Source: an uncultured Candidatus Binatia bacterium
GTDB lineage: Bacteria; Desulfobacterota; Binatia; UBA9968; JAJDTQ01
Assembly (NCBI GenBank): GCA_965242525.1
Contig: OZ251459.1
Location: forward strand, 2,720,001-2,784,000
Direction: 5' to 3'
Length of the DNA: 64,000 bases
Shown here piece after piece: positions 1-64,000 of this stretch. Every line of letters starts with the position of its first letter. Position 1 is the stretch's first letter. Under the pieces are notes generated by a model. The model ran no database searches. It had not been told where the DNA came from and saw nothing but the letters and a program-made list of their open reading frames with translations. Made by a program: the position numbers and the translations under genes.

Positions 1-674
1 ACCGCCTCCACGTCCCGGGCCAGGTCCTCGACCTTCGGCAGGCGCTGCAGCGAGTCGATGCACGCGGTGTTGCGGATACGGACGTTGGCGAACCGCTCCA
101 GCAGCAACGCCATGATCTTCTTGTAGCTCTCCATCCAGAACGTGGTCTGGACGATGACCCCCACGGGCTCGAAGCGGGTCAGGCGGATGTCCTTCACGTC
201 GTCTTCGTCCTCGACGATGAAGACCTCCCGCTCCTTCTCCGCGGCGATGCCCATGAGGCGCGGAATGCCGTGGTGCGTGCGGCTGCTCAGGATCACCAGG
301 TGGCAACCCTGCTCCAGCAACTCCAGCTCGGCCTCCTCCTGCTGCACCACGAAGGGGCAGGTGGCGTCCGCCAGGAGCTCCAGGCCCTGTTCGCGCGCCT
401 TCCGGCGGACCTCCGGCGGCGCTCCCCGGACCCCATAGATGAGCTTCTCGTCCCGGATGGACTCCATGTCGTTGGTGGAGCGGATGCCGTCCTCTTCTTC
501 CAGCGACTGGAAGGCGATGAAGTCGTTCTCGGGCCTCAGGGACCACACCGCCAACCCGCCGCCGTATTTATCGACCATCTTCCGGTGCATGGCCCCGGCG
601 CGGTGCACGCCCACGCAGAGGCCGGAGGGGGGGATGCCCTTGGTGTCCGCGAAGCCCACCTTCACCACTTCCAT
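1..674 (-). CDS. IspH/LytB-fold [4Fe-4S] protein, divergent (runs off the window start)
   Basis: Not in the ORF track; translated by hand from ATG at 674: MEVVKVGFADTKGIPPSGLCVGVHRA...DATCPFV...VIVQTTF...RNTACIDS. The three cluster-ligand Cys motifs (GxCxGV, DATCP, NTxC) and QTT of IspH are present. Confidence 0.75.
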   Translation of the reverse strand, partial: MEVVKVGFADTKGIPPSGLCVGVHRAGAMHRKMVDKYGGGLAVWSLRPENDFIAFQSLEEEDGIRSTNDMESIRDEKLIYGVRGAPPEVRRKAREQGLELLADATCPFVVQQEEAELELLEQGCHLVILSSRTHHGIPRLMGIAAEKEREVFIVEDEDDVKDIRLTRFEPVGVIVQTTFWMESYKKIMALLLERFANVRIRNTACIDSLQRLPKVEDLARDVEA

Positions 675-744
675 GAGAACCTCCTCGCTGAAGCCGAACC
701 GCCGAGGGAGCCCGCGGTTGGCGCCGGCGCCGGGACCGGACGGG

Positions 745-1785
745 TTACCCGTGCGCGGGTCGGACCTTCCCGGCCTCGACGGCCACGTCCTTCAGGTATT
801 CTTCCTGCTCGACGATGGTGTAGAGCGCCAGCGAGCCGTCGTCCTTCACGGGCACGCCGCCGAAGAAGTGGAACGCGTGGCCGTCCCAGTCGTAGAACTC
901 GTCGCCCCGCTCGTACATGGCCTTCCACTGGTAACCCACCGGGCTCCGGTGCAGGCCGGTGCGCGCGGGAAGCGCGTCTTCCTCTTCCAGGGTCATGCCG
1001 GCCTCTTCCTTCGCCCTTTCTTCCTCCGGCAGCCCTTCCCACATGCGGCGGTAGTTGGGCATGAACTCCTCCGCCCGCACGGTCAACGCCGTGTGCATGT
1101 CCCACCAGGGTCCGTGCCCGGCCACCCGCTCGTCCACCCGGTCCACCAGTTGGTAGATGAGCCGTCCGCCGGCCCGGAGCCGCAGCACCAGCATGCCTTC
1201 GGCCACCGCGGAGATCCTTTCCGGTTCGAGGGCGCAGTAGGTCTCGAAGAACCTGGCGGTGCGCCCCAGGTCCCGGGAGCCGTACACCGCGTGGCTGATC
1301 CGGCCCACCCCTTCCGAGGTGCAGACCTCCATGGCCCCTTCGGGCATGCGGTCGGGGGCCCAGAACTCGTACTGGTTGCCGTCCGGGTCGGCAAAGTGGA
1401 CCACGGTCCCTTCGTCGCCGCCCGCGGCCGTCCGGACCGGGTCGGTGTGCGGGATGTGGTGGCGGTCCAGCCGCCCGAGATGGGCGTCCACGTCCCCGGG
1501 CCGCACGTAGAAACCGCACCGGGGCGTGTCCTCGCCCAGGGGCTTGGCCGGCGGATAGACCTCGGGCTGGAGGAACGCGCCGATGCGGCAGGACTCGCCG
1601 TCCCACCAGAGGAAGCACATGATCGGCATGTCCTTCTTGCGCCCGGCGGTGGTGATGCCCCGGATGGGCCTTCTCGTGATGCCGGTGGCGTTCACCGCCC
1701 AATCCACCCAGGCCACCATGTCGTTGGTGCCGACGATGAAGTGGTCGATCCAGTGGACTACTCCGCGAGGCTCCTGGTCCGACAT
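745..1785 (-). CDS. Two-domain VOC/glyoxalase-family protein (extradiol dioxygenase-like fold)
   Basis: IDHFIVGTND, HFADPDGNQYEF and ISHAVYGSRDL are typical VOC repeats; RBS GGGAGG upstream. Confidence 0.75.
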   Translation of the reverse strand: MSDQEPRGVVHWIDHFIVGTNDMVAWVDWAVNATGITRRPIRGITTAGRKKDMPIMCFLWWDGESCRIGAFLQPEVYPPAKPLGEDTPRCGFYVRPGDVDAHLGRLDRHHIPHTDPVRTAAGGDEGTVVHFADPDGNQYEFWAPDRMPEGAMEVCTSEGVGRISHAVYGSRDLGRTARFFETYCALEPERISAVAEGMLVLRLRAGGRLIYQLVDRVDERVAGHGPWWDMHTALTVRAEEFMPNYRRMWEGLPEEERAKEEAGMTLEEEDALPARTGLHRSPVGYQWKAMYERGDEFYDWDGHAFHFFGGVPVKDDGSLALYTIVEQEEYLKDVAVEAGKVRPAHG

Positions 1786-1953
1786 GGGTCACCTCCCTGT
1801 GCTGGCGAGTCGCGGCTCGGCGCGTCCTGGCGAGTTCCATCCTGCCGCCGAGATTGCGATTACCAGAGCGCACCCACGCTGTCAACGATCCCGGATCCCC
1901 CTCCGGGCCTCCGGCGGACGTCCACGTAGCAAAGCAAACCCTGAACGACGCTC

Positions 1954-2026
1954 CCGTTCGTCCCGAGCCTACCGAACTCATCCTCCCGTTCGTCCTGAGC
2001 GTAGCGAAGCGAAGTCGAAGGACGCG
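1954..2026 (+). repeat. REP-like dispersed repeat (partial + full copy)
   Basis: CCCGTTCGTCCTGAGCGTAGCGAAGCGAAGTCGAAGGACGCG at 1985-2026, partial copy at 1954-1968; degenerate TIR-like GCAAACCCTGAAC just upstream (~1934). Confidence 0.85.
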
Positions 2027-2201
2027 GTTGAAGTCCCGCCTGCTTCATGCTAACAACCGACGCCTGTTCTTGCAGTAGGGTCACACGGCCCTCCGGTGCG
2101 CGCGCACAGCGTCGCCGGGGCCGTGTGATAGACGGACGGCCCCTTTCGACCAGACCCCATCCCGACTACAAGCGGAGAGAGGTAGAGGAGCAAGGAGTAC
2201 C

Positions 2202-3620
2202 ATGGCAACGCTCTCGGATGTGCAGAAGACCATTTCGGACAACAAGGTGCGGCGAGTGGAGTTGCTCGTCACCGACCTGATCGGTCGGTGGCAGCATTTC
2301 GCGATACCGGCCGCCAGGGTGAACGACAGCCTCGTCAACCGCGGCCTCGGCTTCGACGGCTCCAGCCTGCGCGGCTTCCAGTCCATCGACGAATCGGACA
2401 TGCTGCTGGTCCCGGACCTCGACACCGCGCGCATGGACCCCGTCGAGTCGGAACCGACCATGAAGATCATCTGCGACATCGTGGACCCGATGACGGGCGA
2501 ACGCTACTCCAGGGACCCCCGCTACGTGGCCACCAAGGCCGAGGAGCACTTGAAGGCCACCGGCATCGCCGACAAGGCGTTCTTCGGCCCGGAGCTGGAG
2601 TTCTTCCTGTTCGAGCACGTGCAGTTCGGCCTCAAGATCAACTCTTCGTTCTACACGGTGGAGTCCGACGAGGCCGACTGGAACTCCGGCCGTGACGAGG
2701 ACGGCCACAACCTCGGCTACAAGGTCCCGCCCAAGCAGGGTTATTCCCCGGTGTCCCCGTTCGACAAGCTCGGCGACCTGCGCTGGGAGATGGCCGAGAA
2801 GATGGCCCAGGTGGGAATGGAGTTCGAGGTGCACCACCACGAGGTGGCCACCGGCGGCCAGAGCGAGATCGCCACGCGGTTCAACACCTTGCGCGCCAAG
2901 GCGGACGAGTCCCAGTGGTACAAGCACATCGTCCGCAACGTGGCCAGGGCCGGCGGCAAGTCCGCCACCTTCATGCCCAAGCCCCTGTTCGGGGACAACG
3001 GCACCGGCATGCACGTGCACCAGTCCCTGTGGCTCGGCGACTCGCCGCTGTTCTACGACGAGGACGGCTACGCCCAGCTATCGGAGCTGGCGCGGCACTA
3101 CATCGGCGGCCTGCTGAAGCACGGTCCGTCGCTGCTCGCCTTCTGCGCTCCCACGACCAACTCCTACAAACGCCTGGTCCCCGGGTTCGAGGCGCCGGTC
3201 TATCTGGCCTACTCGCAGCGCAACCGTTCGGCGGCCGTCCGCATCCCCACCTACGAGACCTCGGCGGCCAGCAAGCGGCTCGAATTCCGCCCGCCCGACC
3301 CCTCGGCCAACACCTACCTGGCCTTCTCGGCCATGCTGATGGCGGGCCTCGACGGCATCCAGAACCGCATCGAACCCGGCGACCCGGTGGACACCGACAT
3401 CTACGAGCTCTCTCCCGAGGAGATCGGCAACATCCCCGCGGTGCCGACTTCCATGGAAGAGGCGGTGGCGGCCCTGGGCGCCGACCACGAGTACCTGACC
3501 CGGGGCGGCGTGTTCACGCAGGACGTCATCGACCACTACATCTCCTTCAAGGAGCAGGAGTCCCGCGACGTCTTCCTGCACCCGGTGCCCGCGGAGTTCT
3601 TCCACTACTACCACATCTAG
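2202..3620 (+). CDS. glnA: Glutamine synthetase type I
   Basis: FDGSS, GPELEFF, HHHEVA, FMPKPLFGDNGTGMHVHQS, NSYKRLVPGFEAP, RNRSA, RLEFR; the adenylylation-site-like DIYEL is retained. Confidence 0.97.
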   Translation: MATLSDVQKTISDNKVRRVELLVTDLIGRWQHFAIPAARVNDSLVNRGLGFDGSSLRGFQSIDESDMLLVPDLDTARMDPVESEPTMKIICDIVDPMTGERYSRDPRYVATKAEEHLKATGIADKAFFGPELEFFLFEHVQFGLKINSSFYTVESDEADWNSGRDEDGHNLGYKVPPKQGYSPVSPFDKLGDLRWEMAEKMAQVGMEFEVHHHEVATGGQSEIATRFNTLRAKADESQWYKHIVRNVARAGGKSATFMPKPLFGDNGTGMHVHQSLWLGDSPLFYDEDGYAQLSELARHYIGGLLKHGPSLLAFCAPTTNSYKRLVPGFEAPVYLAYSQRNRSAAVRIPTYETSAASKRLEFRPPDPSANTYLAFSAMLMAGLDGIQNRIEPGDPVDTDIYELSPEEIGNIPAVPTSMEEAVAALGADHEYLTRGGVFTQDVIDHYISFKEQESRDVFLHPVPAEFFHYYHI

Positions 3621-3716
3621 CCTCCTCGCCGGGGAGCGGCCGCGCGCCGCTTCCCGGCGCCATCCGCCACCGGCAGCCTTTCCCGCACGGCCCCCGACAA
3701 CGCTTCCCGAAAGACA

Positions 3717-3923
3717 GGAACCTCTGAACAATCCGGACAGGGGGCATGAGCGCGTCCTTCGACTTCGCTTCGCTACGCTCAGGATGAACGGGGGACTTCG
3801 CTACGCTACGCTCAGGATGAATGGGGATCCTCGCTTCGCTACGCTCAGGACGAACGGGGGTAGGGGCGTCAGGATGAGGGAATCGGGAATCCATCCCGGA
3901 TGTCTCGATTGTCCAGAAGTTCC
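3717..3923. mobile_element. MITE-like element with 17-bp terminal inverted repeats carrying three tandem REP-like units
   Basis: Left GGAACCTCTGAACAATC (3717-3733), right GATTGTCCAGAAGTTCC (3907-3923; 2 mismatches to the reverse complement); internal CGCTACGCTCAGGA(T/C)GAA x3; no transposase. Confidence 0.7.
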
Positions 3924-4015
3924 GATACGGATACCGTACTGCCCGCAGGACGCGCCGGCGTCCCGCCCCGCCCGGGGCGTGACGGAACAGGGACGATGTG
4001 CTAGGGAAGGTTGCC

Positions 4016-4930
4016 ATGCGTATCCTGATCCATGGCCAGCAGGCGTTCGGCAAGGCGGTGCTGGAACGGCTCCTTGCGGGACCGGACGAAGTCGTGGGGG
4101 TCTTTTGCGCGCCGGACCGCGAGGGCCGGCCCATGGACCCCTTGAAGGAGGCGGCGCTGGAGCGGGGGCTGCCGGTGCACCAGCCCGGAAGCTGGAAGGA
4201 CGAGGCGCTGGTGGACCTGGTGCAGTCGTTCCGGTCCGACCTGTGCGTCATGGCCTACGTGACCCTCCTCGTGCCCCGGGGGGTGCTGGACGCCCCGAGG
4301 TTCGGCACCATCCAGTATCATCCCTCCCTGCTGCCGTTGCACCGCGGCCCCAGCTCCATCAACTGGGCGCGGATACAGGGAGACCAAAAGACCGGCCTCA
4401 CCATCTTCTGGCCGGACGAGGGCCTCGACGAGGGGCCGGTCCTGCTCCAGAAGGAGGTGGATGTCGCGCAGGACGACACCGTGGGCAGCCTCTACTTCGA
4501 CAAGCTGTTCCCCATGGGGGTGGAAGCGGTGGCGGAGGCGGTGGAGCTGGTGCGCGCCGGTACGGCGCCGCGGGTCGAGCAGGACCAGAGCCGCGCCACC
4601 TACGAGGGCTGGTGCCGCGAGGCGGACGCGGAGGTGGACTGGTCCGGGTCGGCGCCGGAGGTCCATCGGCTCATCTGCGGAACCGATCCCCAACCCGGCG
4701 CCTGGACCACTTTCCGCGGGAACAAGCTGAAGCTGTACGGCAGCCGCATGGGCGCCGGCGCGGGCGCGCCCGGGGAGGTCCTGGCCGTGTCCGACCACGG
4801 CATGGAGGTGGCCGCGGGCTCGGCCAGCGTGGTGGTCCGAAGGGTGCGGGCCCACGACTCCCGGTCCAAGGCGGCCGCGGCGGAATACGCCGCCGCGGTC
4901 GGCCTGGGTCCCGGGTCGCGCCTGGGCTGA
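4016..4930 (+). CDS. Formyltransferase-family protein (Fmt / 10-formyl-THF hydrolase-domain-like)
   Basis: HPSLLPLHRGPSSINW, TGLTIFWPDEGLDEG, ATYEG and a C-terminal Fmt domain (DPQPGAWT). Confidence 0.85.
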   Translation: MRILIHGQQAFGKAVLERLLAGPDEVVGVFCAPDREGRPMDPLKEAALERGLPVHQPGSWKDEALVDLVQSFRSDLCVMAYVTLLVPRGVLDAPRFGTIQYHPSLLPLHRGPSSINWARIQGDQKTGLTIFWPDEGLDEGPVLLQKEVDVAQDDTVGSLYFDKLFPMGVEAVAEAVELVRAGTAPRVEQDQSRATYEGWCREADAEVDWSGSAPEVHRLICGTDPQPGAWTTFRGNKLKLYGSRMGAGAGAPGEVLAVSDHGMEVAAGSASVVVRRVRAHDSRSKAAAAEYAAAVGLGPGSRLG

Positions 4931-4933
4931 CGG

Positions 4934-4960
4934 CGCCCGCGGACCTCCGGGGCGTTTTTC
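4934..4960 (+). terminator. Possible intrinsic terminator
   Basis: GC-rich imperfect hairpin CGCCCGCGGA-CC-TCCGGGGCG followed by TTTTT just after the stop codon. Confidence 0.4.
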
Positions 4961-5025
4961 CGGCGCACCGACCGTTTCCGGGGTTGGCCGTGTCCGCGTT
5001 CCGTGTCAGTATGGACAGGGGGACC

Positions 5026-6267
5026 ATGGATCGCTCGCAGTGGGACCGGCTCGACGGGATGCTTGGCGAGGTGCTCCGGACCAACGAGTTCTACCGCCGC
5101 AAGCTCGGCAGCGCCCTGCCGGCGTTGGAGAACCGGGAGCAGTGGTCCCGCCTGCCGTTCACCACCAAGCAGGAGCTGGTGGACGACCAGCTCCGGCGGC
5201 CGCCGTTCGGAAGCGGCCTGACGTACCCACTGGAACGGTACGTGCGGGTGCACCAGACCTCGGGCACCACCGGGCGCCCCCTGTACTGGCTGGACACCGA
5301 CGCGTCGTGGGACTGGTGGGGCGAGTGTTGGAAGGCGGTGTTCCGGGCCGCGGGGGTCGGGTCCGGGGACCGGGTCTTCTTCCCGTTCTCCTTCGGCCCC
5401 TTCGTGGGGTTCTGGAGCGGGTGGGAAGGCGCCCGCAAGGTCGGCGCGCTGGCGGTTTCCGGCGGGGGGCAGAGCACGCAGCAACGGCTCAGGAGCCTCG
5501 TGGACTACGGCGCCACCGTGCTGGTGAGCACCCCCACCTACGCCCTGCACATGGCCGCGGAGGCGCGCCGGGCGGGGATGGATCTGGCCCGGGAGTCGTC
5601 CGTCCGGGTGACCGTCCACGCGGGAGAGCCCGGAGCGAGCATCGCCTCCACCCGGCGGCGCATCGAGGAGGCATGGGGCGCCCGGTGCTTCGACCACACG
5701 GGCGCCACCGAGGTGGGCGCGTTCGGCTTCGCCTGCAACGCGCCCGGGGAAGGGGTGCACGTCAACGAGGACGAGTTCGTCGCCGAAGTGGTGGACGTGG
5801 ACAGCGGCGAGCCCTTGCCGGACGGAGGCCGGGGCGAGTTGGTGCTGACCAACCTGGGCCGGGTGGGGAGTCCCGTCATCCGGTACCGCACCGGCGACCT
5901 GGTGGAGGCGCGCCGCGGTCCCTGCGCCTGCGGCCGCTCCTCCCTGGTGCTGGACGGAGGCGTCCTCGGGCGCGTGGACGACATGGTGGTGGTGCGGGGC
6001 GTCAACGTGTTCCCGAGCGCGGTGGAACGGATCGTCCGGCAGTTCCCCGAGGTCGAGGAGTTCCGTGTGGACGTGCGGGAGACCGACGGTCTGGCGGAGC
6101 TCAAGGTCACGGTGGAGCCGGGGGCGTCGGAGAGTCCCGCGGGGCTCCGGGAGGGCGTGACCCGCTCCATCATGGACAACCTGCGCATCCGCCCGGTGGT
6201 GGATGTAGTGGCCCGGGGAACGTTGCCGCGTTTCGAGCTCAAGGCAAGGAGGTTCTTTCGGAGTTGA
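5026..6267 (+). CDS. Phenylacetate-CoA ligase (PaaK)-family aromatic acid CoA ligase
   Basis: LPFTTKQEL, HQTSGTTG, STPTY, HAGEPG, GATEVG, YRTGD, GRVDDM, RGVNVFP. Confidence 0.9.
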   Translation: MDRSQWDRLDGMLGEVLRTNEFYRRKLGSALPALENREQWSRLPFTTKQELVDDQLRRPPFGSGLTYPLERYVRVHQTSGTTGRPLYWLDTDASWDWWGECWKAVFRAAGVGSGDRVFFPFSFGPFVGFWSGWEGARKVGALAVSGGGQSTQQRLRSLVDYGATVLVSTPTYALHMAAEARRAGMDLARESSVRVTVHAGEPGASIASTRRRIEEAWGARCFDHTGATEVGAFGFACNAPGEGVHVNEDEFVAEVVDVDSGEPLPDGGRGELVLTNLGRVGSPVIRYRTGDLVEARRGPCACGRSSLVLDGGVLGRVDDMVVVRGVNVFPSAVERIVRQFPEVEEFRVDVRETDGLAELKVTVEPGASESPAGLREGVTRSIMDNLRIRPVVDVVARGTLPRFELKARRFFRS

Positions 6268-6779
6268 GCGGCCGGGAGATCACCGGAAAGCAGTTGTTGC
6301 GCCTGTGCGTCAACGGCGAGGTCCACGAGGTCGCCGGCCACGTGACCCGAAGCTTGCTGGAGGTGTTGCGGGAAGAGCTGGGGCTCACCGGCACCAAGCA
6401 CGGCTGCGAGTTGGGGGAGTGCGGCACGTGCACGGTGCTGGTGGACGGCGAGCCCATCTACTCGTGCCTGATGCTGGGCCTGGAGGCCGAGGGCCGCGAG
6501 GTCACCACCGTCGAGGGGCTCTCCGTGCAGGGCCGACCGCATCCGCTGCAACGGGCGTTCTCGGACCTCGGGGCGGCCCAGTGCGGTTACTGCATTCCCG
6601 GCATACTGCTGGCGGCCAAGTCGCTGCTGGACAAGGACCCCAGCCCGGCCCGGGCGGACATCGAAGCGGCCCTGTCGGGCAACCTGTGCCGCTGCACCGG
6701 GTATGCCAAGATCATCGAGGCGGTGGAGCGGGCCGCGGCCGACCCGGGGCGCGAGGGGCCGCGGGCAGGGGACGGCTAG
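6264..6779 (+). CDS. hcrC: 2x[2Fe-2S] small subunit of a xanthine-dehydrogenase-family enzyme (HcrC-like)
   Basis: GTKHGCELGECGTCTV, QCGYCIPG, GNLCRCTGY; TTG start overlaps the ligase stop. Confidence 0.85.
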   Translation: MSGREITGKQLLRLCVNGEVHEVAGHVTRSLLEVLREELGLTGTKHGCELGECGTCTVLVDGEPIYSCLMLGLEAEGREVTTVEGLSVQGRPHPLQRAFSDLGAAQCGYCIPGILLAAKSLLDKDPSPARADIEAALSGNLCRCTGYAKIIEAVERAAADPGREGPRAGDG

Positions 6780-6851
6780 GGCCGTGGGCCGGCCGGGAGG
6801 GCGCGCCGCGGGAGGCCCGGGGACAAGACGCGGCGCGGAGGACGTTCGGGC

Positions 6852-9221
6852 ATGAAGCACAAAGGGTTCTCGGTCATCGGCAAGCCGTTGCCGCGCATCG
6901 ACGGGCCGGCCAAGTGCGCCGGGACCACCCGTTACGCCGACGACGTGGTGTTGCCGCGCATGCTGTTCGCCAGGCTGTTGCGCAGCCCGCATCCCCACGC
7001 CCGGGTCCACGGCGTGCTCACCGGGCGCGCCCTGGAACTGCCGGGCGTCCTGGCGGTCATCACCGGCGAGGACGTCCCGAGGAAGTTCGGCATCATGCCT
7101 TCCACCCAGGACGAGGAGGCGCTGGCGGTGGACAAGGTCCGCTACGTGGGGGACCCGGTGGCCGCGGTGGCCGCGGTCAGCGAAGACGCCGCGGAGGCGG
7201 CGTTGCGCCTCATCGACGTCGAATACGAGGTGCTCGACCCCATACTCTCCATCGAGGGCGCCTTGGAGGCCGAGGACTGCCGCATCCATAGCTGGAACCG
7301 CCGCGCCAACGTCCAGAAGGCCGTCTCCTTCGAGTTCGGCGAAGTGGAAGCGGGCTTCGACGAGGCGGACGAGGTCTTCGAGGGGACGTACTTCTTCCAG
7401 GGCAACACCCACCTGCCCATGGAGCAGTACTGCGCCCTGGCGGACTACGCCCCGGACGGCAAGCTCACCCTGTGGTCCTCGACCCAGACGCCCCACTACG
7501 TGCACCGGGCCCTCGCCAGGGTGCTGGACCTGCCCATGGGGCGCATCCGGGTCATCGCCACGCCGGTGGGCGGCGGGTTCGGGGGCAAGAGCGACCCGTT
7601 CTCCCACGAGATCGCCGCGGCCAAGCTCTCCATGGTGACGGGCCGGCCAGTGAAGATCACCCTCAACCGGGAGGAGTCGTTCTACGTGCACCGGGGGCGC
7701 CACCCGGTGAAGATGTGGCTGCGCACGGCGGTCGAGCGCGACGGCTCGCTCAAGGCCATGTGGTTCCGGTCGTTCCTCGACGGCGGCGGCTACAGCAGCT
7801 ACGGCTTGGCCACGGTCTATTACACCGGCGCGTTGCAGACGGTGACCTACGACTTGCCGGCCTACAAGTTCGAGGGCGTGCGGGTGTTCACCAACAAGCC
7901 CCCCTGCGGCCCCAAGCGCGGACACGGCACGCCCCAGCCCCGGTTCGCGGTGGAAGTGCAACTGGACGAGATCGCCGAGAAGTTGGGGCTGGACCCGGTG
8001 GAGATGCGCCTCCGGCAGGTGGTGAAGCCCGACACGGTGACCGTCAACGGGCTGCGGGTGAGCACCATCGGGCTGCGGGAATGCATCGAGAAGGTGGCCG
8101 AGAGCTCCGGCTGGAAGGAGAAGCACCGTTCGCTGCCCTGGGGCCGCGGCGTCGGCTTTGCCGCGAGCTCCTACATCAGCGGCGCGGGGCTGCCCATCTA
8201 CTGGAACGACATGCCCCATTCCGGGGTCCAGCTACGCGCGGACCGGGGCGGCGGCGTGACCGTCTTCTGCGGCTCCACCGACATCGGCCAGGGCTCGGAT
8301 TCGATCCTGGCCTTTGCCGTGGCCGAGGAGCTCGGGCTCATGCCCGAGGACGTGCGGGTGGTGACCGCGGACACGGACCTCACGCCGGTGGACCTGGGAA
8401 GCTACTCGAGCCGGGTGACGGTGATGACCGGGAACGCCGCCATCGAAGCGTGCGGCAAGCTCAGGGAGCGCCTGTTCCAGGTGGCCGCGGAGCTGCTGGA
8501 CGCGCCCGCGGACGACCTGGAGATGGAGGACGGCCGGGTGCGTTGCCGCAGCCTGCCGGACCGGGGCGTGGGCTTTGCGGAGTGCGTGGAGCGGGCGGAG
8601 AGCCGCTTCGGCACGCTGGGGGCCACCGGCAGCTATCGGCCGCCCCGCCATCCGGGGGACTACAAGGGCGCCGGGGTGGGTCCCACCCCCGCCTACAGCT
8701 ATTCCGCCGCGGTGGTGGAGCTCCACTGCGACGGCGACACCGGCGAGATCCGCATCGACAAAGTGTGGATCGCCCACGATTGCGGCCGGGCCTTCAACCC
8801 CCTCTGGGTCCAGGGGCAGGTGGAGGGAAGCGTTTACATGGCCCTCGGCGAGGCGTTGATGGAAGAGCAGGTCTTCCGCAAGTCGGGGCTGCACAAGATA
8901 CCCTCCATACTGGAGTACAAGAGCCCGACTACGCTGGAGACGCCGCCCATCGAGACCATACTGGTGGAGACCGACGACCCCGAAGGACCCTTCGGCGCCA
9001 AGGAGGCCGGCCAGGGGCCGTTGCTGCCGGTGATCCCCGCGGTGTCCAACGCGGTGTACGACGCGGTGGGCGTCCGGGTGCGCGAGATACCGGTGACCCC
9101 GGACAAGGTCCTGCGGGCCATGGACCAACGGCTCAAGCCGCCGACCGTGCCGGAGTTCGAGTTTCCCGCCCCCATCCGTTGGGCTCCCGGCCAGGGGGTG
9201 GAGGTCCCGCAGAAGAGCTGA
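6852..9221 (+). CDS. hcrA: Molybdopterin-binding large subunit, 4-hydroxybenzoyl-CoA reductase alpha-like
   Basis: LRSPHPHA, GGGFGGK, RGHGTPQ, DIGQG, DLGSYSSR, AHDCG, GPFGAKE. Confidence 0.8.
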   Translation: MKHKGFSVIGKPLPRIDGPAKCAGTTRYADDVVLPRMLFARLLRSPHPHARVHGVLTGRALELPGVLAVITGEDVPRKFGIMPSTQDEEALAVDKVRYVGDPVAAVAAVSEDAAEAALRLIDVEYEVLDPILSIEGALEAEDCRIHSWNRRANVQKAVSFEFGEVEAGFDEADEVFEGTYFFQGNTHLPMEQYCALADYAPDGKLTLWSSTQTPHYVHRALARVLDLPMGRIRVIATPVGGGFGGKSDPFSHEIAAAKLSMVTGRPVKITLNREESFYVHRGRHPVKMWLRTAVERDGSLKAMWFRSFLDGGGYSSYGLATVYYTGALQTVTYDLPAYKFEGVRVFTNKPPCGPKRGHGTPQPRFAVEVQLDEIAEKLGLDPVEMRLRQVVKPDTVTVNGLRVSTIGLRECIEKVAESSGWKEKHRSLPWGRGVGFAASSYISGAGLPIYWNDMPHSGVQLRADRGGGVTVFCGSTDIGQGSDSILAFAVAEELGLMPEDVRVVTADTDLTPVDLGSYSSRVTVMTGNAAIEACGKLRERLFQVAAELLDAPADDLEMEDGRVRCRSLPDRGVGFAECVERAESRFGTLGATGSYRPPRHPGDYKGAGVGPTPAYSYSAAVVELHCDGDTGEIRIDKVWIAHDCGRAFNPLWVQGQVEGSVYMALGEALMEEQVFRKSGLHKIPSILEYKSPTTLETPPIETILVETDDPEGPFGAKEAGQGPLLPVIPAVSNAVYDAVGVRVREIPVTPDKVLRAMDQRLKPPTVPEFEFPAPIRWAPGQGVEVPQKS

Positions 9222-9225
9222 GGCC

Positions 9226-10245
9226 ATGCTGCGACTCCCGGATTTCACCTATGTGAGGCCCCGGACCCTGGCGGAGGCGTCGCGGGCGCTGCGGGATCTC
9301 GGTCCGGAGGCCATGGCCGTGGCCGGCGGCACGGACGTCTATCCCAAGATGAAGCGGGGGCAGTTCACCCCCCGCTACCTGGTGTCGCTGGGCCGCATCG
9401 AAGAGCACCGGGGCATCCGCCGGGAGGAAGGCCGCGGGCTGTGGATCGGCGCCGGGGAGAGCCTGAGCGCGGTGGCCGGGCACGACACGGTGCGGGGGGC
9501 CTTTCCCGCGCTCGCGGCCGCGGCCGGGCTGGTCTCCACGCTCCAGCTTCGGAACGCGGGGACCATCGGCGGCAACCTGTTCGTGGACACCCGCTGCAAC
9601 TACTACGACCAGTCGTTCTTCTGGCGGCAGGCGGTGGGCTTCTGCCTCAAGAAGGACGGAGACATCTGCCTGGTGGCGCCCGGGAGCCGGGTCTGTCTCG
9701 CCATCTCCTCGTCGGACACCGCGCCGGTGCTGAGCAGCCTGGACGCGGAAGCCGTGCTCGTGGGCGCCGAAGGGAGCCGGCGGGCGCCGGTGGACCGCCT
9801 GTACCGGGACGACGGCATGCATTACCTGGCCAAACGGCCCGACGAGCTGCTCCGGGGCGTGTGGATACCGGAAGCGTCCTTCGGCTGGCGCAACGTCTAT
9901 CTCAAGCTGCGGCGGCGGGGCGCCTTCGACTTCCCGGTCCTGGGCGTGGCCGCGGCCCTGCGCATGGCGGCGTCGGGGGTGTGCGAGGCGGCCAGGGTGG
10001 TCCTGACCGCGGTGGCCTCGGCGCCCAAGGCGGTGGAGGACGTTCCCGGGGTGCTGTGCGGCAAGCCGGTGGAGTCCGGCTCCATCGAGGCGGCCGCGGA
10101 CTTGGCCATGCGCGTGTCCCATCCGCTGGACAACGCGGACATGGACTACTGGTACCGCAAGCGCATGACCCGGGTGTACGTGGCCCGGGCCCTGCGCCAA
10201 CTGGCGGACGCAGGGGAGGACCGCTCGCATGTCCCGGTGGCGTGA
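9226..10245 (+). CDS. hcrB: FAD-binding medium subunit with [4Fe-4S] insertion, 4-hydroxybenzoyl-CoA reductase beta-like
   Basis: AGGTD, RNAGTIGGN; inserted 4-Cys segment RCNYYDQSFFWRQAVGFCLKKDGDICLVAPGSRVC, characteristic of HcrB-type subunits. Confidence 0.8.
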   Translation: MLRLPDFTYVRPRTLAEASRALRDLGPEAMAVAGGTDVYPKMKRGQFTPRYLVSLGRIEEHRGIRREEGRGLWIGAGESLSAVAGHDTVRGAFPALAAAAGLVSTLQLRNAGTIGGNLFVDTRCNYYDQSFFWRQAVGFCLKKDGDICLVAPGSRVCLAISSSDTAPVLSSLDAEAVLVGAEGSRRAPVDRLYRDDGMHYLAKRPDELLRGVWIPEASFGWRNVYLKLRRRGAFDFPVLGVAAALRMAASGVCEAARVVLTAVASAPKAVEDVPGVLCGKPVESGSIEAAADLAMRVSHPLDNADMDYWYRKRMTRVYVARALRQLADAGEDRSHVPVA

Positions 10246-11728
10246 GTGGTTGAGGTGGAAAGGGGCGGCCGCGCCGTCCGAACTGGAAGCGAGGCTGGAG
10301 AGCCTGGAGGCCCACTTGCGGACGGAGAACCCCGTCCTGCTGGACGCGGTCCGGAGCTTCCGCAAGCTGGACGTGGTCTCGCGCCGCCTGGGGTTCCTCG
10401 GACCGGAGGAGTCCCACGCCACGCGCATTCCCTGGTGGCCGCTGGTGGCGGTCCTGGGGACCTATTCGTCGGGCAAATCCACCTTCGTCAACGACTTCCT
10501 GCAGCAGCCGGTGCAGTCCACCGGGAACCAGGCCGTGGACGACCGCTTCACGGTGTTGTGCTTCGGCAAGGAAGAGGGCGTCCGGGTGCTGCCGGGGGTG
10601 GCCCTCGACGCCGACCCGCGCTTCCCGTTCTACAAGATGAGCCGGGCCATCGAAGAGATCAGCGCGGGGGAGGGAAGCCGCATCGACGCCTACCTCCAGC
10701 TCAAGACCTGCCCCGGCGAGGTCCTTCGGGGCAAGATCTTCATCGACTCGCCCGGTTTCGACGCGGACCAGCAGCGGACCGAGACCCTGCGGGTGACGGC
10801 CCGCATCATGGACCTGTCGGACCTGGTGCTGGTGTTCTTCGACGCCAGGCATCCCGAGCCCGGCACCATGAAGGACACCCTGCAGCACCTGGTGGAGGAG
10901 ACCATCCACCGGACCGATTCGAGCAAGTTCCTCTACGTGTTGAACCAGATGGACCACACGGCCCGGGAGAACAACCCGGAAGACGTGGTGGGCTCGTGGC
11001 AGCGCGCGCTGGCCCAGAAGGGGCTCACCGCGGGGCGCTTCTACGCCATATACAGTCCCGGGGCCGCGGTCCCCATCGAGGACCCGGGCCTGCGCGCCCG
11101 TTTCGAGCAGAAGCGCGACCTCGACCTGGCGGAGATCCACCAGCGCATCCGGCAGGTGGAAGTGGATCGGGCCTACCGCGTCATGGGAGTGCTCGAGCAC
11201 CGCGCGCGCGACGTGGAGCTCCGGCTGGCCCCGCGCCTGGATGAGATGTTGACGGAATGGCGCCGCCGGGTCCGGCGGCTGGACGGGGTCGTCTTCGCCG
11301 TGCTCCTTGCCGCGTTCCTGGCCTGGACCTTCCGCACCGGGGAGTGGGGCCTCCTGCTGCCCACGCATCCGTTCTGGTCCACGTTCTGGGGCTGCGCCGC
11401 CCTGGCCGCGGTCTTCCTGGCCGCGGGCTATACCCATCACTCCGTGTGCCGGCTCGCGGCCCGGCGCATGCGGAAGCGGCTTCGCCGGGAGTCGGAAGAC
11501 CCGCGCGACGCCGAGGCGATGGACGCCCTCGCAGGCGGTTTCCGGAAGAACGCGCGGATATGGCGCTCGGTGTTCGCGCTCGGGCCGTCCGGCTGGAACC
11601 GGAGCACCCGGCAGCAACTCTCCCAGATCATCACCGAGGCCAACGGTTACGTGCAGGCGCTCAACGACCGGTTCGCCGACCCCGGCGGGTCCGCGGACCC
11701 GCCGTCCTCCGCGGAGCCCCCGGCATGA
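10229..11728 (+). CDS. Dynamin-superfamily (EHD-like) P-loop NTPase with two C-terminal TM helices
   Basis: G1 GTYSSGKS, G2-region STGNQAVDDRFT, G3 DSPG, G4 LNQMD; hydrophobic segments VVFAVLLAAFLAW and WGCAALAAVFLAAGY. Confidence 0.75.
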   Translation: MSRWREWLRWKGAAAPSELEARLESLEAHLRTENPVLLDAVRSFRKLDVVSRRLGFLGPEESHATRIPWWPLVAVLGTYSSGKSTFVNDFLQQPVQSTGNQAVDDRFTVLCFGKEEGVRVLPGVALDADPRFPFYKMSRAIEEISAGEGSRIDAYLQLKTCPGEVLRGKIFIDSPGFDADQQRTETLRVTARIMDLSDLVLVFFDARHPEPGTMKDTLQHLVEETIHRTDSSKFLYVLNQMDHTARENNPEDVVGSWQRALAQKGLTAGRFYAIYSPGAAVPIEDPGLRARFEQKRDLDLAEIHQRIRQVEVDRAYRVMGVLEHRARDVELRLAPRLDEMLTEWRRRVRRLDGVVFAVLLAAFLAWTFRTGEWGLLLPTHPFWSTFWGCAALAAVFLAAGYTHHSVCRLAARRMRKRLRRESEDPRDAEAMDALAGGFRKNARIWRSVFALGPSGWNRSTRQQLSQIITEANGYVQALNDRFADPGGSADPPSSAEPPA

Positions 11729-11774
11729 CGCGGCTCCCCGGACCCGCGCCCTGCCGGAGGTTCCGCGGCGCAGG

Positions 11775-12461
11775 CTACCGGGCCTCTTCCGGGGCCGCGG
11801 CCGGCGAGGGTTGCCCGGGCGCAGCCGGCGGACCGAACGACCTGCCGACGATGCCCGACGAGACGATGAACTTGAAGGCTTCCTCCACGTTGTAGTCGGT
11901 GTCGATGACGTCGGTTTCCGGCACCTGGACGAGGAAGCCGGAGGTCGGGTTCGGCGTGGTGGGCACGAAGACCGACAACAGCGCGCCGGAGGAGGACAGG
12001 TCGAAAGGGTCGGGTCGCCGGGTCGCCACGAAGCCCATCATCCAGACGCCCTGTTTGGGATATTCCAGCAGCACCACCCGCTGGAAGCTGCGGTTGGGGC
12101 CGTGGAGGGTCTCGACCATCTGCTTCACCGCGCCGTAGATGCTGCTCACCAACGGCAGGCTCATGACCAGTTGGTTGAGGGCCGCCAGGATGCGTCGGCC
12201 GATGACGTTGGCGCCGAACAGCCCCATGAAGAAGATCAGCATCAGGGCCAGGAGCAGGTTGATGAACGGGACCAGCGGCGTGAGCCAGCGCAGGTCGTCC
12301 AGGTCGAAGAAGGACAGGACGCCCAGGAGGATCGGCGCGCCCGCGTTGTTGAGCAGGTTGAACAGGAACGCGATGAGGATATAGGTGACGAACAGCGGGA
12401 TCAGGATCAGGAACCCCGTGATCATCGTGTTGCGCAGGAAATGCGGCTTCTTGGCTTGCAT
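11775..12461 (-). CDS. DUF502-family membrane protein
   Basis: Two TM helices; PLVSSIYGAVKQ, VVLLEYP, VFVPTTPNPTSGF, FKFIVSSG. Confidence 0.9.
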   Translation of the reverse strand: MQAKKPHFLRNTMITGFLILIPLFVTYILIAFLFNLLNNAGAPILLGVLSFFDLDDLRWLTPLVPFINLLLALMLIFFMGLFGANVIGRRILAALNQLVMSLPLVSSIYGAVKQMVETLHGPNRSFQRVVLLEYPKQGVWMMGFVATRRPDPFDLSSSGALLSVFVPTTPNPTSGFLVQVPETDVIDTDYNVEEAFKFIVSSGIVGRSFGPPAAPGQPSPAAAPEEAR

Positions 12462-12569
12462 GGCGATGGACTCTCGGCGGGAACGACGACCCGGCGGCTC
12501 GGCAACCGGGAAACCATACTCGAACCGGCCGCCGGTGGCAAGCGGGAGCAGGTGGGAACTTGCATATGC

Positions 12570-12635
12570 CGAGCAACGCCCGGAAGTCTGCGGCGGGTGA
12601 CCGCCCCGGGCGCGGCTTGAGGCAGTCGGGACGCC
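12570..12635 (+). repeat. Direct repeat copy 1 (matches the 3' end of the SGNH gene and its downstream sequence)
   Basis: CGAGCAACGCCCGGAAGTCTGCG(G/A)CGGGTGACCGCCC...GAGGCAG(T/G)CGGGACGCC also occurs at 14001-14066. Confidence 0.9.
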
Positions 12636-12663
12636 GTGGTATCTTCGTCGCTTTCTCGACGAG

Positions 12664-12704
12664 GCGCGTCCTTCGACTTCGCTTCGCTACGCTCAGGACG
12701 GACG
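12664..12704 (-). repeat. REP-like dispersed repeat
   Basis: GCGCGTCCTTCGACTTCGCTTCGCTACGCTCAGGACGGACG, the reverse complement of the 1985 unit. Confidence 0.85.
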
Positions 12705-12768
12705 GAGATGGTCGTCCGGCCCTGACCCTTCCCGGAACTTCACCGGGCGCCCCGGGAGACCCCGCGCG

Positions 12769-14031
12769 ATGGATTACGTTGGTTATCCTCCCCCCAGTGG
12801 CCGGTTCCGCGGTGCGCTGCGGCGCATCGGCTGGAATGCGCTCCTCATGGTCGCGGGCGTCGCGCTGGTGGCGTTGGCCGGAGAAGCCTGGTTCCGCCTG
12901 ACCGTGCCGTTCATGAAATCGAGCCGACCCCTGGAACACGTCCCGAACGTCGGCTCCCTCAGGCCGCCGAACACGGAGATACGCCATACCAACGGACTCG
13001 ACTACTGGAACGCCTCCCGCACCAACAGCCTGGGCTTCCTCGACCGGGAACCCCCGAACCCCGAACGCGCCGCAGCAACCTGCCACGTCTCCATCATCGG
13101 CGACTCCTTCGTGGAGGCGATGGAGGTCCCCATCGATCGAAAGCTCCAGGTTCGCCTCGAAGAACTCGCCGCCAGCCGGTTGCCCCATCTGGACGTCACG
13201 ACCTCGGCCTTCGGGTTGAGACATTCCGGCCAAGTCCAGCAACTGCCGTTCTACGACGAATATGCCCGGCGCCTCCGTCCCAAACTGCTCGTGCTGGTCT
13301 TCGTCGACAATGATTTCCTCGACAACACGCCGGTTCTGCGGGAACTGAACTCGGGAAGATGGGGCCGCGGAAGAGGGGAACATCGTTTGGAGCCCATCGT
13401 GAGAAAGCGCTCGGACGGGGAGTTGGAACTGGGATGGTCCTCCCCCCAGGACCAGCTTCCGCCGAGTTCCTGGCCCCCGCCACCGTGGACCGCCCGCGCC
13501 ATGAGGAAGATGACGGACCATTCGTGGCTTGCCATCTGGTTGTACGTCAAGAAGGGAGTCCTGTTTCCTGCTGACCGGGGGCAATGGTTCACCATGACCG
13601 TGGAGGCGCTGAGGCGGCAGCCCGGCTATGCCGCACTGCTCGAAGGATGGCAGCCCACCACTCGGGGCGCCGTGCGTCGAATGTTCACTCGAAAAGACAT
13701 CCCTCCCTTTTTCGAGGATGCCCTGCAATACACCCGCTTCGCGCTGGAGCAGTTCCAGCAGCGCGCCGACCGGGACGGCGCCACGCTGGTCATCCTGGCG
13801 ACACACGGATTGAAGCTCCACGGAACCCACGCGTTCGAACGGATGAGCAAAATGGCCGCAACCTTGGGCATTCCCGTCATCGACCATGCCGACTACATCC
13901 TCCGTCAAGGCGCCGAGCTCGCGGACGCCCGATGGCCCCACGACGCCCACTGGAGCCCCGCCGGCCACCAATGGGCCGCAGAGGCCCTGTTCGAGTACAT
14001 CGAGCAACGCCCGGAAGTCTGCGACGGGTGA
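12769..14031 (+). CDS. Membrane-anchored SGNH/GDSL hydrolase (AlgX/AlgJ-like acetyltransferase/esterase)
   Basis: N-terminal TM helix; RTNSLGFLD, IIGDSFVEA (GDS), VFVDND, DAHWSPAGH (DxH). Confidence 0.8.
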   Translation: MDYVGYPPPSGRFRGALRRIGWNALLMVAGVALVALAGEAWFRLTVPFMKSSRPLEHVPNVGSLRPPNTEIRHTNGLDYWNASRTNSLGFLDREPPNPERAAATCHVSIIGDSFVEAMEVPIDRKLQVRLEELAASRLPHLDVTTSAFGLRHSGQVQQLPFYDEYARRLRPKLLVLVFVDNDFLDNTPVLRELNSGRWGRGRGEHRLEPIVRKRSDGELELGWSSPQDQLPPSSWPPPPWTARAMRKMTDHSWLAIWLYVKKGVLFPADRGQWFTMTVEALRRQPGYAALLEGWQPTTRGAVRRMFTRKDIPPFFEDALQYTRFALEQFQQRADRDGATLVILATHGLKLHGTHAFERMSKMAATLGIPVIDHADYILRQGAELADARWPHDAHWSPAGHQWAAEALFEYIEQRPEVCDG

Positions 14032-14066
14032 CCGCCCTCGGCGCGGCTCGAGGCAGGCGGGACGCC
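14001..14066 (+). repeat. Direct repeat copy 2
   Basis: Near-identical to 12570-12635; spans the last codons and stop of the SGNH gene. Confidence 0.9.
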
Positions 14067-14109
14067 TTCGGTATGGGAAAGATCGCTTGTCCACGCCGCC
14101 GCCATCCTG

Positions 14110-14139
14110 TTGACATTTTCGTCTAACTTGTCGTATGAT
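14110..14139 (+). promoter_or_regulatory. sigma70-type promoter upstream of treT
   Basis: TTGACA-N18-TATGAT. Confidence 0.6.
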
Positions 14140-14182
14140 CTGAACAATTCGTGCCTATTTTCACGGCATTGGAGGACCAGGC

Positions 14183-15640
14183 TTGACTTTCCTGAACGAC
14201 GCGCCGGATATACCGCAATTTTCCCCGCCCCCGCCCGAAACCGTCAACGGCAACGGCCGGAACGGGACTTCTCCCGGCCTGGAAGAACATCGGCCGGAAG
14301 CGTCCTTCGACCTCGCCGACTACGAGGAGGTCATCGGCAGGCCGCGGATGGAAGAGCTCCGGCGGCTGGCGGAGCCGTTGACGGACTACGGATGGGTGAA
14401 CGTGAACTCCACCGCGGTGGGCGGAGGGGTGGCCGAGATGCTTCGCAGCGCCGTTCCCCTGGCCCGGTTGCTGGGGGTCGATGCCCGGTGGTGCACCATT
14501 CGCGGCAACCGCGAGTTCTTCCAGGTCACCAAGAAGTTCCACAACCTGCTCCAGGGAGCGGGGGAGCCCATTTCCCTGGAAGAGATCTTCGGCGCCTACC
14601 TGGACACCATCGACGAGAACGCCCGCAACACGTTCATCGCTTCCGACCTCACCGTGGTCCACGACCCGCAGCCCGCGGCCATGATCATGAACGCGCCGAT
14701 CTTCGGCAACGTGGTCTGGCGCTGCCACATCGACACGTCGGCGCCGGACAAGACCGTCTGGCGGTTCCTCCTGCCTTACGTCAACCACTGCGACGGCGCG
14801 ATCTTCACCATGCGCGAGTTCGTGGGCCCGGGGCTCAAGGTCCCGGTCTATGAGGTCATGCCCTGCATCGACCCCCTGGCGGAGAAGAACCGGCGCTACA
14901 CCCGGACCCAGGCCCTGGACGTCCTGCAGCCGCTGTTCGAGGCCCACCAGGTGGACCCCGGGCGGCCCATACTCGCGGCGGTCTCCCGCTACGACCGTCA
15001 CAAGAACCAGGGCGCCATCCTGAAGGCGTTCCAGCGCCTGGGCCGGGAGCGGCGGCGCGACCCGAGGCCGTACCTCGTCTTCATCGGGAACACCGCGTCG
15101 GACGACCCGGAAGGGGACGACGTCCTGAACGAACTGAAGCAACAGGGGGGCGACCACCCGGACGTTCGCTTCTGGGTCAACGTCGAGGACAACGACCGGG
15201 TGGTGGGCGCGCTGATGAGCGTCGCCCACGGCTTCGTCCACGTCTCGACCCGGGAGGGTTTCGGCCTGGTGGTGGCCGAAGCCCTCTGGCAGGGCGCGCC
15301 GGTCATCGGGTCCCGGGTGGGCGGCATCAAGCGGCAGGTCATCGACGGGGTGACGGGCCATCTCGTGGACCCGCTGGACACCGACGCCATCGCCTCCCGC
15401 ATGGCCGCGGTCCTGGACGACGTGGAAGGAGCGGCCGCCCTCGGTCGCCGGGGACGGGAGCACGTCCGCCAGCACTTCCTGCTGCCGGAATTGGTCAAGC
15501 GCTACCTGGTCCTCATGAGGTACCACTCCCGCATCAGCGAGGAGTTGCCTCCGTTCCGGTACGACGACCTGACCCACAGCGACATCGTGAGCGCGTTCCG
15601 CCGCCCCCATCCGCAGTTGCCCGACTGGAGGAACCCGTGA
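14183..15640 (+). CDS. treT: GT4 glycosyltransferase, trehalose synthase (TreT)-like
   Basis: NVNSTAVGGGVAEML, FFQVTKKFHNLLQG, VHDPQP, WRCHID, VSRYDRHK, STREGFGLVVAEALW; TTG start after RBS GGAGG. Confidence 0.8.
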   Translation: MTFLNDAPDIPQFSPPPPETVNGNGRNGTSPGLEEHRPEASFDLADYEEVIGRPRMEELRRLAEPLTDYGWVNVNSTAVGGGVAEMLRSAVPLARLLGVDARWCTIRGNREFFQVTKKFHNLLQGAGEPISLEEIFGAYLDTIDENARNTFIASDLTVVHDPQPAAMIMNAPIFGNVVWRCHIDTSAPDKTVWRFLLPYVNHCDGAIFTMREFVGPGLKVPVYEVMPCIDPLAEKNRRYTRTQALDVLQPLFEAHQVDPGRPILAAVSRYDRHKNQGAILKAFQRLGRERRRDPRPYLVFIGNTASDDPEGDDVLNELKQQGGDHPDVRFWVNVEDNDRVVGALMSVAHGFVHVSTREGFGLVVAEALWQGAPVIGSRVGGIKRQVIDGVTGHLVDPLDTDAIASRMAAVLDDVEGAAALGRRGREHVRQHFLLPELVKRYLVLMRYHSRISEELPPFRYDDLTHSDIVSAFRRPHPQLPDWRNP

Positions 15641-15739
15641 CGTTTTCGTCGTTTTCCGTTTACAATCGCGTTGCGATTTCGTAAGTTACGTGGGAACTGA
15701 AACGGCGCCCCGTTCCAGGGAGCGCAGGGAGGGAAATGC

Positions 15740-16048
15740 ATGGCAGCAGCAGCGAAGATGACGCAGGCAAGGATCGTGGCCGACTTGGCGGCAAAGTGCG
15801 ACCTCGACAAGCGTACCGCGAAAGAGTTTCTGGACAACCTGGCGGCTTTGGCCGTCAAGGAGACGAAGAAGAACGGGGTCTTCATCGTGCCGGGTATCGG
15901 GCGGCTCGTGAAGACCAACCGGAAGGCTCGCATGGGGCGCAATCCGGCTACGGGCGAATCCATCAAGATACCCGCGAAGAGGGTCATCAAGTTCCGGATC
16001 GCCAAGGCCTGCCAGGAAGCCATCGTCCCGCCGAAGAAACCCAAGTAG
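15740..16048 (+). CDS. hup: HU-family DNA-binding protein
   Basis: PGIG, RKARMGRNPATGESIKIPAK, KFR. Confidence 0.93.
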   Translation: MAAAAKMTQARIVADLAAKCDLDKRTAKEFLDNLAALAVKETKKNGVFIVPGIGRLVKTNRKARMGRNPATGESIKIPAKRVIKFRIAKACQEAIVPPKKPK

Positions 16049-16092
16049 GCGTCGTCCGGGCGTTCTTCCCCGTGGCGGAAGCGCGCGAGGAG

Positions 16093-17148
16093 ATGCGACG
16101 GACCACCGCGGGCGCGGCAAAGGATCCGTTTCCCGCAACGGCTGCGGCCGGGCCGCGGACCGGGGACGCCGGGGACTCGTTCCCCGGTTCCCCGACTCCC
16201 GGCTCCGAGACCGCAGCCGATGCCGTCCGCACCGTGTTGTGGGCCCAGTACCTGACGGTCCGCGGCAACGAAGAGGGCATCCTCGACGACACGGACGCGG
16301 AGTGCCTGCACGACTTCCGGGTCGCCGTCCGGCGCGCCCGGTCCGTCGTCGGACAGTTCAGGGACGTCTTCGCGCCGGGACCCGCGGCCGGGCTCCGGCG
16401 CGGCCTCTCATGGCTCGGCAAGTCCACCAATGCGCTGAGGGACCTGGACGTCTATCTGGCGCATGAGGCGGCATACCGGGGAATGCTCTCTGGACCCCTG
16501 GCCCGGGACCTCACGCCGCTGTTCGACTACGTCCGACGCGAGCGGGAAGCGGCCCTTCGCAAGCTGGCGGACGTCATGCGTTCGCCCGAATACGCGGCTG
16601 CGCTCCGGCGGTGGCGCGAATGCGTCGAGGACCCCGCCGCCATCGGGCGTCGGGGCTCCGAGCCCGTCCTGGGGTTGGCCGGGGCGCGCGTGGCGAAGAA
16701 GTGCCGGGCCGTCCTGGAGCAGGGGAATCGGCTCTCGGGCCGCGCCGAGGCCGCGGACCTCCATTCCCTGCGCATCGAGTGCAAGAAGCTCCGCTACCTC
16801 CTGGAGACCCTCGCGGACCGGATGCCCGAGGCCGGGGCGGTGGCGCACTGCCTGAAGAAGCTCCAGGACGCCCTGGGGCGCATCCAGGACCTCACCGTGC
16901 ACGAGTCCCGGAGCCGGGACTTCGCCCATGCGGTGTCCTCCGCGGGGGTCGGCTGCGTGCTGCCGGCCGTGGACGTGCTGGCGTCGCGCATGCGGGTGGA
17001 GAGGGAGTTGGCCGGCGCCGAGGTCCCGGGGCTGTTGGCCCGGTTCCACCGCGCCCTGCGCGAGACCGATCCTCCTTACGTCATGCTGCTCCCGTGGCTG
17101 CGCCGGATGCAGGGTCTTGGCGCAGCGGGAACAGGGCGGCGCCGATGA
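16093..17148 (+). CDS. CHAD domain (polyphosphate-binding) protein
   Basis: ECLHDFRVAVRRARS, RDLDV, LHSLRIECKKLRY, LQDALGRIQD. Confidence 0.88.
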   Translation: MRRTTAGAAKDPFPATAAAGPRTGDAGDSFPGSPTPGSETAADAVRTVLWAQYLTVRGNEEGILDDTDAECLHDFRVAVRRARSVVGQFRDVFAPGPAAGLRRGLSWLGKSTNALRDLDVYLAHEAAYRGMLSGPLARDLTPLFDYVRREREAALRKLADVMRSPEYAAALRRWRECVEDPAAIGRRGSEPVLGLAGARVAKKCRAVLEQGNRLSGRAEAADLHSLRIECKKLRYLLETLADRMPEAGAVAHCLKKLQDALGRIQDLTVHESRSRDFAHAVSSAGVGCVLPAVDVLASRMRVERELAGAEVPGLLARFHRALRETDPPYVMLLPWLRRMQGLGAAGTGRRR

Positions 17149-17866
17149 TGCCTGCGGCGTTCCCGAGGCGCGCCGCTTCCACGCGGCAGCCCACGCCCTC
17201 GAGGCAGGGAAGGAACTTCTCGAACTTCTTGCTGACTCCGCCCCCGATGATGAACAGATCGACTCCGAGAAGGTACTCCACGTGGACGAGGTAGTCGTTC
17301 AACCTCTTGCCCCATTTCTTCCAGCTCAGGTCTTCGGCGGTCCGCACGTTGCCCGCCGCCCTCTTCTCCGCGGCCTTGCCGCGCATTTCGAGATGCCCCA
17401 GCTCGGTGTCCGGCAGGAGGACGCCGTCGCGGAAGACCGCGGTGCCGATGCCGGTACCCAGGGTGATCATCATCACGGTCCCGCCCGCGCCCCTTCCGGC
17501 GCCGAACTCGAACTCCGCCAGTCCCGCGGCGTCGGCGTCGTTGCCGATGGCCACCCGGGGCGCGTTCATCCCGGCCTGGAGCCGGGCGGCGAGGTCGTAG
17601 CCGATCCAGGATGAATCGAGGTTCGGGGCCCGCTCGACCCGCCCCCTCTTGACCAGGCCGGGGAAGCCGCAACCGACGGGCCCGCGCCATTGCAGCCGCC
17701 GCTGCAATTCCGTGACGGTCTCCAGGACCGCTTCCGGCGTTGCGGGCTGGGGCGTGGGGAGCCGCAGCCGCTCCGTGGCCATCCGTCCGTTCCGGGTGTC
17801 GATCAACGCGGTCTTGACCCCGGTGCCGCCGATGTCGATGCCCATGACCGTGTCTTCCTGGCTCAT
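17081..17866 (-). CDS. ppgK: Polyphosphate glucokinase (ROK family)
   Basis: GIDIGGTGVK, TPQPATP, NDADAAGLAE, TLGTGIG, ELGH, IGGGVSK, GIIGAA. Confidence 0.88.
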   Translation of the reverse strand: MSQEDTVMGIDIGGTGVKTALIDTRNGRMATERLRLPTPQPATPEAVLETVTELQRRLQWRGPVGCGFPGLVKRGRVERAPNLDSSWIGYDLAARLQAGMNAPRVAIGNDADAAGLAEFEFGAGRGAGGTVMMITLGTGIGTAVFRDGVLLPDTELGHLEMRGKAAEKRAAGNVRTAEDLSWKKWGKRLNDYLVHVEYLLGVDLFIIGGGVSKKFEKFLPCLEGVGCRVEAARLGNAAGIIGAALFPLRQDPASGAATGAA

Positions 17867-17947
17867 CGTTCCTCCCGTTGGCGCTTGCGGCTATTCATGG
17901 ATTTCCCAATGGTCTATCATCGTTGAAGCGTACGGGGAACGCAACAC

Positions 17948-19918
17948 ATGCTCAACGTACTCACCAGCCTGGTGGCGGTCCTGGCCCTCACGGTGGCCAC
18001 GGTCTTCGCCTTCCACAAGCTCAAGCTCCCCACGGTCATCGGTTTTCTCGCGGTGGGCGTGGTCATGGGGCCCCACGGCTTTGGCGTCATCGGCCACGGC
18101 GCCGAGATCGAGCTGCTGGCGGAGATCGGCATCGTGCTGCTGCTCTTTTCCATCGGCCTGGAGTTCTCCTTCGAACGGTTCCTCTCGGTGAGGACCCTGG
18201 TGCTCCTGGGCGGCTCGCTGCAGGTGGCCCTGACGGTGCTGGCGGTGATGGCCGCAGCCCTCCATTTCGGCTACCCGCCGCGCATCAGCTTCTTCTTCGG
18301 TTTGCTCGCGTCCCTCAGCAGCACCGCCATCGTGCTCAAGATCTACAGCGACCGCGAGGAGCTCTCGGCGCTCCACGGCCGGCTCGCCGTGGGCACGCTC
18401 CTGCTGCAGGACATCATCGCCGTGCCCATGATGCTGTCGGTGCCGGTGCTGGGCGAGACCGAGGCGTTCTCGCTCCAGGTGGTGGGCCTGACCCTGGGCA
18501 AGTCGGTGTTGGCCGTGGCCGTCATCTTCACCGCCTCCCGGTTCGTCGTGCCGTGGTTCCTGCACCAGGTGGCGCGGCTGCGGAACCAGGAGATCTTCGT
18601 CCTGTTCGTGCTGCTCATCTGCCTCGGGACCGCCTGGCTGGCCTACCAGTCGGGCATCTCCCTTGCATTGGGAGCGTTCGTGGCAGGCCTGCTGATCTCC
18701 GATTCGGACTACAACCACCAGGTGATCTCCGACGTGCTCCCGCTGAGGGACAGCTTCGCCGGCATCTTCTTCATCTCCATCGGGATGCAGGTGGACCTGG
18801 GTTTCGTGCGCGAAGAACTCTCCCTGGTCGGCGTCGCGTGGCTCTTGCTGGTGCTCATCAAGGGCGGCATCATCACCGTCGTCTTCTCGTTCCTCCAGCG
18901 TTCGTTCCGCCTGGGCCTCCTGCTGGGCATGGCTCTGGCCCAGGTGGGGGAGTTCTCGCTCATCCTGGCGCGCATGGGGGGCGCTTTCGACCTCCTTTCG
19001 CCGGACCAGGAGCAGGTCTTCCTCGCCACCGCGATCCTCAGCATGCTGGCGACGCCCCTGTTGATCCTCGGCGGCGGGCGGGTGGGGTTCGCCCTAGGCC
19101 GGGGCATGGCGGCCGAGAAGCCCCAGGCGGACTCCCTGTCCGGCCACGTCATCATCGTCGGTTACGGTCTCAACGGACGGAACCTGGCCCGGGTCCTCCG
19201 CGAGGTGGCCATCCCCTACCGGGTGCTGGACCTCAACCCCCAGGTGGCCCGGCAGGTCCGGTACGAGGGGGAGGAGATCGACTTCGGCGACGCCACGCGC
19301 CCTGCGGTCCTCGCGGGCATGGGCGCAGCCCGGGCCCGGGCTCTGGTGGTGGCCATCAGCGACGCCATGGCCACGTCCCGCATCGTCTCCCACGCGCGGC
19401 GGCTGAACCCCCGTTTGTACATCATCGTGCGGACGCGGTACGTGTCCGAGATCCCGCACCTGACCCGCCTGGGCGCCAACGAGGTCATACCGGAGGAGTT
19501 CGAGACCTCGGTGGAAATCTTCGCGCGGGTGCTGCAGGAATACCACGTGCCGCGCAACGTCATCACCCTGCAGGTGGAGATGGTGCGCCGGGAAGGCTAC
19601 GGCATGCTGCGCGGGCTCAGGCTGGAGGGCAAGAGCCTGGACCGGTTCAGCCGGTTCCTCACCGGCGCCGCCGCGGACACGTTCCTGGTGCAGGAGGACG
19701 CGCCGGGGGCTTCCTGCACCATCGGCGAGCTCAAGGACCACTTCCAGGGAAGGACCAGCGTGTTGGCGCTGGTCCGCGACGGCGCTTCGGTGGAGAGTCC
19801 GCCCATGGACTACCGGCTGCAGCCCCACGACATCCTGGTGCTGCTCGGAAGCCACGCGGACCTGGACCGGGCTGTGCAACTGCTCACCGCGCCCGTCCCG
19901 GACGGGGAGGAAGGGTAG
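17948..19918 (+). CDS. CPA2/Kef-type K+/H+ antiporter with TrkA-N and TrkA-C domains
   Basis: Many TM helices; LLFSIGLEFS, SLSSTAIV, LLQD, LAQVGEFS, GYGLNG, FGDAT. Confidence 0.9.
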   Translation: MLNVLTSLVAVLALTVATVFAFHKLKLPTVIGFLAVGVVMGPHGFGVIGHGAEIELLAEIGIVLLLFSIGLEFSFERFLSVRTLVLLGGSLQVALTVLAVMAAALHFGYPPRISFFFGLLASLSSTAIVLKIYSDREELSALHGRLAVGTLLLQDIIAVPMMLSVPVLGETEAFSLQVVGLTLGKSVLAVAVIFTASRFVVPWFLHQVARLRNQEIFVLFVLLICLGTAWLAYQSGISLALGAFVAGLLISDSDYNHQVISDVLPLRDSFAGIFFISIGMQVDLGFVREELSLVGVAWLLLVLIKGGIITVVFSFLQRSFRLGLLLGMALAQVGEFSLILARMGGAFDLLSPDQEQVFLATAILSMLATPLLILGGGRVGFALGRGMAAEKPQADSLSGHVIIVGYGLNGRNLARVLREVAIPYRVLDLNPQVARQVRYEGEEIDFGDATRPAVLAGMGAARARALVVAISDAMATSRIVSHARRLNPRLYIIVRTRYVSEIPHLTRLGANEVIPEEFETSVEIFARVLQEYHVPRNVITLQVEMVRREGYGMLRGLRLEGKSLDRFSRFLTGAAADTFLVQEDAPGASCTIGELKDHFQGRTSVLALVRDGASVESPPMDYRLQPHDILVLLGSHADLDRAVQLLTAPVPDGEEG

Positions 19919-19943
19919 CCCCGGCAAGGTCGGCCGCGGCCGG

Positions 19944-21638
19944 TCAGGGCACGGGGTCCACGGGATCGGAGAACCGCCCCGAACCCGCGAAGCGCAGGCT
20001 GAGGCCCACCACCGGCGCCAAGCCCGCGGCCACGATGAGGAGGGCCGCCGCGGCCGCCTGCTCGAAGGCCTCGTAGGACGCATATTCATAGACGTGGGTG
20101 GCCAGGGTGTCGAAGTTGAAGGGCCGCAGGATCAGCGTCATGGGCAACTCCTTCATGCCGTCCACGAAGACCAGCATGGCGCCGGTCAACAGGCTGCTCC
20201 GCAGCAGGGGAACGTGGATACGGGCCAGCACCCCTCCCGGACGGTGTCCCAGGGAGCGGGCCGCGGCGTCCATGTTGGGGGTGACCTTGGTCAGGCCGGC
20301 TTCCAGGGAGCCGAAGGACAGGGCCACGAACCGTACCGTGCAGGCGAAGACCAGGGCGCAGAGGGTGCCGCTGAAGACCAACCCGGTGGGTGCGCCGAAC
20401 CATGCGTCCATGAAGCCGTCGATGGCGTTGTCCAGTGCGGCCGCGGGGATCAGGACCCCCACGGCGAGCACGACCCCGGGCACGGTGTAGCCGATGCTGG
20501 CCAGGCGCGCCGTGGTCTTGACCAGGGGGGCGCCGGACAGGCGGGCGCCGTAGGCCAGGAAGAGGCCCGCGCACAGGCAGGCGAGGGCGGCCATGCCGGC
20601 CACCGCGATGCTGTTGCAGGCAAGGGCGAGGGTGCTGACGTCCGCGGCGGCGTCGGCGCCTGCCGCGGAGGCGGCCATGAGCGCGGCCGGAACGGCGAAC
20701 CCCAGGGTGACGGGGGCGGCGCAGGTCCCCAGGGCGAGGGCGCCCCGGGCGCCCCGGAGCCTTGCCAGGGCGCGGCGCCGGGGCGCGTGGCGGTCGGCCT
20801 GGTAGCGGCGCCGACCCCGGGCGGTCCTTTCCAGGGCGGCCAGCACCAGCACCAGCGCCAGCAGCATGGAAGCCAACTGCGCCGCCGCAGGAGCGTCGTT
20901 CATGCCGAACCAGACGCGATAGACCCCCACGGTCAGGGTCTGGACCGCGAAGTAGTCCACGGTCCCGAAGTCGTTCAGGGTCTCCATCAACGCCAACAGC
21001 ACGCCCACGGCAATGGCCGGCCGGGCCAGCGGCAGCGCCACCCGGGCGAAGCAGCTCCAGGTCCCGAGCCCGAGCCCCCGGGCGGCGTCCCACAGGCTCT
21101 GGGACTGCTCCACGAACGCCGACCGGGCCAGCAGATAGACGTAGGGGTAGAGGACCAGGGAGAGGAACGTCACGGCGCCGCCCAGGGAGCGGACCTCGGG
21201 AAACCAGTAGTCGCGGGGACCCTGCCAACCGAACAGTTGCCGCAAGCCCGTCTGCACCGGACCGGCGAACTCCAGCAGGTCCGTGTAGGTGTAGGCCGCG
21301 ATGTACGAGGGCATGGCCAACGGCAGCAGCAGCGCCCATTGCAGCACGGAACGGCCGGGGAACTCGAACATGGTGACCAGCCACGCGGTGCTCACGCCGA
21401 GGATCAGCACGCCGGCGCCCACGCCCAGGACGAGGCAGAGGGTCTGGCGCACGTAGTTGCCGAGGACCGTGGCGCCGAGGTGGGGCCAGGCGTCGCCGCT
21501 GCCCTCCATGGCGATTCCCAGCACCGCGAGGATGGGGCTGGTGAGCAGCAAGGCTAGGGCGAGGACGCCGACGGTCCAGCCGGTCACCCGCGGAAGCCGT
21601 GGGGCGGGGACGCGCCCCGCGGCGGGTCCCGGGGTCAC
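19944..21638 (-). CDS. Fe3+ ABC transporter permease (FbpB/FutB-like)
   Basis: PLAMPSYIAAY, YPYVYLLAR, METLNDFG, KELPMTLILRPFNFDTLAT; duplicated permease domains. Confidence 0.88.
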   Translation of the reverse strand: MTPGPAAGRVPAPRLPRVTGWTVGVLALALLLTSPILAVLGIAMEGSGDAWPHLGATVLGNYVRQTLCLVLGVGAGVLILGVSTAWLVTMFEFPGRSVLQWALLLPLAMPSYIAAYTYTDLLEFAGPVQTGLRQLFGWQGPRDYWFPEVRSLGGAVTFLSLVLYPYVYLLARSAFVEQSQSLWDAARGLGLGTWSCFARVALPLARPAIAVGVLLALMETLNDFGTVDYFAVQTLTVGVYRVWFGMNDAPAAAQLASMLLALVLVLAALERTARGRRRYQADRHAPRRRALARLRGARGALALGTCAAPVTLGFAVPAALMAASAAGADAAADVSTLALACNSIAVAGMAALACLCAGLFLAYGARLSGAPLVKTTARLASIGYTVPGVVLAVGVLIPAAALDNAIDGFMDAWFGAPTGLVFSGTLCALVFACTVRFVALSFGSLEAGLTKVTPNMDAAARSLGHRPGGVLARIHVPLLRSSLLTGAMLVFVDGMKELPMTLILRPFNFDTLATHVYEYASYEAFEQAAAAALLIVAAGLAPVVGLSLRFAGSGRFSDPVDPVP

Positions 21639-21829
21639 GGTTCCGTCACCGAAAGGGTCTGCGCGCGGCGCTGGATGGTGGTCATTGCAGTTTCGGCCGC
21701 GGGTATCGGGCGGTCGCGGCTCGCCGGCCGGACGAAGTCTTGCGCATCCTCCCGTGCGGCGGGACGGACCCTACGCTAACACAGGAAGTCGCAGTCCTCA
21801 AACCGCGAGTTTTCGGTAGCGGGAACTTT

Positions 21830-23815
21830 TCAGGAACCGCTGGCCGAAGACGGCTGCCTTGCCTCGCGGATGCGGGTCCTGTGGAGGGTTTCCCCGGCCG
21901 GGTCCGCGGCCCTGGGCCTTCCTTCCTGCCGGTCCAGGTAGGTGCCGCCGGCGAGGACCTCGGTGAGTATGCGTTCCAGCCGCAGGGCAGGCGGGGCCTC
22001 CGGAGTCGGGTCGGGTACGGCCGGGAGGACCCCGGGCGCATGTGCGCGCACCAGGCCGCCGTAGCCCCAGCGGGCCAGCATGTCGGCGCAGGTGTCGGGC
22101 TTGCGCACGTCCACGACCTCGACCGCGCCATCGCCGTCGGTTTCCACCGTGACCGCGGCCGGCCGGCCGAACAGGTTGTGGTCGCTGCTCAGGGCCTCCT
22201 GGTAGGCGCCCAGGAACAGGATGGCCAGGGTGTAGGAGTCCTCCCAGGGGAGGGCGTGGAGCTCGAAGGTGGACCGGGGCTCCTGGGGGTGGGAGAACTT
22301 GTTGATGACGCCGTCCGAGTCGCAGGTGAGGTCCGCCAGGATCGCCTTGATGGCAGGCTTTTCCTTGAGCCGGCAGGTGGGCATGATGGGGAACAGCATG
22401 TCGAGGATCCAACTGTCCGGCAACGACCGGAATATGGAGAAGTTGAACGCGTGCAAGCGTGCGGCGATACGTTCGAGGGCGGCCTTGTCCTCGCCGTCGA
22501 ACCGGCCGTGGCGCGAGAAGCGGCTGGCGAGTTCGACGATCCGGGAGAACGCGGACTCCGCCTGGGCCCGCTGTTGCAGGGAAAGGAAGCCCAGGGAGAA
22601 GGCCGAGAGCATCTCGTCCTTCTTCTGGTAGGCGTCGTGCAGGTACTCGCGCCAGTTCTTGCCGTTGATCTCCACCGCCATGTCGTCGAGCTCGTTGACC
22701 GCGTCCACGTTGGAGGCCCGGGTCCGGGGCCGGCCGGACTTGGGGGTCGCTTGCGGCTGCTCCAGCGGGTCCACGAGCAGGGCCACGTGGTGGGTCACCA
22801 GGAACCGGCCCGATTCGGTGATGATGCGCGGCTCCGCGATGCGGGCCCGGTCCAGCACCTCCTTGGTGGTGTAGATGATGTCGTTGGCGTATTCCTGGAC
22901 GTTGTAGTTCACGCTGGAGTCCGCGGAGCTGTTGCTGCCGTCGTAATCCACGCCGAGGCCCCCGCCCACGTCCAGCGTGTCCAGGGGCACCCCCATCTCC
23001 TTGAGCTCCACGTAGAAACGGAGCGCTTCCTGCAGCGCCTGCTTGAAGTTCCGGATGTTGGTGATCTGCGAGCCTAAGTGGAAGTGGAGGAGCCGGAGGC
23101 GGTCCAGGAGCTTGCATTCCTTCAGCAGCCGCGTGGCCTCCAGCAGGTCCGAGGCGGTGAGGCCGAACTTGGACAGGTCCCCCGAAGACTCCTCCCAGCG
23201 GCCCATGCCGCTGGCGTTGAGCTTGACCCGGGCGCCGAGCCGGGGGCACCGGAGCCCCTTGGCCCGCAGCTCGCTCACGAGCTCGTACTCCCTCGGCCGC
23301 TCGAACACGAGCACGGTGTCGTAGCCGGCTTCGCCGGCCGCCGCGGCCAGCTCCACGTAGGCGCGGTCCTTGTAGCCGTTGCAGAGGATCGGCGCCCGGC
23401 TGTCCCCGATCATGGACAGGGCGATGCAGAGCTCGGCCTTGGTGCCCACCTCCAGGCCGACGCCGTAGGGACGCCCGGTTTCGCAGATGCGCGACACCGT
23501 GGCCTTGCGGCTGTTGACCTTGAGCGGATAGACGCAGGTGTAGGACCCGCGGTAGTCGAAGGTTTCCGTCGCGGTCCGGAACGCCCGGTGGAGGGTTTCC
23601 ATCTGCCGGTCGATGAGTTGCGGAAAGCGCACCAGCACCGGCGGGCGCACGTCCCGTTGCTGCAACAGGGTCACGAGCTCGTGCAGGTCCACCCGGCTCC
23701 GCTTGGCGGGGTTCGTGACCACCTCCAGGTGGCCCGCGTGGTTGACGTTGACGAACCCCTCGCCCCAGGACCGCCATGCGAACGGGTCGCCGGCTCCCAA
23801 CGGCAGCTTCTTCAT
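21830..23815 (-). CDS. speA: Biosynthetic arginine decarboxylase
   Basis: YPLKVN (PLP Lys), GLEVGTKAEL, CNGYKD, HFHLGSQ, DVGGGLGVDYDG, TESGR, DLTCDSDG, GAYQE, HNLFG. Confidence 0.9.
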   Translation of the reverse strand: MKKLPLGAGDPFAWRSWGEGFVNVNHAGHLEVVTNPAKRSRVDLHELVTLLQQRDVRPPVLVRFPQLIDRQMETLHRAFRTATETFDYRGSYTCVYPLKVNSRKATVSRICETGRPYGVGLEVGTKAELCIALSMIGDSRAPILCNGYKDRAYVELAAAAGEAGYDTVLVFERPREYELVSELRAKGLRCPRLGARVKLNASGMGRWEESSGDLSKFGLTASDLLEATRLLKECKLLDRLRLLHFHLGSQITNIRNFKQALQEALRFYVELKEMGVPLDTLDVGGGLGVDYDGSNSSADSSVNYNVQEYANDIIYTTKEVLDRARIAEPRIITESGRFLVTHHVALLVDPLEQPQATPKSGRPRTRASNVDAVNELDDMAVEINGKNWREYLHDAYQKKDEMLSAFSLGFLSLQQRAQAESAFSRIVELASRFSRHGRFDGEDKAALERIAARLHAFNFSIFRSLPDSWILDMLFPIMPTCRLKEKPAIKAILADLTCDSDGVINKFSHPQEPRSTFELHALPWEDSYTLAILFLGAYQEALSSDHNLFGRPAAVTVETDGDGAVEVVDVRKPDTCADMLARWGYGGLVRAHAPGVLPAVPDPTPEAPPALRLERILTEVLAGGTYLDRQEGRPRAADPAGETLHRTRIREARQPSSASGS

Positions 23816-23972
23816 CTCGTTCGGCGCCTCCTCGTTTCCTGTCCTGCCGAATGCGTCGGCGATGCCGCGGCCATGCAGCCGTCCGGGGCGGGGGTCCCGT
23901 GCGGGTTCCCCGTCCGGTCCGGGCGCGTTCCGCCGCGGTTTCCGGGACCGCGCCCGGACCGCCGCGCCCGGC

Positions 23973-26084
23973 TCACCGCGCCAGGGACAACGGTGCGTCG
24001 GCCTCCGGCCGTTGCGTGTGAAGCTGGTTCAGGTAGGCGTAGATGGCTTCCTGGGCGCGCGTCCGTTGGCCGCCTGCCGCCGTCCGGTACCGGTTCTCCA
24101 GGTCCTTGTCCAGCACCCTCGCCTTGACGTCGTCGTTCCACAGTATGTCCAGCACGTCCCGGATCTGCTCCTTCAGGGACGGGTCGTAGATCGGGCAGGC
24201 CACCTCCACCCGGTGGTCCACGTTCCGCTCCATCCAGTCGCCGGAGGCGATATAGATTTTCTCGGCGCCGCCGTTGGCGAACGCCATGACCCGGGAGTGC
24301 TCGAGGAACCGGTCCAGGATGGCCGCGGCCTCGATGCGCTCGCTGAAATGCCTGACCCCCGGGACCAGCGAGAACATCCCCCGCACCATGAGTTTCACAT
24401 GGACTCCGGCTTCGCTCGCGTCGTAGAGCTTGCGGATGAGGCCCCGGTCCTCCAGGTTGTTGACCTTGAGCATGATGTAGGCGGGCAGGCCCTTGCGGGC
24501 GTTCTTGATCTCGGCGTCGATGAGCTTCGTGAGCCTGCGGCGCGTGTCGTAGGGGGACACCATCAGGTGCTTGAAGGCGGTCCGCCGGAAGTTGTTCTCC
24601 AGGAAGCCGAAGACCCGGCTGACTTCGCCGGTGATCCGTTCGTCGGCGGTGAACAGGCTGTCGTCCGTATAGACGCGCGCGGTGGTCTCGTTGAAGTTCC
24701 CGGTGCCCACGTGGGCGTACAGCAGGGTCTTCCGATGCGACACCCGGGTGATGAGTATCAGTTTCGCGTGCACTTTCAGGCCCGGCACGCCGTTGATGAC
24801 GCGGACCCCTTCTTCCTGCAGCCGTTCCGCCCAATAGACGTTCTCGGCCTCGTCGAACCGGGCCTGCAGCTCCATCACCACGGTCACCCGCTTGCCGTTG
24901 CGGCTGGCGTTGATGAGGGCGTTGACCACCTTCGAGTCGCGCGCCACCCGGTACAGCGTCATCTTGATGGAGCGCACCTTGGGGTCGATGGCCGCTTGGC
25001 GCAGGAACTCGATGAGGTAGTCGAAGGTCTGGTACGGGTAGTGCACCAGGATGTCCCGGCGCCGGACGGCCTTGAAGAAGGTCTTGGCCGCGTCGATGTC
25101 CTTGTGGGCCAGCGGCGGCAGCGGGGCCGCGGACAGCTTCTTCGAGCCGATGCGCGGGAACCCCATGAAGTCCTTGAAGTTGTGGTACCGCCCTCCGGGG
25201 ATGAACGGGCCGGACTCGGCGTCGAGGCCCATCTTGCGCTGCAACAGCTCCAGCAGGCGCCGGGGTATCCGGGTGTCGTAGATGAAACGGACCGGCGTCC
25301 CGGTCTTCCTCTGCTTGAGGCCCTTGGAGATCTTCCCCATGTAGCTCTCGTAGAGGTCGTCGTCGAGGTCGAGTTGCGCGTCCCGCGTCAACTTGATGGT
25401 GAAAGCCTCGAAGTGGTCGAAGGGGAAGATGGAAAAGATGTCCTTCAGGCAGTAACGGATGACGTCGTCCAGCAGGATCACGCACTCCCGGCCTTCCGCC
25501 CTGGGGAGTATGACGAACCGCGACAACACGTCGGTGGGTATCTCGATCAGCGCGTATTCCGACCGGCGGGAACGGGTGTTGGAGAGGCAGACGGCCAAGT
25601 AGATGGCCTGGTCCTTCAGTTGCGGGAACTCCGCCAAGTGGTTGATCATCAGGGGGATCAGCGTAGGCCGCAGCTTCTGCCGGTAGAACTCCTCGATGTA
25701 GCTCTCCTGCGCGGGGTCGAGCTCGTCCTCCCTGACGATGGAGACGCCGTTCTCCCGGAGCTCTTCCAGGATGTTCCGGTAGATGCTCTCGAACCGGGCC
25801 TGCTGTTCCAGGACGATCTCGTGGATCTCTTCCAGCACCGCGGCCGGGTCCTCGCCCATGAGGCGCCGGGCACCCGCGCCGAGCTGTTCCAGCCGCCGGA
25901 GGTGGGCCACCCGCACCCGGAAGAACTCGTCGAGGTTGGACGAGAAGATGCCGAGGAAGCTCAGCCGTTCCAGGATCGGCACCGACGGGTCCGACGCCTC
26001 CTGGAGCACGCGGCCGTTGAACGCGAGCCAACTGAGCTCCTTGTTCCGCAACGGCAGGGCGGATTTCTGTTTCTGCTTCGGCAT
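23973..26084 (-). CDS. ppk1: Polyphosphate kinase 1
   Basis: NKELSWLAFNGRVL, SSNLDEFFRVRVA, HYPY, IKMTLYR, ELQARFDE, KVHAK, GTGNFNE, RFLEHSR, DWMERN. Confidence 0.96.
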   Translation of the reverse strand: MPKQKQKSALPLRNKELSWLAFNGRVLQEASDPSVPILERLSFLGIFSSNLDEFFRVRVAHLRRLEQLGAGARRLMGEDPAAVLEEIHEIVLEQQARFESIYRNILEELRENGVSIVREDELDPAQESYIEEFYRQKLRPTLIPLMINHLAEFPQLKDQAIYLAVCLSNTRSRRSEYALIEIPTDVLSRFVILPRAEGRECVILLDDVIRYCLKDIFSIFPFDHFEAFTIKLTRDAQLDLDDDLYESYMGKISKGLKQRKTGTPVRFIYDTRIPRRLLELLQRKMGLDAESGPFIPGGRYHNFKDFMGFPRIGSKKLSAAPLPPLAHKDIDAAKTFFKAVRRRDILVHYPYQTFDYLIEFLRQAAIDPKVRSIKMTLYRVARDSKVVNALINASRNGKRVTVVMELQARFDEAENVYWAERLQEEGVRVINGVPGLKVHAKLILITRVSHRKTLLYAHVGTGNFNETTARVYTDDSLFTADERITGEVSRVFGFLENNFRRTAFKHLMVSPYDTRRRLTKLIDAEIKNARKGLPAYIMLKVNNLEDRGLIRKLYDASEAGVHVKLMVRGMFSLVPGVRHFSERIEAAAILDRFLEHSRVMAFANGGAEKIYIASGDWMERNVDHRVEVACPIYDPSLKEQIRDVLDILWNDDVKARVLDKDLENRYRTAAGGQRTRAQEAIYAYLNQLHTQRPEADAPLSLAR

Positions 26085-26272
26085 GGCGACGCAGCCGGAA
26101 GGATTACAATAAATCCGGCTGCGCTTCAAATCCACGCGCAGACGCGCGCGGCGGAGGGGCAGGTTCTTCACCGCGGCGTCCGGCCCGGGCGGTCGCACGC
26201 CCGGGCCGGACGCCGCGGCTTCGGAGTGGCGCCGGAGGCCGTCCCAGGCCCTGTGGAGGGCCGGTCCGTCCC

Positions 26273-26650
<378 letters not shown>

Positions 26651-27877
26651 CTACCAACTGTAACCGCGTTCCTCGTGTTGACTCAAATCCAGGCCCATCT
26701 GCTCTTCGTCGTCGGACACGCGGAGACCCATGGTGGCGTTGAGGATCCCGAGGATGGCCAGCGTGCCCACGAAAGAGAACACCGCGGTGGCGGCCACGCC
26801 CACGAACTGGATCCACAGTTGGCCGGGGTTGCCCAGGAAGAGGCCGTCCGCGCCGCCGGAGTTGACGAGCGTGGAGGCGAAGAGGCCGGTGGCCAGGGCG
26901 CCCCAGATCCCGCCGACCCCGTGCACCCCCACCACGTCCAGGGAGTCGTCATAGCCCAGCCGGGCCTTGAGGTTGCAGGCCGCATAGCACAGGAGTCCGC
27001 CGCCCGCGCCGATGACGATGGCGGACAGGGGGCTGACGAAGCCGGCCGCGGGCGTGATGGAGACCAGGCCGGCGACGGCGCCGGTGGCGGCTCCGAGCAG
27101 CGTGGGCTTGCCCCCGGTGGCCCATTCGGTGAACATCCAGGCCAGCGCCGCAGCCGCGGCCGCGGTGTGGGTGGTCACGAAGGCGATGGCCGCCAAGCCG
27201 TCCGCGGCAAGCGCGCTGCCGGCGTTGAACCCGAACCAGCCCACCCACAGGAGCGAGGCGCCGATGACGCTGAAGGGCAGGTTGTGGGGCATCATGGCGT
27301 CCCTGCCGTAGCCTCGCCGCGCGCCATAGACCAGGGCCGCGGCCAGCGCGGAAACCCCCGAGCTGATGTGCACCACGGTGCCGCCGGCGAAGTCCAGGGC
27401 CCCCATGCCCCCGATCCAGCCGCCGCCCCACACCCAGTGGGCGAGCGGGGAGTAGATGAGGGTGCTCCACAGGAGCGTGAACACGAGGAAGGTGCTGAAC
27501 TTCGCCCGCTCGGCGAACGCGCCCGTGATGAGCGCCGGCGTGATGATCGCGAACATCATCTGGAACACCATGAAGGCCAGATGGGGAACGCCTTCCACGT
27601 AGTCCGGGTTGGGCTCGGCGCCGACCCCGTCGAGGGCGAACCATTCCAGGTTGCCGACCAGGCCGCCCACGTCGGGGCCGAAAGCCAGGGTGTAGCCCCA
27701 CAGCACCCACTGGATGCTGATGACGCCCACCACGATGAAGCTCTGCATGATGGTCCCCAGCACGTTCTTGGTGCGGACCAGGCCGCCGTAGAACAGGAAC
27801 AGCCCCGGGATGGTCATCATCAGCACGAGAGCAGAACAGGTCAATATCCATGCGGTGTCACCGCTGTTGATCTCCAC
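26651..27877 (-). CDS. amtB: Ammonium transporter
   Basis: GDTAW, FYGGLVR, FQMMFA, DFAGGTVVH, GWFGFN, DDSLDV, HGVGG; GTG start at 27877. Confidence 0.95.
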   Translation of the reverse strand: MEINSGDTAWILTCSALVLMMTIPGLFLFYGGLVRTKNVLGTIMQSFIVVGVISIQWVLWGYTLAFGPDVGGLVGNLEWFALDGVGAEPNPDYVEGVPHLAFMVFQMMFAIITPALITGAFAERAKFSTFLVFTLLWSTLIYSPLAHWVWGGGWIGGMGALDFAGGTVVHISSGVSALAAALVYGARRGYGRDAMMPHNLPFSVIGASLLWVGWFGFNAGSALAADGLAAIAFVTTHTAAAAAALAWMFTEWATGGKPTLLGAATGAVAGLVSITPAAGFVSPLSAIVIGAGGGLLCYAACNLKARLGYDDSLDVVGVHGVGGIWGALATGLFASTLVNSGGADGLFLGNPGQLWIQFVGVAATAVFSFVGTLAILGILNATMGLRVSDDEEQMGLDLSQHEERGYSW

Positions 27878-27951
27878 TACCTTGTCCCCCGTTTCGTCGT
27901 GTTTTTTCCGTCCGTTGGAATCCGTCCGCGGGAATGGATGGACTTGAATGA

Positions 27952-27967
27952 AGCAAATCGAGTGCCA
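27952..27967 (-). promoter_or_regulatory. sigma54 (-24/-12) promoter of amtB-glnK
   Basis: Minus strand reads TGGCAC-TCGAT-TTGCT, a near-perfect TGGCAC-N5-TTGC consensus, ~75 nt before amtB. Confidence 0.85.
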
Positions 27968-28122
27968 ACGAACGATGACGGCAAGGGTGGCGACCGGGGG
28001 CCGGTACAGATGCTCTTTCAGGTGGAAGCGACAGCGGCGCCAACGGTCACCGCACGACCGCGGCTGCCCAGGGAACGGGCAGGTGCGTAAAGGACAGGCA
28101 GGCCGGGAGCGGGGAGGGAGCG

Positions 28123-29877
28123 TTACCGGGGTCGCAGCCTCTGCCGCAGGGCGGCGTGCTGCTCGCGGATCCCCGCGGGGAGCCGGTCCCCGAACTTCTC
28201 GAAGAACTCCGACTGGCTCCGCAGGTTCGTGCGCCAGCCGTCGCGATCCACGTGCAGCAGCCGGCGCATGGCCGCCTCGGGCAGGTCGAGGCCCTTCCCG
28301 TCGATGCTCGACGGCTTGGGCAGGTAGCCGATGGGGGTCTCGTCCGCGGCTCCACCGCCCCGGGAACGCTCGATGATCCATTGGAGCACGCGCAGGTTCT
28401 CGCCGAAGCCCGGCCACAGGAACCCTCCCTGTTCGTCCCGCTGGAACCAGTTCACCCGGAAGATCTTGGGGGGACGGGTCAGGCGCCTGCCCATGGAGAG
28501 CCAGTGGCTCCAGTAGTCCCCCATGTTGTAACCGCAGAACGGCAACATGGCCATGGGGTCGCGCCGGACCACTCCCACCGCGCCGGTGGCGGCCGCGGTG
28601 GTCTCGGACGCCAGGGTGGCGCCGAGGAACGTGCCGTGGGACCAGTCGAAGGCCTGATAGACCAGGGGAACGAGCTTCTGGCGCCGGGCGCCGAAGAGGA
28701 TGGCGCTGATGGGGACGCCCCTGGGGTCGTCCCACTCGGGGGACAGGGAAGGGCATTCGCTCGCGGGCACGGTGAAGCGGCTGTTGGGATGGGCCACGGG
28801 CCCCTCCCGGGAGGCGTTCCACGGGCGCCCGCGCCAGTCGGTGACCGTCCGGGGCCTCGGGTCGTCGTGCCCCTCCCACCATACCCCGCCGTCGGGCTTG
28901 AGCCCCACGTTGGTGAAGATGGTGTTCCTGCGGACGGTGCGCATGGCGTTGGGGTTGGTCATGGAGTTGGTGCCCGGAACCACGCCGAAGAAACCGGCCT
29001 CCGGATTGACCGCCCACAGGCGGCCGTCGTCGCCCACGCGCAGCCACGCGATGTCGTCGCCCACCGTGAACACGCGCCAGCCATCCATGGACCCGGGCGG
29101 CACCAGCATGGCCAGGTTGGTCTTGCCGCAGGCGCTGGGCAGCGCCCCGCACACGTATGTGGTCTCGCCTTCCGGGCTCTGGACCCCCACGATCATCATG
29201 TGCTCGGCGAGCCAGCCCTCCCGCGCCCCGAGGGCGCTGGCCAGCCGCAGCGCCATGCACTTCTTGGACAGCAGCGCGTTGCCGCCGTAGCCGGAGCCCA
29301 CGCTCCAGATGGTGTTGGCCTCGGGGAAGTGGCAGATGAACCGCCGGTCCATGTGCAGGTCGGCCTTGGAGTGGAGCCCCCGGGTGAAATCGTCCGAGTC
29401 GCCGAGGTGCTCCAGGGCCGCGTCGCCCATGCGCGTCATGGCCCGCATGCTCAGGGCCACGTAAACGCTGTCGGTGAGCTCGACCCCCACCTTGCTGAAG
29501 GGAGAGCCGGGAGGCCCCATGAGGAAGGGGACCACGTACAGGGTCCTGCCAGCCATGGCGCCGTCGAACAGCCCGGCGAGCCGGTCGTAGGCCTCGTCCG
29601 GCGCCATCCAGTTGTTGACCGGCCCGGCGTCGTCCCGCTCGCGCGAGCAGACGAAGGTCAGGTGCTCCGTGCGCGCCACGTCGTTGGCGGCGCTGCGGTG
29701 CAGGTAGCAGCCCGGCAGCGTCTCCTGGTCCAGTGGAACGAGGTCCCCGGACCGGATCGCCACCTGGATCAACCGCTCGCGCTCGGCTTCCGACCCGTCG
29801 CACCACACCACGTCGTCCGGGCGGCACATGGCCGCGGCTTCCTTCACGAACTTGCGAACCGACGGATTCACGTCCAT
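28123..29877 (-). CDS. pckG: Phosphoenolpyruvate carboxykinase (GTP)
   Basis: DVARTE, GSGYGGNALL, WLAEHM, PSACGKTNLAM, VGDDIAW, NPEAGFFGV, HPNSRF, DPMAMLPFCGY, WPGFGEN. Confidence 0.96.
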   Translation of the reverse strand: MDVNPSVRKFVKEAAAMCRPDDVVWCDGSEAERERLIQVAIRSGDLVPLDQETLPGCYLHRSAANDVARTEHLTFVCSRERDDAGPVNNWMAPDEAYDRLAGLFDGAMAGRTLYVVPFLMGPPGSPFSKVGVELTDSVYVALSMRAMTRMGDAALEHLGDSDDFTRGLHSKADLHMDRRFICHFPEANTIWSVGSGYGGNALLSKKCMALRLASALGAREGWLAEHMMIVGVQSPEGETTYVCGALPSACGKTNLAMLVPPGSMDGWRVFTVGDDIAWLRVGDDGRLWAVNPEAGFFGVVPGTNSMTNPNAMRTVRRNTIFTNVGLKPDGGVWWEGHDDPRPRTVTDWRGRPWNASREGPVAHPNSRFTVPASECPSLSPEWDDPRGVPISAILFGARRQKLVPLVYQAFDWSHGTFLGATLASETTAAATGAVGVVRRDPMAMLPFCGYNMGDYWSHWLSMGRRLTRPPKIFRVNWFQRDEQGGFLWPGFGENLRVLQWIIERSRGGGAADETPIGYLPKPSSIDGKGLDLPEAAMRRLLHVDRDGWRTNLRSQSEFFEKFGDRLPAGIREQHAALRQRLRPR

Positions 29878-29910
29878 GCTAACCCCTCTTCCGGCACCGC
29901 CGCACCGGCC

Positions 29911-30264
29911 CTACTTCGCCTTCTTCCGGGTGGACGAGGTGCGGCCGGGGTCGCTCCCGGCCGGCGCCGGGGCCTTCGGCTTCGGAGGCGCCGTCTTTGC
30001 GGACCCGGGCTTTCCCGCGGTCTGCGCGGAGGCCGCGGGCCTGGACGCCTTGTGGCCCCTGGTGGGCTTGCCCGATGGACGGTTGGTGATGAAGTGCCCG
30101 CAGTTGATGCAGTAAACGGTGTAGGCCGGCTCCCGGCGGTGATGGACCGTGTGGAAATGCCCCTGGGAGCTGTTGATGCTGATATCTACCTGGTAGAGCT
30201 CGATAACGACATTGTGGTTGCAGTTCGGGCAAACCACCGTTTCGGGTACATCCGTTCTCGCCAT
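29911..30264 (-). CDS. Small Zn-ribbon protein with a basic low-complexity tail
   Basis: CPNC...CINC pair, followed by a Lys/Pro/Ala-rich C-terminus. Confidence 0.6.
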   Translation of the reverse strand: MARTDVPETVVCPNCNHNVVIELYQVDISINSSQGHFHTVHHRREPAYTVYCINCGHFITNRPSGKPTRGHKASRPAASAQTAGKPGSAKTAPPKPKAPAPAGSDPGRTSSTRKKAK

Positions 30265-30340
30265 CCGAACTCCCAGAAAGCCGGCGAACTCCGAGAAGCC
30301 GACGCCTGACACGGGGCTACCATATAGCCCGGTATCCGGC

Positions 30341-31459
30341 TCATGTCCAGTAGTCTTCCCGTCCGCCCTGGACCCACCAGTTCTCCCGCGGCCGGATGTC
30401 GAGTTCGACCCCTTTCCCGTGCTCCCGGGCCAGGTCGTAGAGCCTCTTGGCCAGGGCCAGATCCACGATTCCCTGACCTCCCTGGTTCTTGTACAGGATG
30501 ATCTGGCGGTCGTCGGTGCGCCCCGGGGCCTTTCCGGTCAGGACGTCCGACATGTCCACCACCTTGTCCCAGGAGATGACCCCGTCCTGCACGGGCCAGT
30601 AGATGTCGCCCTGCTGGGAGTCCACCGCCTGCTCCCGGGACAGGGCGACGATGAAGTCGCACCGTACCAGCGTGCCGTCGTCGATCTCGCGCCGGGGCTT
30701 GTCCAGGTTGCCGCTCTTGACCAGCTCGATGTTGCTGCCGATGACCGAGATGACGTACTGGCCCGGCTCCAGCCACGCGCCGTCGATGACCGGGACGTTG
30801 GTGTTGGTCATGCACAGGACGATGTCCACGTCCTGGGCGGCCCGGGGGGCCTCGTCCACCGGCTGCACCGGCACCCCGGTGACCCGGGTCATCCTCCGGG
30901 CGAAGGCTTCCCGGTGCGACCGGGTGGGGCTGAACACCTTGGCGCCGTCGATGGGCCGGAGCTCGGTCAACCCCACGAACGTGGAGTAGGCCTGGTTGCC
31001 GGACCCGTAGATGCCCACCAGTCGGGCGTCCTCCCTGGCGAGCCGGTCGAGGCCCACCAGGCTCGTGGCCGGCGTCCGCAGGTCGGCGACCCCCGCGGCG
31101 TGCTTCGGCCGGTGCGCCATGACCCCCAGGAGGGAGCCCGAGTCCGCGTCGTAGATCAGCGCCAGCTCCGTCTGGTCCGGGTTGTACGGCGGCCGCCTTT
31201 GCTGGTCGCCGACGATGGCCTTCCGGTGCAGCGCCACCTGGGCGCCCACCGCGCCGTAGCTCGCCGCCCCGCCGGCATAGATGTTGAGCACCGTGTCGAA
31301 GGACGCCTCGCCCACGTTCCTGTGCAGGTTCAGGCGCTTGCGGGGCGCGTTCACGCCCTCCGGCGTGGCCACCTTCCCGAGCGCTTCCGCGGTGATGGAG
31401 ACGGCTTCCGGGAACGAGACCAGCTCGTCCACGTCCTGGGAATGAAAGAACAACGCCAT
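30341..31459 (-). CDS. Ornithine cyclodeaminase / mu-crystallin family protein
   Basis: LRTPATS, GIYGSGNQA, FSPT, REID, YKNQGGQG. Confidence 0.85.
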   Translation of the reverse strand: MALFFHSQDVDELVSFPEAVSITAEALGKVATPEGVNAPRKRLNLHRNVGEASFDTVLNIYAGGAASYGAVGAQVALHRKAIVGDQQRRPPYNPDQTELALIYDADSGSLLGVMAHRPKHAAGVADLRTPATSLVGLDRLAREDARLVGIYGSGNQAYSTFVGLTELRPIDGAKVFSPTRSHREAFARRMTRVTGVPVQPVDEAPRAAQDVDIVLCMTNTNVPVIDGAWLEPGQYVISVIGSNIELVKSGNLDKPRREIDDGTLVRCDFIVALSREQAVDSQQGDIYWPVQDGVISWDKVVDMSDVLTGKAPGRTDDRQIILYKNQGGQGIVDLALAKRLYDLAREHGKGVELDIRPRENWWVQGGREDYWT

Positions 31460-31603
31460 GACGCCTCCAGGTTTTCGCGCTTGCCCGAAACCGGACCGTC
31501 CCCGCTCCGCGGAGAGGGCGGCCGAAGGCCGGGGGACCATTGGCCCCGTCCGAAAACAGACCAGATAGCCCGGGCGCACGAGAAAGGCAAGGAAACCCTG
31601 AAG

Positions 31604-31663
31604 CATCGAGCCGCGGACGGGATCATCGAGCCGTGGATGAGACCATCGAGCCGTGGACGGGAG
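31604..31663 (+). repeat. Three tandem 20-bp repeats
   Basis: CATCGAGCCGCGGACGGGAT / CATCGAGCCGTGGATGAGAC / CATCGAGCCGTGGACGGGAG, directly after the TIR-like GGAAACCCTGAA at 31591. Confidence 0.85.
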
Positions 31664-31688
31664 TATTTCCCCACGTGACATCCCTGCC

Positions 31689-31738
31689 CCCGTTCGTCCT
31701 GAGCGTAGCGAAGCGAAGTCGAAGGACGCGCTTTCCCG
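31689..31738 (+). repeat. REP-like dispersed repeat
   Basis: CCCGTTCGTCCTGAGCGTAGCGAAGCGAAGTCGAAGGACGCGCTTTCCC. Confidence 0.85.
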
Positions 31739-31850
31739 TAGTCGGATGTTCCGCCACGCGGCCCGCGGTCGTTGGCGGCGGTTCCGCGGCCGTGCTACGA
31801 GAACCCCTGACGCGCGCCGGTCGCCGCCGGTCGCGTCCGGGAGAGTCGTC

Positions 31851-33605
31851 ATGGATGCAGTGCAGATGGAAGTCGTCTATCGGGCCACCGCCCAGATCGC
31901 CAAGGAGCTCGCCCTCAACATGCTCCGGACCGGCTATTCGAGCGTCATCAAGGAGAGCCAGGACTTCACCTTCGCGATCTTCGACGCGGCCGGGCGCATG
32001 GTGACCCAGGGACTGCCCCAGCCCCTCCACATCGGCGGCATCTCGGCCCAGGTGGGCGAGGTGATCCGGGTGTTCGGCGGCGCCATGGCGGAGGGCGACG
32101 TGTTCATCGCGAACCACCCCTACTTCGCCTGCCAGAACCACGCCACGGACGTGACCGTGGTCTCTCCGGTGTTCGACCGGGGCCGGCTCGTTGCGTTCAT
32201 CGCCAACACGGCCCACAAGCCGGACCTCGGCGGCAAGGTGCCGGGCACCAACTCGCCGGACGCCACCGACGTGATCCAGGAAGGGCTGCTGCTCCCGGCC
32301 CTGAGGCTCTACCGGGAGGGACGGGTCAACGAGGACCTCAAGACCATCGTGATGGCCAACACCCGGACGCCGGAGACCACCTGGGGCGACGTGCAGGCCC
32401 AGGCCCAGACCAACTTCTACGGGCTCGGGAAACTCGCGGAGCTCATGGACCACTACGGCTCCGACCAAGTGACCGCGTGCTGGCTGGAATGGATGGACAT
32501 CTGCGAGGCGGAGGTCCGAAAGGCCATCGAGACCATCCCGGACGGGAGCTACGGCCCCTGCGTGGACTTCCTCGACGACGACGGGCTGGACCGGGACCGC
32601 TCCTACCGCATCGAGGCGTCCCTGCGTGTGGCCGGCGACGAGATGCGCTTCTCGCTGGACTCCTCGGAGCAGGCCCGGGGCCCTGTCAACCTCCGGCCCT
32701 GCGTCATCCGGAACTTCATCGAGTGCATGGTGGTGGCCGTGCTCTGTCCGGACCTGCCGGTCAACCAGGGGGTCTCCCGGCCCATCCACGTCTCCTTTCC
32801 GCCCGAGGGGTCCATCCTCAACCCGCGTTATCCCGCGCCGGTGAACATGTACGTCCGTCCCAGCCAGATGGTCACCTCGGTGGTCCAGATGGTGCTGGCC
32901 GTGGCCCTGCCCGAGCTCGTGCCCGCCCCGGACAGCGGCGCCGGAGGCTCGGTGTCCATCTCCGGGCAGGACGCCGAGCGCGGACGGTGGTTCTCGCTCT
33001 ACGACCTCAACTGCGGCGGCGCGGGCGCGCGTTCCGACGGCGACGGCCCGAGCGTGGTGAACTCGCTGGTGATCAACGTGATGAACACCCCGGTGGAGCC
33101 GTTGGAGACGGAGTTCCCCATCCGTATCGAGCGCTACGAGCTGTTCGAGGAATCGGGCGGCGCCGGCCGCTTCCGGGGCGGCCTGGGCATGGTCAGGGAC
33201 TGGACCATGCTCGCCGACGAGGCCTACGTGAACCTGCGCAGCGACCGCTTCAAGCACTCGGCTCCGGGCCTGCACGGCGCGCGCCATGCGCTGCCCTCGT
33301 CGGCCTGCCTCAACCCGGGCACGGAGCGGGAGCAGGATCTCCCGTCCAAAGTGAGCCGGCTGCGGTTGGGGAAGGGCGACGTCTTCCGCATCCGGTACGC
33401 CGGCGGGGGCGGCCGCGGGGATCCCTTCGACCGGGATCCGTCACGGGTCCTGGACGACGTCCGGGACGGCTACGTCAGCGCGGAGACCGCGCGGGAGGCT
33501 TACGGCGTTGCGGTGGCCGGACGGCCCCCCGAAGTCGATGAGGCCGAGACCGCTCGGCTGAGGCGCGCCGCCCGGCCCGCGGGCAACGGCCCGGAGCCGG
33601 AGTAG
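31851..33605 (+). CDS. Hydantoinase B / 5-oxoprolinase subunit
   Basis: SSVIKESQDF, NHPY...NHATD, HKPDLGG, QEGL, NTPVEPLE, GGAGRFRGG, GGGGRGDP. Confidence 0.9.
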   Translation: MDAVQMEVVYRATAQIAKELALNMLRTGYSSVIKESQDFTFAIFDAAGRMVTQGLPQPLHIGGISAQVGEVIRVFGGAMAEGDVFIANHPYFACQNHATDVTVVSPVFDRGRLVAFIANTAHKPDLGGKVPGTNSPDATDVIQEGLLLPALRLYREGRVNEDLKTIVMANTRTPETTWGDVQAQAQTNFYGLGKLAELMDHYGSDQVTACWLEWMDICEAEVRKAIETIPDGSYGPCVDFLDDDGLDRDRSYRIEASLRVAGDEMRFSLDSSEQARGPVNLRPCVIRNFIECMVVAVLCPDLPVNQGVSRPIHVSFPPEGSILNPRYPAPVNMYVRPSQMVTSVVQMVLAVALPELVPAPDSGAGGSVSISGQDAERGRWFSLYDLNCGGAGARSDGDGPSVVNSLVINVMNTPVEPLETEFPIRIERYELFEESGGAGRFRGGLGMVRDWTMLADEAYVNLRSDRFKHSAPGLHGARHALPSSACLNPGTEREQDLPSKVSRLRLGKGDVFRIRYAGGGGRGDPFDRDPSRVLDDVRDGYVSAETAREAYGVAVAGRPPEVDEAETARLRRAARPAGNGPEPE

Positions 33606-33612
33606 CCTCCCC

Positions 33613-34785
33613 GTGGAAGCGCAAGGCGGCGCGCCGGACGGTTGGGTCCGCAGCTTCCTGTTGACCAGCGGCGCCCGCTTCGGGGTCTTCTTCGCCCTGT
33701 TCCAGATCGAGCCGGTGTTCCCCCTCTACCTGGAGGGGATGGGGGCGAGCTCGTTCATGATCGGGCTGGTCATGGCCGCGTTCCCCTTCGGCGCCACGGT
33801 GGTGCGGCCGCTGGTGGGAGCCTACATCGACCGCCTGGGCAGCAAGGTCTTCCTGGTGGGAGGGCTGGTCATCTTCGTCACCGCGGCCGCGGGCTACGTC
33901 TGGACCGCCTCGGTGCTGGTGGCGCTGTGCCTGCGGACGTACCACGGCTTCGGCTGGTCGGGATGCACCACGTCGGTGGGCACCCTGGTGGCCGACATCG
34001 CCCCCGACCACCGGCGCGGCGCCCTCATCGCCTACTCCGGGGCGGTGAGCACCGTGGCCGGCGCGGTGGCCCCGGCCGCGGCCTTCTGGATGGTGGCGCA
34101 GCATGGTTTCCCGACGCTGTTCCTGTGCGCCGCGGCCGCGGCGGCCCTGGGCCTGGCCGCGGCCGTGTGGATACGCGAGCCGGAGCGGGTCCGCACCGAG
34201 ACCCCGCGGCGGCGCTGGTTCGAGACCTTCATCCTGCCCGAGTCCCTCATGCCCGCGGTGAGCATGGGCCTGCTGGGGGTCTCCCGCGGCAGCATCATCG
34301 CCTTCCTTTCGCTGTACGCCCTGGACGTGGGGCTGGAGAACCCGGGCCACTGGTTCGCCCTGTTCGCGGTGGCGGTGGTGGCCGGCCGCCCCATCTTCGG
34401 TCCCCTGTCCGACAGCAAGGGGCGGCCCTTCGTGATCATCCCCTGCTACCTCCTGGCTCTGGCGGGCATGGTGGTGCTGTCGCTGGCGGCCTCGCCCCCG
34501 ATGCTGCTGGTGTCCGCGGCCATGGTGGGACTCGGTTACGGCTCCGCCCATGCGGCCCTCATGACCATGGCGGTGGACTTGGCGCCGCGCCAACGGTGGG
34601 GCCTGAGCATGGCCCAGTACCACCTGTTCTACGACCTCGCCATCGGCGTGGGCGGGGTGGCGGCCGGCGTCATCCTCGACTTTACCGGCAACGACTATCC
34701 GGCTATGTTCCTCGCCACCACCGTGGTGGGCCTGGGCGGGTTCGTGCTGTTCATGATGCGGTACCGCGCCGCGGTGGCGCGCTGA
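33613..34785 (+). CDS. MFS transporter
   Basis: About 12 TM helices; GAYIDRLG and GPLSDSKGR motif-A-like loops. Confidence 0.88.
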   Translation: MEAQGGAPDGWVRSFLLTSGARFGVFFALFQIEPVFPLYLEGMGASSFMIGLVMAAFPFGATVVRPLVGAYIDRLGSKVFLVGGLVIFVTAAAGYVWTASVLVALCLRTYHGFGWSGCTTSVGTLVADIAPDHRRGALIAYSGAVSTVAGAVAPAAAFWMVAQHGFPTLFLCAAAAAALGLAAAVWIREPERVRTETPRRRWFETFILPESLMPAVSMGLLGVSRGSIIAFLSLYALDVGLENPGHWFALFAVAVVAGRPIFGPLSDSKGRPFVIIPCYLLALAGMVVLSLAASPPMLLVSAAMVGLGYGSAHAALMTMAVDLAPRQRWGLSMAQYHLFYDLAIGVGGVAAGVILDFTGNDYPAMFLATTVVGLGGFVLFMMRYRAAVAR

Positions 34786-34823
34786 GGCGAGCGTCCCCGG
34801 GGCGTGCCCGGAACCGACCGGCA

Positions 34824-36872
34824 ATGAGACTCAGGATCGGCATCGACGTGGGCGGCACCTTCACGGACGTGACGGTCCTGGACGAGGACACGGGCCGTAT
34901 CCGCGAGGTGCGCAAGGTCCCGTCCAATCCCGCAGCCCCGCTGGAAGTGCTCGACGGGGTGCTGGCGGACATGCGCGCCCGGTGGGGTCCGGAGGCCCTC
35001 TCCTACCTGTTGCACGGCTCCACCCACGCCCTCAATACGGTGCTGGAGGAGAAGGGCAGCCGCACGGGTCTCCTCACCACCTGGGGGTTCCGGGACGTAT
35101 ATGAGATCGCACGCCAGTGGAAGGGCGAGGAGGTCTTCAACATCTTCTATCCCGGGGGCAAGCGTTTCGTCCCCCGGCGGCGGGTCGCGGAGGTCCCCGA
35201 GCGGCTCGACAAGTCCGGCCGGGTGCTGACGCCCCTGGACCTGGACCGTGTGGACGAGGCCGTGTCCGGGCTGGTGGAGCAGGGCATCGACGCCCTTGCC
35301 GTCGTGTTCCTGTTCTCCTACGTGAACCCGGTCCACGAGCGGTTGGCGGCCGAGCGCGTCCGCTCGCGCTACCCGGACCTGTTCGTGTCGGCGTCGTCGG
35401 AAGTGAACCCGGTGTGGCGCGAGTACGAGCGCACCGCCACCACGGTGCTGAACGCCTACCTGGGCCCGCGCATGGAACGGTACTTCGCCGGCATGGAGGA
35501 GACCGTGCTGCGCCGCTTCCCCGGGGCGCACCCCTTCCTGATGAAGTCCAACGGCGGCATCGGCGCGCCCCGGGCCATGGCGCGGTTCCCGGTGCAGACC
35601 CTCATGTCCGGTCCCGTGGCGGGGGTGGTGGCGGCCCACGAGCTGGGCGCCCGCGCCGGGGTCTCCCACCTCATCTCCCTGGACGTGGGCGGCACCAGCA
35701 GCGACATGTCGCTGATACCGGGAAAGCAGCTCTTCCGCACCGAATGGCGCATCGGGCGCCATCCCGTGCGCGTGGATTCGGTGGAGGTGGAGAGCCTGGG
35801 GGCGGGCGGCGGCAGCTTGGCCCGGGTGCGCTACGGCAAGGTGCTCCAGGTGGGGCCGCAGAGCGCCGGGGCGGTCCCGGGCCCGGCCTGTTACATGAGG
35901 GGCGGGGACCGGCCCACGTTGACCGACGCCCTGGTGCAACTGCGCCACCTGAACCCCCGGGCGCTGCTGCAAGGCGAGATGGCCATCGACCCGGAGTCGT
36001 CCGCCGCGGCCATCCGGCGCGCGGTGGCGGAGCCCCTGGGCATGTCGGAGGACGAGGCGGCCCTGGGCATCCTGCGCGTCCTGGCGGCCAACGTGGTCTC
36101 CTCCATGCGCACCATCACCATCGAGCGGGGCTTCGACCCCGCGGACTTCACCCTCGCCGCCTTCGGCGGCATGGGACCCACCCTGGCCACCGCGGTGGCC
36201 TCTTCCCTGGGCGTCGGCCGCATCCTGGTCCCCGCGGACCCGGGCAACTTCAGCGCCTTCGGCATGCTGCTGTCCGACCTGCGCTCGGACGCCGTCGCCA
36301 CCCGGGTGGCGGCCCTCACCCCGGATTCCCTGGAGGACGCGGCGACGGCCCTGCGCGGCCTCGAAGAGGAGGTCCGGCGCGAGCTCGCCTCCCAGGGGCC
36401 GTCCCCGGACCGGATACGTGTTGATTGGCTGCTGGACATGCGTTACCGTGAGCAGGCCTACGAGTTGACGGTGCCCATCGCCAAGGACCCCGCCAGGCTC
36501 AACGTGGACGAGATCCGCGACCGGTTCGGCGCGGCCCACGAACGGCGCTACGGCCACCGGGCGGACGACGAGGTGGTGGAGGTGGTCAACTTGCGGGCGT
36601 CCGCATACGCTTCGCTGGGCAAGCCGGAGTCGTCCCGGAGGGCGGCCGGCGGGGAGCCGCGGCCCGCTCCCGAGCGGCGCCGGGTGATCATGCTCGACGG
36701 TGCGCACGATACGCCGGTGTTCCGCCGGGACCACCTGGACCCGGGCGCGGCGTTCCGCGGGCCTGCGGTCATCGAGGAGAAGACTTCCACCACGTTGGTG
36801 GAGCCGGGCTGGGCCGTGCGCGTGGACCGGGAGGGCAACCTGGACCTCACACGGGTCCCGTCCGAAAGGTGA
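34824..36872 (+). CDS. Hydantoinase A / 5-oxoprolinase ATP-binding subunit
   Basis: IGIDVGGTFTD, HGST, EYER, SGPVAG, DVGGTSSD, GAGGGS, SAGAVPGPACY, TLTDA. Confidence 0.92.
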   Translation: MRLRIGIDVGGTFTDVTVLDEDTGRIREVRKVPSNPAAPLEVLDGVLADMRARWGPEALSYLLHGSTHALNTVLEEKGSRTGLLTTWGFRDVYEIARQWKGEEVFNIFYPGGKRFVPRRRVAEVPERLDKSGRVLTPLDLDRVDEAVSGLVEQGIDALAVVFLFSYVNPVHERLAAERVRSRYPDLFVSASSEVNPVWREYERTATTVLNAYLGPRMERYFAGMEETVLRRFPGAHPFLMKSNGGIGAPRAMARFPVQTLMSGPVAGVVAAHELGARAGVSHLISLDVGGTSSDMSLIPGKQLFRTEWRIGRHPVRVDSVEVESLGAGGGSLARVRYGKVLQVGPQSAGAVPGPACYMRGGDRPTLTDALVQLRHLNPRALLQGEMAIDPESSAAAIRRAVAEPLGMSEDEAALGILRVLAANVVSSMRTITIERGFDPADFTLAAFGGMGPTLATAVASSLGVGRILVPADPGNFSAFGMLLSDLRSDAVATRVAALTPDSLEDAATALRGLEEEVRRELASQGPSPDRIRVDWLLDMRYREQAYELTVPIAKDPARLNVDEIRDRFGAAHERRYGHRADDEVVEVVNLRASAYASLGKPESSRRAAGGEPRPAPERRRVIMLDGAHDTPVFRRDHLDPGAAFRGPAVIEEKTSTTLVEPGWAVRVDREGNLDLTRVPSER

Positions 36873-36923
36873 CCGGGCAAGCGCTCGAGGAAGACCGGTC
36901 CGAAGCAGACACGGAGGCAACGC

Positions 36924-37889
36924 ATGAAGATCCTGATTACGGGCGGCATGGGGGTGAACGGCGCGGTGACCGCCAGGCGCTTGGTGGCCGCGGGCCAACG
37001 GCCGGTCCTGCTGGACAACCGCATGGACCTGTCGCTGATCTCGGACATCGAGAAGCGCGTGGACCGGGTGGTGGGGGACATCCTGGACCCGGACAGCCTG
37101 GACAAGGTGATCACGGACTTCGGGATCACCCACGTGGCCCACTTGGCGGCGTTGATGCCCGGTCCCGCGGAAGCGGACCCGGCCCTCGGCATCAAGGTCG
37201 GGGTGGACGGGACCCTGAACGTCCTGGAGGCCGCCCGTCACCGGAACCTCCAACGGGTGGTGTTCACCAGCTCCAAGGCGGTGTACGGCGAGATCACCGG
37301 ACGCCACGCCCATCCGGATTACGTGCCGATGGACGAGGACCACCCCCAGGACCCCGCGGACCTGTACGGGACCATCAAGGTGTGCTGCGAGACCCTGGGC
37401 GCGTATTACCGCAAGCGTTACGGCGTGGACTTCGTGGCCCTGCGGTTCGGCTCCATCTACGGCCCGGGCAAGGAGGTGCGCCACGGCGCCCTGTCGCTCT
37501 ACGGCCAGATGATCGAGAACGTCATGTCGGGCAAGGGCTTCTCCATGCCCAGCGGCGGGGACCAGGTCAACGAAGCGCTCTACGTGGGCGACGTGGCCCG
37601 GTCCATCATCCTGGCCCTGGAGGTGAAGGACCCGGCGGAGCGCGTGTTCAACATCGGCACCGGCCAGGGCGTCACGCTCCACGACTTCCAGCGCATACTC
37701 GGCGCGCTCTACCCGGACAGCAGGATCGAGGTCGGCCCGGGCCTGGATTTCCGCATGGGCGAGAAGAAGAGCTACTGCATCTTCGACATCGCCAGGGCCA
37801 GGGAGCACCTGGGCTTCACCCCGGCCTACGACCTGGAGGCCGGCATCAAGGACTACATCGACACCATCGAGCGGCTGCGTCCGCAGTAG
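36924..37889 (+). CDS. NAD-dependent epimerase/dehydratase (extended SDR)
   Basis: ILITGGMGVNG, HLAA, TSSKAVYG, YGTIK (YxxxK), FNIGTG. Confidence 0.9.
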   Translation: MKILITGGMGVNGAVTARRLVAAGQRPVLLDNRMDLSLISDIEKRVDRVVGDILDPDSLDKVITDFGITHVAHLAALMPGPAEADPALGIKVGVDGTLNVLEAARHRNLQRVVFTSSKAVYGEITGRHAHPDYVPMDEDHPQDPADLYGTIKVCCETLGAYYRKRYGVDFVALRFGSIYGPGKEVRHGALSLYGQMIENVMSGKGFSMPSGGDQVNEALYVGDVARSIILALEVKDPAERVFNIGTGQGVTLHDFQRILGALYPDSRIEVGPGLDFRMGEKKSYCIFDIARAREHLGFTPAYDLEAGIKDYIDTIERLRPQ

Positions 37890-37925
37890 GGGGGCGGGGA
37901 CGGCGCGGTTGCCGGTCTCCGTTCA

Positions 37926-38022
37926 GGAACGTCTGAACAATACCGCCTTGAGTTCCCTCTCCCTCTGGGGAAGGGCCAGGGTGAGAGAATACCCCTCCAT
38001 ATCTCGATCGTTCAGCGTTTCC
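37926..38022. mobile_element. MITE-like element carrying a second REP-type unit
   Basis: Left GGAACGTCTGAACAAT, right ATCGTTCAGCGTTTCC (degenerate TIR); internal CCCTCTCCCTCTGGGGAAGGGCCAGGGTGAGAG. Confidence 0.55.
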
Positions 38023-38070
38023 CTTCCGTAGTAGTTGCTCTACGTAGCGGGCAAAGGGAAACTCCTGTCT

Positions 38071-38110
38071 CCGTTCGTCCTGAGCGTAGCGAAGCGGAGT
38101 CGAAGGGCGC
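38071..38110 (+). repeat. REP-like dispersed repeat
   Basis: CCGTTCGTCCTGAGCGTAGCGAAGCGGAGTCGAAGGGCGC. Confidence 0.85.
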
Positions 38111-38223
38111 CGTCCCGTTGCGTTGCCCCCAGCTTGGTGATCCGTCTCCCTAATCAGGTGGCGAGGGGCGAACTCAGATCCGCACCGTCGTCCTTGTATG
38201 CTTCCCAGAATACCTTGGGCCGG

Positions 38224-38253
38224 TTGACAGCGCCCCAACCGTTTGTCTATACA
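38224..38253 (+). promoter_or_regulatory. Putative sigma70 promoter for the lipoprotein leader
   Basis: TTGACA-N18-TATACA; the predicted +1 (~38260) coincides with the start of the long inverted repeat. Confidence 0.5.
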
Positions 38254-38259
38254 GTGCAG

Positions 38260-38465
38260 TTGCAACAGTCGGCGTAGGTATCCGCGTGTCGGGTCACCTG
38301 CCGAATACAAGAGCTTTTTGTGCGTGGCAAGGGGTAGCTCCCCGAGCCCTAGTGAATAAGCAGGACTCTCACTCTACCTACGTGTGACTGTTGCAATGGC
38401 CCGGCAATCCTGCCGGGCTGTGGAACTGATGGCGTAGGATGGGTTCACGGGACGTTTTCCCGTGA
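38260..38465 (+). ncRNA. Putative structured cis-regulatory / antisense-type leader RNA
   Basis: TTGCAACAGTC-GG-CGTAGGTA (38260-38280) can pair with TACCTACG-TGT-GACTGTTGCAA (38375-38396). Internal hairpins: TCGG..CCGA, GGGGTAGCTCCCC, AGTGA..TCACT. Further hairpins at 38399-38418 and 38445-38465 lie next to the RBS. Confidence 0.5.
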
Positions 38466-38481
38466 CGAAAGGAGAGAGGGA

Positions 38482-39594
38482 ATGAAGCGCGGACGAAGAT
38501 GGACGATGGCTTGTGTGCTGGCGGGGTTGATGGTGCTGTCAGTGGGATGTTCCGGGGGCAAGGGCGGTGGTGGCTCAGTGGCGCCGATGTCGGCGCCGGT
38601 GGTGAACCCGACCACTCCAACGCAGAGAAACTATGAGCGGCTGGCACGGACGAATACGGCGGCGCAACCGGGGAGCGCCCGGGCGGCGGCCAATGCCTTG
38701 CCAGAGTTCGGAAGCATCGTGCAGTCCAGCAATAGGGACGCTTCGGGCACAACCACGGACACTGTACGGGTAACCTTTGAAGGCGACAACATGAGGGCGA
38801 TGCTTACTCGACAGGACGGGAGCACCCTGGTGATGGATACCGCGACGGATGCGATTGAAAGCAATCCAGCTTCTCGGTCTTTCGTCGAAGGAATTTCCGC
38901 CAAGGACTGGACACTCATCGATCTCAACGACCGCTATATTGCCGTCGTAGGCCGTGCTTGGGCAACGGCTTCTCCATCCCTATGGGCTGGTTATGGCTAC
39001 TGGCTTCACTTGCCGTCCGGCGGCAGCGCGGAGATGGGCAGCTTCATCGACAGCCCGGATCTTCGGCTGTCTGATCGGCCCACCATGCCGGCCAGCATGA
39101 ACGCAACATATCGGGCAGCGGCTGAGGGTGGTTATGTAAGGGAGTATGGGACATTTGCTCCCCGTGTTCCAGGGAGCACGGAGGTAGGACAGTGGACGGG
39201 GGATCTTGTTTTGAACGCAACGATAGGCGGCGGAACTAACAGGGTCTCCGGTTCGATCGACAACATCCAGAGCACAAGGGCTGTTGGTGCAACGCCATCT
39301 GGAATCGGGTTTGTCGGTGGTTTGACTCCGTACCCTGGCCTCCGTCTTGATCTTGGTTCGGCGCGCATTACTCCACGAGGAACCTTCCGGGCGAATAGTG
39401 TGAGATGGACCGACTCAGGTTCAGCGTATCGGATCACTTCCTCAAGCGGTTCCTGGGGCGGGATGTTCTCGAAGACGGTCGATAGTAGTGGCGTTCCGGT
39501 AGCAGCAGGGGGAACGGTCGGGGGTAGCGTGTCCTATGCCACAGGGGACAATGTCTCCTACATTGGCGCATGGGGCGGATTACGCACTCAGTGA
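38482..39594 (+). CDS. Surface lipoprotein with a TbpB-like C-terminal beta-barrel
   Basis: Lipobox LSVG-C followed by a Gly/Ser linker; beta-rich G/S/T body with GYGYWL, GSWGGMFS and a terminal YIGAWGG strand. Confidence 0.65.
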   Translation: MKRGRRWTMACVLAGLMVLSVGCSGGKGGGGSVAPMSAPVVNPTTPTQRNYERLARTNTAAQPGSARAAANALPEFGSIVQSSNRDASGTTTDTVRVTFEGDNMRAMLTRQDGSTLVMDTATDAIESNPASRSFVEGISAKDWTLIDLNDRYIAVVGRAWATASPSLWAGYGYWLHLPSGGSAEMGSFIDSPDLRLSDRPTMPASMNATYRAAAEGGYVREYGTFAPRVPGSTEVGQWTGDLVLNATIGGGTNRVSGSIDNIQSTRAVGATPSGIGFVGGLTPYPGLRLDLGSARITPRGTFRANSVRWTDSGSAYRITSSSGSWGGMFSKTVDSSGVPVAAGGTVGGSVSYATGDNVSYIGAWGGLRTQ

Positions 39595-39646
39595 ATGCTA
39601 TTTTTGGCTCTTCCGATTTTTGTGTGGGTAGGGTCTCACTGCCTAG

Positions 39647-39676
39647 CGTTCCCTCCCCCTCAAGGGGGAGGGAACG
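39647..39676. repeat. Perfect hairpin (REP-type 2 / possible bidirectional terminator) between convergent genes
   Basis: CGTTCCCTCCCCCT-CA-AGGGGGAGGGAACG. Confidence 0.65.
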
Positions 39677-39774
39677 GAGTTCTCCGCAATACCGAACCGA
39701 GGACGGCAAAGTCGGAATCAGATCTCGCCGCGTGTATAGGGAGTGTGGCAACCCACACGCAATCCTGAAATGCC

Positions 39775-42700
39775 CTATCTTTCTTCCAGAACGATCGGCA
39801 CATCGAATCCCCCTTCGACGCCAATCACGAAATCCAGCGACTTGAGCCCCCGGGCCTGCTTGGCGGCATCCGCACTGAAATCATGTTTCGGCGCGCCTTG
39901 CACGCGCCAAGCTCCAAAGCCTTGGTCAAGCAGAATGGTTATACTCCGGCCATCTCCAAGACGAAGTGCAAAGCTTCGGGCGTGGGGTAATTCCGATTTC
40001 CCGCGGATGTCGATCTGCGCATTCGGCAACAGTGCCTGGAGCACAGCATGGCGCATAGCGTCATCGGCAAAGGTATGGAAAATAGTCCATCCTTGTCGTT
40101 CAGGACTGAATATCCGCGCCGTCGATACGAACAGGTCCGTCTCTTCTGAGCCAGGCATCCTCCGAACTACCTCGAACATAAGTCGCAGAGCAAGAGGCGT
40201 CAGAAGGTAACGATCCGTGTAGGTCAGGGTTTGGATCTTGTATGTGCGGATCGCCGCAACCGTCAATGGGGACTCCTCGGCCAAGAGTTTCCAGAAGGTG
40301 CGACCGAATGAAGCAACTCGACCGTCGAGTCGTATGCCAAGCCGAATCAAGCGCGCATTTCCGCTGGAAAGTTCTACAAGCCGGCTGCTTGCCAAGGTTT
40401 TCGGTGCAGGTAGATCGGGTGAGGGTCCCTGAACTAGTGCTACCTCGGTGCCGCGGCCCCATTGAAGGCCTGGAATTGCATCCTTGTCATCGTGTGCAGC
40501 GATGGCGGTGTTTCCATTCGCGTTCTTGACTACAGCCACTATTGGGAAATCGTTCGCTCTCGGCAGATCAGGGACTTCGCCTAGAGTTGCATGGGTCGCC
40601 AACCGATGCAAATCGAGCCGTTGCGCCAAATCCATCGACCTGTTGACCAAGATGCGACTTTCTATTACGAGTTCAAGCTCTATCCCAGATTCTTTCAGCC
40701 GGGCGAAATGCTCAACGACCGGCCAAGCGGCAAGCTCCCATTCCGATGGGGAACCGTGCAGGTAGAGTCTGACTGCGGCAAGCGTCCCTGTCCATCTTCG
40801 TCGATCAAGCCATTCGATGAGCGGCAGGCCCAGAATAGTTGTATCTGGGCCGAATACTCGCATGGCCTCTGGAAGTTGGAGCCGGTCTCGAAGGGCTTGC
40901 ACGACATCCCTTCCGCCTGGCCGGTCGAGTAGTTCCTTTTCAAAGCTGAGGTCGGGACGCAGAACACAGGCCGGGCAACCATGTGTGCAATCCTCCGGAC
41001 AGGAAAGTCTTTCGAGAGCTTGTTCCAGACAAGCATTGAACCATTCCTGCTCTGACAATCGCAAAACGAGCCCCGCGCCCCCAGATGCACGGTCATAAAG
41101 GAAGGCGGATACCCGGTTCTCGCCACTTGGACCGGCCGAAAGACCAACGGCGACGCCGATCTCACGAGCCTCGGCCCCGAGCCGTCCGGCAAGTGCCTCG
41201 CGCAGTGCGGCGGCAAGCGCGAGTCCCTGATCCCGGCGAGTGCCGTTTGGTAGTTGAAGCTCGAATACATCGGTACGGGAGTCGTGAACGAGGCGAAGAT
41301 TTCGTTGGATCCGTTGCGGCTCGGTGTATCCTCCTGGACAGTAGCCGTGTGCCAATTTCATCTCTCGAGCTTCGGCCAGCGGAAAATGTTTTTGGATCTG
41401 GGATGGAAGTTGGGACCCCGGTCCCTCCTCGGTCTCGGCCTCGGCTCGTCCACAGGAAAGACACAGCGCATAGCCCTTACCCTTGAGTCCCGAGCCGAGT
41501 GTGATTACTTGTCCATCTGGGTCTGCACGTATCCGCCCTGCCTCGGGATCCGGCAATGCCCGCCACGGGGAGCCTGCTGCCGAGAGCCGAGGCATTTCAT
41601 AGATCGCGGGGCCAAGATTCTCGTATCCGGTGTGAGGAGCACGGCGACCAAGGAAACCCGCGGGCCGCAGGCAACGCTTCCAACCCCTTGCCGGTGTGTC
41701 GCATTGCGGGCAGACCGCAGGAACAGCACGCGCCAAGTCGAAGTAGCGGCAAGACGGACACTCCCAGAAGTCTTGCAGGTCTTCCAGGTTCGAGGTATCG
41801 GTCCTTGCTCCCCAAGCGGGGAAGACGCCCTCGGAGCGATGTACGAGACCATCCACTACGATCTCCGCTCCCGGTGCATACTCGCGGATCGCCACGTCGA
41901 GCGTACGGGAGGCACCCCCCCGGTACTCGCCGAAGGCGATTACACCGGCCGCCTCATCACGATGGTGGCCTGAGAGATGATCGAAGGCCACAACATCGAC
42001 CGGAAAGCCGTAGGACGGCGTAAACCCACGCCGGGCGAGTTCCCCCAGAAGAAACTCGCCTTTCATGCGGCGTGCCCGCATCTGAAAAGCCTTCTTCACC
42101 TCTGTCTCTCTTGCCGCTTCACGCCGGGCAAGAAGCTCTGAGTACTCGCTACGCCAGCGGCCCAGAATCCTTTCGAAAGCCTCAGCCGTCTCGGCCACGA
42201 GGTACGCAGAGGCTTTGCCTTCCAGTGCCGTACTGCGCGTCAGATGAGCGAGATTGGCTGCGAGTACATCGTTCCGGCCCCAGTCCCCTCGCAGGGCGTC
42301 CAGAAAATCGTTGGCCACAGATGCTGACGCCACAGGTGTGTCGGCTTCCTCTGTCGCTCCGAAGCAAGCGCCGGCCGACGCCTTCAGGTCAAAGCCGTCA
42401 GGTTGTTCCCGAAGGAACGCGGCGAGCAGCGCGGCATGGACATGACGAGCAACAAGCCGGGCGCTATCGAATCTTACGGCCGGCGCCGTGACAGGCGCTG
42501 AGAGGAGTCGCGTGGGTTTGTCGAAAACAATCTGGTCGAGCGGAAGATCCCGGCAGAACGTAACACCAAAAGTCCAAGGCTCTCTCCGTCGTCCGGCTCG
42601 GCCTGTCCGTTGCCGATAGTTGGACACCGAAGGCGGCACGTTGGCATTGACCACTATTTGGACATTCGGGATGTCCACCCCCATCTCCATCGTGGTAGAG

Positions 42701-45700
42701 CAGTTGAGCAGATTGATTCGCCCTTCTTTGAACCGTGTCTCGTAGTCGGCAAGCACGAGACGTTGGATCTGCGCCGAGTGTTCTTGTGCGCGAAGGAACG
42801 GTGCATAGATGGCGACGCGATCGTGAAGATCAGTCCAGAGACCCGCTTGGCGCAGACCTGCGATGACGGCATCGGTCTCGCACCAGCGCATCACCTCGTC
42901 TCGGTGGACGGGATCCAACCCGCCCGCATTGGCTGCGGGTGGGCGTGGCAGTTCGATGGGTGAAAGCAACCGGTTTGGATCGTAGGGTGACCGTCCCGCA
43001 GGTGAATACCCAAAGATCCGCCGAGTGATCGGACAGAGCCAACCCTGGTCGAGCCGCTCCACGGCTGCGTTCTTGAAATCGAGTTGAAAGACACCGCCGC
43101 CAACATCGTTGGCGGCCGTCGAGGCGATGAGGGACCAGAGAGATGCGAGTACCTCACCCGCTAGGTCCTGATCCGTCTTGTTGTCCCAATCCCCTCCAAT
43201 TAGCGCATAAATCAGACGATGTACTCGGGATGGGCGCCCGTGTCTTGGATTCGGGACAGGCCATGGCCGGCCGCCTACGGGGAGATCGGCCTGGTCGAGT
43301 CCGGGAGGATAGATGGAATTGAGATGCTGTCCTGAGCGTGGGCTTACAAACCGGATCATCCAGTCTGGCATGATCCGGGTTGCAAGCTGGGCGCGGAATA
43401 CGAAATCCACCGCGGCCAATGCGAGTCCGATCCATCCGTCGGCGTCGACTCCCACGTCATCGAGAATACGGGGTAATCGTGTGCGGGCTGTGTCTTCGAG
43501 CTTGGGGAATGACAGGCGCACGAGCCCCATCGTCTCGGCGTTGTTCTGCACCTTGGGACGTCGGAAGAGCTCACGGTAGAGGAACATTGTCGCGAGCTTG
43601 TCCGGCTCGTTGGCCATCTCGCGCCCGCCGAGTGCCCGTTCGCGCCAGACATCGGTGGCGAACTCGCGCAGCTCGGACTGCTGTGCGAATCGCTCTACCA
43701 ATTCAGTCCAGGGGATGGGTTTAGCATTGCCGGCAAGTTGCGCTTCGATATTTCGGATGTCTTCGGCGAATTCCGGATCGTTGAATTTGCGAAACTTCGC
43801 GAGCTTCCTTTCAAGGTTGGCACGGTCTGCGCCCTCTGGGCCGCGATTCTCTTGTGCGGCGTGGTAAAGGAATGCCCGTGTCAGGTTTCGTTCCGCATCC
43901 TGCTGAAGCTTTGCCGCCAATCTCGCGGTTCCCTGACGACTGTCGGAGAACGTGATCGCACGCCGCCCACCCATTGGCAGGCCAGCTTGGTCCAGCCGCT
44001 GGGCCAGAGATTCGATAAATGCCGGGACTGCTGTACCCATGAAGAAAGGCGGGCCGTACCGCTGCGGGACGAGCCTCGCGCGAGTCGATTCGGGACAGCA
44101 AGTGCGCGCCGATTCGTCCTCCTCCAGCGCAAGGCGCACCGAGCGCGCATCCTGTGGGGGCGCGTTGTCGAACACCGTCCCGTCATCGAGCTTGAGAAAG
44201 CGGTCATCGGAGTTGTTTCGTGCAGGAGACAGAACGACAGTGTCGCTCGCGATCGGGCCTTCATCCTCGATCTCTGTGTCAGGCTCGGCATCCACCGCAA
44301 AATCGTCCGTCCCGATGGTGCGTAGCGGCACGAGCCGTGCGGAGGCTCCGGCTTCGAGTCCGGCGAGTAGGTGTGGTGTGCCACATTCGTTGCAGGCGAA
44401 GAGCTCGAAGACCGGAGCGCCACACTCGCAGGTGTCGCGTTGCTTGAGCCAGACTGCGCCGAATCCCCAACCCGAACCATCGGCAGACAGTTCGGGATCT
44501 CGGTGCTGACAGGTTGTATCGACACAGACCCAGATCCCGCCTTGTGAACGGTGAAAGATGTGTGCCCGCCACGGCAGAAGCCGGGTCTTGGTCGTCGCGC
44601 ATTTCGCTCGGGCCGCCGCATCGAGCAAGGCTTGGGCTTCTGCTTTGCGTCTGACATCGGCAGAACCGAACAAGATCTTGGCCACTTCGGTGAGGGTAGC
44701 GCTCTGCTCCGATAATGCCTGTTTGAGGGTCCGAATACGTGGATGAGGCGCCAGAATCTCCCAGAGGGCAGTAGAATCGAGTTCTTCCATACCTCCCGGT
44801 TCAAGCGGTGTATCTTCCTGTGTCGGAGGCAGGTCGGGTTCCACCGTGCGCCCTTCGATCACCCGTACATGTCTCTCATCCAGACCGGCGAGGTCGGAGG
44901 TAAAACGCCTTAGCTTTCCTTCGGTTCCTTCACCCTCGCTGATCGTCGCCGAGGTTGCCATCAGCCGCACTTGGTCCGGCGCGACACCGAAGGCGGCACG
45001 TACCCGGCGGAGTAGAAGCGCCATCTCGGCTGCTTGCGCGCCGATGTAGCTATGCGCCTCGTCCAGCACGATCCAGCGCAAGAGTCCTTGCGACCGTTCC
45101 AGAATTGTGCGGTCTTGGGTACGCAAGAGCAGGTATTCCAGCATCGTGACGTTCGTAACAAGAATTGCAGGCGGGGTATCGCGGATCTCCCGCCGGTTGC
45201 CGACTTCGGCGGCGGCGAGCCTGCTGCGATCCGTCTCGCGGGGAGTCTCGGGTGTAAGACCATTGTAGAGTGCAAAGCTCATCCGGTTTTGCAACGTCTC
45301 CGTCCAGGCTGCGAGGCGCTCTCGCTGGCTCTCGATCAAGGCGTTGAGTGGATAGATCAAGATCGCGCGCACCCCAGTGAGCTTGCCCCTTGCGGAGTCG
45401 CGCAGCAGGTCATCCAGTATCGGGACCATGAAGCACTCGGTCTTGCCCGAGCCGGTGCCGGAGCTGACAAGACAGGACAGACCCTCCCGGGTTGCTTCCC
45501 AGGCGGCAAGCTGATGTGACCAAGGGCTACGGTCACGAGGCATCCGTTCCGTCCTTGCTCCATCCAGGGCTGTGACCAGATCGGGGTGCAGTAATCCCCC
45601 CGAAAGATCATCGAGACTGCAATCGGCAGATTCCCAAACGCGGGATGCCTCGAAGACCGGATCGGCCAGAAGTGAATCTTTCAGTCCCGGCTCGCTGGAA

Positions 45701-45819
45701 AGGCGACGCAACAGAGCCGCGTTCAGCGCGGGAGACGCGAGCCTGCCTCGCGCGATAACTGACGACGCCGCACGGGCGGATATACGGGAGAGCGTCTCGC
45801 CAAGATGTGAAGCGGTCAT
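39775..45819 (-). CDS. druE: Large DEAH-box helicase with DUF1998/MZB domain; Druantia DruE-like
   Basis: 2014 aa; SGTGSGKTE, YPLNAL, TNVTMLE, LDEAH, SAT, FSDSRQ, EHSAQ, STTMEMGVD, QRTGRAGR, C-terminal CPEDCTHGCPAC. Confidence 0.8.
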   Translation of the reverse strand: MTASHLGETLSRISARAASSVIARGRLASPALNAALLRRLSSEPGLKDSLLADPVFEASRVWESADCSLDDLSGGLLHPDLVTALDGARTERMPRDRSPWSHQLAAWEATREGLSCLVSSGTGSGKTECFMVPILDDLLRDSARGKLTGVRAILIYPLNALIESQRERLAAWTETLQNRMSFALYNGLTPETPRETDRSRLAAAEVGNRREIRDTPPAILVTNVTMLEYLLLRTQDRTILERSQGLLRWIVLDEAHSYIGAQAAEMALLLRRVRAAFGVAPDQVRLMATSATISEGEGTEGKLRRFTSDLAGLDERHVRVIEGRTVEPDLPPTQEDTPLEPGGMEELDSTALWEILAPHPRIRTLKQALSEQSATLTEVAKILFGSADVRRKAEAQALLDAAARAKCATTKTRLLPWRAHIFHRSQGGIWVCVDTTCQHRDPELSADGSGWGFGAVWLKQRDTCECGAPVFELFACNECGTPHLLAGLEAGASARLVPLRTIGTDDFAVDAEPDTEIEDEGPIASDTVVLSPARNNSDDRFLKLDDGTVFDNAPPQDARSVRLALEEDESARTCCPESTRARLVPQRYGPPFFMGTAVPAFIESLAQRLDQAGLPMGGRRAITFSDSRQGTARLAAKLQQDAERNLTRAFLYHAAQENRGPEGADRANLERKLAKFRKFNDPEFAEDIRNIEAQLAGNAKPIPWTELVERFAQQSELREFATDVWRERALGGREMANEPDKLATMFLYRELFRRPKVQNNAETMGLVRLSFPKLEDTARTRLPRILDDVGVDADGWIGLALAAVDFVFRAQLATRIMPDWMIRFVSPRSGQHLNSIYPPGLDQADLPVGGRPWPVPNPRHGRPSRVHRLIYALIGGDWDNKTDQDLAGEVLASLWSLIASTAANDVGGGVFQLDFKNAAVERLDQGWLCPITRRIFGYSPAGRSPYDPNRLLSPIELPRPPAANAGGLDPVHRDEVMRWCETDAVIAGLRQAGLWTDLHDRVAIYAPFLRAQEHSAQIQRLVLADYETRFKEGRINLLNCSTTMEMGVDIPNVQIVVNANVPPSVSNYRQRTGRAGRRREPWTFGVTFCRDLPLDQIVFDKPTRLLSAPVTAPAVRFDSARLVARHVHAALLAAFLREQPDGFDLKASAGACFGATEEADTPVASASVANDFLDALRGDWGRNDVLAANLAHLTRSTALEGKASAYLVAETAEAFERILGRWRSEYSELLARREAARETEVKKAFQMRARRMKGEFLLGELARRGFTPSYGFPVDVVAFDHLSGHHRDEAAGVIAFGEYRGGASRTLDVAIREYAPGAEIVVDGLVHRSEGVFPAWGARTDTSNLEDLQDFWECPSCRYFDLARAVPAVCPQCDTPARGWKRCLRPAGFLGRRAPHTGYENLGPAIYEMPRLSAAGSPWRALPDPEAGRIRADPDGQVITLGSGLKGKGYALCLSCGRAEAETEEGPGSQLPSQIQKHFPLAEAREMKLAHGYCPGGYTEPQRIQRNLRLVHDSRTDVFELQLPNGTRRDQGLALAAALREALAGRLGAEAREIGVAVGLSAGPSGENRVSAFLYDRASGGAGLVLRLSEQEWFNACLEQALERLSCPEDCTHGCPACVLRPDLSFEKELLDRPGGRDVVQALRDRLQLPEAMRVFGPDTTILGLPLIEWLDRRRWTGTLAAVRLYLHGSPSEWELAAWPVVEHFARLKESGIELELVIESRILVNRSMDLAQRLDLHRLATHATLGEVPDLPRANDFPIVAVVKNANGNTAIAAHDDKDAIPGLQWGRGTEVALVQGPSPDLPAPKTLASSRLVELSSGNARLIRLGIRLDGRVASFGRTFWKLLAEESPLTVAAIRTYKIQTLTYTDRYLLTPLALRLMFEVVRRMPGSEETDLFVSTARIFSPERQGWTIFHTFADDAMRHAVLQALLPNAQIDIRGKSELPHARSFALRLGDGRSITILLDQGFGAWRVQGAPKHDFSADAAKQARGLKSLDFVIGVEGGFDVPIVLEER

Positions 45820-48800
45820 GCATGAGCCTCCTTCGCAAAGAGAAGATGAAGAGCCGCGGGTAAGGCAGTGTCGAAATAGATGGGATCAACGAGGCGCAAG
45901 TTGATAAGGATCAACTTTTCCGGGACGCTCGGAGCGGCCCTTCTGCCTGCCGCCATCTCGGCGGCCACGAGAGGGGCATCGATCACCGATTGGGCGTAGG
46001 GATTGAAGCAGAGCTTCGCGGGGCGGTGGAGCGCTTCAAGACCCTGTACACCGGACGGCAAGCGGTCGAAGCGTCGAACCGCATCCTGCGCGCTTTCAGT
46101 CAGACGATCTCCGGGGTTGGGGAGCAATAGCGGCTTCAGCATTTCCTGTAGCTCGGGGGAAAGAATGAACCGGTAGAACAGATCGGCCTCCATCAGTGCC
46201 CACACAAAATGCCCGGACAACTCTGGCATGATTGTCGATATCTGACCGATCCGTTTGACGAGGCCACGATCCGCCTCGTCTTCCAATTCCTGTGCCTCGA
46301 AGAACGGTGATAGCTTTGCCAGTATGCGTTTGCGATCAGCCTGCACTGCTTCGGTAAAATCGGTTACCGGCACCGTTGGCCAGAAGATTGGAGCAGCCGT
46401 GTCCAGAGCTCGGATCTCCCACAGGTTAGAATAAGGGTGAATGCGTAAAGCCATAGAAATCGCAGCTTTCGGTACTTGGGCTAACGCCTGTACTTCATCG
46501 AGTACTCCGGCATCACCTCTCTGCCCCGCGGCCGTGATTAGATGCGATAACCGCTCCCATTCAGGATCCTCCGGGGTAGAGACCAGTCGACGCCATTCCT
46601 CCGCGTAGATCTCGATCCGTTCGTCACGGGATATTTGTGGTGTCGGACGCGGACTCCAGACGACGGCACGCTGAACCCGTCCTTCGAGACATGGTTGGAT
46701 CAGCCAAGGTCCACCTGTATCGCCAAGTAGCGAATGGAGGGAGGCAGGTGAGGACCCGGAATCGTCACGCAACCTTCCGGGGGCGCCCATATCGACTGCA
46801 TGGAACGTAAAGGTCTGGCTTTTGCACAGTTGACTTGCCAAGGTCGTTTCAGGTGTGATCGAAGCATCTCGACCAAGACCAACGCGCAAGAATCCGTCTT
46901 CGATCACTGTCCGCTCGTGATAACGTCGGACCTCTAATCGCCTGCTTTCGTCGCCGCTGACTACCAGGGACAGATTCACCTGTGCGTCGGGTCCGCCTTG
47001 AGCCAACATCGCTTCGATCAAGGGGCGATGGGCGGTAAGCGATCCTTCCCCCGCGACCGGTAGAGCAATTGCACGCCGTCCCTTTAGCTGTAGCTGGAGA
47101 TCGCCACGCGATGTTTCCGGCACGACCACCCGCCATCCATAAAGCCCCTCGACAGATATCGGCCGATTGTCGAGAAGCCGTTCCCCCTCCGGGTCAAGGA
47201 TCATACCGCTTCGAGCCGGCCAAGGAGTCTGAAGATTGAGCGCGGCGCCGGTCACCGGTTCGGACAGCCTGAGGTCGATCAGGCCCGGAGCCATACCTTG
47301 CGTTTTCAGAGACAATTTCACAGCGCCGCCGACAACGTCATCTCTTGTTTCGACTCCACCAGCCCGCATGGCGACGCGCCACTCGCTTTCGAGTCCTTCA
47401 GCTTCGAGGGTAACTTGCCCTGGACTTGCCTCTCGCAGTTCGAAATGTGTGTCTTCGGGAATTCGGAAAAGCTGAAAACTTGCCAAGGTAGCGCCTTGTC
47501 GCACCCATTCGACGATTTCGCTGAAGAGAAGCTGCCCGCGCGTTCGTTGAAGTTCGTGCTCTGGAATTCGGTATAACCCGGATGCGCCGATCTGTCCGAA
47601 GAAGACTATTTTGCCTCGGTAAAGTGGCGCGTCTCTCTCAAGACGCCATCCACGCAGGATCTTGCCAGATACCGTAAACCGTGCTTCAGGTGCTTCGTCC
47701 TCGGAGTCTGTCTCGATCCGATAGTGCCTTTTGCCAAGTTCGAGGCTGCCTTTTCCTGAGATACGCCAGAGAAACCCACCAGGCGCGATTTCAGGTTCTT
47801 CAAGCCTCAGGCCGGTATCAGTCTCGGGATCGACATCCGGAGACGTCAAGAGCCAAAGGCAAGCCGCCCGTGTCTTCCCACCACTCGACAGGGACGTCAA
47901 CCGCTGGGCTGCGGTGCCTTCGGTCCGATCTACGCTTCTCCAAAAGCTTGGCGCTTCCTCCGGAGCGGGAACTCCCGGGTCTATCACAGCCTCTCCTTTC
48001 ATCCGGCCGTCGGCGAAGGCTGTCAGTGTGAATGGTTCCTGTGGATGAAATGGAAACGGCACCCCTCCAGGTGCCCCAAAGCGGCGGAGCCGCCAGCCCC
48101 TACCCTCAGGTGCGGCACTGTAGGTGAGTCCGTCGATTGACTTTGTCCCTGTGGGCAGCAGTCGAAGTCTGAGTTCCTCGGCATCCGGGAACAACGACGC
48201 GGGCAGCCACCCGTCGTCATTGAGAGCCAAGTAACCATGCCAAGCCCCCGTTTCGTCACGCCGTAGTTCACGCTTGCACAATGGTCCCGGCACAGCAGAG
48301 GGAGATTCACGTTCGGCGCGAAGCGCGGGATGTATGAGGGTTTCGGCGATTTTCGGTGTCATGCGCAGGGGAAGGCATGATATCCAGCCGTCCCTGTGCT
48401 TGTTCAGCCAACATTCGGTCGCCGCCTCCGGCAGATCGGCGGGCAAATCCGCGCGAAGCGCAGCGAGAGAAAGTGCGAGCCCGGCCAGAAGTCGAGCGAT
48501 ATCAGGGTATTGGAAGGTTTGAGGCAGTCGCACGACCCAGCGTGCTGCGATCCGATCCGACCACGACTCTGCAGCCACCCCACCTTCAGCCTCGATCTCC
48601 TTCAGAAGTCCCAACACAACATCGCGATAGAGTCCCGGGCTGCTTAGAAGCGCCTCCGGAATTCCGCCTTCGGCCATGAGGCTGTAGAGAAACATACGGG
48701 TACCCGCATCTGATACCCGGATCTCACGGTCCCACCATGCGAGACCTTTTTCGGTAAGTTGTCTGCCAAAACCCTGATCCTCGGGGCAGTCAATGGCACT

Positions 48801-49034
48801 GAAGACAAACTCCCAGGTCAGCGGGCCACCGGAGAATTTCGCTCGTATGTGCTCGGCGGCCCAGAATACGAACCCTGCAGCCACGAAGTCTCTTCCCGAA
48901 CCAGCGCCGACGTTGGACCTCAGAGCCTCTGCCAGCTCGGCGAAGTTTTCCGGCGAACAGTCATAAGCGTGGAGAGGCCGGCCATCGGGTTCCGTCAATC
49001 CGCACTGGTTGATGATTTTGGATACCGCTTCCAT
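45816..49034 (-). CDS. druH: STY4851/ECs_5259-family protein; Druantia type III DruH-like
   Basis: 1072 aa; N-terminus PDGRPLHAYDC...FVFWAAE...LTW...GLAWW...FLYSLMAEGGIP matches my recollection of this family; 4-nt overlap with the druE start. Confidence 0.7.
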   Translation of the reverse strand: MEAVSKIINQCGLTEPDGRPLHAYDCSPENFAELAEALRSNVGAGSGRDFVAAGFVFWAAEHIRAKFSGGPLTWEFVFSAIDCPEDQGFGRQLTEKGLAWWDREIRVSDAGTRMFLYSLMAEGGIPEALLSSPGLYRDVVLGLLKEIEAEGGVAAESWSDRIAARWVVRLPQTFQYPDIARLLAGLALSLAALRADLPADLPEAATECWLNKHRDGWISCLPLRMTPKIAETLIHPALRAERESPSAVPGPLCKRELRRDETGAWHGYLALNDDGWLPASLFPDAEELRLRLLPTGTKSIDGLTYSAAPEGRGWRLRRFGAPGGVPFPFHPQEPFTLTAFADGRMKGEAVIDPGVPAPEEAPSFWRSVDRTEGTAAQRLTSLSSGGKTRAACLWLLTSPDVDPETDTGLRLEEPEIAPGGFLWRISGKGSLELGKRHYRIETDSEDEAPEARFTVSGKILRGWRLERDAPLYRGKIVFFGQIGASGLYRIPEHELQRTRGQLLFSEIVEWVRQGATLASFQLFRIPEDTHFELREASPGQVTLEAEGLESEWRVAMRAGGVETRDDVVGGAVKLSLKTQGMAPGLIDLRLSEPVTGAALNLQTPWPARSGMILDPEGERLLDNRPISVEGLYGWRVVVPETSRGDLQLQLKGRRAIALPVAGEGSLTAHRPLIEAMLAQGGPDAQVNLSLVVSGDESRRLEVRRYHERTVIEDGFLRVGLGRDASITPETTLASQLCKSQTFTFHAVDMGAPGRLRDDSGSSPASLHSLLGDTGGPWLIQPCLEGRVQRAVVWSPRPTPQISRDERIEIYAEEWRRLVSTPEDPEWERLSHLITAAGQRGDAGVLDEVQALAQVPKAAISMALRIHPYSNLWEIRALDTAAPIFWPTVPVTDFTEAVQADRKRILAKLSPFFEAQELEDEADRGLVKRIGQISTIMPELSGHFVWALMEADLFYRFILSPELQEMLKPLLLPNPGDRLTESAQDAVRRFDRLPSGVQGLEALHRPAKLCFNPYAQSVIDAPLVAAEMAAGRRAAPSVPEKLILINLRLVDPIYFDTALPAALHLLFAKEAHA

Positions 49035-49083
49035 GTGCCGGTCACCATTCAGAAACCGTCAGTGGTTTCGGGGATTCATCTAT

Positions 49084-49192
49084 GGAAACCCTGAACAATT
49101 CCGGCTTGAACTCCATCTCCCTGTGGGAAAGCGCGTCCTTCGACTTCGCTTCGCTACGCTCAGGACGAACGGGGTAATTGTTCAGGGTTTCC
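49084..49192. mobile_element. MITE-like element with perfect 17-bp terminal inverted repeats and one REP unit
   Basis: GGAAACCCTGAACAATT (49084-49100) ... AATTGTTCAGGGTTTCC (49176-49192), an exact reverse complement; internal reverse REP unit at ~49131-49174. Confidence 0.8.
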
Positions 49193-49300
49193 TTTACTCG
49201 ATTCTTCCAGGAAGATCCGTTTTGCAAATGCCTGAAGCTCGACCTTGGACCGTCGCAAGGGTGGGAAGATGGTGTAGGCTCGAAGGATTCCGGTCAACCG

Positions 49301-49528
49301 TCATCGGTCGAGATAGCTGGCCTTTGGTCCGGGTTCGGGTTCGCTGTCCTGGGGATCGGCGACCGGATGGCGATCTTCGTAGGGGAGGCCAAGCCGGTAT
49401 CCCGGTTTCCTGGCTCGCGGTAGATTGGCAAGCATTGCCTGGTTTTTCTCGAAGATCTCCTTCACGTGCGGGTTTGTTTCTAGAAGTGCATCGATGTCCA
49501 GCTTCTTCTTTGCCACTTTTACCCCCAT
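49301..49528 (-). CDS. Small hypothetical protein (75 aa) coupled to the protease gene
   Basis: ATG overlaps the last codons of the upstream protease ORF; same strand and same low-GC composition. Confidence 0.55.
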   Translation of the reverse strand: MGVKVAKKKLDIDALLETNPHVKEIFEKNQAMLANLPRARKPGYRLGLPYEDRHPVADPQDSEPEPGPKASYLDR

Positions 49529-50400
49529 TTTCGCCCGTCGAAGATTTTGCGGGTTTGAACCACACTCTGAAATTGCCTCTTGGTAGAGTAGTCCAGTGCA
49601 AGCTCGTGATAATTACGGACGGCGACTCTTAACGGACGGCTTTTTCCGAAGTCATCGATATGCAGTTTCAGTTCGCGCCGGAGGCGTTGCATATTGATTC
49701 CAATCCCGTGCGAATTCCATTTACGTGTATCGTTCAGCTTGTTTGCGATTTCGTTGGCCCGTTCTTTTCTCATCTGTTCCGTCACGGGCAACTTTCGCGT
49801 TTCTGTTTCCGTCCAATTCCTGAATTTGTATCTCGCCAACCACTCCTCCAGGAGTGCTACGGACAAGTCCCGGGCCTGACCATACGCGTACAACTCGCCT
49901 TGGTCGAAACTGAGCAATATCTGCAACTCCGCCGCGCCTGCCTGGCCGCGGTTGGCTTTATCCATGAGGTCTTCGTACCTCACGAGGTATCCAAGTGCGG
50001 GTACAAGCTGCCGCCCATCTTGACTGGGGACTTGTGGATCGACAGGGCCGAGCACCGAGTAGTAATCCATCCATATCGCATTTCCGGACAAGGCAAGGAT
50101 GGTCCCGGCAGACATGGCATGACTGGGTATGAGGAAATCGACTTCGCGATAGTGATGCCTCAGGGCGTCTGAAATGCGGCGAGCATCCTCGGCAAAACCA
50201 CCGGAAGTCTCGAGCACGAAAATGAGCTTCCTGCGCCGCTTGTCAAAATTTTCCACGGCATCTCGAATCCGGTCGTCGGCGCCAAACGCAATTTGCCCGC
50301 GATAGAAGAGGCAATCCGCGCCCATCTCGGTTTCGATTTTTACGAGCAAATCGGCCAAGTGCGCCTCTATGAGGAGATTGGCGTTCGCTGGAGGCGTCAT
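49519..50400 (-). CDS. SDH-family ClpP/crotonase-fold serine protease
   Basis: LETSGG, PSHAMSAGTILAL (catalytic Ser), LGPVDPQ, WNSHG; 293 aa from the ATG at 50400. Confidence 0.8.
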   Translation of the reverse strand: MTPPANANLLIEAHLADLLVKIETEMGADCLFYRGQIAFGADDRIRDAVENFDKRRRKLIFVLETSGGFAEDARRISDALRHHYREVDFLIPSHAMSAGTILALSGNAIWMDYYSVLGPVDPQVPSQDGRQLVPALGYLVRYEDLMDKANRGQAGAAELQILLSFDQGELYAYGQARDLSVALLEEWLARYKFRNWTETETRKLPVTEQMRKERANEIANKLNDTRKWNSHGIGINMQRLRRELKLHIDDFGKSRPLRVAVRNYHELALDYSTKRQFQSVVQTRKIFDGRKWG

Positions 50401-50447
50401 TTTGCGACCGGTGTGGGAACAACGCGCCGGTGGTCCCGAAGCGCCAG

Positions 50448-51548
50448 CTACGCGGCCCCCCGTCTTTCCAGGATGTGGGCCATGTCCACCTTGGCGCCGG
50501 AGCGTCCGCAGGCGTCCACGAACAGGTCGATGACGTCGTCGTCCTCGTCTTCGTGCTCGATCTGCCAGCCGCCCTGGTTGAGGGGCACGTCGGACTGGAT
50601 CTTGCCCGGCGCCAGCTTGAACATGCGGCTGAGCATCTTGAGGGCGAGGTAGCGGGCGGGTTGGGGGCCGGAGTTGAAGTGCTGGTGGAACCAGCCTTCC
50701 GGAGGCACCACCAGGGAACCGGGCTTCCAGACGAACTGCCGCTTCTCCTCGCCTTCCGGCCACATGAGCGAATAGCCTTCGCCGGAAAGGATCATCACGT
50801 GGGCGCCGGGTCCGTGGCGGTGCGCCTTCTTGTACCGTCCCACCGGGAACTCCGAGACGTGCGCTCCCATGTGGCTCGCCACCAGCTCGAAGAAGACCGT
50901 GCGGCTTCCCTTGCCCCGCTCCTCCCATGCGATGGGCTCGATGTGGGCCACGTCGGGGATGAAATTGGTCTCCAGCACCCGGTCGTTGTACAGGCGCGCG
51001 TGGCCGCGGAAGTCCCGGTGGTCGTCGAAGCGGTCCCTGAAGGCGTAGGGGTTGTTCATGACGAAGTCTTCGTTGTGGAAGATGTTGTGGACCAGCGGCG
51101 CGTTGGTGACCCCCAGGAGCTTGGCCTCCCGGTCGCCCTGGCCGTTGAAGTGCTGGTAGGTGGCGTTGACGGGGATGGCGAACAGGCTTCCCTCCTGCCA
51201 CTCGAAGCTCTGGCCCTTGCCGCCGCCCTGCCACAGGGTGGTGGCGCCCCGGCCCGAGAGCACATAGACCAGCTCCTCGTACAGGTGCTTCTCCGGGTTG
51301 AGGCCCTTGCCCGGCGGGATGGACACCACGAAGGCGTCGTCCAGGTAGCCGGCCCCTTCCAGGTTGATATAGACGCCGTGGCCGCCCTTGCGGTCCCACC
51401 ACTTCATCGGCGCCTCCTTGAGGTCTTCGACGAAGTAGCCCCGGACGACGTCCACCCCCTGGGCCTCCACCCAGCGGTCGTAGGGCGTGTCCATCACTTC
51501 GGCGTTCCGGTCCACGCGCTCGAAGTTGCCGAGACTTTCGATCTTCAT
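50448..51548 (-). CDS. Bicupin protein (gentisate 1,2-dioxygenase-like fold)
   Basis: EKHLYEELVYVLSGRG...YQHFN and KAHRHGPGAH...WFHQHFN cupin motifs. Confidence 0.8.
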   Translation of the reverse strand: MKIESLGNFERVDRNAEVMDTPYDRWVEAQGVDVVRGYFVEDLKEAPMKWWDRKGGHGVYINLEGAGYLDDAFVVSIPPGKGLNPEKHLYEELVYVLSGRGATTLWQGGGKGQSFEWQEGSLFAIPVNATYQHFNGQGDREAKLLGVTNAPLVHNIFHNEDFVMNNPYAFRDRFDDHRDFRGHARLYNDRVLETNFIPDVAHIEPIAWEERGKGSRTVFFELVASHMGAHVSEFPVGRYKKAHRHGPGAHVMILSGEGYSLMWPEGEEKRQFVWKPGSLVVPPEGWFHQHFNSGPQPARYLALKMLSRMFKLAPGKIQSDVPLNQGGWQIEHEDEDDDVIDLFVDACGRSGAKVDMAHILERRGAA

Positions 51549-51588
51549 TCCGTCCCTCCGCAGACCGGCCGCCGCCCGGCTCTTCCGC

Positions 51589-52542
51589 TCACGGGTTGGC
51601 GTCCATGGACTCCGCGTCCATGGGCTTCGCGTCGGCGGTCCCGCCGGCAGCCATGGCGTCTTGCGGCGGGTCCATTTGCGAGCTGCCCAGGTGGCGGAAC
51701 AGCCGCGAACCTTCCGACAGGATGGCGGTGCTCTTCTCCGGCAGGAACTTCTCGTAGGCTTCGAGACTGCGGACGAAGCTGTAGAAGTCGGGGTCCTGTC
51801 CGTAGGATGCGGCGTAGATGGCCGTGGCCTCGCCGTCGCCCTCGCCGCGGAGCTTCTGGCTCGTCCGATAGGCCTCCGCCAGCAGTATGGTCTTTTCCTT
51901 GTTGGTCCGGGCGCGGATCTTCTTCGACTCCTCCTCGCCCTCCGAGCGGTAGCGCTTGGCGATGCGCTCGCGCTCCGCCCGCATGCGCTCGAACACGCTC
52001 GCCTGCACCTCGGAAGGGAGGTCCGCCCGCTTGACGCGGACGTCCACCACCACCACGCCGTACTCGCTCTTGGCCTTCTCGGCCGAACGTTTGGCCACCG
52101 CCTCCATGGCCGCTTCCCGCTGGGCCGCGATGATTTCGGCGAAGTTCCGCGAGGCCAGTTCCTGGCGCAACTCGGAGAACACGATGTCGTCCAGCAGCAA
52201 CCGGCCGCGCTGCTCGGTGAGGGCGGTCTTGAAGAACTGCAAGGGGTCGTCGATGCGCCACCGGGTCACGTGGTCCACCACCACGCGCTTCTTGTCCAGG
52301 GTCAGGTAGTCCCTGGGCTGGGCGTCGCTGGCGAGGATGCGCCGCTCATAGGTGGTGATGTCTTCCACCAGCGGCGTCTTCCAGTGGAGCCCGGGCTCGC
52401 GCACCGCGCGCTTGAACCTGCCGAACTGGGTGACGATGGCCTGTTGCCATTCGCCCACCACGAAGAACGGGCGGACGGGCGGGAACAGCAGGACCACCAC
52501 GACCGCGCCGACCAGGATTCCGACGATGTAGGACCGGTTCAT
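51589..52542 (-). CDS. hflC: FtsH modulator HflC
   Basis: N-terminal TM helix, SPFH domain; QAIVTQFG, DVRVKRADLP, FERMRAER, FYSFVRSLEAY. Confidence 0.93.
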   Translation of the reverse strand: MNRSYIVGILVGAVVVVLLFPPVRPFFVVGEWQQAIVTQFGRFKRAVREPGLHWKTPLVEDITTYERRILASDAQPRDYLTLDKKRVVVDHVTRWRIDDPLQFFKTALTEQRGRLLLDDIVFSELRQELASRNFAEIIAAQREAAMEAVAKRSAEKAKSEYGVVVVDVRVKRADLPSEVQASVFERMRAERERIAKRYRSEGEEESKKIRARTNKEKTILLAEAYRTSQKLRGEGDGEATAIYAASYGQDPDFYSFVRSLEAYEKFLPEKSTAILSEGSRLFRHLGSSQMDPPQDAMAAGGTADAKPMDAESMDANP

Positions 52543-53576
52543 CAGTTGCCTCCCGTTCCCGGAAACCCCGCCATGCCCTTCAACGGCAGCAGCGGCACCA
52601 CGTTCTGCGCCCCCTGCGAATCGACGATGACCTTGTCCACGTTGGGGAGCACCCGCTCGATGGCTTCCAGGTGCATCCTCTCCCGCGTCACCCGGGGCGC
52701 CTTGCGGTATTCTTCCAGCACCGCGTTGAACCGGGCCCCGTCGCCCTTGGCCCTCAACGTGCGCTCCTGCTTGTAGGCCTCGGCCCCCTGGACGATCTCC
52801 TGGACCTCGCCCCGGGCCTTGGGGATGAGGTCTTCCCGGTAGCCGCGGGCCTGGTTGATGAGCTTCTCCCGGTCCTCACGCGCCCGCACCACCTCGTCGA
52901 AGGCGTCCTTCACCTGGCTCGGGGCCTCCACCGTCTGCAACTTGACCTCGGTGATCTGGATGCCCGACTGGTAGGTGTCCATGAGCTGCTGCAGGAACTC
53001 CTGGGTCTCGTTCTGCACCCGGTCCCGCCCCACCGTGAGCACCTCCTCGATGGTGGTGTTGCCGACCCGGCTGCGCAGCGCCACCTCGGTGGCCGCCTGG
53101 AGCGTGTTCACCGGGTCCCGCAACTGGAACAGGAACTTCTCGGGGTTCCTGACGCGGTATTGCACCGTGAGCTGCGCGCTGACGATGTTCTCGTCCCCTG
53201 TGAGCATCAGGGACTCCGCGGGAATGAGCCGCACCAGGTTCGGCCGCAGCGGGTTGCTGCGGAACCCCACCTCCAACCGGCGGATCTCCGCCACGTTGAC
53301 CTTCCGCAACTCCTCGATGGGCCAGGGGATGCGGTAGTTGAGGCCCGCGGTGGAGATGCGCGCGACCTTGCCGAACCGCGTCACCACCCCTTCCTCGCCG
53401 GGCTGGATGGTATAGACCCCGCTGGCCAGCCAGATGACGACGATGGCCCCGGCGATGAGGAAAGGCACCCCCGACTTCAGGAAACCGGGCAACTCCGGCA
53501 ACCGGGAGAGGATGTCGTCCCAATCCGGTCCGCTCTGCCGCCGTCGCCCCCAAGGCCCCTCGGATCCGCTTTGCAT
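52542..53576 (-). CDS. hflK: FtsH modulator HflK
   Basis: GVVTRFG, MLTGDENI, AFDEVVRARED, IPKARG, APRVTRERM. Confidence 0.93.
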   Translation of the reverse strand: MQSGSEGPWGRRRQSGPDWDDILSRLPELPGFLKSGVPFLIAGAIVVIWLASGVYTIQPGEEGVVTRFGKVARISTAGLNYRIPWPIEELRKVNVAEIRRLEVGFRSNPLRPNLVRLIPAESLMLTGDENIVSAQLTVQYRVRNPEKFLFQLRDPVNTLQAATEVALRSRVGNTTIEEVLTVGRDRVQNETQEFLQQLMDTYQSGIQITEVKLQTVEAPSQVKDAFDEVVRAREDREKLINQARGYREDLIPKARGEVQEIVQGAEAYKQERTLRAKGDGARFNAVLEEYRKAPRVTRERMHLEAIERVLPNVDKVIVDSQGAQNVVPLLPLKGMAGFPGTGGN

Positions 53577-53623
53577 GAAAAGCTCCTTTGTCTGCCGGCC
53601 GCGGCCGGTCGTTTCCTCTCAGG

Positions 53624-53651
53624 ACTCTACCATTGCCCGCCGGGGTGTCAA
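53624..53651 (-). promoter_or_regulatory. Putative sigma70 promoter of hflKC
   Basis: Minus strand TTGACA-N16-TAGAGT. Confidence 0.45.
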
Positions 53652-54583
53652 GCAACGCCCCTGGGAGGGGGAGCTTCGTCCCGCGGCGGTATCCTCGCGG
53701 TGAGCCAGTACCACTGGTCGGGATAGCGGCGAACCAGGTCTTCCAGACGCTCCATGAAGCGGTCCGTGTTGACCTGGACATCCCGGCGCAGGTCGCCGGT
53801 GCGGACCATCTCCATCTCTTCCTCGACCACGAGCTCCAGTCCGCCGTCATAGCCCCGGACGAGGTACACAGGAAGCACCGCGGCCCCGGAGCGGATGGCT
53901 AGGCTTGCGGCGCCGCGGGACGACCGCACCGGCCGGCCGAACAGCCGGGTTTCGAGCTCGCCGCGTTTGAGGCTGTCCCCGAGGATCAGCACCACCTCGT
54001 TGCCCCTGAGCACGGCCAGGATCTTCCTCACTGCGTCCCGGGCGGGTATGGACGGGATGAGGCCGGCAAAGAACCGTCGGCTGTGGTCCAGCACCAGTTC
54101 CATGAACCTTTCGTCCTCCAGGAAACGGAACAGGCAGTGCACCGTGTAACCCCGGAGTCCCAGGGCGGCGCCCAGGAGCAGGAAGTTGCCGAAGTGGAAC
54201 CCCAGGGCGACCACGCCCCGGCCCCGGCGGAGGGCCGCGTCCAGATGCTCGAGTCCACGGACGCGAACCATGCCGCGCAGCCGTTCCGGGTGTCCCACAT
54301 GGACGAGGCAATCGACGATGCCGTCCGCGCATTGCCGTTGCGCCCCCTTGGCCAGCCCCCGCTTGGTTGCCGGAGCGCAGGATTCGCCGAACGCGGCGTC
54401 CATGACCGCGGTCATGCGCCTGCGGGAGACGGCAAGGGAGACGAAGGTCCTGACCACCGGCCGGGCCAGGCGTCCGAACCGTTCCGCGGACATCCTTCGC
54501 AGGAGCCGGAGCAGCACGCGGGCGAGGCCCGCGCAGACGCGGAAGAACAGGGCGCGCGGGCGGTGGCGCGTGGGTGGCGGCAT
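53648..54583 (-). CDS. Lipid A lauroyl/lysophospholipid acyltransferase family
   Basis: GLEHL, GRGVV, HFGNF, ILGD, LFGRP, YPDQWYW. Confidence 0.82.
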   Translation of the reverse strand: MPPPTRHRPRALFFRVCAGLARVLLRLLRRMSAERFGRLARPVVRTFVSLAVSRRRMTAVMDAAFGESCAPATKRGLAKGAQRQCADGIVDCLVHVGHPERLRGMVRVRGLEHLDAALRRGRGVVALGFHFGNFLLLGAALGLRGYTVHCLFRFLEDERFMELVLDHSRRFFAGLIPSIPARDAVRKILAVLRGNEVVLILGDSLKRGELETRLFGRPVRSSRGAASLAIRSGAAVLPVYLVRGYDGGLELVVEEEMEMVRTGDLRRDVQVNTDRFMERLEDLVRRYPDQWYWLTARIPPRDEAPPPRGVA

Positions 54584-54590
54584 GGCAAAA

Positions 54591-54698
54591 CGTTCGTCCC
54601 GCGTAGCGAAGCCTCCCCGTTCCGTTCGTCCCGAGCGAAGCGAAGCCTCCCCGTTCGTCCTGAGCGTAGCGAAGCGAAGTCGAAGGACGCCCTTTCCC
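54591..54698 (+). repeat. Three tandem REP-like units
   Basis: CGTTCGTCCC..GCGTAGCGAAGC variants x3, ending GAAGTCGAAGGACGCCCTTTCCC. Confidence 0.85.
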
Positions 54699-54881
54699 AA
54701 GGGAGAGCCGGCATCGAGCGGACGTTCCTCAAGTTGACACACGAGAAGGGAGACGGCAACGCCTCCGGCCGCCGCGGGCGCCCCACAGGTCTCGCCGAGG
54801 AGTCGGAGGACCGCGTGCAACCCGCGGCGCGGCCCGTCGCTGCCAGCCGCCGCCGCGAGCCTCGACCCGCGCTGCACCACG

Positions 54882-54911
54882 TTGACAGGCCGCGGCGCCG
54901 TGTGATAGCTT
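54882..54911 (+). promoter_or_regulatory. Putative sigma70 promoter of the tctC-like gene
   Basis: TTGACA-N18-TAGCTT with an extended TG. Confidence 0.45.
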
Positions 54912-54965
54912 GGCGGTTCCTCTGCCAAGGTGTTCCAATAACTCTAGCGTTTTCGGGAGGTTGAC

Positions 54966-55943
54966 ATGATACACCGGTATGTCTTCGCGGTGCTTGGGGT
55001 CATGTTCCTGGTCTTGGCCGCGGCGTCTGGCGCCTTGGCGGCCAAGGACGACAAGTTTCCCAGCAAGACCATCACGTGGCTCATCAACGCCAGCCCGGGA
55101 GGCGGGTTCGACCTGCACAGCCGTGCGGTGGCCCGGGTCATGAGGAAGGAGCTCGGGGTCAACATCATCATCAAGAACGTGCCGGGCGCGGGAGGCGTGA
55201 TCTCCTGGAACCTGCTGAGCGCGGCCAAGCCGGACGGCTACACCATCGGCATCGTCAACCTGCCCGGGGCCATCATCAGCGAGCTGTTCCGCGAGACGCA
55301 ATACAAACTCAAGGAGTTCAGTTGGATCGGCCGCATCTCCGCGGCGCCGTACATCTGGGCCGCGGGAAAACAGTACGGGCTCCGCACCCTGGACGACTTC
55401 CGGAAGGCCAAGGAAGTGCTCATCACCGAGTCGGGGGTGGGCACCACCGGCTGGGTCAACGCGGCGCTCACGGCCGCCACCCTGAAGTTCAACCCCAAGT
55501 TCATCATGGGCTACGGCGGCGCGCCCGCGGCCAACATGGCCATCGTGCGCGGCGAGGGGCACGCCCGGGCCTTGGGGCTGGACTCCCCGGGCCAGATGGC
55601 CTTCATCAAGGACGGTTCCATGGTCCCCACGTGGGTCTATCTCAAGAAGCGCGACCTCCGGCATCCGGACGTGCCCACCGTGGGCGAGCTGGGCTATCCG
55701 CAACTGAGCGTGCTGGCGGCCAACCGCGTGGTGGCCGCTCCCCCGGGAATGCCCAAGGACCGCATGGCGACCCTCATCGCGGCGTTCCGCGCGTCCATCG
55801 AGAGCCCCGAGACCCAGGAGGCCTTCAAGGGCATGAGAGCCAAGACCGCGCCTATCTACGGGGACGACTGGCTGCCCGAGATGCAGACCATGTTCGACTT
55901 GATCGAGGCCAACGCAGACGTGTTCCGGAAGGCCTTGAAGTAG
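54966..55943 (+). CDS. Tripartite tricarboxylate transporter substrate-binding protein (TctC/Bug)
   Basis: Signal peptide; FPSKTI, PGGGFD, NVPGAGG, KPDGYT, PDVPTVGELGY, APPGMP. Confidence 0.9.
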   Translation: MIHRYVFAVLGVMFLVLAAASGALAAKDDKFPSKTITWLINASPGGGFDLHSRAVARVMRKELGVNIIIKNVPGAGGVISWNLLSAAKPDGYTIGIVNLPGAIISELFRETQYKLKEFSWIGRISAAPYIWAAGKQYGLRTLDDFRKAKEVLITESGVGTTGWVNAALTAATLKFNPKFIMGYGGAPAANMAIVRGEGHARALGLDSPGQMAFIKDGSMVPTWVYLKKRDLRHPDVPTVGELGYPQLSVLAANRVVAAPPGMPKDRMATLIAAFRASIESPETQEAFKGMRAKTAPIYGDDWLPEMQTMFDLIEANADVFRKALK

Positions 55944-55976
55944 GCTGTCCTCGGGGTTCCTCCCCGTCCATGGCGG

Positions 55977-56010
55977 AAAGGGGCAAGTCCGATGGGGGCC
56001 TGCCCCTTTT
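55977..56010 (+). terminator. Intrinsic terminator
   Basis: AAAGGGGCA...TGCCCCTTTT stem downstream of tctC. Confidence 0.6.
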
Positions 56011-56092
56011 CGCTGCCGGCGGCAATGCTGCTAACATACCGCCGTTCGACCACAGGGTGTCGTTCGACCACGAGGTTCCGAAGGAGGAGTTC

Positions 56093-56527
56093 ATGAAGAT
56101 CGAGGGGAGTCATCAGTTCAACGCGCCGCGCGAACGCATCTGGGAGATCCTGCAAGATCCCCAGGTCATGGCCCAGTGCATGCCCGGGTGCGAGAGCATG
56201 GAGGAGATCGGCCCGGACCAGTACGAGGCCACGGTCAAGGTGGGCATCGCGGCCGTCAAGGGCAGTTACAAGGCCAAGGTGGCCATCAAGGACAAGCAGG
56301 CTCCCAGCCACTACGTGCTGAGCGGCCAGGGCTCCGGCGGCCCGGGCTTCATGCAGGGCGACCTGGTCATCGACCTGGAGGAGAACGGCGACTCCGGCAC
56401 CACTCTGCGCTACAGCACGGACGCCAAGATCGGCGGGTTGATCGCCGGCGTGGGCCAGCGAATGCTGGGCGGTGTGGGCAAGATGATGGTGGACCAGTTC
56501 TTCAAGAAGATGGAAGGGTTCGTCTAG
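56093..56527 (+). CDS. coxG: CoxG / SRPBCC-family protein
   Basis: CMPGCE, KVGIAAVKG, GGLIAGVGQRM, QFF; RBS GGAGG. Confidence 0.85.
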   Translation: MKIEGSHQFNAPRERIWEILQDPQVMAQCMPGCESMEEIGPDQYEATVKVGIAAVKGSYKAKVAIKDKQAPSHYVLSGQGSGGPGFMQGDLVIDLEENGDSGTTLRYSTDAKIGGLIAGVGQRMLGGVGKMMVDQFFKKMEGFV

Positions 56528-56747
56528 CGGCCGCGTCATGGGCGTCCTTTCACCGGATGTTCGTAATCCCCGCCGAACCCATTGCGGCGCTCATGGAGAG
56601 GGAAGATGGGCAGGCGTATCGGTCTGACACGGTCATCGAATCTGGACCGGCTGCTTGACTGCCGACCCGTCCGGGGGAATAATCATGAAACGCGAGCGGG
56701 CGCCGCGCCGTCGAGGCGGGGCGCGCTCGTCCAGGGAGGATCCGCCT

Positions 56748-57464
56748 ATGCCCGTCTGGGACGACATCCTGACCGACCGTGACAAGGAAGTGTTCGCCCT
56801 TTCCGGTTACGGCCAGCACGCGGGGTTCGGCCAGCGTCCGGCCGTGCTCGTCATCGACGTGAACTACAACTTCGTCGGCGACCGGCGGGAGCCGATCCTC
56901 GAATCCGTCAAACGCTTCCGCAACAGTTGCGGCGAGGAGGGATGGGTCGGGGTCGATCACACGGTGGAGCTCCTGGCGGAGGCCCGGAAGAAGCGGCTGC
57001 CGATCTTCTATACCACCGGCCACGGCGAGGAAGAGTCCGTCGCCTTCGGCCGCTGGCACGGCAAGAACCGGCGGGGCGCCGAGGACTTTTCCGAGCTGGC
57101 CCGGAAGGGCAACGAGATCGTCGCGGAGATCGCCCCCCGGCAGGGCGACGTGGTGGTGCGCAAGCAGAAGCCCAGCGCCTTCTTCGGCACCGCGCTCATG
57201 AGCATGTTGAACGAGTTGCACGCGGACAGCGTGCTGGTGACCGGGACCACCACCAGCGGCTGTGTCCGGGCCACGGTCATCGACGCGTTCTCCTACAACT
57301 TCGGCGTCAGCGTGGTGGAGGAATGCACCTTCGACCGGGGCCAAGCCTCCCACAAGATCAACCTCTTCGACATGAACATGAAGTACGCGGACGTGGTGTC
57401 GCTGGAGGAGACCGTGGATTACATCCGGGGCCTGCCCGACAACCTCTTCGCTCCGCCGCTCTGA
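56748..57464 (+). CDS. Isochorismatase/cysteine hydrolase (N-carbamoylsarcosine/maleamate amidase-like)
   Basis: GFGQRPAVLVID, KPSAFFGT, GTTTSGCVRATVIDA. Confidence 0.87.
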   Translation: MPVWDDILTDRDKEVFALSGYGQHAGFGQRPAVLVIDVNYNFVGDRREPILESVKRFRNSCGEEGWVGVDHTVELLAEARKKRLPIFYTTGHGEEESVAFGRWHGKNRRGAEDFSELARKGNEIVAEIAPRQGDVVVRKQKPSAFFGTALMSMLNELHADSVLVTGTTTSGCVRATVIDAFSYNFGVSVVEECTFDRGQASHKINLFDMNMKYADVVSLEETVDYIRGLPDNLFAPPL

Positions 57465-57478
57465 GCGCCGCGCGCAGC

Positions 57479-58390
57479 ATGAGCGGGGTCGCACGCCAGA
57501 TCGAGGGGTTCGGGGACTACCTGCGCGACGGAGCGCGGTTCTCCCCCCACTCGGTCAAGGGCTACCTGACCGACCTGGAGGGGTTCCGCCAGCACCTGGA
57601 GCGGGACGGCCCCGAAGAGGACGGGGCCGCGGCCTTGCGAGCGGTGGACGCGCGTTGCATCCGGGGCTACCTGAAGACCCTCTACGAAAGCCGCAAGAAG
57701 AGCACCATCGGGCGCAAGCTGGCCGCCCTCAAGGGCTTCTTTCGCTACCTCCTGCGCGAGGGGGTCATCCACAGGGACCCGCTGGTGGGTTTCGCCACTC
57801 CCAAGCAGGAGGCCCCGCTGGTGAAGTTCCTGTCCGTGGACGAGGCTTTCCGGGTCCTGGGCTGCATGCCGGAAGAGGGGGTCCTCCCGGCCCGGGACCG
57901 CGCGGTCATGGAGGTGCTGTACTCGTCCGGCGTCCGGGTCAGCGAGCTCGTGGGCCTCGACTGGCGCGACGTGGACTTCCCGCTGGGCGTGGTCAAGGTC
58001 CTGGGCAAGGGGTCCAGGGAGCGCATCGTGCCCGTCGGCGAAGCGGCCCTGGCGGCCCTGCGGGACTACGCGGACCACCAGCGCACCCGGTGGCGCCGCA
58101 CGGCCCGGGGGGAAGAGCCGGTGTTCCTGAACCGTTCGGGCAACCGGATCACCACCCGGAGCGTGGCCCGCATCGTGGAGAAGTACCTGACCCTGGCCGG
58201 CGTCCCCGTGCGCATGGGACCCCACGGCCTGCGCCACACCTTCGCCACCCACCTGCTCAACGCCGGCGCAGACCTGCGCTCCATCCAGGAACTCTTGGGC
58301 CACGCGAGCCTCTCCACCACCCAGCGCTACACCCACGTCAACCTCGACCAGCTCACCGCGGTGTACGACCGCGCCCACCCCAGGGCGTGA
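57479..58390 (+). CDS. xerC: Tyrosine recombinase XerC
   Basis: RDRA..E.LYSSGVRVSEL, GKGSRER, HGLRHTFATHLL, QELLGHASLSTTQRYTHV, YDRAHPRA; sits before hslVU. Confidence 0.9.
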   Translation: MSGVARQIEGFGDYLRDGARFSPHSVKGYLTDLEGFRQHLERDGPEEDGAAALRAVDARCIRGYLKTLYESRKKSTIGRKLAALKGFFRYLLREGVIHRDPLVGFATPKQEAPLVKFLSVDEAFRVLGCMPEEGVLPARDRAVMEVLYSSGVRVSELVGLDWRDVDFPLGVVKVLGKGSRERIVPVGEAALAALRDYADHQRTRWRRTARGEEPVFLNRSGNRITTRSVARIVEKYLTLAGVPVRMGPHGLRHTFATHLLNAGADLRSIQELLGHASLSTTQRYTHVNLDQLTAVYDRAHPRA

Positions 58391-58595
58391 GGCCGTGAGA
58401 AGCCGCCGCAAGGCCGCGTAGTCTTCTTTCCCCGCCATCTTCGGCCTTTCACGCCGGCGCTTGGCTTTCCTTGCCGGGAAATATGGGCTATCCGTAGATT
58501 GATCTGTGCCGCCTGCCCTACGTAACCAAGCAGGTGCATGGAGTCGGGCGGGTTCCGCGAAATCGCGTGGGGTACACAGTCCTGACAGGCAACTC

Positions 58596-59480
58596 ATGGC
58601 AAGAGCAAAAGCGAAACTAGGCCCGGTGGTAGCGACACTCAACCTCAAGGGCGGAGTCGGCAAGACTACGGTGAGCGCTCACGTCTTTCGAGTCTTCTGG
58701 GAGAAATTCAGAATCGCTACCCTGCTCGTGGACTTTGATCCACAGTTCAATCTCACCCAGACTCTCTTCGACCAGCGACGCTATGAGCGAGAACTCAAAG
58801 CGAAGCGCACCGTCATGGCGGTAATGGAGGCGCCTCGGTCCACAAGCCTGTTCCAAGTCAACACTGCAAGCGCTCCGCCTCCGGACCCTATCGACGTCAG
58901 TACACGGTTCTGGTACATGACGAACAACCATGACATCGACCTCCGTGTGGTCCCGGGCGATTTCGAACTCGTGAAGTACAGCTTGATGGACGACAACAAG
59001 CAACTGACCAAGGTGCAGAACAGGTTTCTGAAATTCATCAAGAAATGTCGCCAGGGCGGGCGACTCACGGTCATCGACTGCAACCCGAGCAGTTCGTTCC
59101 TGACCATGTGTGCCCTTCAGGCGTGTACTCATTTGCTCGTGCCGGTAAGACCGGACCGTTATTCCATTCTTGGCCTGAATATACTGGAACAGTTCATCGC
59201 AAGGATTCTTTCCGTCGGATCCGTCCCGAAGAAAATGATACTGCTGAACGGCGTGCCTCGGCAGCGTTACGATCGCACCATAGAGAACGAGCTGCGCTCG
59301 CATCCCGAGTTGGGAGCGGCGACGCTCAAGTCTCGGCTTCATCAATCGAACCTATTGCTGGCCAAGCCTGGATTTACGGGTTTTGCCACCGACAAGCAAG
59401 TGCCTTACAAGTATCGCTTGAAGAACGAAATTTCGGCAGTCGCTACGGAATTGGCTGAATTGATGGGCGTTGCGTCATGA
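58596..59480 (+). CDS. ParA/Soj-family ATPase (cassette gene 1)
   Basis: Deviant Walker A NLKGGVGKTT, DFDPQFNLT, VIDCNP, LLVPVRPD; lower GC than the flanks. Confidence 0.85.
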   Translation: MARAKAKLGPVVATLNLKGGVGKTTVSAHVFRVFWEKFRIATLLVDFDPQFNLTQTLFDQRRYERELKAKRTVMAVMEAPRSTSLFQVNTASAPPPDPIDVSTRFWYMTNNHDIDLRVVPGDFELVKYSLMDDNKQLTKVQNRFLKFIKKCRQGGRLTVIDCNPSSSFLTMCALQACTHLLVPVRPDRYSILGLNILEQFIARILSVGSVPKKMILLNGVPRQRYDRTIENELRSHPELGAATLKSRLHQSNLLLAKPGFTGFATDKQVPYKYRLKNEISAVATELAELMGVAS

Positions 59481-59995
59481 AAAACAATACAAAGCGTTGG
59501 CTCTACCTCCTTGCCGGATCGGGCCTTTCCGCAAACGAGATCCGTGACCTTTGCAGTTGGCTTGCGACGGACGCAGCCGATGACATCGTAGTTTCGGTTC
59601 TCGAATTGCGTAAACGAGAGTTGCATATGGTAGCTCTAGGAGAACACGTTCCCGGCATGTCCGGTGAAGGCGCACGGCGAGCAGGCACGGGCAAGAGCGG
59701 CAACGACGTTGCGGACGAAATCGATCTGATCCTGAGAAAGGAAGCCAAGCTGTCGGCGCGAGCCGCCGCGGAACATCTTGCACACGAGCTGGAGAAGGAG
59801 CTTCGCACGTCATCCCCCGCGACCTCGGACATCCCGAATATACCTCTTTACTCGAAGGAAGCGTTCAAAACCTATCTGTCCAAGCTGCTTCGACTTACGT
59901 CGCCTCGGATGTTGCTGCATCTGGCCCACCGTATCCGCGATCATGTGGCTCCAAGACCAGCGATGGCATGGCCCCTGCATGTCAGGGACAAGTGA
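59477..59995 (+). CDS. Hypothetical alpha-helical protein (cassette gene 2)
   Basis: 172 aa; ATGA overlap with gene 1 and TGATG overlap with gene 3. Confidence 0.7.
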   Translation: MKNNTKRWLYLLAGSGLSANEIRDLCSWLATDAADDIVVSVLELRKRELHMVALGEHVPGMSGEGARRAGTGKSGNDVADEIDLILRKEAKLSARAAAEHLAHELEKELRTSSPATSDIPNIPLYSKEAFKTYLSKLLRLTSPRMLLHLAHRIRDHVAPRPAMAWPLHVRDK

Positions 59996-60708
59996 TGCCT
60001 GACGACTTCCAGCACCAAGTCGACGACCTTGCGGCGTCGGTAGCGGCCCACGTCAAGGCAAACCGCGATGAGTTCTGCCGGCGCGTTTCCGAGGAGGCGA
60101 ATTGTCTGCTCGCCTGGTTGGAGTACCTGCGGACGTCGGAGGCAACCGGCGTAGCCGATGCGCTGTTGCATGGAGTTCAAGGCGCCATCATCGAAGCGGC
60201 CGGTTGTCTCACGCTTGGTCTCGTCAGGCCGGCGCTGTCGTCTCTCAGGTTGCAAGTGGACATGACGCTAAGTTGGATCTACTTCAAGGACCACGAGGTG
60301 GAGTGGGACCATCTTCGGGATACCGGGAAAGGATTTCAATCGAAGAGCGGCGTGTGGAAGTACGTTTCAGAGCATCATCCGCGGTTCGAAACGAGATTCG
60401 GACTGCTGGAGCAGGTCAAGTCGCGCAGGGAAGCGGACCCTTACCGGCTTCTGTCGGCCCACATACACGGACAGACCGACTTTACCGCGCCGACGATTGG
60501 CCCGTTGAGCGGGCTCGTCGCGGAAAGACGCCTCTGTGACGAGTGTGTGGAACTCCAAGGGGAAGTCTCGGAATATCTGAGTGATTTCCTGCTGTCGGCA
60601 TACGGCGACAAATGGGCGTCTCTTCCTCCGTGTGCGCGGGACGAGCTTGAAAGCAGGCTTGGACTCGACCAAAGGGCTGCGTTCTTCGCGTCCTCGCATG
60701 GCAGGTAG
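59995..60708 (+). CDS. Putative HEPN-like all-helical protein (cassette gene 3)
   Basis: IIEAA...[10 protein letters not shown]...IYF and [10 protein letters not shown] (Rx4H / Y-xx-LS-xx-H), a pattern typical of HEPN-superfamily RNases. Confidence 0.6.
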
Positions 60709-60830
60709 TCAACCCGGGGCCTGCCAAGTCCGCGGTTTCGTGTTACAGTGGCGGATCGTCCCGGTTGGCCGCGGACGGTCCCCTGACGGGGAGCGGCAGT
60801 GGCGGGGGCCTTGGGAAGCGGGTTCGGACC

Positions 60831-61361
60831 ATGTTTCATGCAACCACCATCCTTGCGGTGCGGCACGGGGGCCGGGTCGTGGTCGCGGGGGACGGCCAGG
60901 TGAGCCTCGGCGACACCGCGCTGAAGCACACGGCCCACAAGGTGCGGAAGCTCTACGGCGACCGTGTGATCGCCGGGTTCGCAGGCGCCACCGCGGACGC
61001 GTTCACGCTGTTCGAGAAGTTCGAGGGCAAGCTCGAACAGCACGGCGGGGTCTTCAAGCGGGCCGCGGTGGAGTTGGCCAAGGATTGGCGCACGGACCGG
61101 GTGCTGCGGCGGTTGGAGGCCCTCATGATCGTGGCCGACGCGGAGAACTCGCTGGTGGTGTCGGGCAACGGCGACGTGGTGGAGCCGGACGACGGCGTCA
61201 TCGCCATCGGCTCGGGCGGCAACTATGCGCTTGCGGCGGCGCGGGCTTTGGTCCATCATAGCCCGCTCGACGCCCGGGCCATCGCCGAAGAGTCCATGAA
61301 GGTGGCCGCGGCCATCTGCGTCTATACGAACGACAACCTGACCATCGAGGAGTTGCCCTGA
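60831..61361 (+). CDS. hslV: ATP-dependent protease peptidase subunit HslV
   Basis: [38 protein letters not shown]. Confidence 0.97.
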
Positions 61362-61403
61362 CCCCGGCGTCCGCGCGCGCCGCGGCGTCTCGAACCGGAG
61401 CCG

Positions 61404-62804
<1,401 letters not shown>

Positions 62805-62821
62805 GAACCCCCGCAGGAACC

Positions 62822-63703
62822 GTGGACGACTTCATCGGCAAGGCGGAAGTGCTGCTGGAGGCGCTCCCGTTCATCAAGCGCTTCTACGGCAAGACCTTCG
62901 TGGTCAAGTACGGCGGCGCGGCCATGGTGGACGAGGAGCTCAAGCAGAGCTTCGCCCAGGACGTGGTCCTGCTGAAGTACGTGGGCATCAACGTGGTGGT
63001 GGTGCACGGCGGCGGCCCCCAGATCGACCGGACGCTGGACCGGATGGGGATCCGGAGCCGTTACGTGCGGGGCATGCGGGTGACGGACCCGGAGACCATC
63101 GACGTCATCGAGATGGTCCTGGTGGGCAAGGTGAACAAGGAGATCGTCGGGCTCGTCAACCACCACGGCGGGGCCGCGGTGGGCCTCAGCGGCAAGGACG
63201 GCCAACTGGTCCTGGCCCGCAAGATGAACATGGCCGTGCCGGGCGACGGGGAGAGCACCGAGATCATCGACATCGGGATGGTGGGGGAGATCGTGCGGGT
63301 GGACCCCACGGTGATACGCTCCCTGGACGGCAACCGCTTCATCCCGGTCATCGCTCCGGTGGGCGTGGGCGAGAAGGGGGAGACCTACAACATCAACGCG
63401 GACCTGGTGGCCGGGCGCGTGGCGTCCGCCCTCGCCGCGGAGAAGCTCATCCTCCTCACCGACGTCGAAGGCGTCCGGGACCGGGAGGGGGGGTTGATGA
63501 GCACCCTCACCATGGCCCAGTGCACGGACCTCATCGAGAGGGGGGTGGTCTCGTCGGGCATGATCCCCAAGGTCGAGTGCTGCATGGACGCCCTGGACGG
63601 GGGGGTGGTCAAGACCCACATCATCGACGGGCGGGACCGCCACGCGGTGCTGCTGGAGATCTTCACCAACCGGGGCGTCGGCACCGAGGTGGTCCGGGGT
63701 TGA
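62822..63703 (+). CDS. argB: Acetylglutamate kinase
   Basis: [38 protein letters not shown]. Confidence 0.96.
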
Positions 63704-63716
63704 GGGGTCGCGCGCC

Positions 63717-64000
63717 ATGTCGAACCGCGAAGTACGACAGTTGACCGACGGGTACGTGATGCAGACGTACGCGCGCTTTCCCATCGCCCTGGTGAAGGGG
63801 AAGGGGGTCCGCGTATGGGACGCGGACGGGAAGGAGTACCTGGACTTCGCGGCGGGCATCGCGGTGAACAGCCTCGGCCACTGCCACCCGGCCGTGGCCC
63901 GGGCCGTGGCGGACCAGGTGGACACCCTGCTCCACGTCTCGAACCTCTACCATATCGAGCCCCAGGCGCGCCTCGCAAAGGCCCTGTGCGAGCATTCCTT
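63717..64000 (+). CDS. argD: Acetylornithine aminotransferase (5' part, truncated by the window end)
   Basis: MQTYARFP, GKGVRVWDADGKEYLDFAAGIAVNSLGHCHP, LLHVSNLY. Confidence 0.92.
   Translation, partial: MSNREVRQLTDGYVMQTYARFPIALVKGKGVRVWDADGKEYLDFAAGIAVNSLGHCHPAVARAVADQVDTLLHVSNLYHIEPQARLAKALCEHS

Follow-up and report, generated by a model that had tools for sequence, protein, structure and literature searches.

Our analysis of a 64,000-nucleotide stretch of an uncultured Candidatus Binatia genome (contig OZ251459.1, here "the window") shows a cassette of three overlapping plus-strand open reading frames, g1, g2 and g3, between xerC and hslV (table 1). The first-pass annotation had described them as same-strand, translationally coupled genes of lower GC content than their flanks that interrupt a xerC-hslV-hslU-argB-argD run, and all of these points hold. 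The overlap of g1 and g2 is an ATGA at 59477–59480 and the junction of g2 and g3 a TGATG at 59993–59997, both read directly from the sequence. GC content is 0.54–0.60 over positions 58400–60600 compared with 0.65–0.72 on either side, and GC3 is 0.67, 0.61 and 0.71 in g1, g2 and g3, respectively, compared with 0.81–0.97 in eight flanking genes. Domain matches (Phage_integrase 2.4e-46 and SAM_1) identify the upstream neighbor as a XerC-type recombinase; the downstream genes are identified as HslV, followed by HslU, ArgB and ArgD.

Table 1. Features of the cassette and its borders in the window
Feature	Position	Strand	Basis or remark
Leader, xerC stop to g1 start	58391..58595	+	Composition break starts here (GC 0.72 to 0.57)
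g1, ParA/MinD-type deviant-Walker-A ATPase, 294 aa from ATG	58596..59480	+	Pfam, PHROG
g2, 172-aa fast-evolving helical protein	59477..59995	+	Outside known families; structure model
g3, 237-aa all-helical protein	59995..60708	+	Structure model, conservation in relatives
Spacer, g3 stop to hslV start	60709..60830	+	Host-level composition resumes

The operon promoter presumably lies in the leader, where a promoter scan found no sigma-70-like site (0, compared with 0.7 ± 1.0 in shuffled sequences). The terminator scan found no terminator-like site in the spacer above the level of shuffles, and the Rfam and tRNA searches gave no match at the locus. Twelve nucleotides repeated exactly and in direct orientation at 57425 and 60714 were considered as an insertion scar and rejected as chance-level, since by our estimate a stretch of 4.2 kb with this composition would hold about two such matches by chance. 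The immediate neighbors of the window cassette are housekeeping genes; no mobility gene accompanies it, and the flanking xerC has host composition. A Druantia-like pair, with homologues of DruE (E 6.7e-257) and DruH (1.8e-9), lies 9.6 kb upstream in the window.

The product of g1 matches Pfam families AAA_31 (2.2e-20) and CbiA (1.4e-10) as well as the ParA-like PHROG 164 (8.7e-25), and its homologues begin at the same place. The Pfam and NCBIfam scans and a repeat search thus bear out its original description as a ParA-family ATPase without a ParB or parS-like array. Within the cassette it is the best-conserved gene (mean column identity 57% among 17 cassette ParAs); residues N16, K18, G19–T24, D46, D48, P49, Q50, N52 and D161–S165 are invariant in these 17 proteins, and as judged from the sequence the catalytic motifs are all retained, with the deviant Walker A motif intact. 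The protein falls below every NCBIfam equivalog cut-off (its best ParA/RepA score is 63.3 bits vs 180 for NF041546) and is only 34% identical to the best plasmid ParA. In a tree of 25 ParA rows, which has long branches and includes three partition ParAs, the 17 ParAs of the window family form one group (support 83/86) and the window ParA pairs with that of a Vicinamibacterales locus (support 100/97); a common clade of the cassette ParAs as against the three partition ParAs is neither shown nor rejected by this tree (AU p 0.224). In ParABS and type Ib partition loci, too, a small protein comes after a ParA-type ATPase of about 290 aa, but the cassette differs from them in several ways. Family and fold searches with g2 and g3 gave no ParB, ParG, RepB or RHH partner, there is no parS or iteron array (only short two-copy repeats at chance level), and there is a conserved third gene, which is absent from the plasmids searched. 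In the true partition loci compared (L026 and L029), ParB or RepB comes next after ParA. With no such partner or repeat array and with its low NCBIfam ParA/RepA score, the cassette is not a ParABS partition locus.

The middle protein, g2, has no family match in Pfam, NCBIfam, PADLOC or PHROG and no sequence match in the PDB. We found 39 relatives, among which M1, R7, L86, A97, P123, L147, A150, R154, W165 and L167 are nearly invariant (alignment A2). The structure model (pLDDT 84.2) has an N-terminal domain of three helices (residues 2–53), a disordered linker (57–71) and a C-terminal domain of four helices (75–157), and it has no neighbor among PDB folds. In a language-model atlas the recognition of g2 was below the mark, and the DUF3038 cluster that it met at 0.93 is a lead only. 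Prediction of a g3-g2 complex gave a score of 0.00 in a run without controls, which is uninformative either way.

The third protein, g3, has 329 relatives (292 representatives at 50% identity), nearly all of them stand-alone proteins of about 230 aa. Its model (pLDDT 92.7) contains 12 helices and no strand. Conservation of individual residues was counted in 219 full-length relatives: R85 and H158 are present in all 219 and H100 and E103 in 218 each, and D/E89 and S154 also belong to the invariant set (R85, D/E89, H100, E103, S154, H158), of which R85 and H158 are 73 residues apart. Polar residues conserved in this way are typical of an active site and would constitute a candidate one here; they make g3 look like an enzyme and not a passive cargo, and g3 is presumably the effector enzyme of the cassette, although we assign no chemistry to it. 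Neither g2 nor g3 has a Pfam, NCBIfam or PADLOC (2023) assignment, and family and PDB sequence searches with the three proteins revealed no recognized effector domain, whether nuclease, toxin or other. PDB sequence searches with g3 and with its profile gave nothing usable, its fold had no match among the viral models of BFVD (best E 0.12), and a word-index search with the alignment of the distant branch of the family (A3) returned only seven matches, none carrying a Pfam domain.

The first-pass annotation had read g3 as a HEPN RNase toxin acting through an Rx4H motif, gated by the ParA-like sensor and neutralized by g2 as antitoxin. The features it pointed to are present: the protein is all-helical, R151-x4-H156 lies in residues 150–159 ([10 protein letters not shown]), and the LRLQVD helix upstream (residues 84–89) even holds two of the invariant residues, R85 and D89. 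In addition, the two highest-probability PDB fold matches, 1ufb_A (prob 0.92, TM 0.56 on target, 146 columns) and 8xeh_D (prob 0.66), are both HEPN proteins. These matches have E values of 0.67 and 1.0, however, and each spans about 60% of the g3 model; the Foldseek search of the PDB, which had been proposed as a check, gave no match below E 0.2. The Rx4H motif is poorly kept, with R151 retained in 148 of the 219 relatives and H156 in 183, and R151 is missing entirely in the distant branch, while the invariant residues lie elsewhere. No HEPN family of Pfam, PADLOC or NCBIfam matches g3 or 98 of its relatives, and the profile search of PDB sequences found nothing. Since the Rx4H arginine is not invariant and the fold matches are weak and partial, the HEPN argument is unsupported, and we regard an RNase toxin of this kind as distinctly unlikely.

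Twenty-one related genome loci were collected, from at least seven phyla, among them Pseudomonadota, Myxococcota, Acidobacteriota, Spirochaetota, Chloroflexota and Verrucomicrobiota. The conservation of the three-gene order, which had been proposed as a check, is borne out: the same order recurs in 20 of the 21 loci, so the cassette is more than a chance arrangement. A ParA gene lies directly upstream of g3 in 19 (of the other two, L001 is a degenerate remnant and L013 is cut by a contig end), and a middle open reading frame of 147–235 aa is present in 20, with overlaps of mostly 4 nt. Pairwise identity rises and falls together in the three genes (Mantel r 0.66–0.79, with 0 of 5000 permutations as high) in the 16 cassettes used, L001, L003, L010, L013, L016 and L019 having been omitted as incomplete or frameshifted. 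The three genes are thus inherited and transferred as one unit. Horizontal acquisition of the cassette is supported by the GC3 deficit of the window genes and by the cassettes of Sulfuritalea (Betaproteobacteria) and a member of the Pyrinomonadaceae (Acidobacteriota), which are mutual nearest neighbors with 78/58/69% identity. The family is sparse yet widespread, with a patchy, cross-phylum distribution; its members nearest to the window (P0001–P0004 and P0121–P0125) are 83–94% identical. When 72,556 plasmids and 50,697 phages were searched with g3 by tblastn, none matched, so the cassette is not a gene set of these plasmids or phages.

Specific PADLOC matches lie within 6 kb of the cassette in 10 of the 21 loci, a raw count without a matched control. 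They include JetC, PDC-M68/ABC-3C, PD-T7-1, a methyltransferase with Mrr, a DUF6602 nuclease, an Old/AriA-like protein, a prophage methyltransferase, a restriction endonuclease-like protein, a type I HsdS with PDC-S02, and CBASS with PDC-S67. The remaining 11 loci have no recognized defence neighbor, so the expected proximity to defence genes is seen in part of the loci only. Several other matches were not counted as defence: ABC-transporter ATPases matching mad3/AriA (L004:6691 and L005:2596), UvrB matching PbeA and a cold-shock domain (both in L009), a sigma-54 activator matching RtcR (L011), a luciferase-like oxidoreductase (L003) and a generic SAM methyltransferase matching mad2 (L017). 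Resolvase, integrase and transposase genes and prophages are also found near the related loci.

A validated anti-phage system of E. coli, DS-15 (code AAA1; DefensePredictor, Science 2026, PMC13092281), has the same layout. According to that paper its overlapping genes encode a MinD/ParA ATPase of 281 aa, a protein of 132 aa and a DUF6988 protein of 221 aa (DS-15C, so assigned by the authors' HHpred at 0.94); tables S6–S8 give the accessions WP_001619161.1 + WP_060581740.1 / WP_032247022.1 + WP_000957441.1 and -log EOP values of 2.70 on Bas1 and 1.70 on Bas3. The main text, in which the name DS-15 has 0 occurrences, gives no mechanism for it. In our set the DS-15 locus is L023, and a further copy of DS-15A is in L022. 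The window cassette resembles it: in each, three genes on one strand overlap, and both their order and their approximate lengths agree (281/132/221 vs 294/172/237 aa). The ATPases share a DPQFN-x-TQ stretch (g1 and the L022 copy are 29% identical over 202 aa, E 7e-19), and in both the third protein is all-helical and without known function; the context of DS-15 is mobile or defence-related. R-S-x-x-E and Y-x3-[S/C]-x3-H fall in the same columns of the third proteins, although that hhalign alignment is non-significant. On the other hand, the identity of the window ParA to DS-15A (29%) does not exceed that to ordinary plasmid ParAs, which reaches 34%, and g2 is unrelated in sequence to DS-15B (hhalign E 0.36; HMM 2.1 bits, a score reached by 26 of 300 shuffles). 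The case for homology between g3 and DS-15C is marginal (hhalign E 0.43 and 0.38; HMM 4.7 bits, a score reached by 2 of 300 shuffles); no Pfam family matches g3 whereas DS-15C is DUF6988, and the E. coli third proteins lack H100 and E103, both invariant in the window's g3 family. The first-pass statement that the combination is not a named system therefore stands for g2 and g3, which have no family assignment, but not for the architecture, which is that of DS-15.

More distant relatives offer an indirect link. L024 is a cassette of an E. coli prophage (WP_001399639.1 / WP_000130123.1 / WP_032190252.1; 276/168/231 aa, 4-nt overlap), and L025 is a Plesiomonas cassette on the 5.8-kb plasmid p11184; their accessions are absent from the supplementary tables of PMC13092281 examined. 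When hhalign compares their third genes with the distant branch of the g3 family, the alignment spans 193 columns (prob 68%, E 4.7e-5). The g3 family HMM scores L024C at 26.9 bits (shuffle maximum 4.0), L025C at 17.2 (shuffle maximum 11.6) and L031C, from a C. tetani plasmid, at 14.5, in each case with 0 of 300 shuffles as high. These sequence comparisons establish the third gene of L024 as a distant homologue of g3. Residues G75, P79, R85, D/E89, Y150, L153, H156 and H158 of g3 are aligned in the L024 and L025 third genes, but S154 is replaced by Cys and the H100/E103 pair is missing; their ParA is just 29% identical to g1, and the middle gene is not detectably related to g2. The L024 ParA is 38% identical to DS-15A (E 3e-42), and L024C/L025C against DS-15C would complete the indirect chain (hhalign prob 11%, E 0.0028).

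Taken together, a role in phage defence is the most likely one, because many phyla preserve the three genes together and their arrangement is that of a validated E. coli system; the defence neighbors of related loci fit the same role. We lean, with little more than even confidence, towards an anti-phage defence system of the architectural kind of DS-15, to which we assign no mechanism. The initial proposal of an undescribed defence or toxin system is thereby upheld as regards a coupled, acquired unit to which defence fits, and corrected in that the layout had already been described. ParA/MinD ATPases are spatial organizers of DNA and protein cargo, and their positioning systems generally comprise the ATPase, a small, partly disordered adaptor with a basic N-terminal residue, and a third protein. 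The cassette could accordingly be a non-immune positioning or stability module with g2 as adaptor and g3 or the carrier DNA as cargo; the conserved R7 and disordered linker of g2 match such an adaptor, and the small plasmid that carries L025 is also compatible with a stability role. We think this unlikely, given that g2 belongs to no ParB, RHH or other DNA-binding family, no centromere-like repeat array is present, the window-family g3 does not occur in the plasmids searched, the spread is patchy and cross-phylum with defence neighbors in nearly half of the loci, DS-15 protects against phage, and g3 has invariant R, H, E and S residues that point to an enzyme. A selfish addiction module, toxin-antitoxin-like, that stabilizes its own genomic islet and has no anti-phage role would account for a small, horizontally transferred, tightly coupled operon and for the mobile elements near its relatives. 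Three genes including a conserved ATPase exceed the needs of an addiction pair, however, the window copy has neither a mobility gene nor a foreign-looking xerC beside it, and its DS-15 analogue lowers phage plating, so that we consider this reading very unlikely.

If the cassette is a defence system of the DS-15 kind, the ParA-type ATPase may serve as an ATP-dependent dimerization switch, possibly nucleoid-bound, for sensing or gating, and g2 may link it to g3 through its conserved N-terminus with R7. The effector enzyme g3 would act through R85-D/E89, H100-E103 and S154-H158 instead of the Rx4-6H site of canonical HEPN proteins; infection would alter the state of the ATPase, and g3, once released or activated, would stop the phage or the infected cell. 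The DS-15-like architecture is not confined to E. coli but belongs to a much larger cross-phylum family, that of the g3 representatives counted above; should the defence role fail, the cassette would still be a new kind of ParA-based module. A literature search for a ParA-based defence system besides DS-15 found none, and to our knowledge DS-15 is so far the only validated case of ParA/MinD use in immunity.

There may also be a link among the g3 family, DUF6988 of DS-15 and DUF5677 of Aditi. DUF5677 (PF18928) is the C-terminal domain of Aditi DitA by HHpred (PMC13092281, table S5); a literature search for a DitA/DitB mechanism gave no relevant paper. Of the 99 members of the g3 family that were scanned, 14 have collinear sub-threshold matches to DUF5677 (best E 6.4e-4, 20.3 bits), but all stay below the Pfam cut-off of 27.1 bits, the window g3 gives no match, and DitA is a larger, two-domain protein of a two-gene system without ParA. 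In a bolder and improbable version, g3 would belong to a new enzyme superfamily shared, in diverged form, with DS-15C and DitA, with R-x3-D/E, H-x2-E and S-x3-H as its motifs in g3, and the ParA would be an immune switch sensing the state of the nucleoid or of incoming DNA: the ATP dimer on DNA would keep g2-g3 inactive, and g3 would be freed on phage takeover, be it by breakdown of the nucleoid, by loss of ATP or by a phage protein. Three orphan defence systems would then acquire a common effector, and a ParA/MinD switch would join the sensors of bacterial immunity. The language-model neighbors of g3 carry DUF5677 (12–20% of members) or DUF6988 (17–39%).

Our analysis of the stretch between xerC and hslV bears out every part of what the first-pass annotation had described there: three coupled plus-strand genes (g1, g2 and g3 in the table below) lie in a dip in GC content and separate xerC from hslV. 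The g2 start overlaps the g1 stop (ATGA, 59477-59480) and the g3 start overlaps the g2 stop (TGATG, 59993-59997). GC is 0.54-0.60 over 58400-60600 against 0.65-0.72 on either side, and GC3 is 0.67, 0.61 and 0.71 in g1, g2 and g3 against 0.81-0.97 in eight neighbouring genes. Housekeeping genes (those for an XerC-type recombinase, HslV, HslU, ArgB and ArgD) flank the cassette, and the upstream flank also encodes an isochorismatase-family protein, CoxG, TctC and a lipid A acyltransferase. We found no tRNA gene in the entire window, no Rfam match in 57000-62000 and no repeat array around the cassette. An exact 12-nt direct repeat, CCGGGGCCTGCC, at 57425-57436 and 60714-60725, brackets xerC plus the cassette; chance alone should produce about two repeats of this kind in that stretch, so we give the repeat no weight.

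Features of the cassette, its immediate flanks and the second low-GC island
Feature	Position	Strand	Size	Remark
Other large ORF of second island	38482-39594	+	370 aa	no PDB sequence match
DruE-like helicase	39775-45819	-	2014 aa	E 6.7e-257 to PDB 9tu7_Y
DruH-like protein	45816-49034	-	1072 aa	E 1.8e-9 to PDB 9tud_A
Large ORF of second island	49519-51402	-	627 aa	no PDB sequence match
XerC-type recombinase gene, upstream flank	about 57428-58390			profile match
g1	58596-59480	+	294 aa	
g2	59477-59995	+	172 aa	
g3	59995-60708	+	237 aa	
hslV, downstream flank	60831-61361			profile match

The g1 product is a ParA/MinD-type ATPase (Pfam AAA_31 2.2e-20, CbiA 1.4e-10; PHROG 164), whose best NCBIfam partition ParA/RepA score, 63 bits, is far under the cut-off of 180. 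Across 17 cassette ParAs (mean column identity 57%) the deviant Walker A (K18, G19-T24) is invariant, as are the D46/D48-P-Q-x-N and D161-C-N-P-S stretches; judged by its sequence, g1 is an intact ATPase. The g2 protein has no family match in Pfam, NCBIfam, PADLOC or PHROGs, no meaningful match among PDB sequences (two weak ones, E 1.1 and 1.8) and no neighbour among PDB folds. Its model (pLDDT 84.2) shows three helices in the N-domain and four in the C-domain, joined by a disordered linker (57-71), and few positions are kept among 30 sequences, R7 close to the N-terminus and W165 close to the C-terminus being two of them. A Chloroflexota MAG (L019 501-1205) has a longer middle gene of 235 aa, whose product in alignment apparently carries an extra copy of the segment opening the C-domain.

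The cassette has been inherited and transferred, across phyla, as one unit. A survey that took a single genome from each species turned up 21 related loci, which span Pseudomonadota (alpha, beta and gamma), Myxococcota, Acidobacteriota, Spirochaetota, Chloroflexota and Verrucomicrobiota, and 20 of them share the three-gene order. By tblastn a ParA gene lies directly upstream of g3 in 19 of the 21; the other two are a g3 remnant (L001) and a locus cut by a contig end (L013). The same method matched g2 in 9 loci, and ORF calling places a middle ORF of 147-235 aa, mostly with a 4-nt overlap with g1, in 20. One gene is frameshift-split in each of L003, L010 and L016, all three of them MAGs. Mean pairwise identity over 16 complete cassettes is 47% for g1, 26% for g2 and 38% for g3, and the distance matrices of the three genes co-vary (Mantel r 0.77, 0.79 and 0.66; none of 5000 permutations reached these values). 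The g1, g2 and g3 of Sulfuritalea and of Pyrinomonadaceae are each other's nearest neighbours (78, 58 and 69% identity, respectively), and in the ParA tree the window protein pairs, at 64% identity and with support of 100/97, with that of a Vicinamibacterales locus. A word-index search found 329 relatives of g3, every named one a "hypothetical protein", and 39 relatives of g2 are detectable. An exhaustive profile search gave 292 g3 representatives at 50% identity, nearly all of them stand-alone proteins of about 230 aa, so fused forms are rare.

The first-pass annotation read g3 as a HEPN RNase from an Rx4H motif. R151-x4-H156 is indeed present in the window protein, but the argument fails, as these residues are not the conserved core: of 219 full-length sequences, 148 retain R151 and 183 retain H156, and R151 is not conserved in the distant g3 branch. 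The positions that are kept are R85 and H158 (219/219), H100 and E103 (218/219), S154 and W41 (216/219), and Y150 and E67 (212/219), and position 89 is D or E in every sequence. The LRLQVD helix singled out in the same annotation carries R85 and D89. The g3 model is entirely helical and confident (pLDDT 92.7, pTM 0.89); it matches no PDB fold at E <= 0.001, and g3 has no family match in Pfam, NCBIfam, PADLOC or PHROGs. Two small HEPN proteins, 1ufb_A (0.92) and 8xeh_D (0.66), do head the fold matches by probability, but at E 0.67 and 1.0 and with partial coverage. HEPN membership is unproven, because R151 and H156 vary and the fold matches are weak and partial. The patterns R-x3-D/E, H-x2-E and S-x3-H on three helices suggest a candidate active site, to which no chemistry is assigned. 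In a language-model search, clusters next to g3 carry DUF6988 in 17-39% and DUF5677 in 12-20% of members. DUF5677 matches of g3 relatives are collinear but sub-threshold (best E 6.4e-4, 20.3 bits against a Pfam cut-off of 27.1), and occur in 0 of 37 core, 7 of 20 distant and 7 of 42 further members scanned. Aditi DitA is listed with DUF5677 as its C-terminal part (PMC13092281, Science 2026).

The same paper tabulates a validated E. coli system, DS-15 (code AAA1), with overlapping genes for a 281-aa "MinD ATPase", an unannotated 132-aa protein and a 221-aa DUF6988 protein, and with -log EOP values of 2.70 on Bas1, 1.70 on Bas3 and 0.56 on Bas63; the main text does not discuss DS-15, whose entries in a table and a figure come with no mechanism (PMC13092281). 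The earlier view that the combination matches no named system holds for PADLOC 2.0.0, from which the family is absent, but the kind, a ParA/MinD ATPase with two small proteins, had entered the literature as this table entry (PMC13092281). Our literature searches found no ParA-based defence system besides DS-15.

A tblastn search of plasmids with the window ParA led to an E. coli record with a close DS-15 homologue (L022, NZ_CP148393.1). Its DNA matches 201 of 5426 complete E. coli genomes, the match being the ParA part of one cassette version, and DS-15 itself is among them (L023, NZ_CP006636.1, with the paper's accessions for the first and third proteins). With a third variant in a lambdoid prophage region (L024, NZ_CP025847.1; proteins of 276, 168 and 231 aa), E. 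coli has at least three strongly diverged versions, and a relative of L024 (L025) is on a 5.8-kb Plesiomonas plasmid. Two Firmicutes mobile elements, Lactococcus temperate phage PLg-TB25 (L030 2492-4489) and C. tetani plasmid NZ_AP026810.1 (L031 1975-4034), have abutting or overlapping genes for a ParA-like protein, then one of about 135 aa, then one of about 250 aa. ParA matches in Frigoriglobus and Rhizobium proved to be ordinary ParA-ParB and RepA-RepB pairs, not three-gene cassettes.

Comparisons of third proteins (A1, core g3 alignment; A3, distant-branch g3 alignment; HMM, g3-family model built from 219 members, with 300 shuffles of each protein)
Comparison	Score	Significance	Columns
hhalign A3 vs L024C/L025C	prob 68%	E 4.7e-5	193
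hhalign A1 vs L024C/L025C	prob 3.4%	E 0.013	158
hhalign A1 vs DS-15C pair	prob 0.1%	E 0.43	16
hhalign A3 vs DS-15C pair	prob 0.2%	E 0.38	120
hhalign L024C/L025C vs DS-15C pair	prob 11%	E 0.0028	74
HMM, L024C (E. coli prophage)	26.9 bits	0/300 as high	
HMM, L025C (Plesiomonas plasmid)	17.2 bits	0/300 as high	
HMM, L031C (C. tetani plasmid)	14.5 bits	0/300 as high	
HMM, L022C (E. coli DS-15 homologue)	5.2 bits	2/300 as high	
HMM, DS-15C (L023)	4.7 bits	2/300 as high	
HMM, L030C (Lactococcus phage)	2.5 bits	1/300 as high	

The window ParA is 29% identical both to the L022 copy of DS-15A (E 7e-19) and to the L024 ParA (E 2e-23), and the latter is 38% identical to DS-15A (E 3e-42); despite this, BLASTP does not align the third genes of DS-15 and L024 (E 7.2). 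The C. tetani third protein beats all 300 shuffles with both HMMs, the Lactococcus one only with the distant-branch HMM (8.8 bits, 0/300 as high). No similarity is detectable between g2 and the middle proteins of the external cassettes, and in a 25-row ParA tree three partition ParAs are not separated from those of the cassettes (AU p 0.224). By these comparisons the window cassette belongs with the L024-type cassette in one diverged family, and DS-15 is an architectural sister for which common descent is plausible. What sets the window's family apart from DS-15 and the E. coli cassettes is a different middle gene, the additional H100/E103 pair of g3 and a very broad spread across taxa.

We scanned the flanks of the 21 loci (162 greedily selected ORFs, each at least 110 aa long and no more than 6 kb away) with Pfam and PADLOC, and 10 loci have a specific defence neighbour; counted without matched control genes, this is only suggestive of a defence role. 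The neighbours are JetC (L001), PDC-M68/ABC-3C directly upstream and a SIR2-like gene (L004), PD-T7-1 directly upstream and an integrase (L006), a methylase with an Mrr domain (L009), a DUF6602 nuclease and transposases (L010), an Old/AriA-like ATPase (L011), a methylase inside a prophage beside portal and terminase (L012), a DpnII/MboI-like REase protein (L015), and a methylase, PDC-S67 and a CBASS cyclase with its 2TM effector (L018). The tenth, L016 (4595-8748, a Vicinamibacterales MAG), is the closest relative of the window cassette in the genome collection; its cassette, with g3 the split gene, has a DUF1016/PDC-S02 protein on one side and a type I restriction specificity subunit on the other. 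The L001 remnant (5452-6640, Pseudomonadales MAG), g3 residues 35-235 adjoining the Wadjet JetC gene without ParA or middle gene, is probably a decayed cassette. The window itself has a second, larger low-GC island at about 37.2-51.5 kb (37200-51500; GC 0.56-0.62, whereas the window averages 0.66), whose DruE-like/DruH-like pair is Druantia type III-like and lies 9.6 kb from the cassette; its two other large ORFs may be further parts of the island. A tblastn search of 72,556 plasmids and 50,697 phages gave no g3 match.

Conservation as a unit, these defence-rich neighbourhoods and the validated analogue DS-15 fit a defence role for the operon, and we put the chance that the cassette is an anti-phage system slightly above even; the mechanistic details are considerably less probable. 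ParA/MinD ATPases act as ATP-dependent, surface-bound dimers that are reset by an N-terminal basic residue of a partner. By analogy, g1 would be the switch, g2 would couple it to g3 through the conserved R7 and the flexible linker, and g3 would be the effector. In Pseudomonas the cassette of the window's family (L018 912-4055), like DS-15 (L023 2633-5321), adjoins SOS-response peptidase (SRAP) and UmuC/DUF4113-type genes or remnants, a vicinity that may be a shared insertion hotspot.
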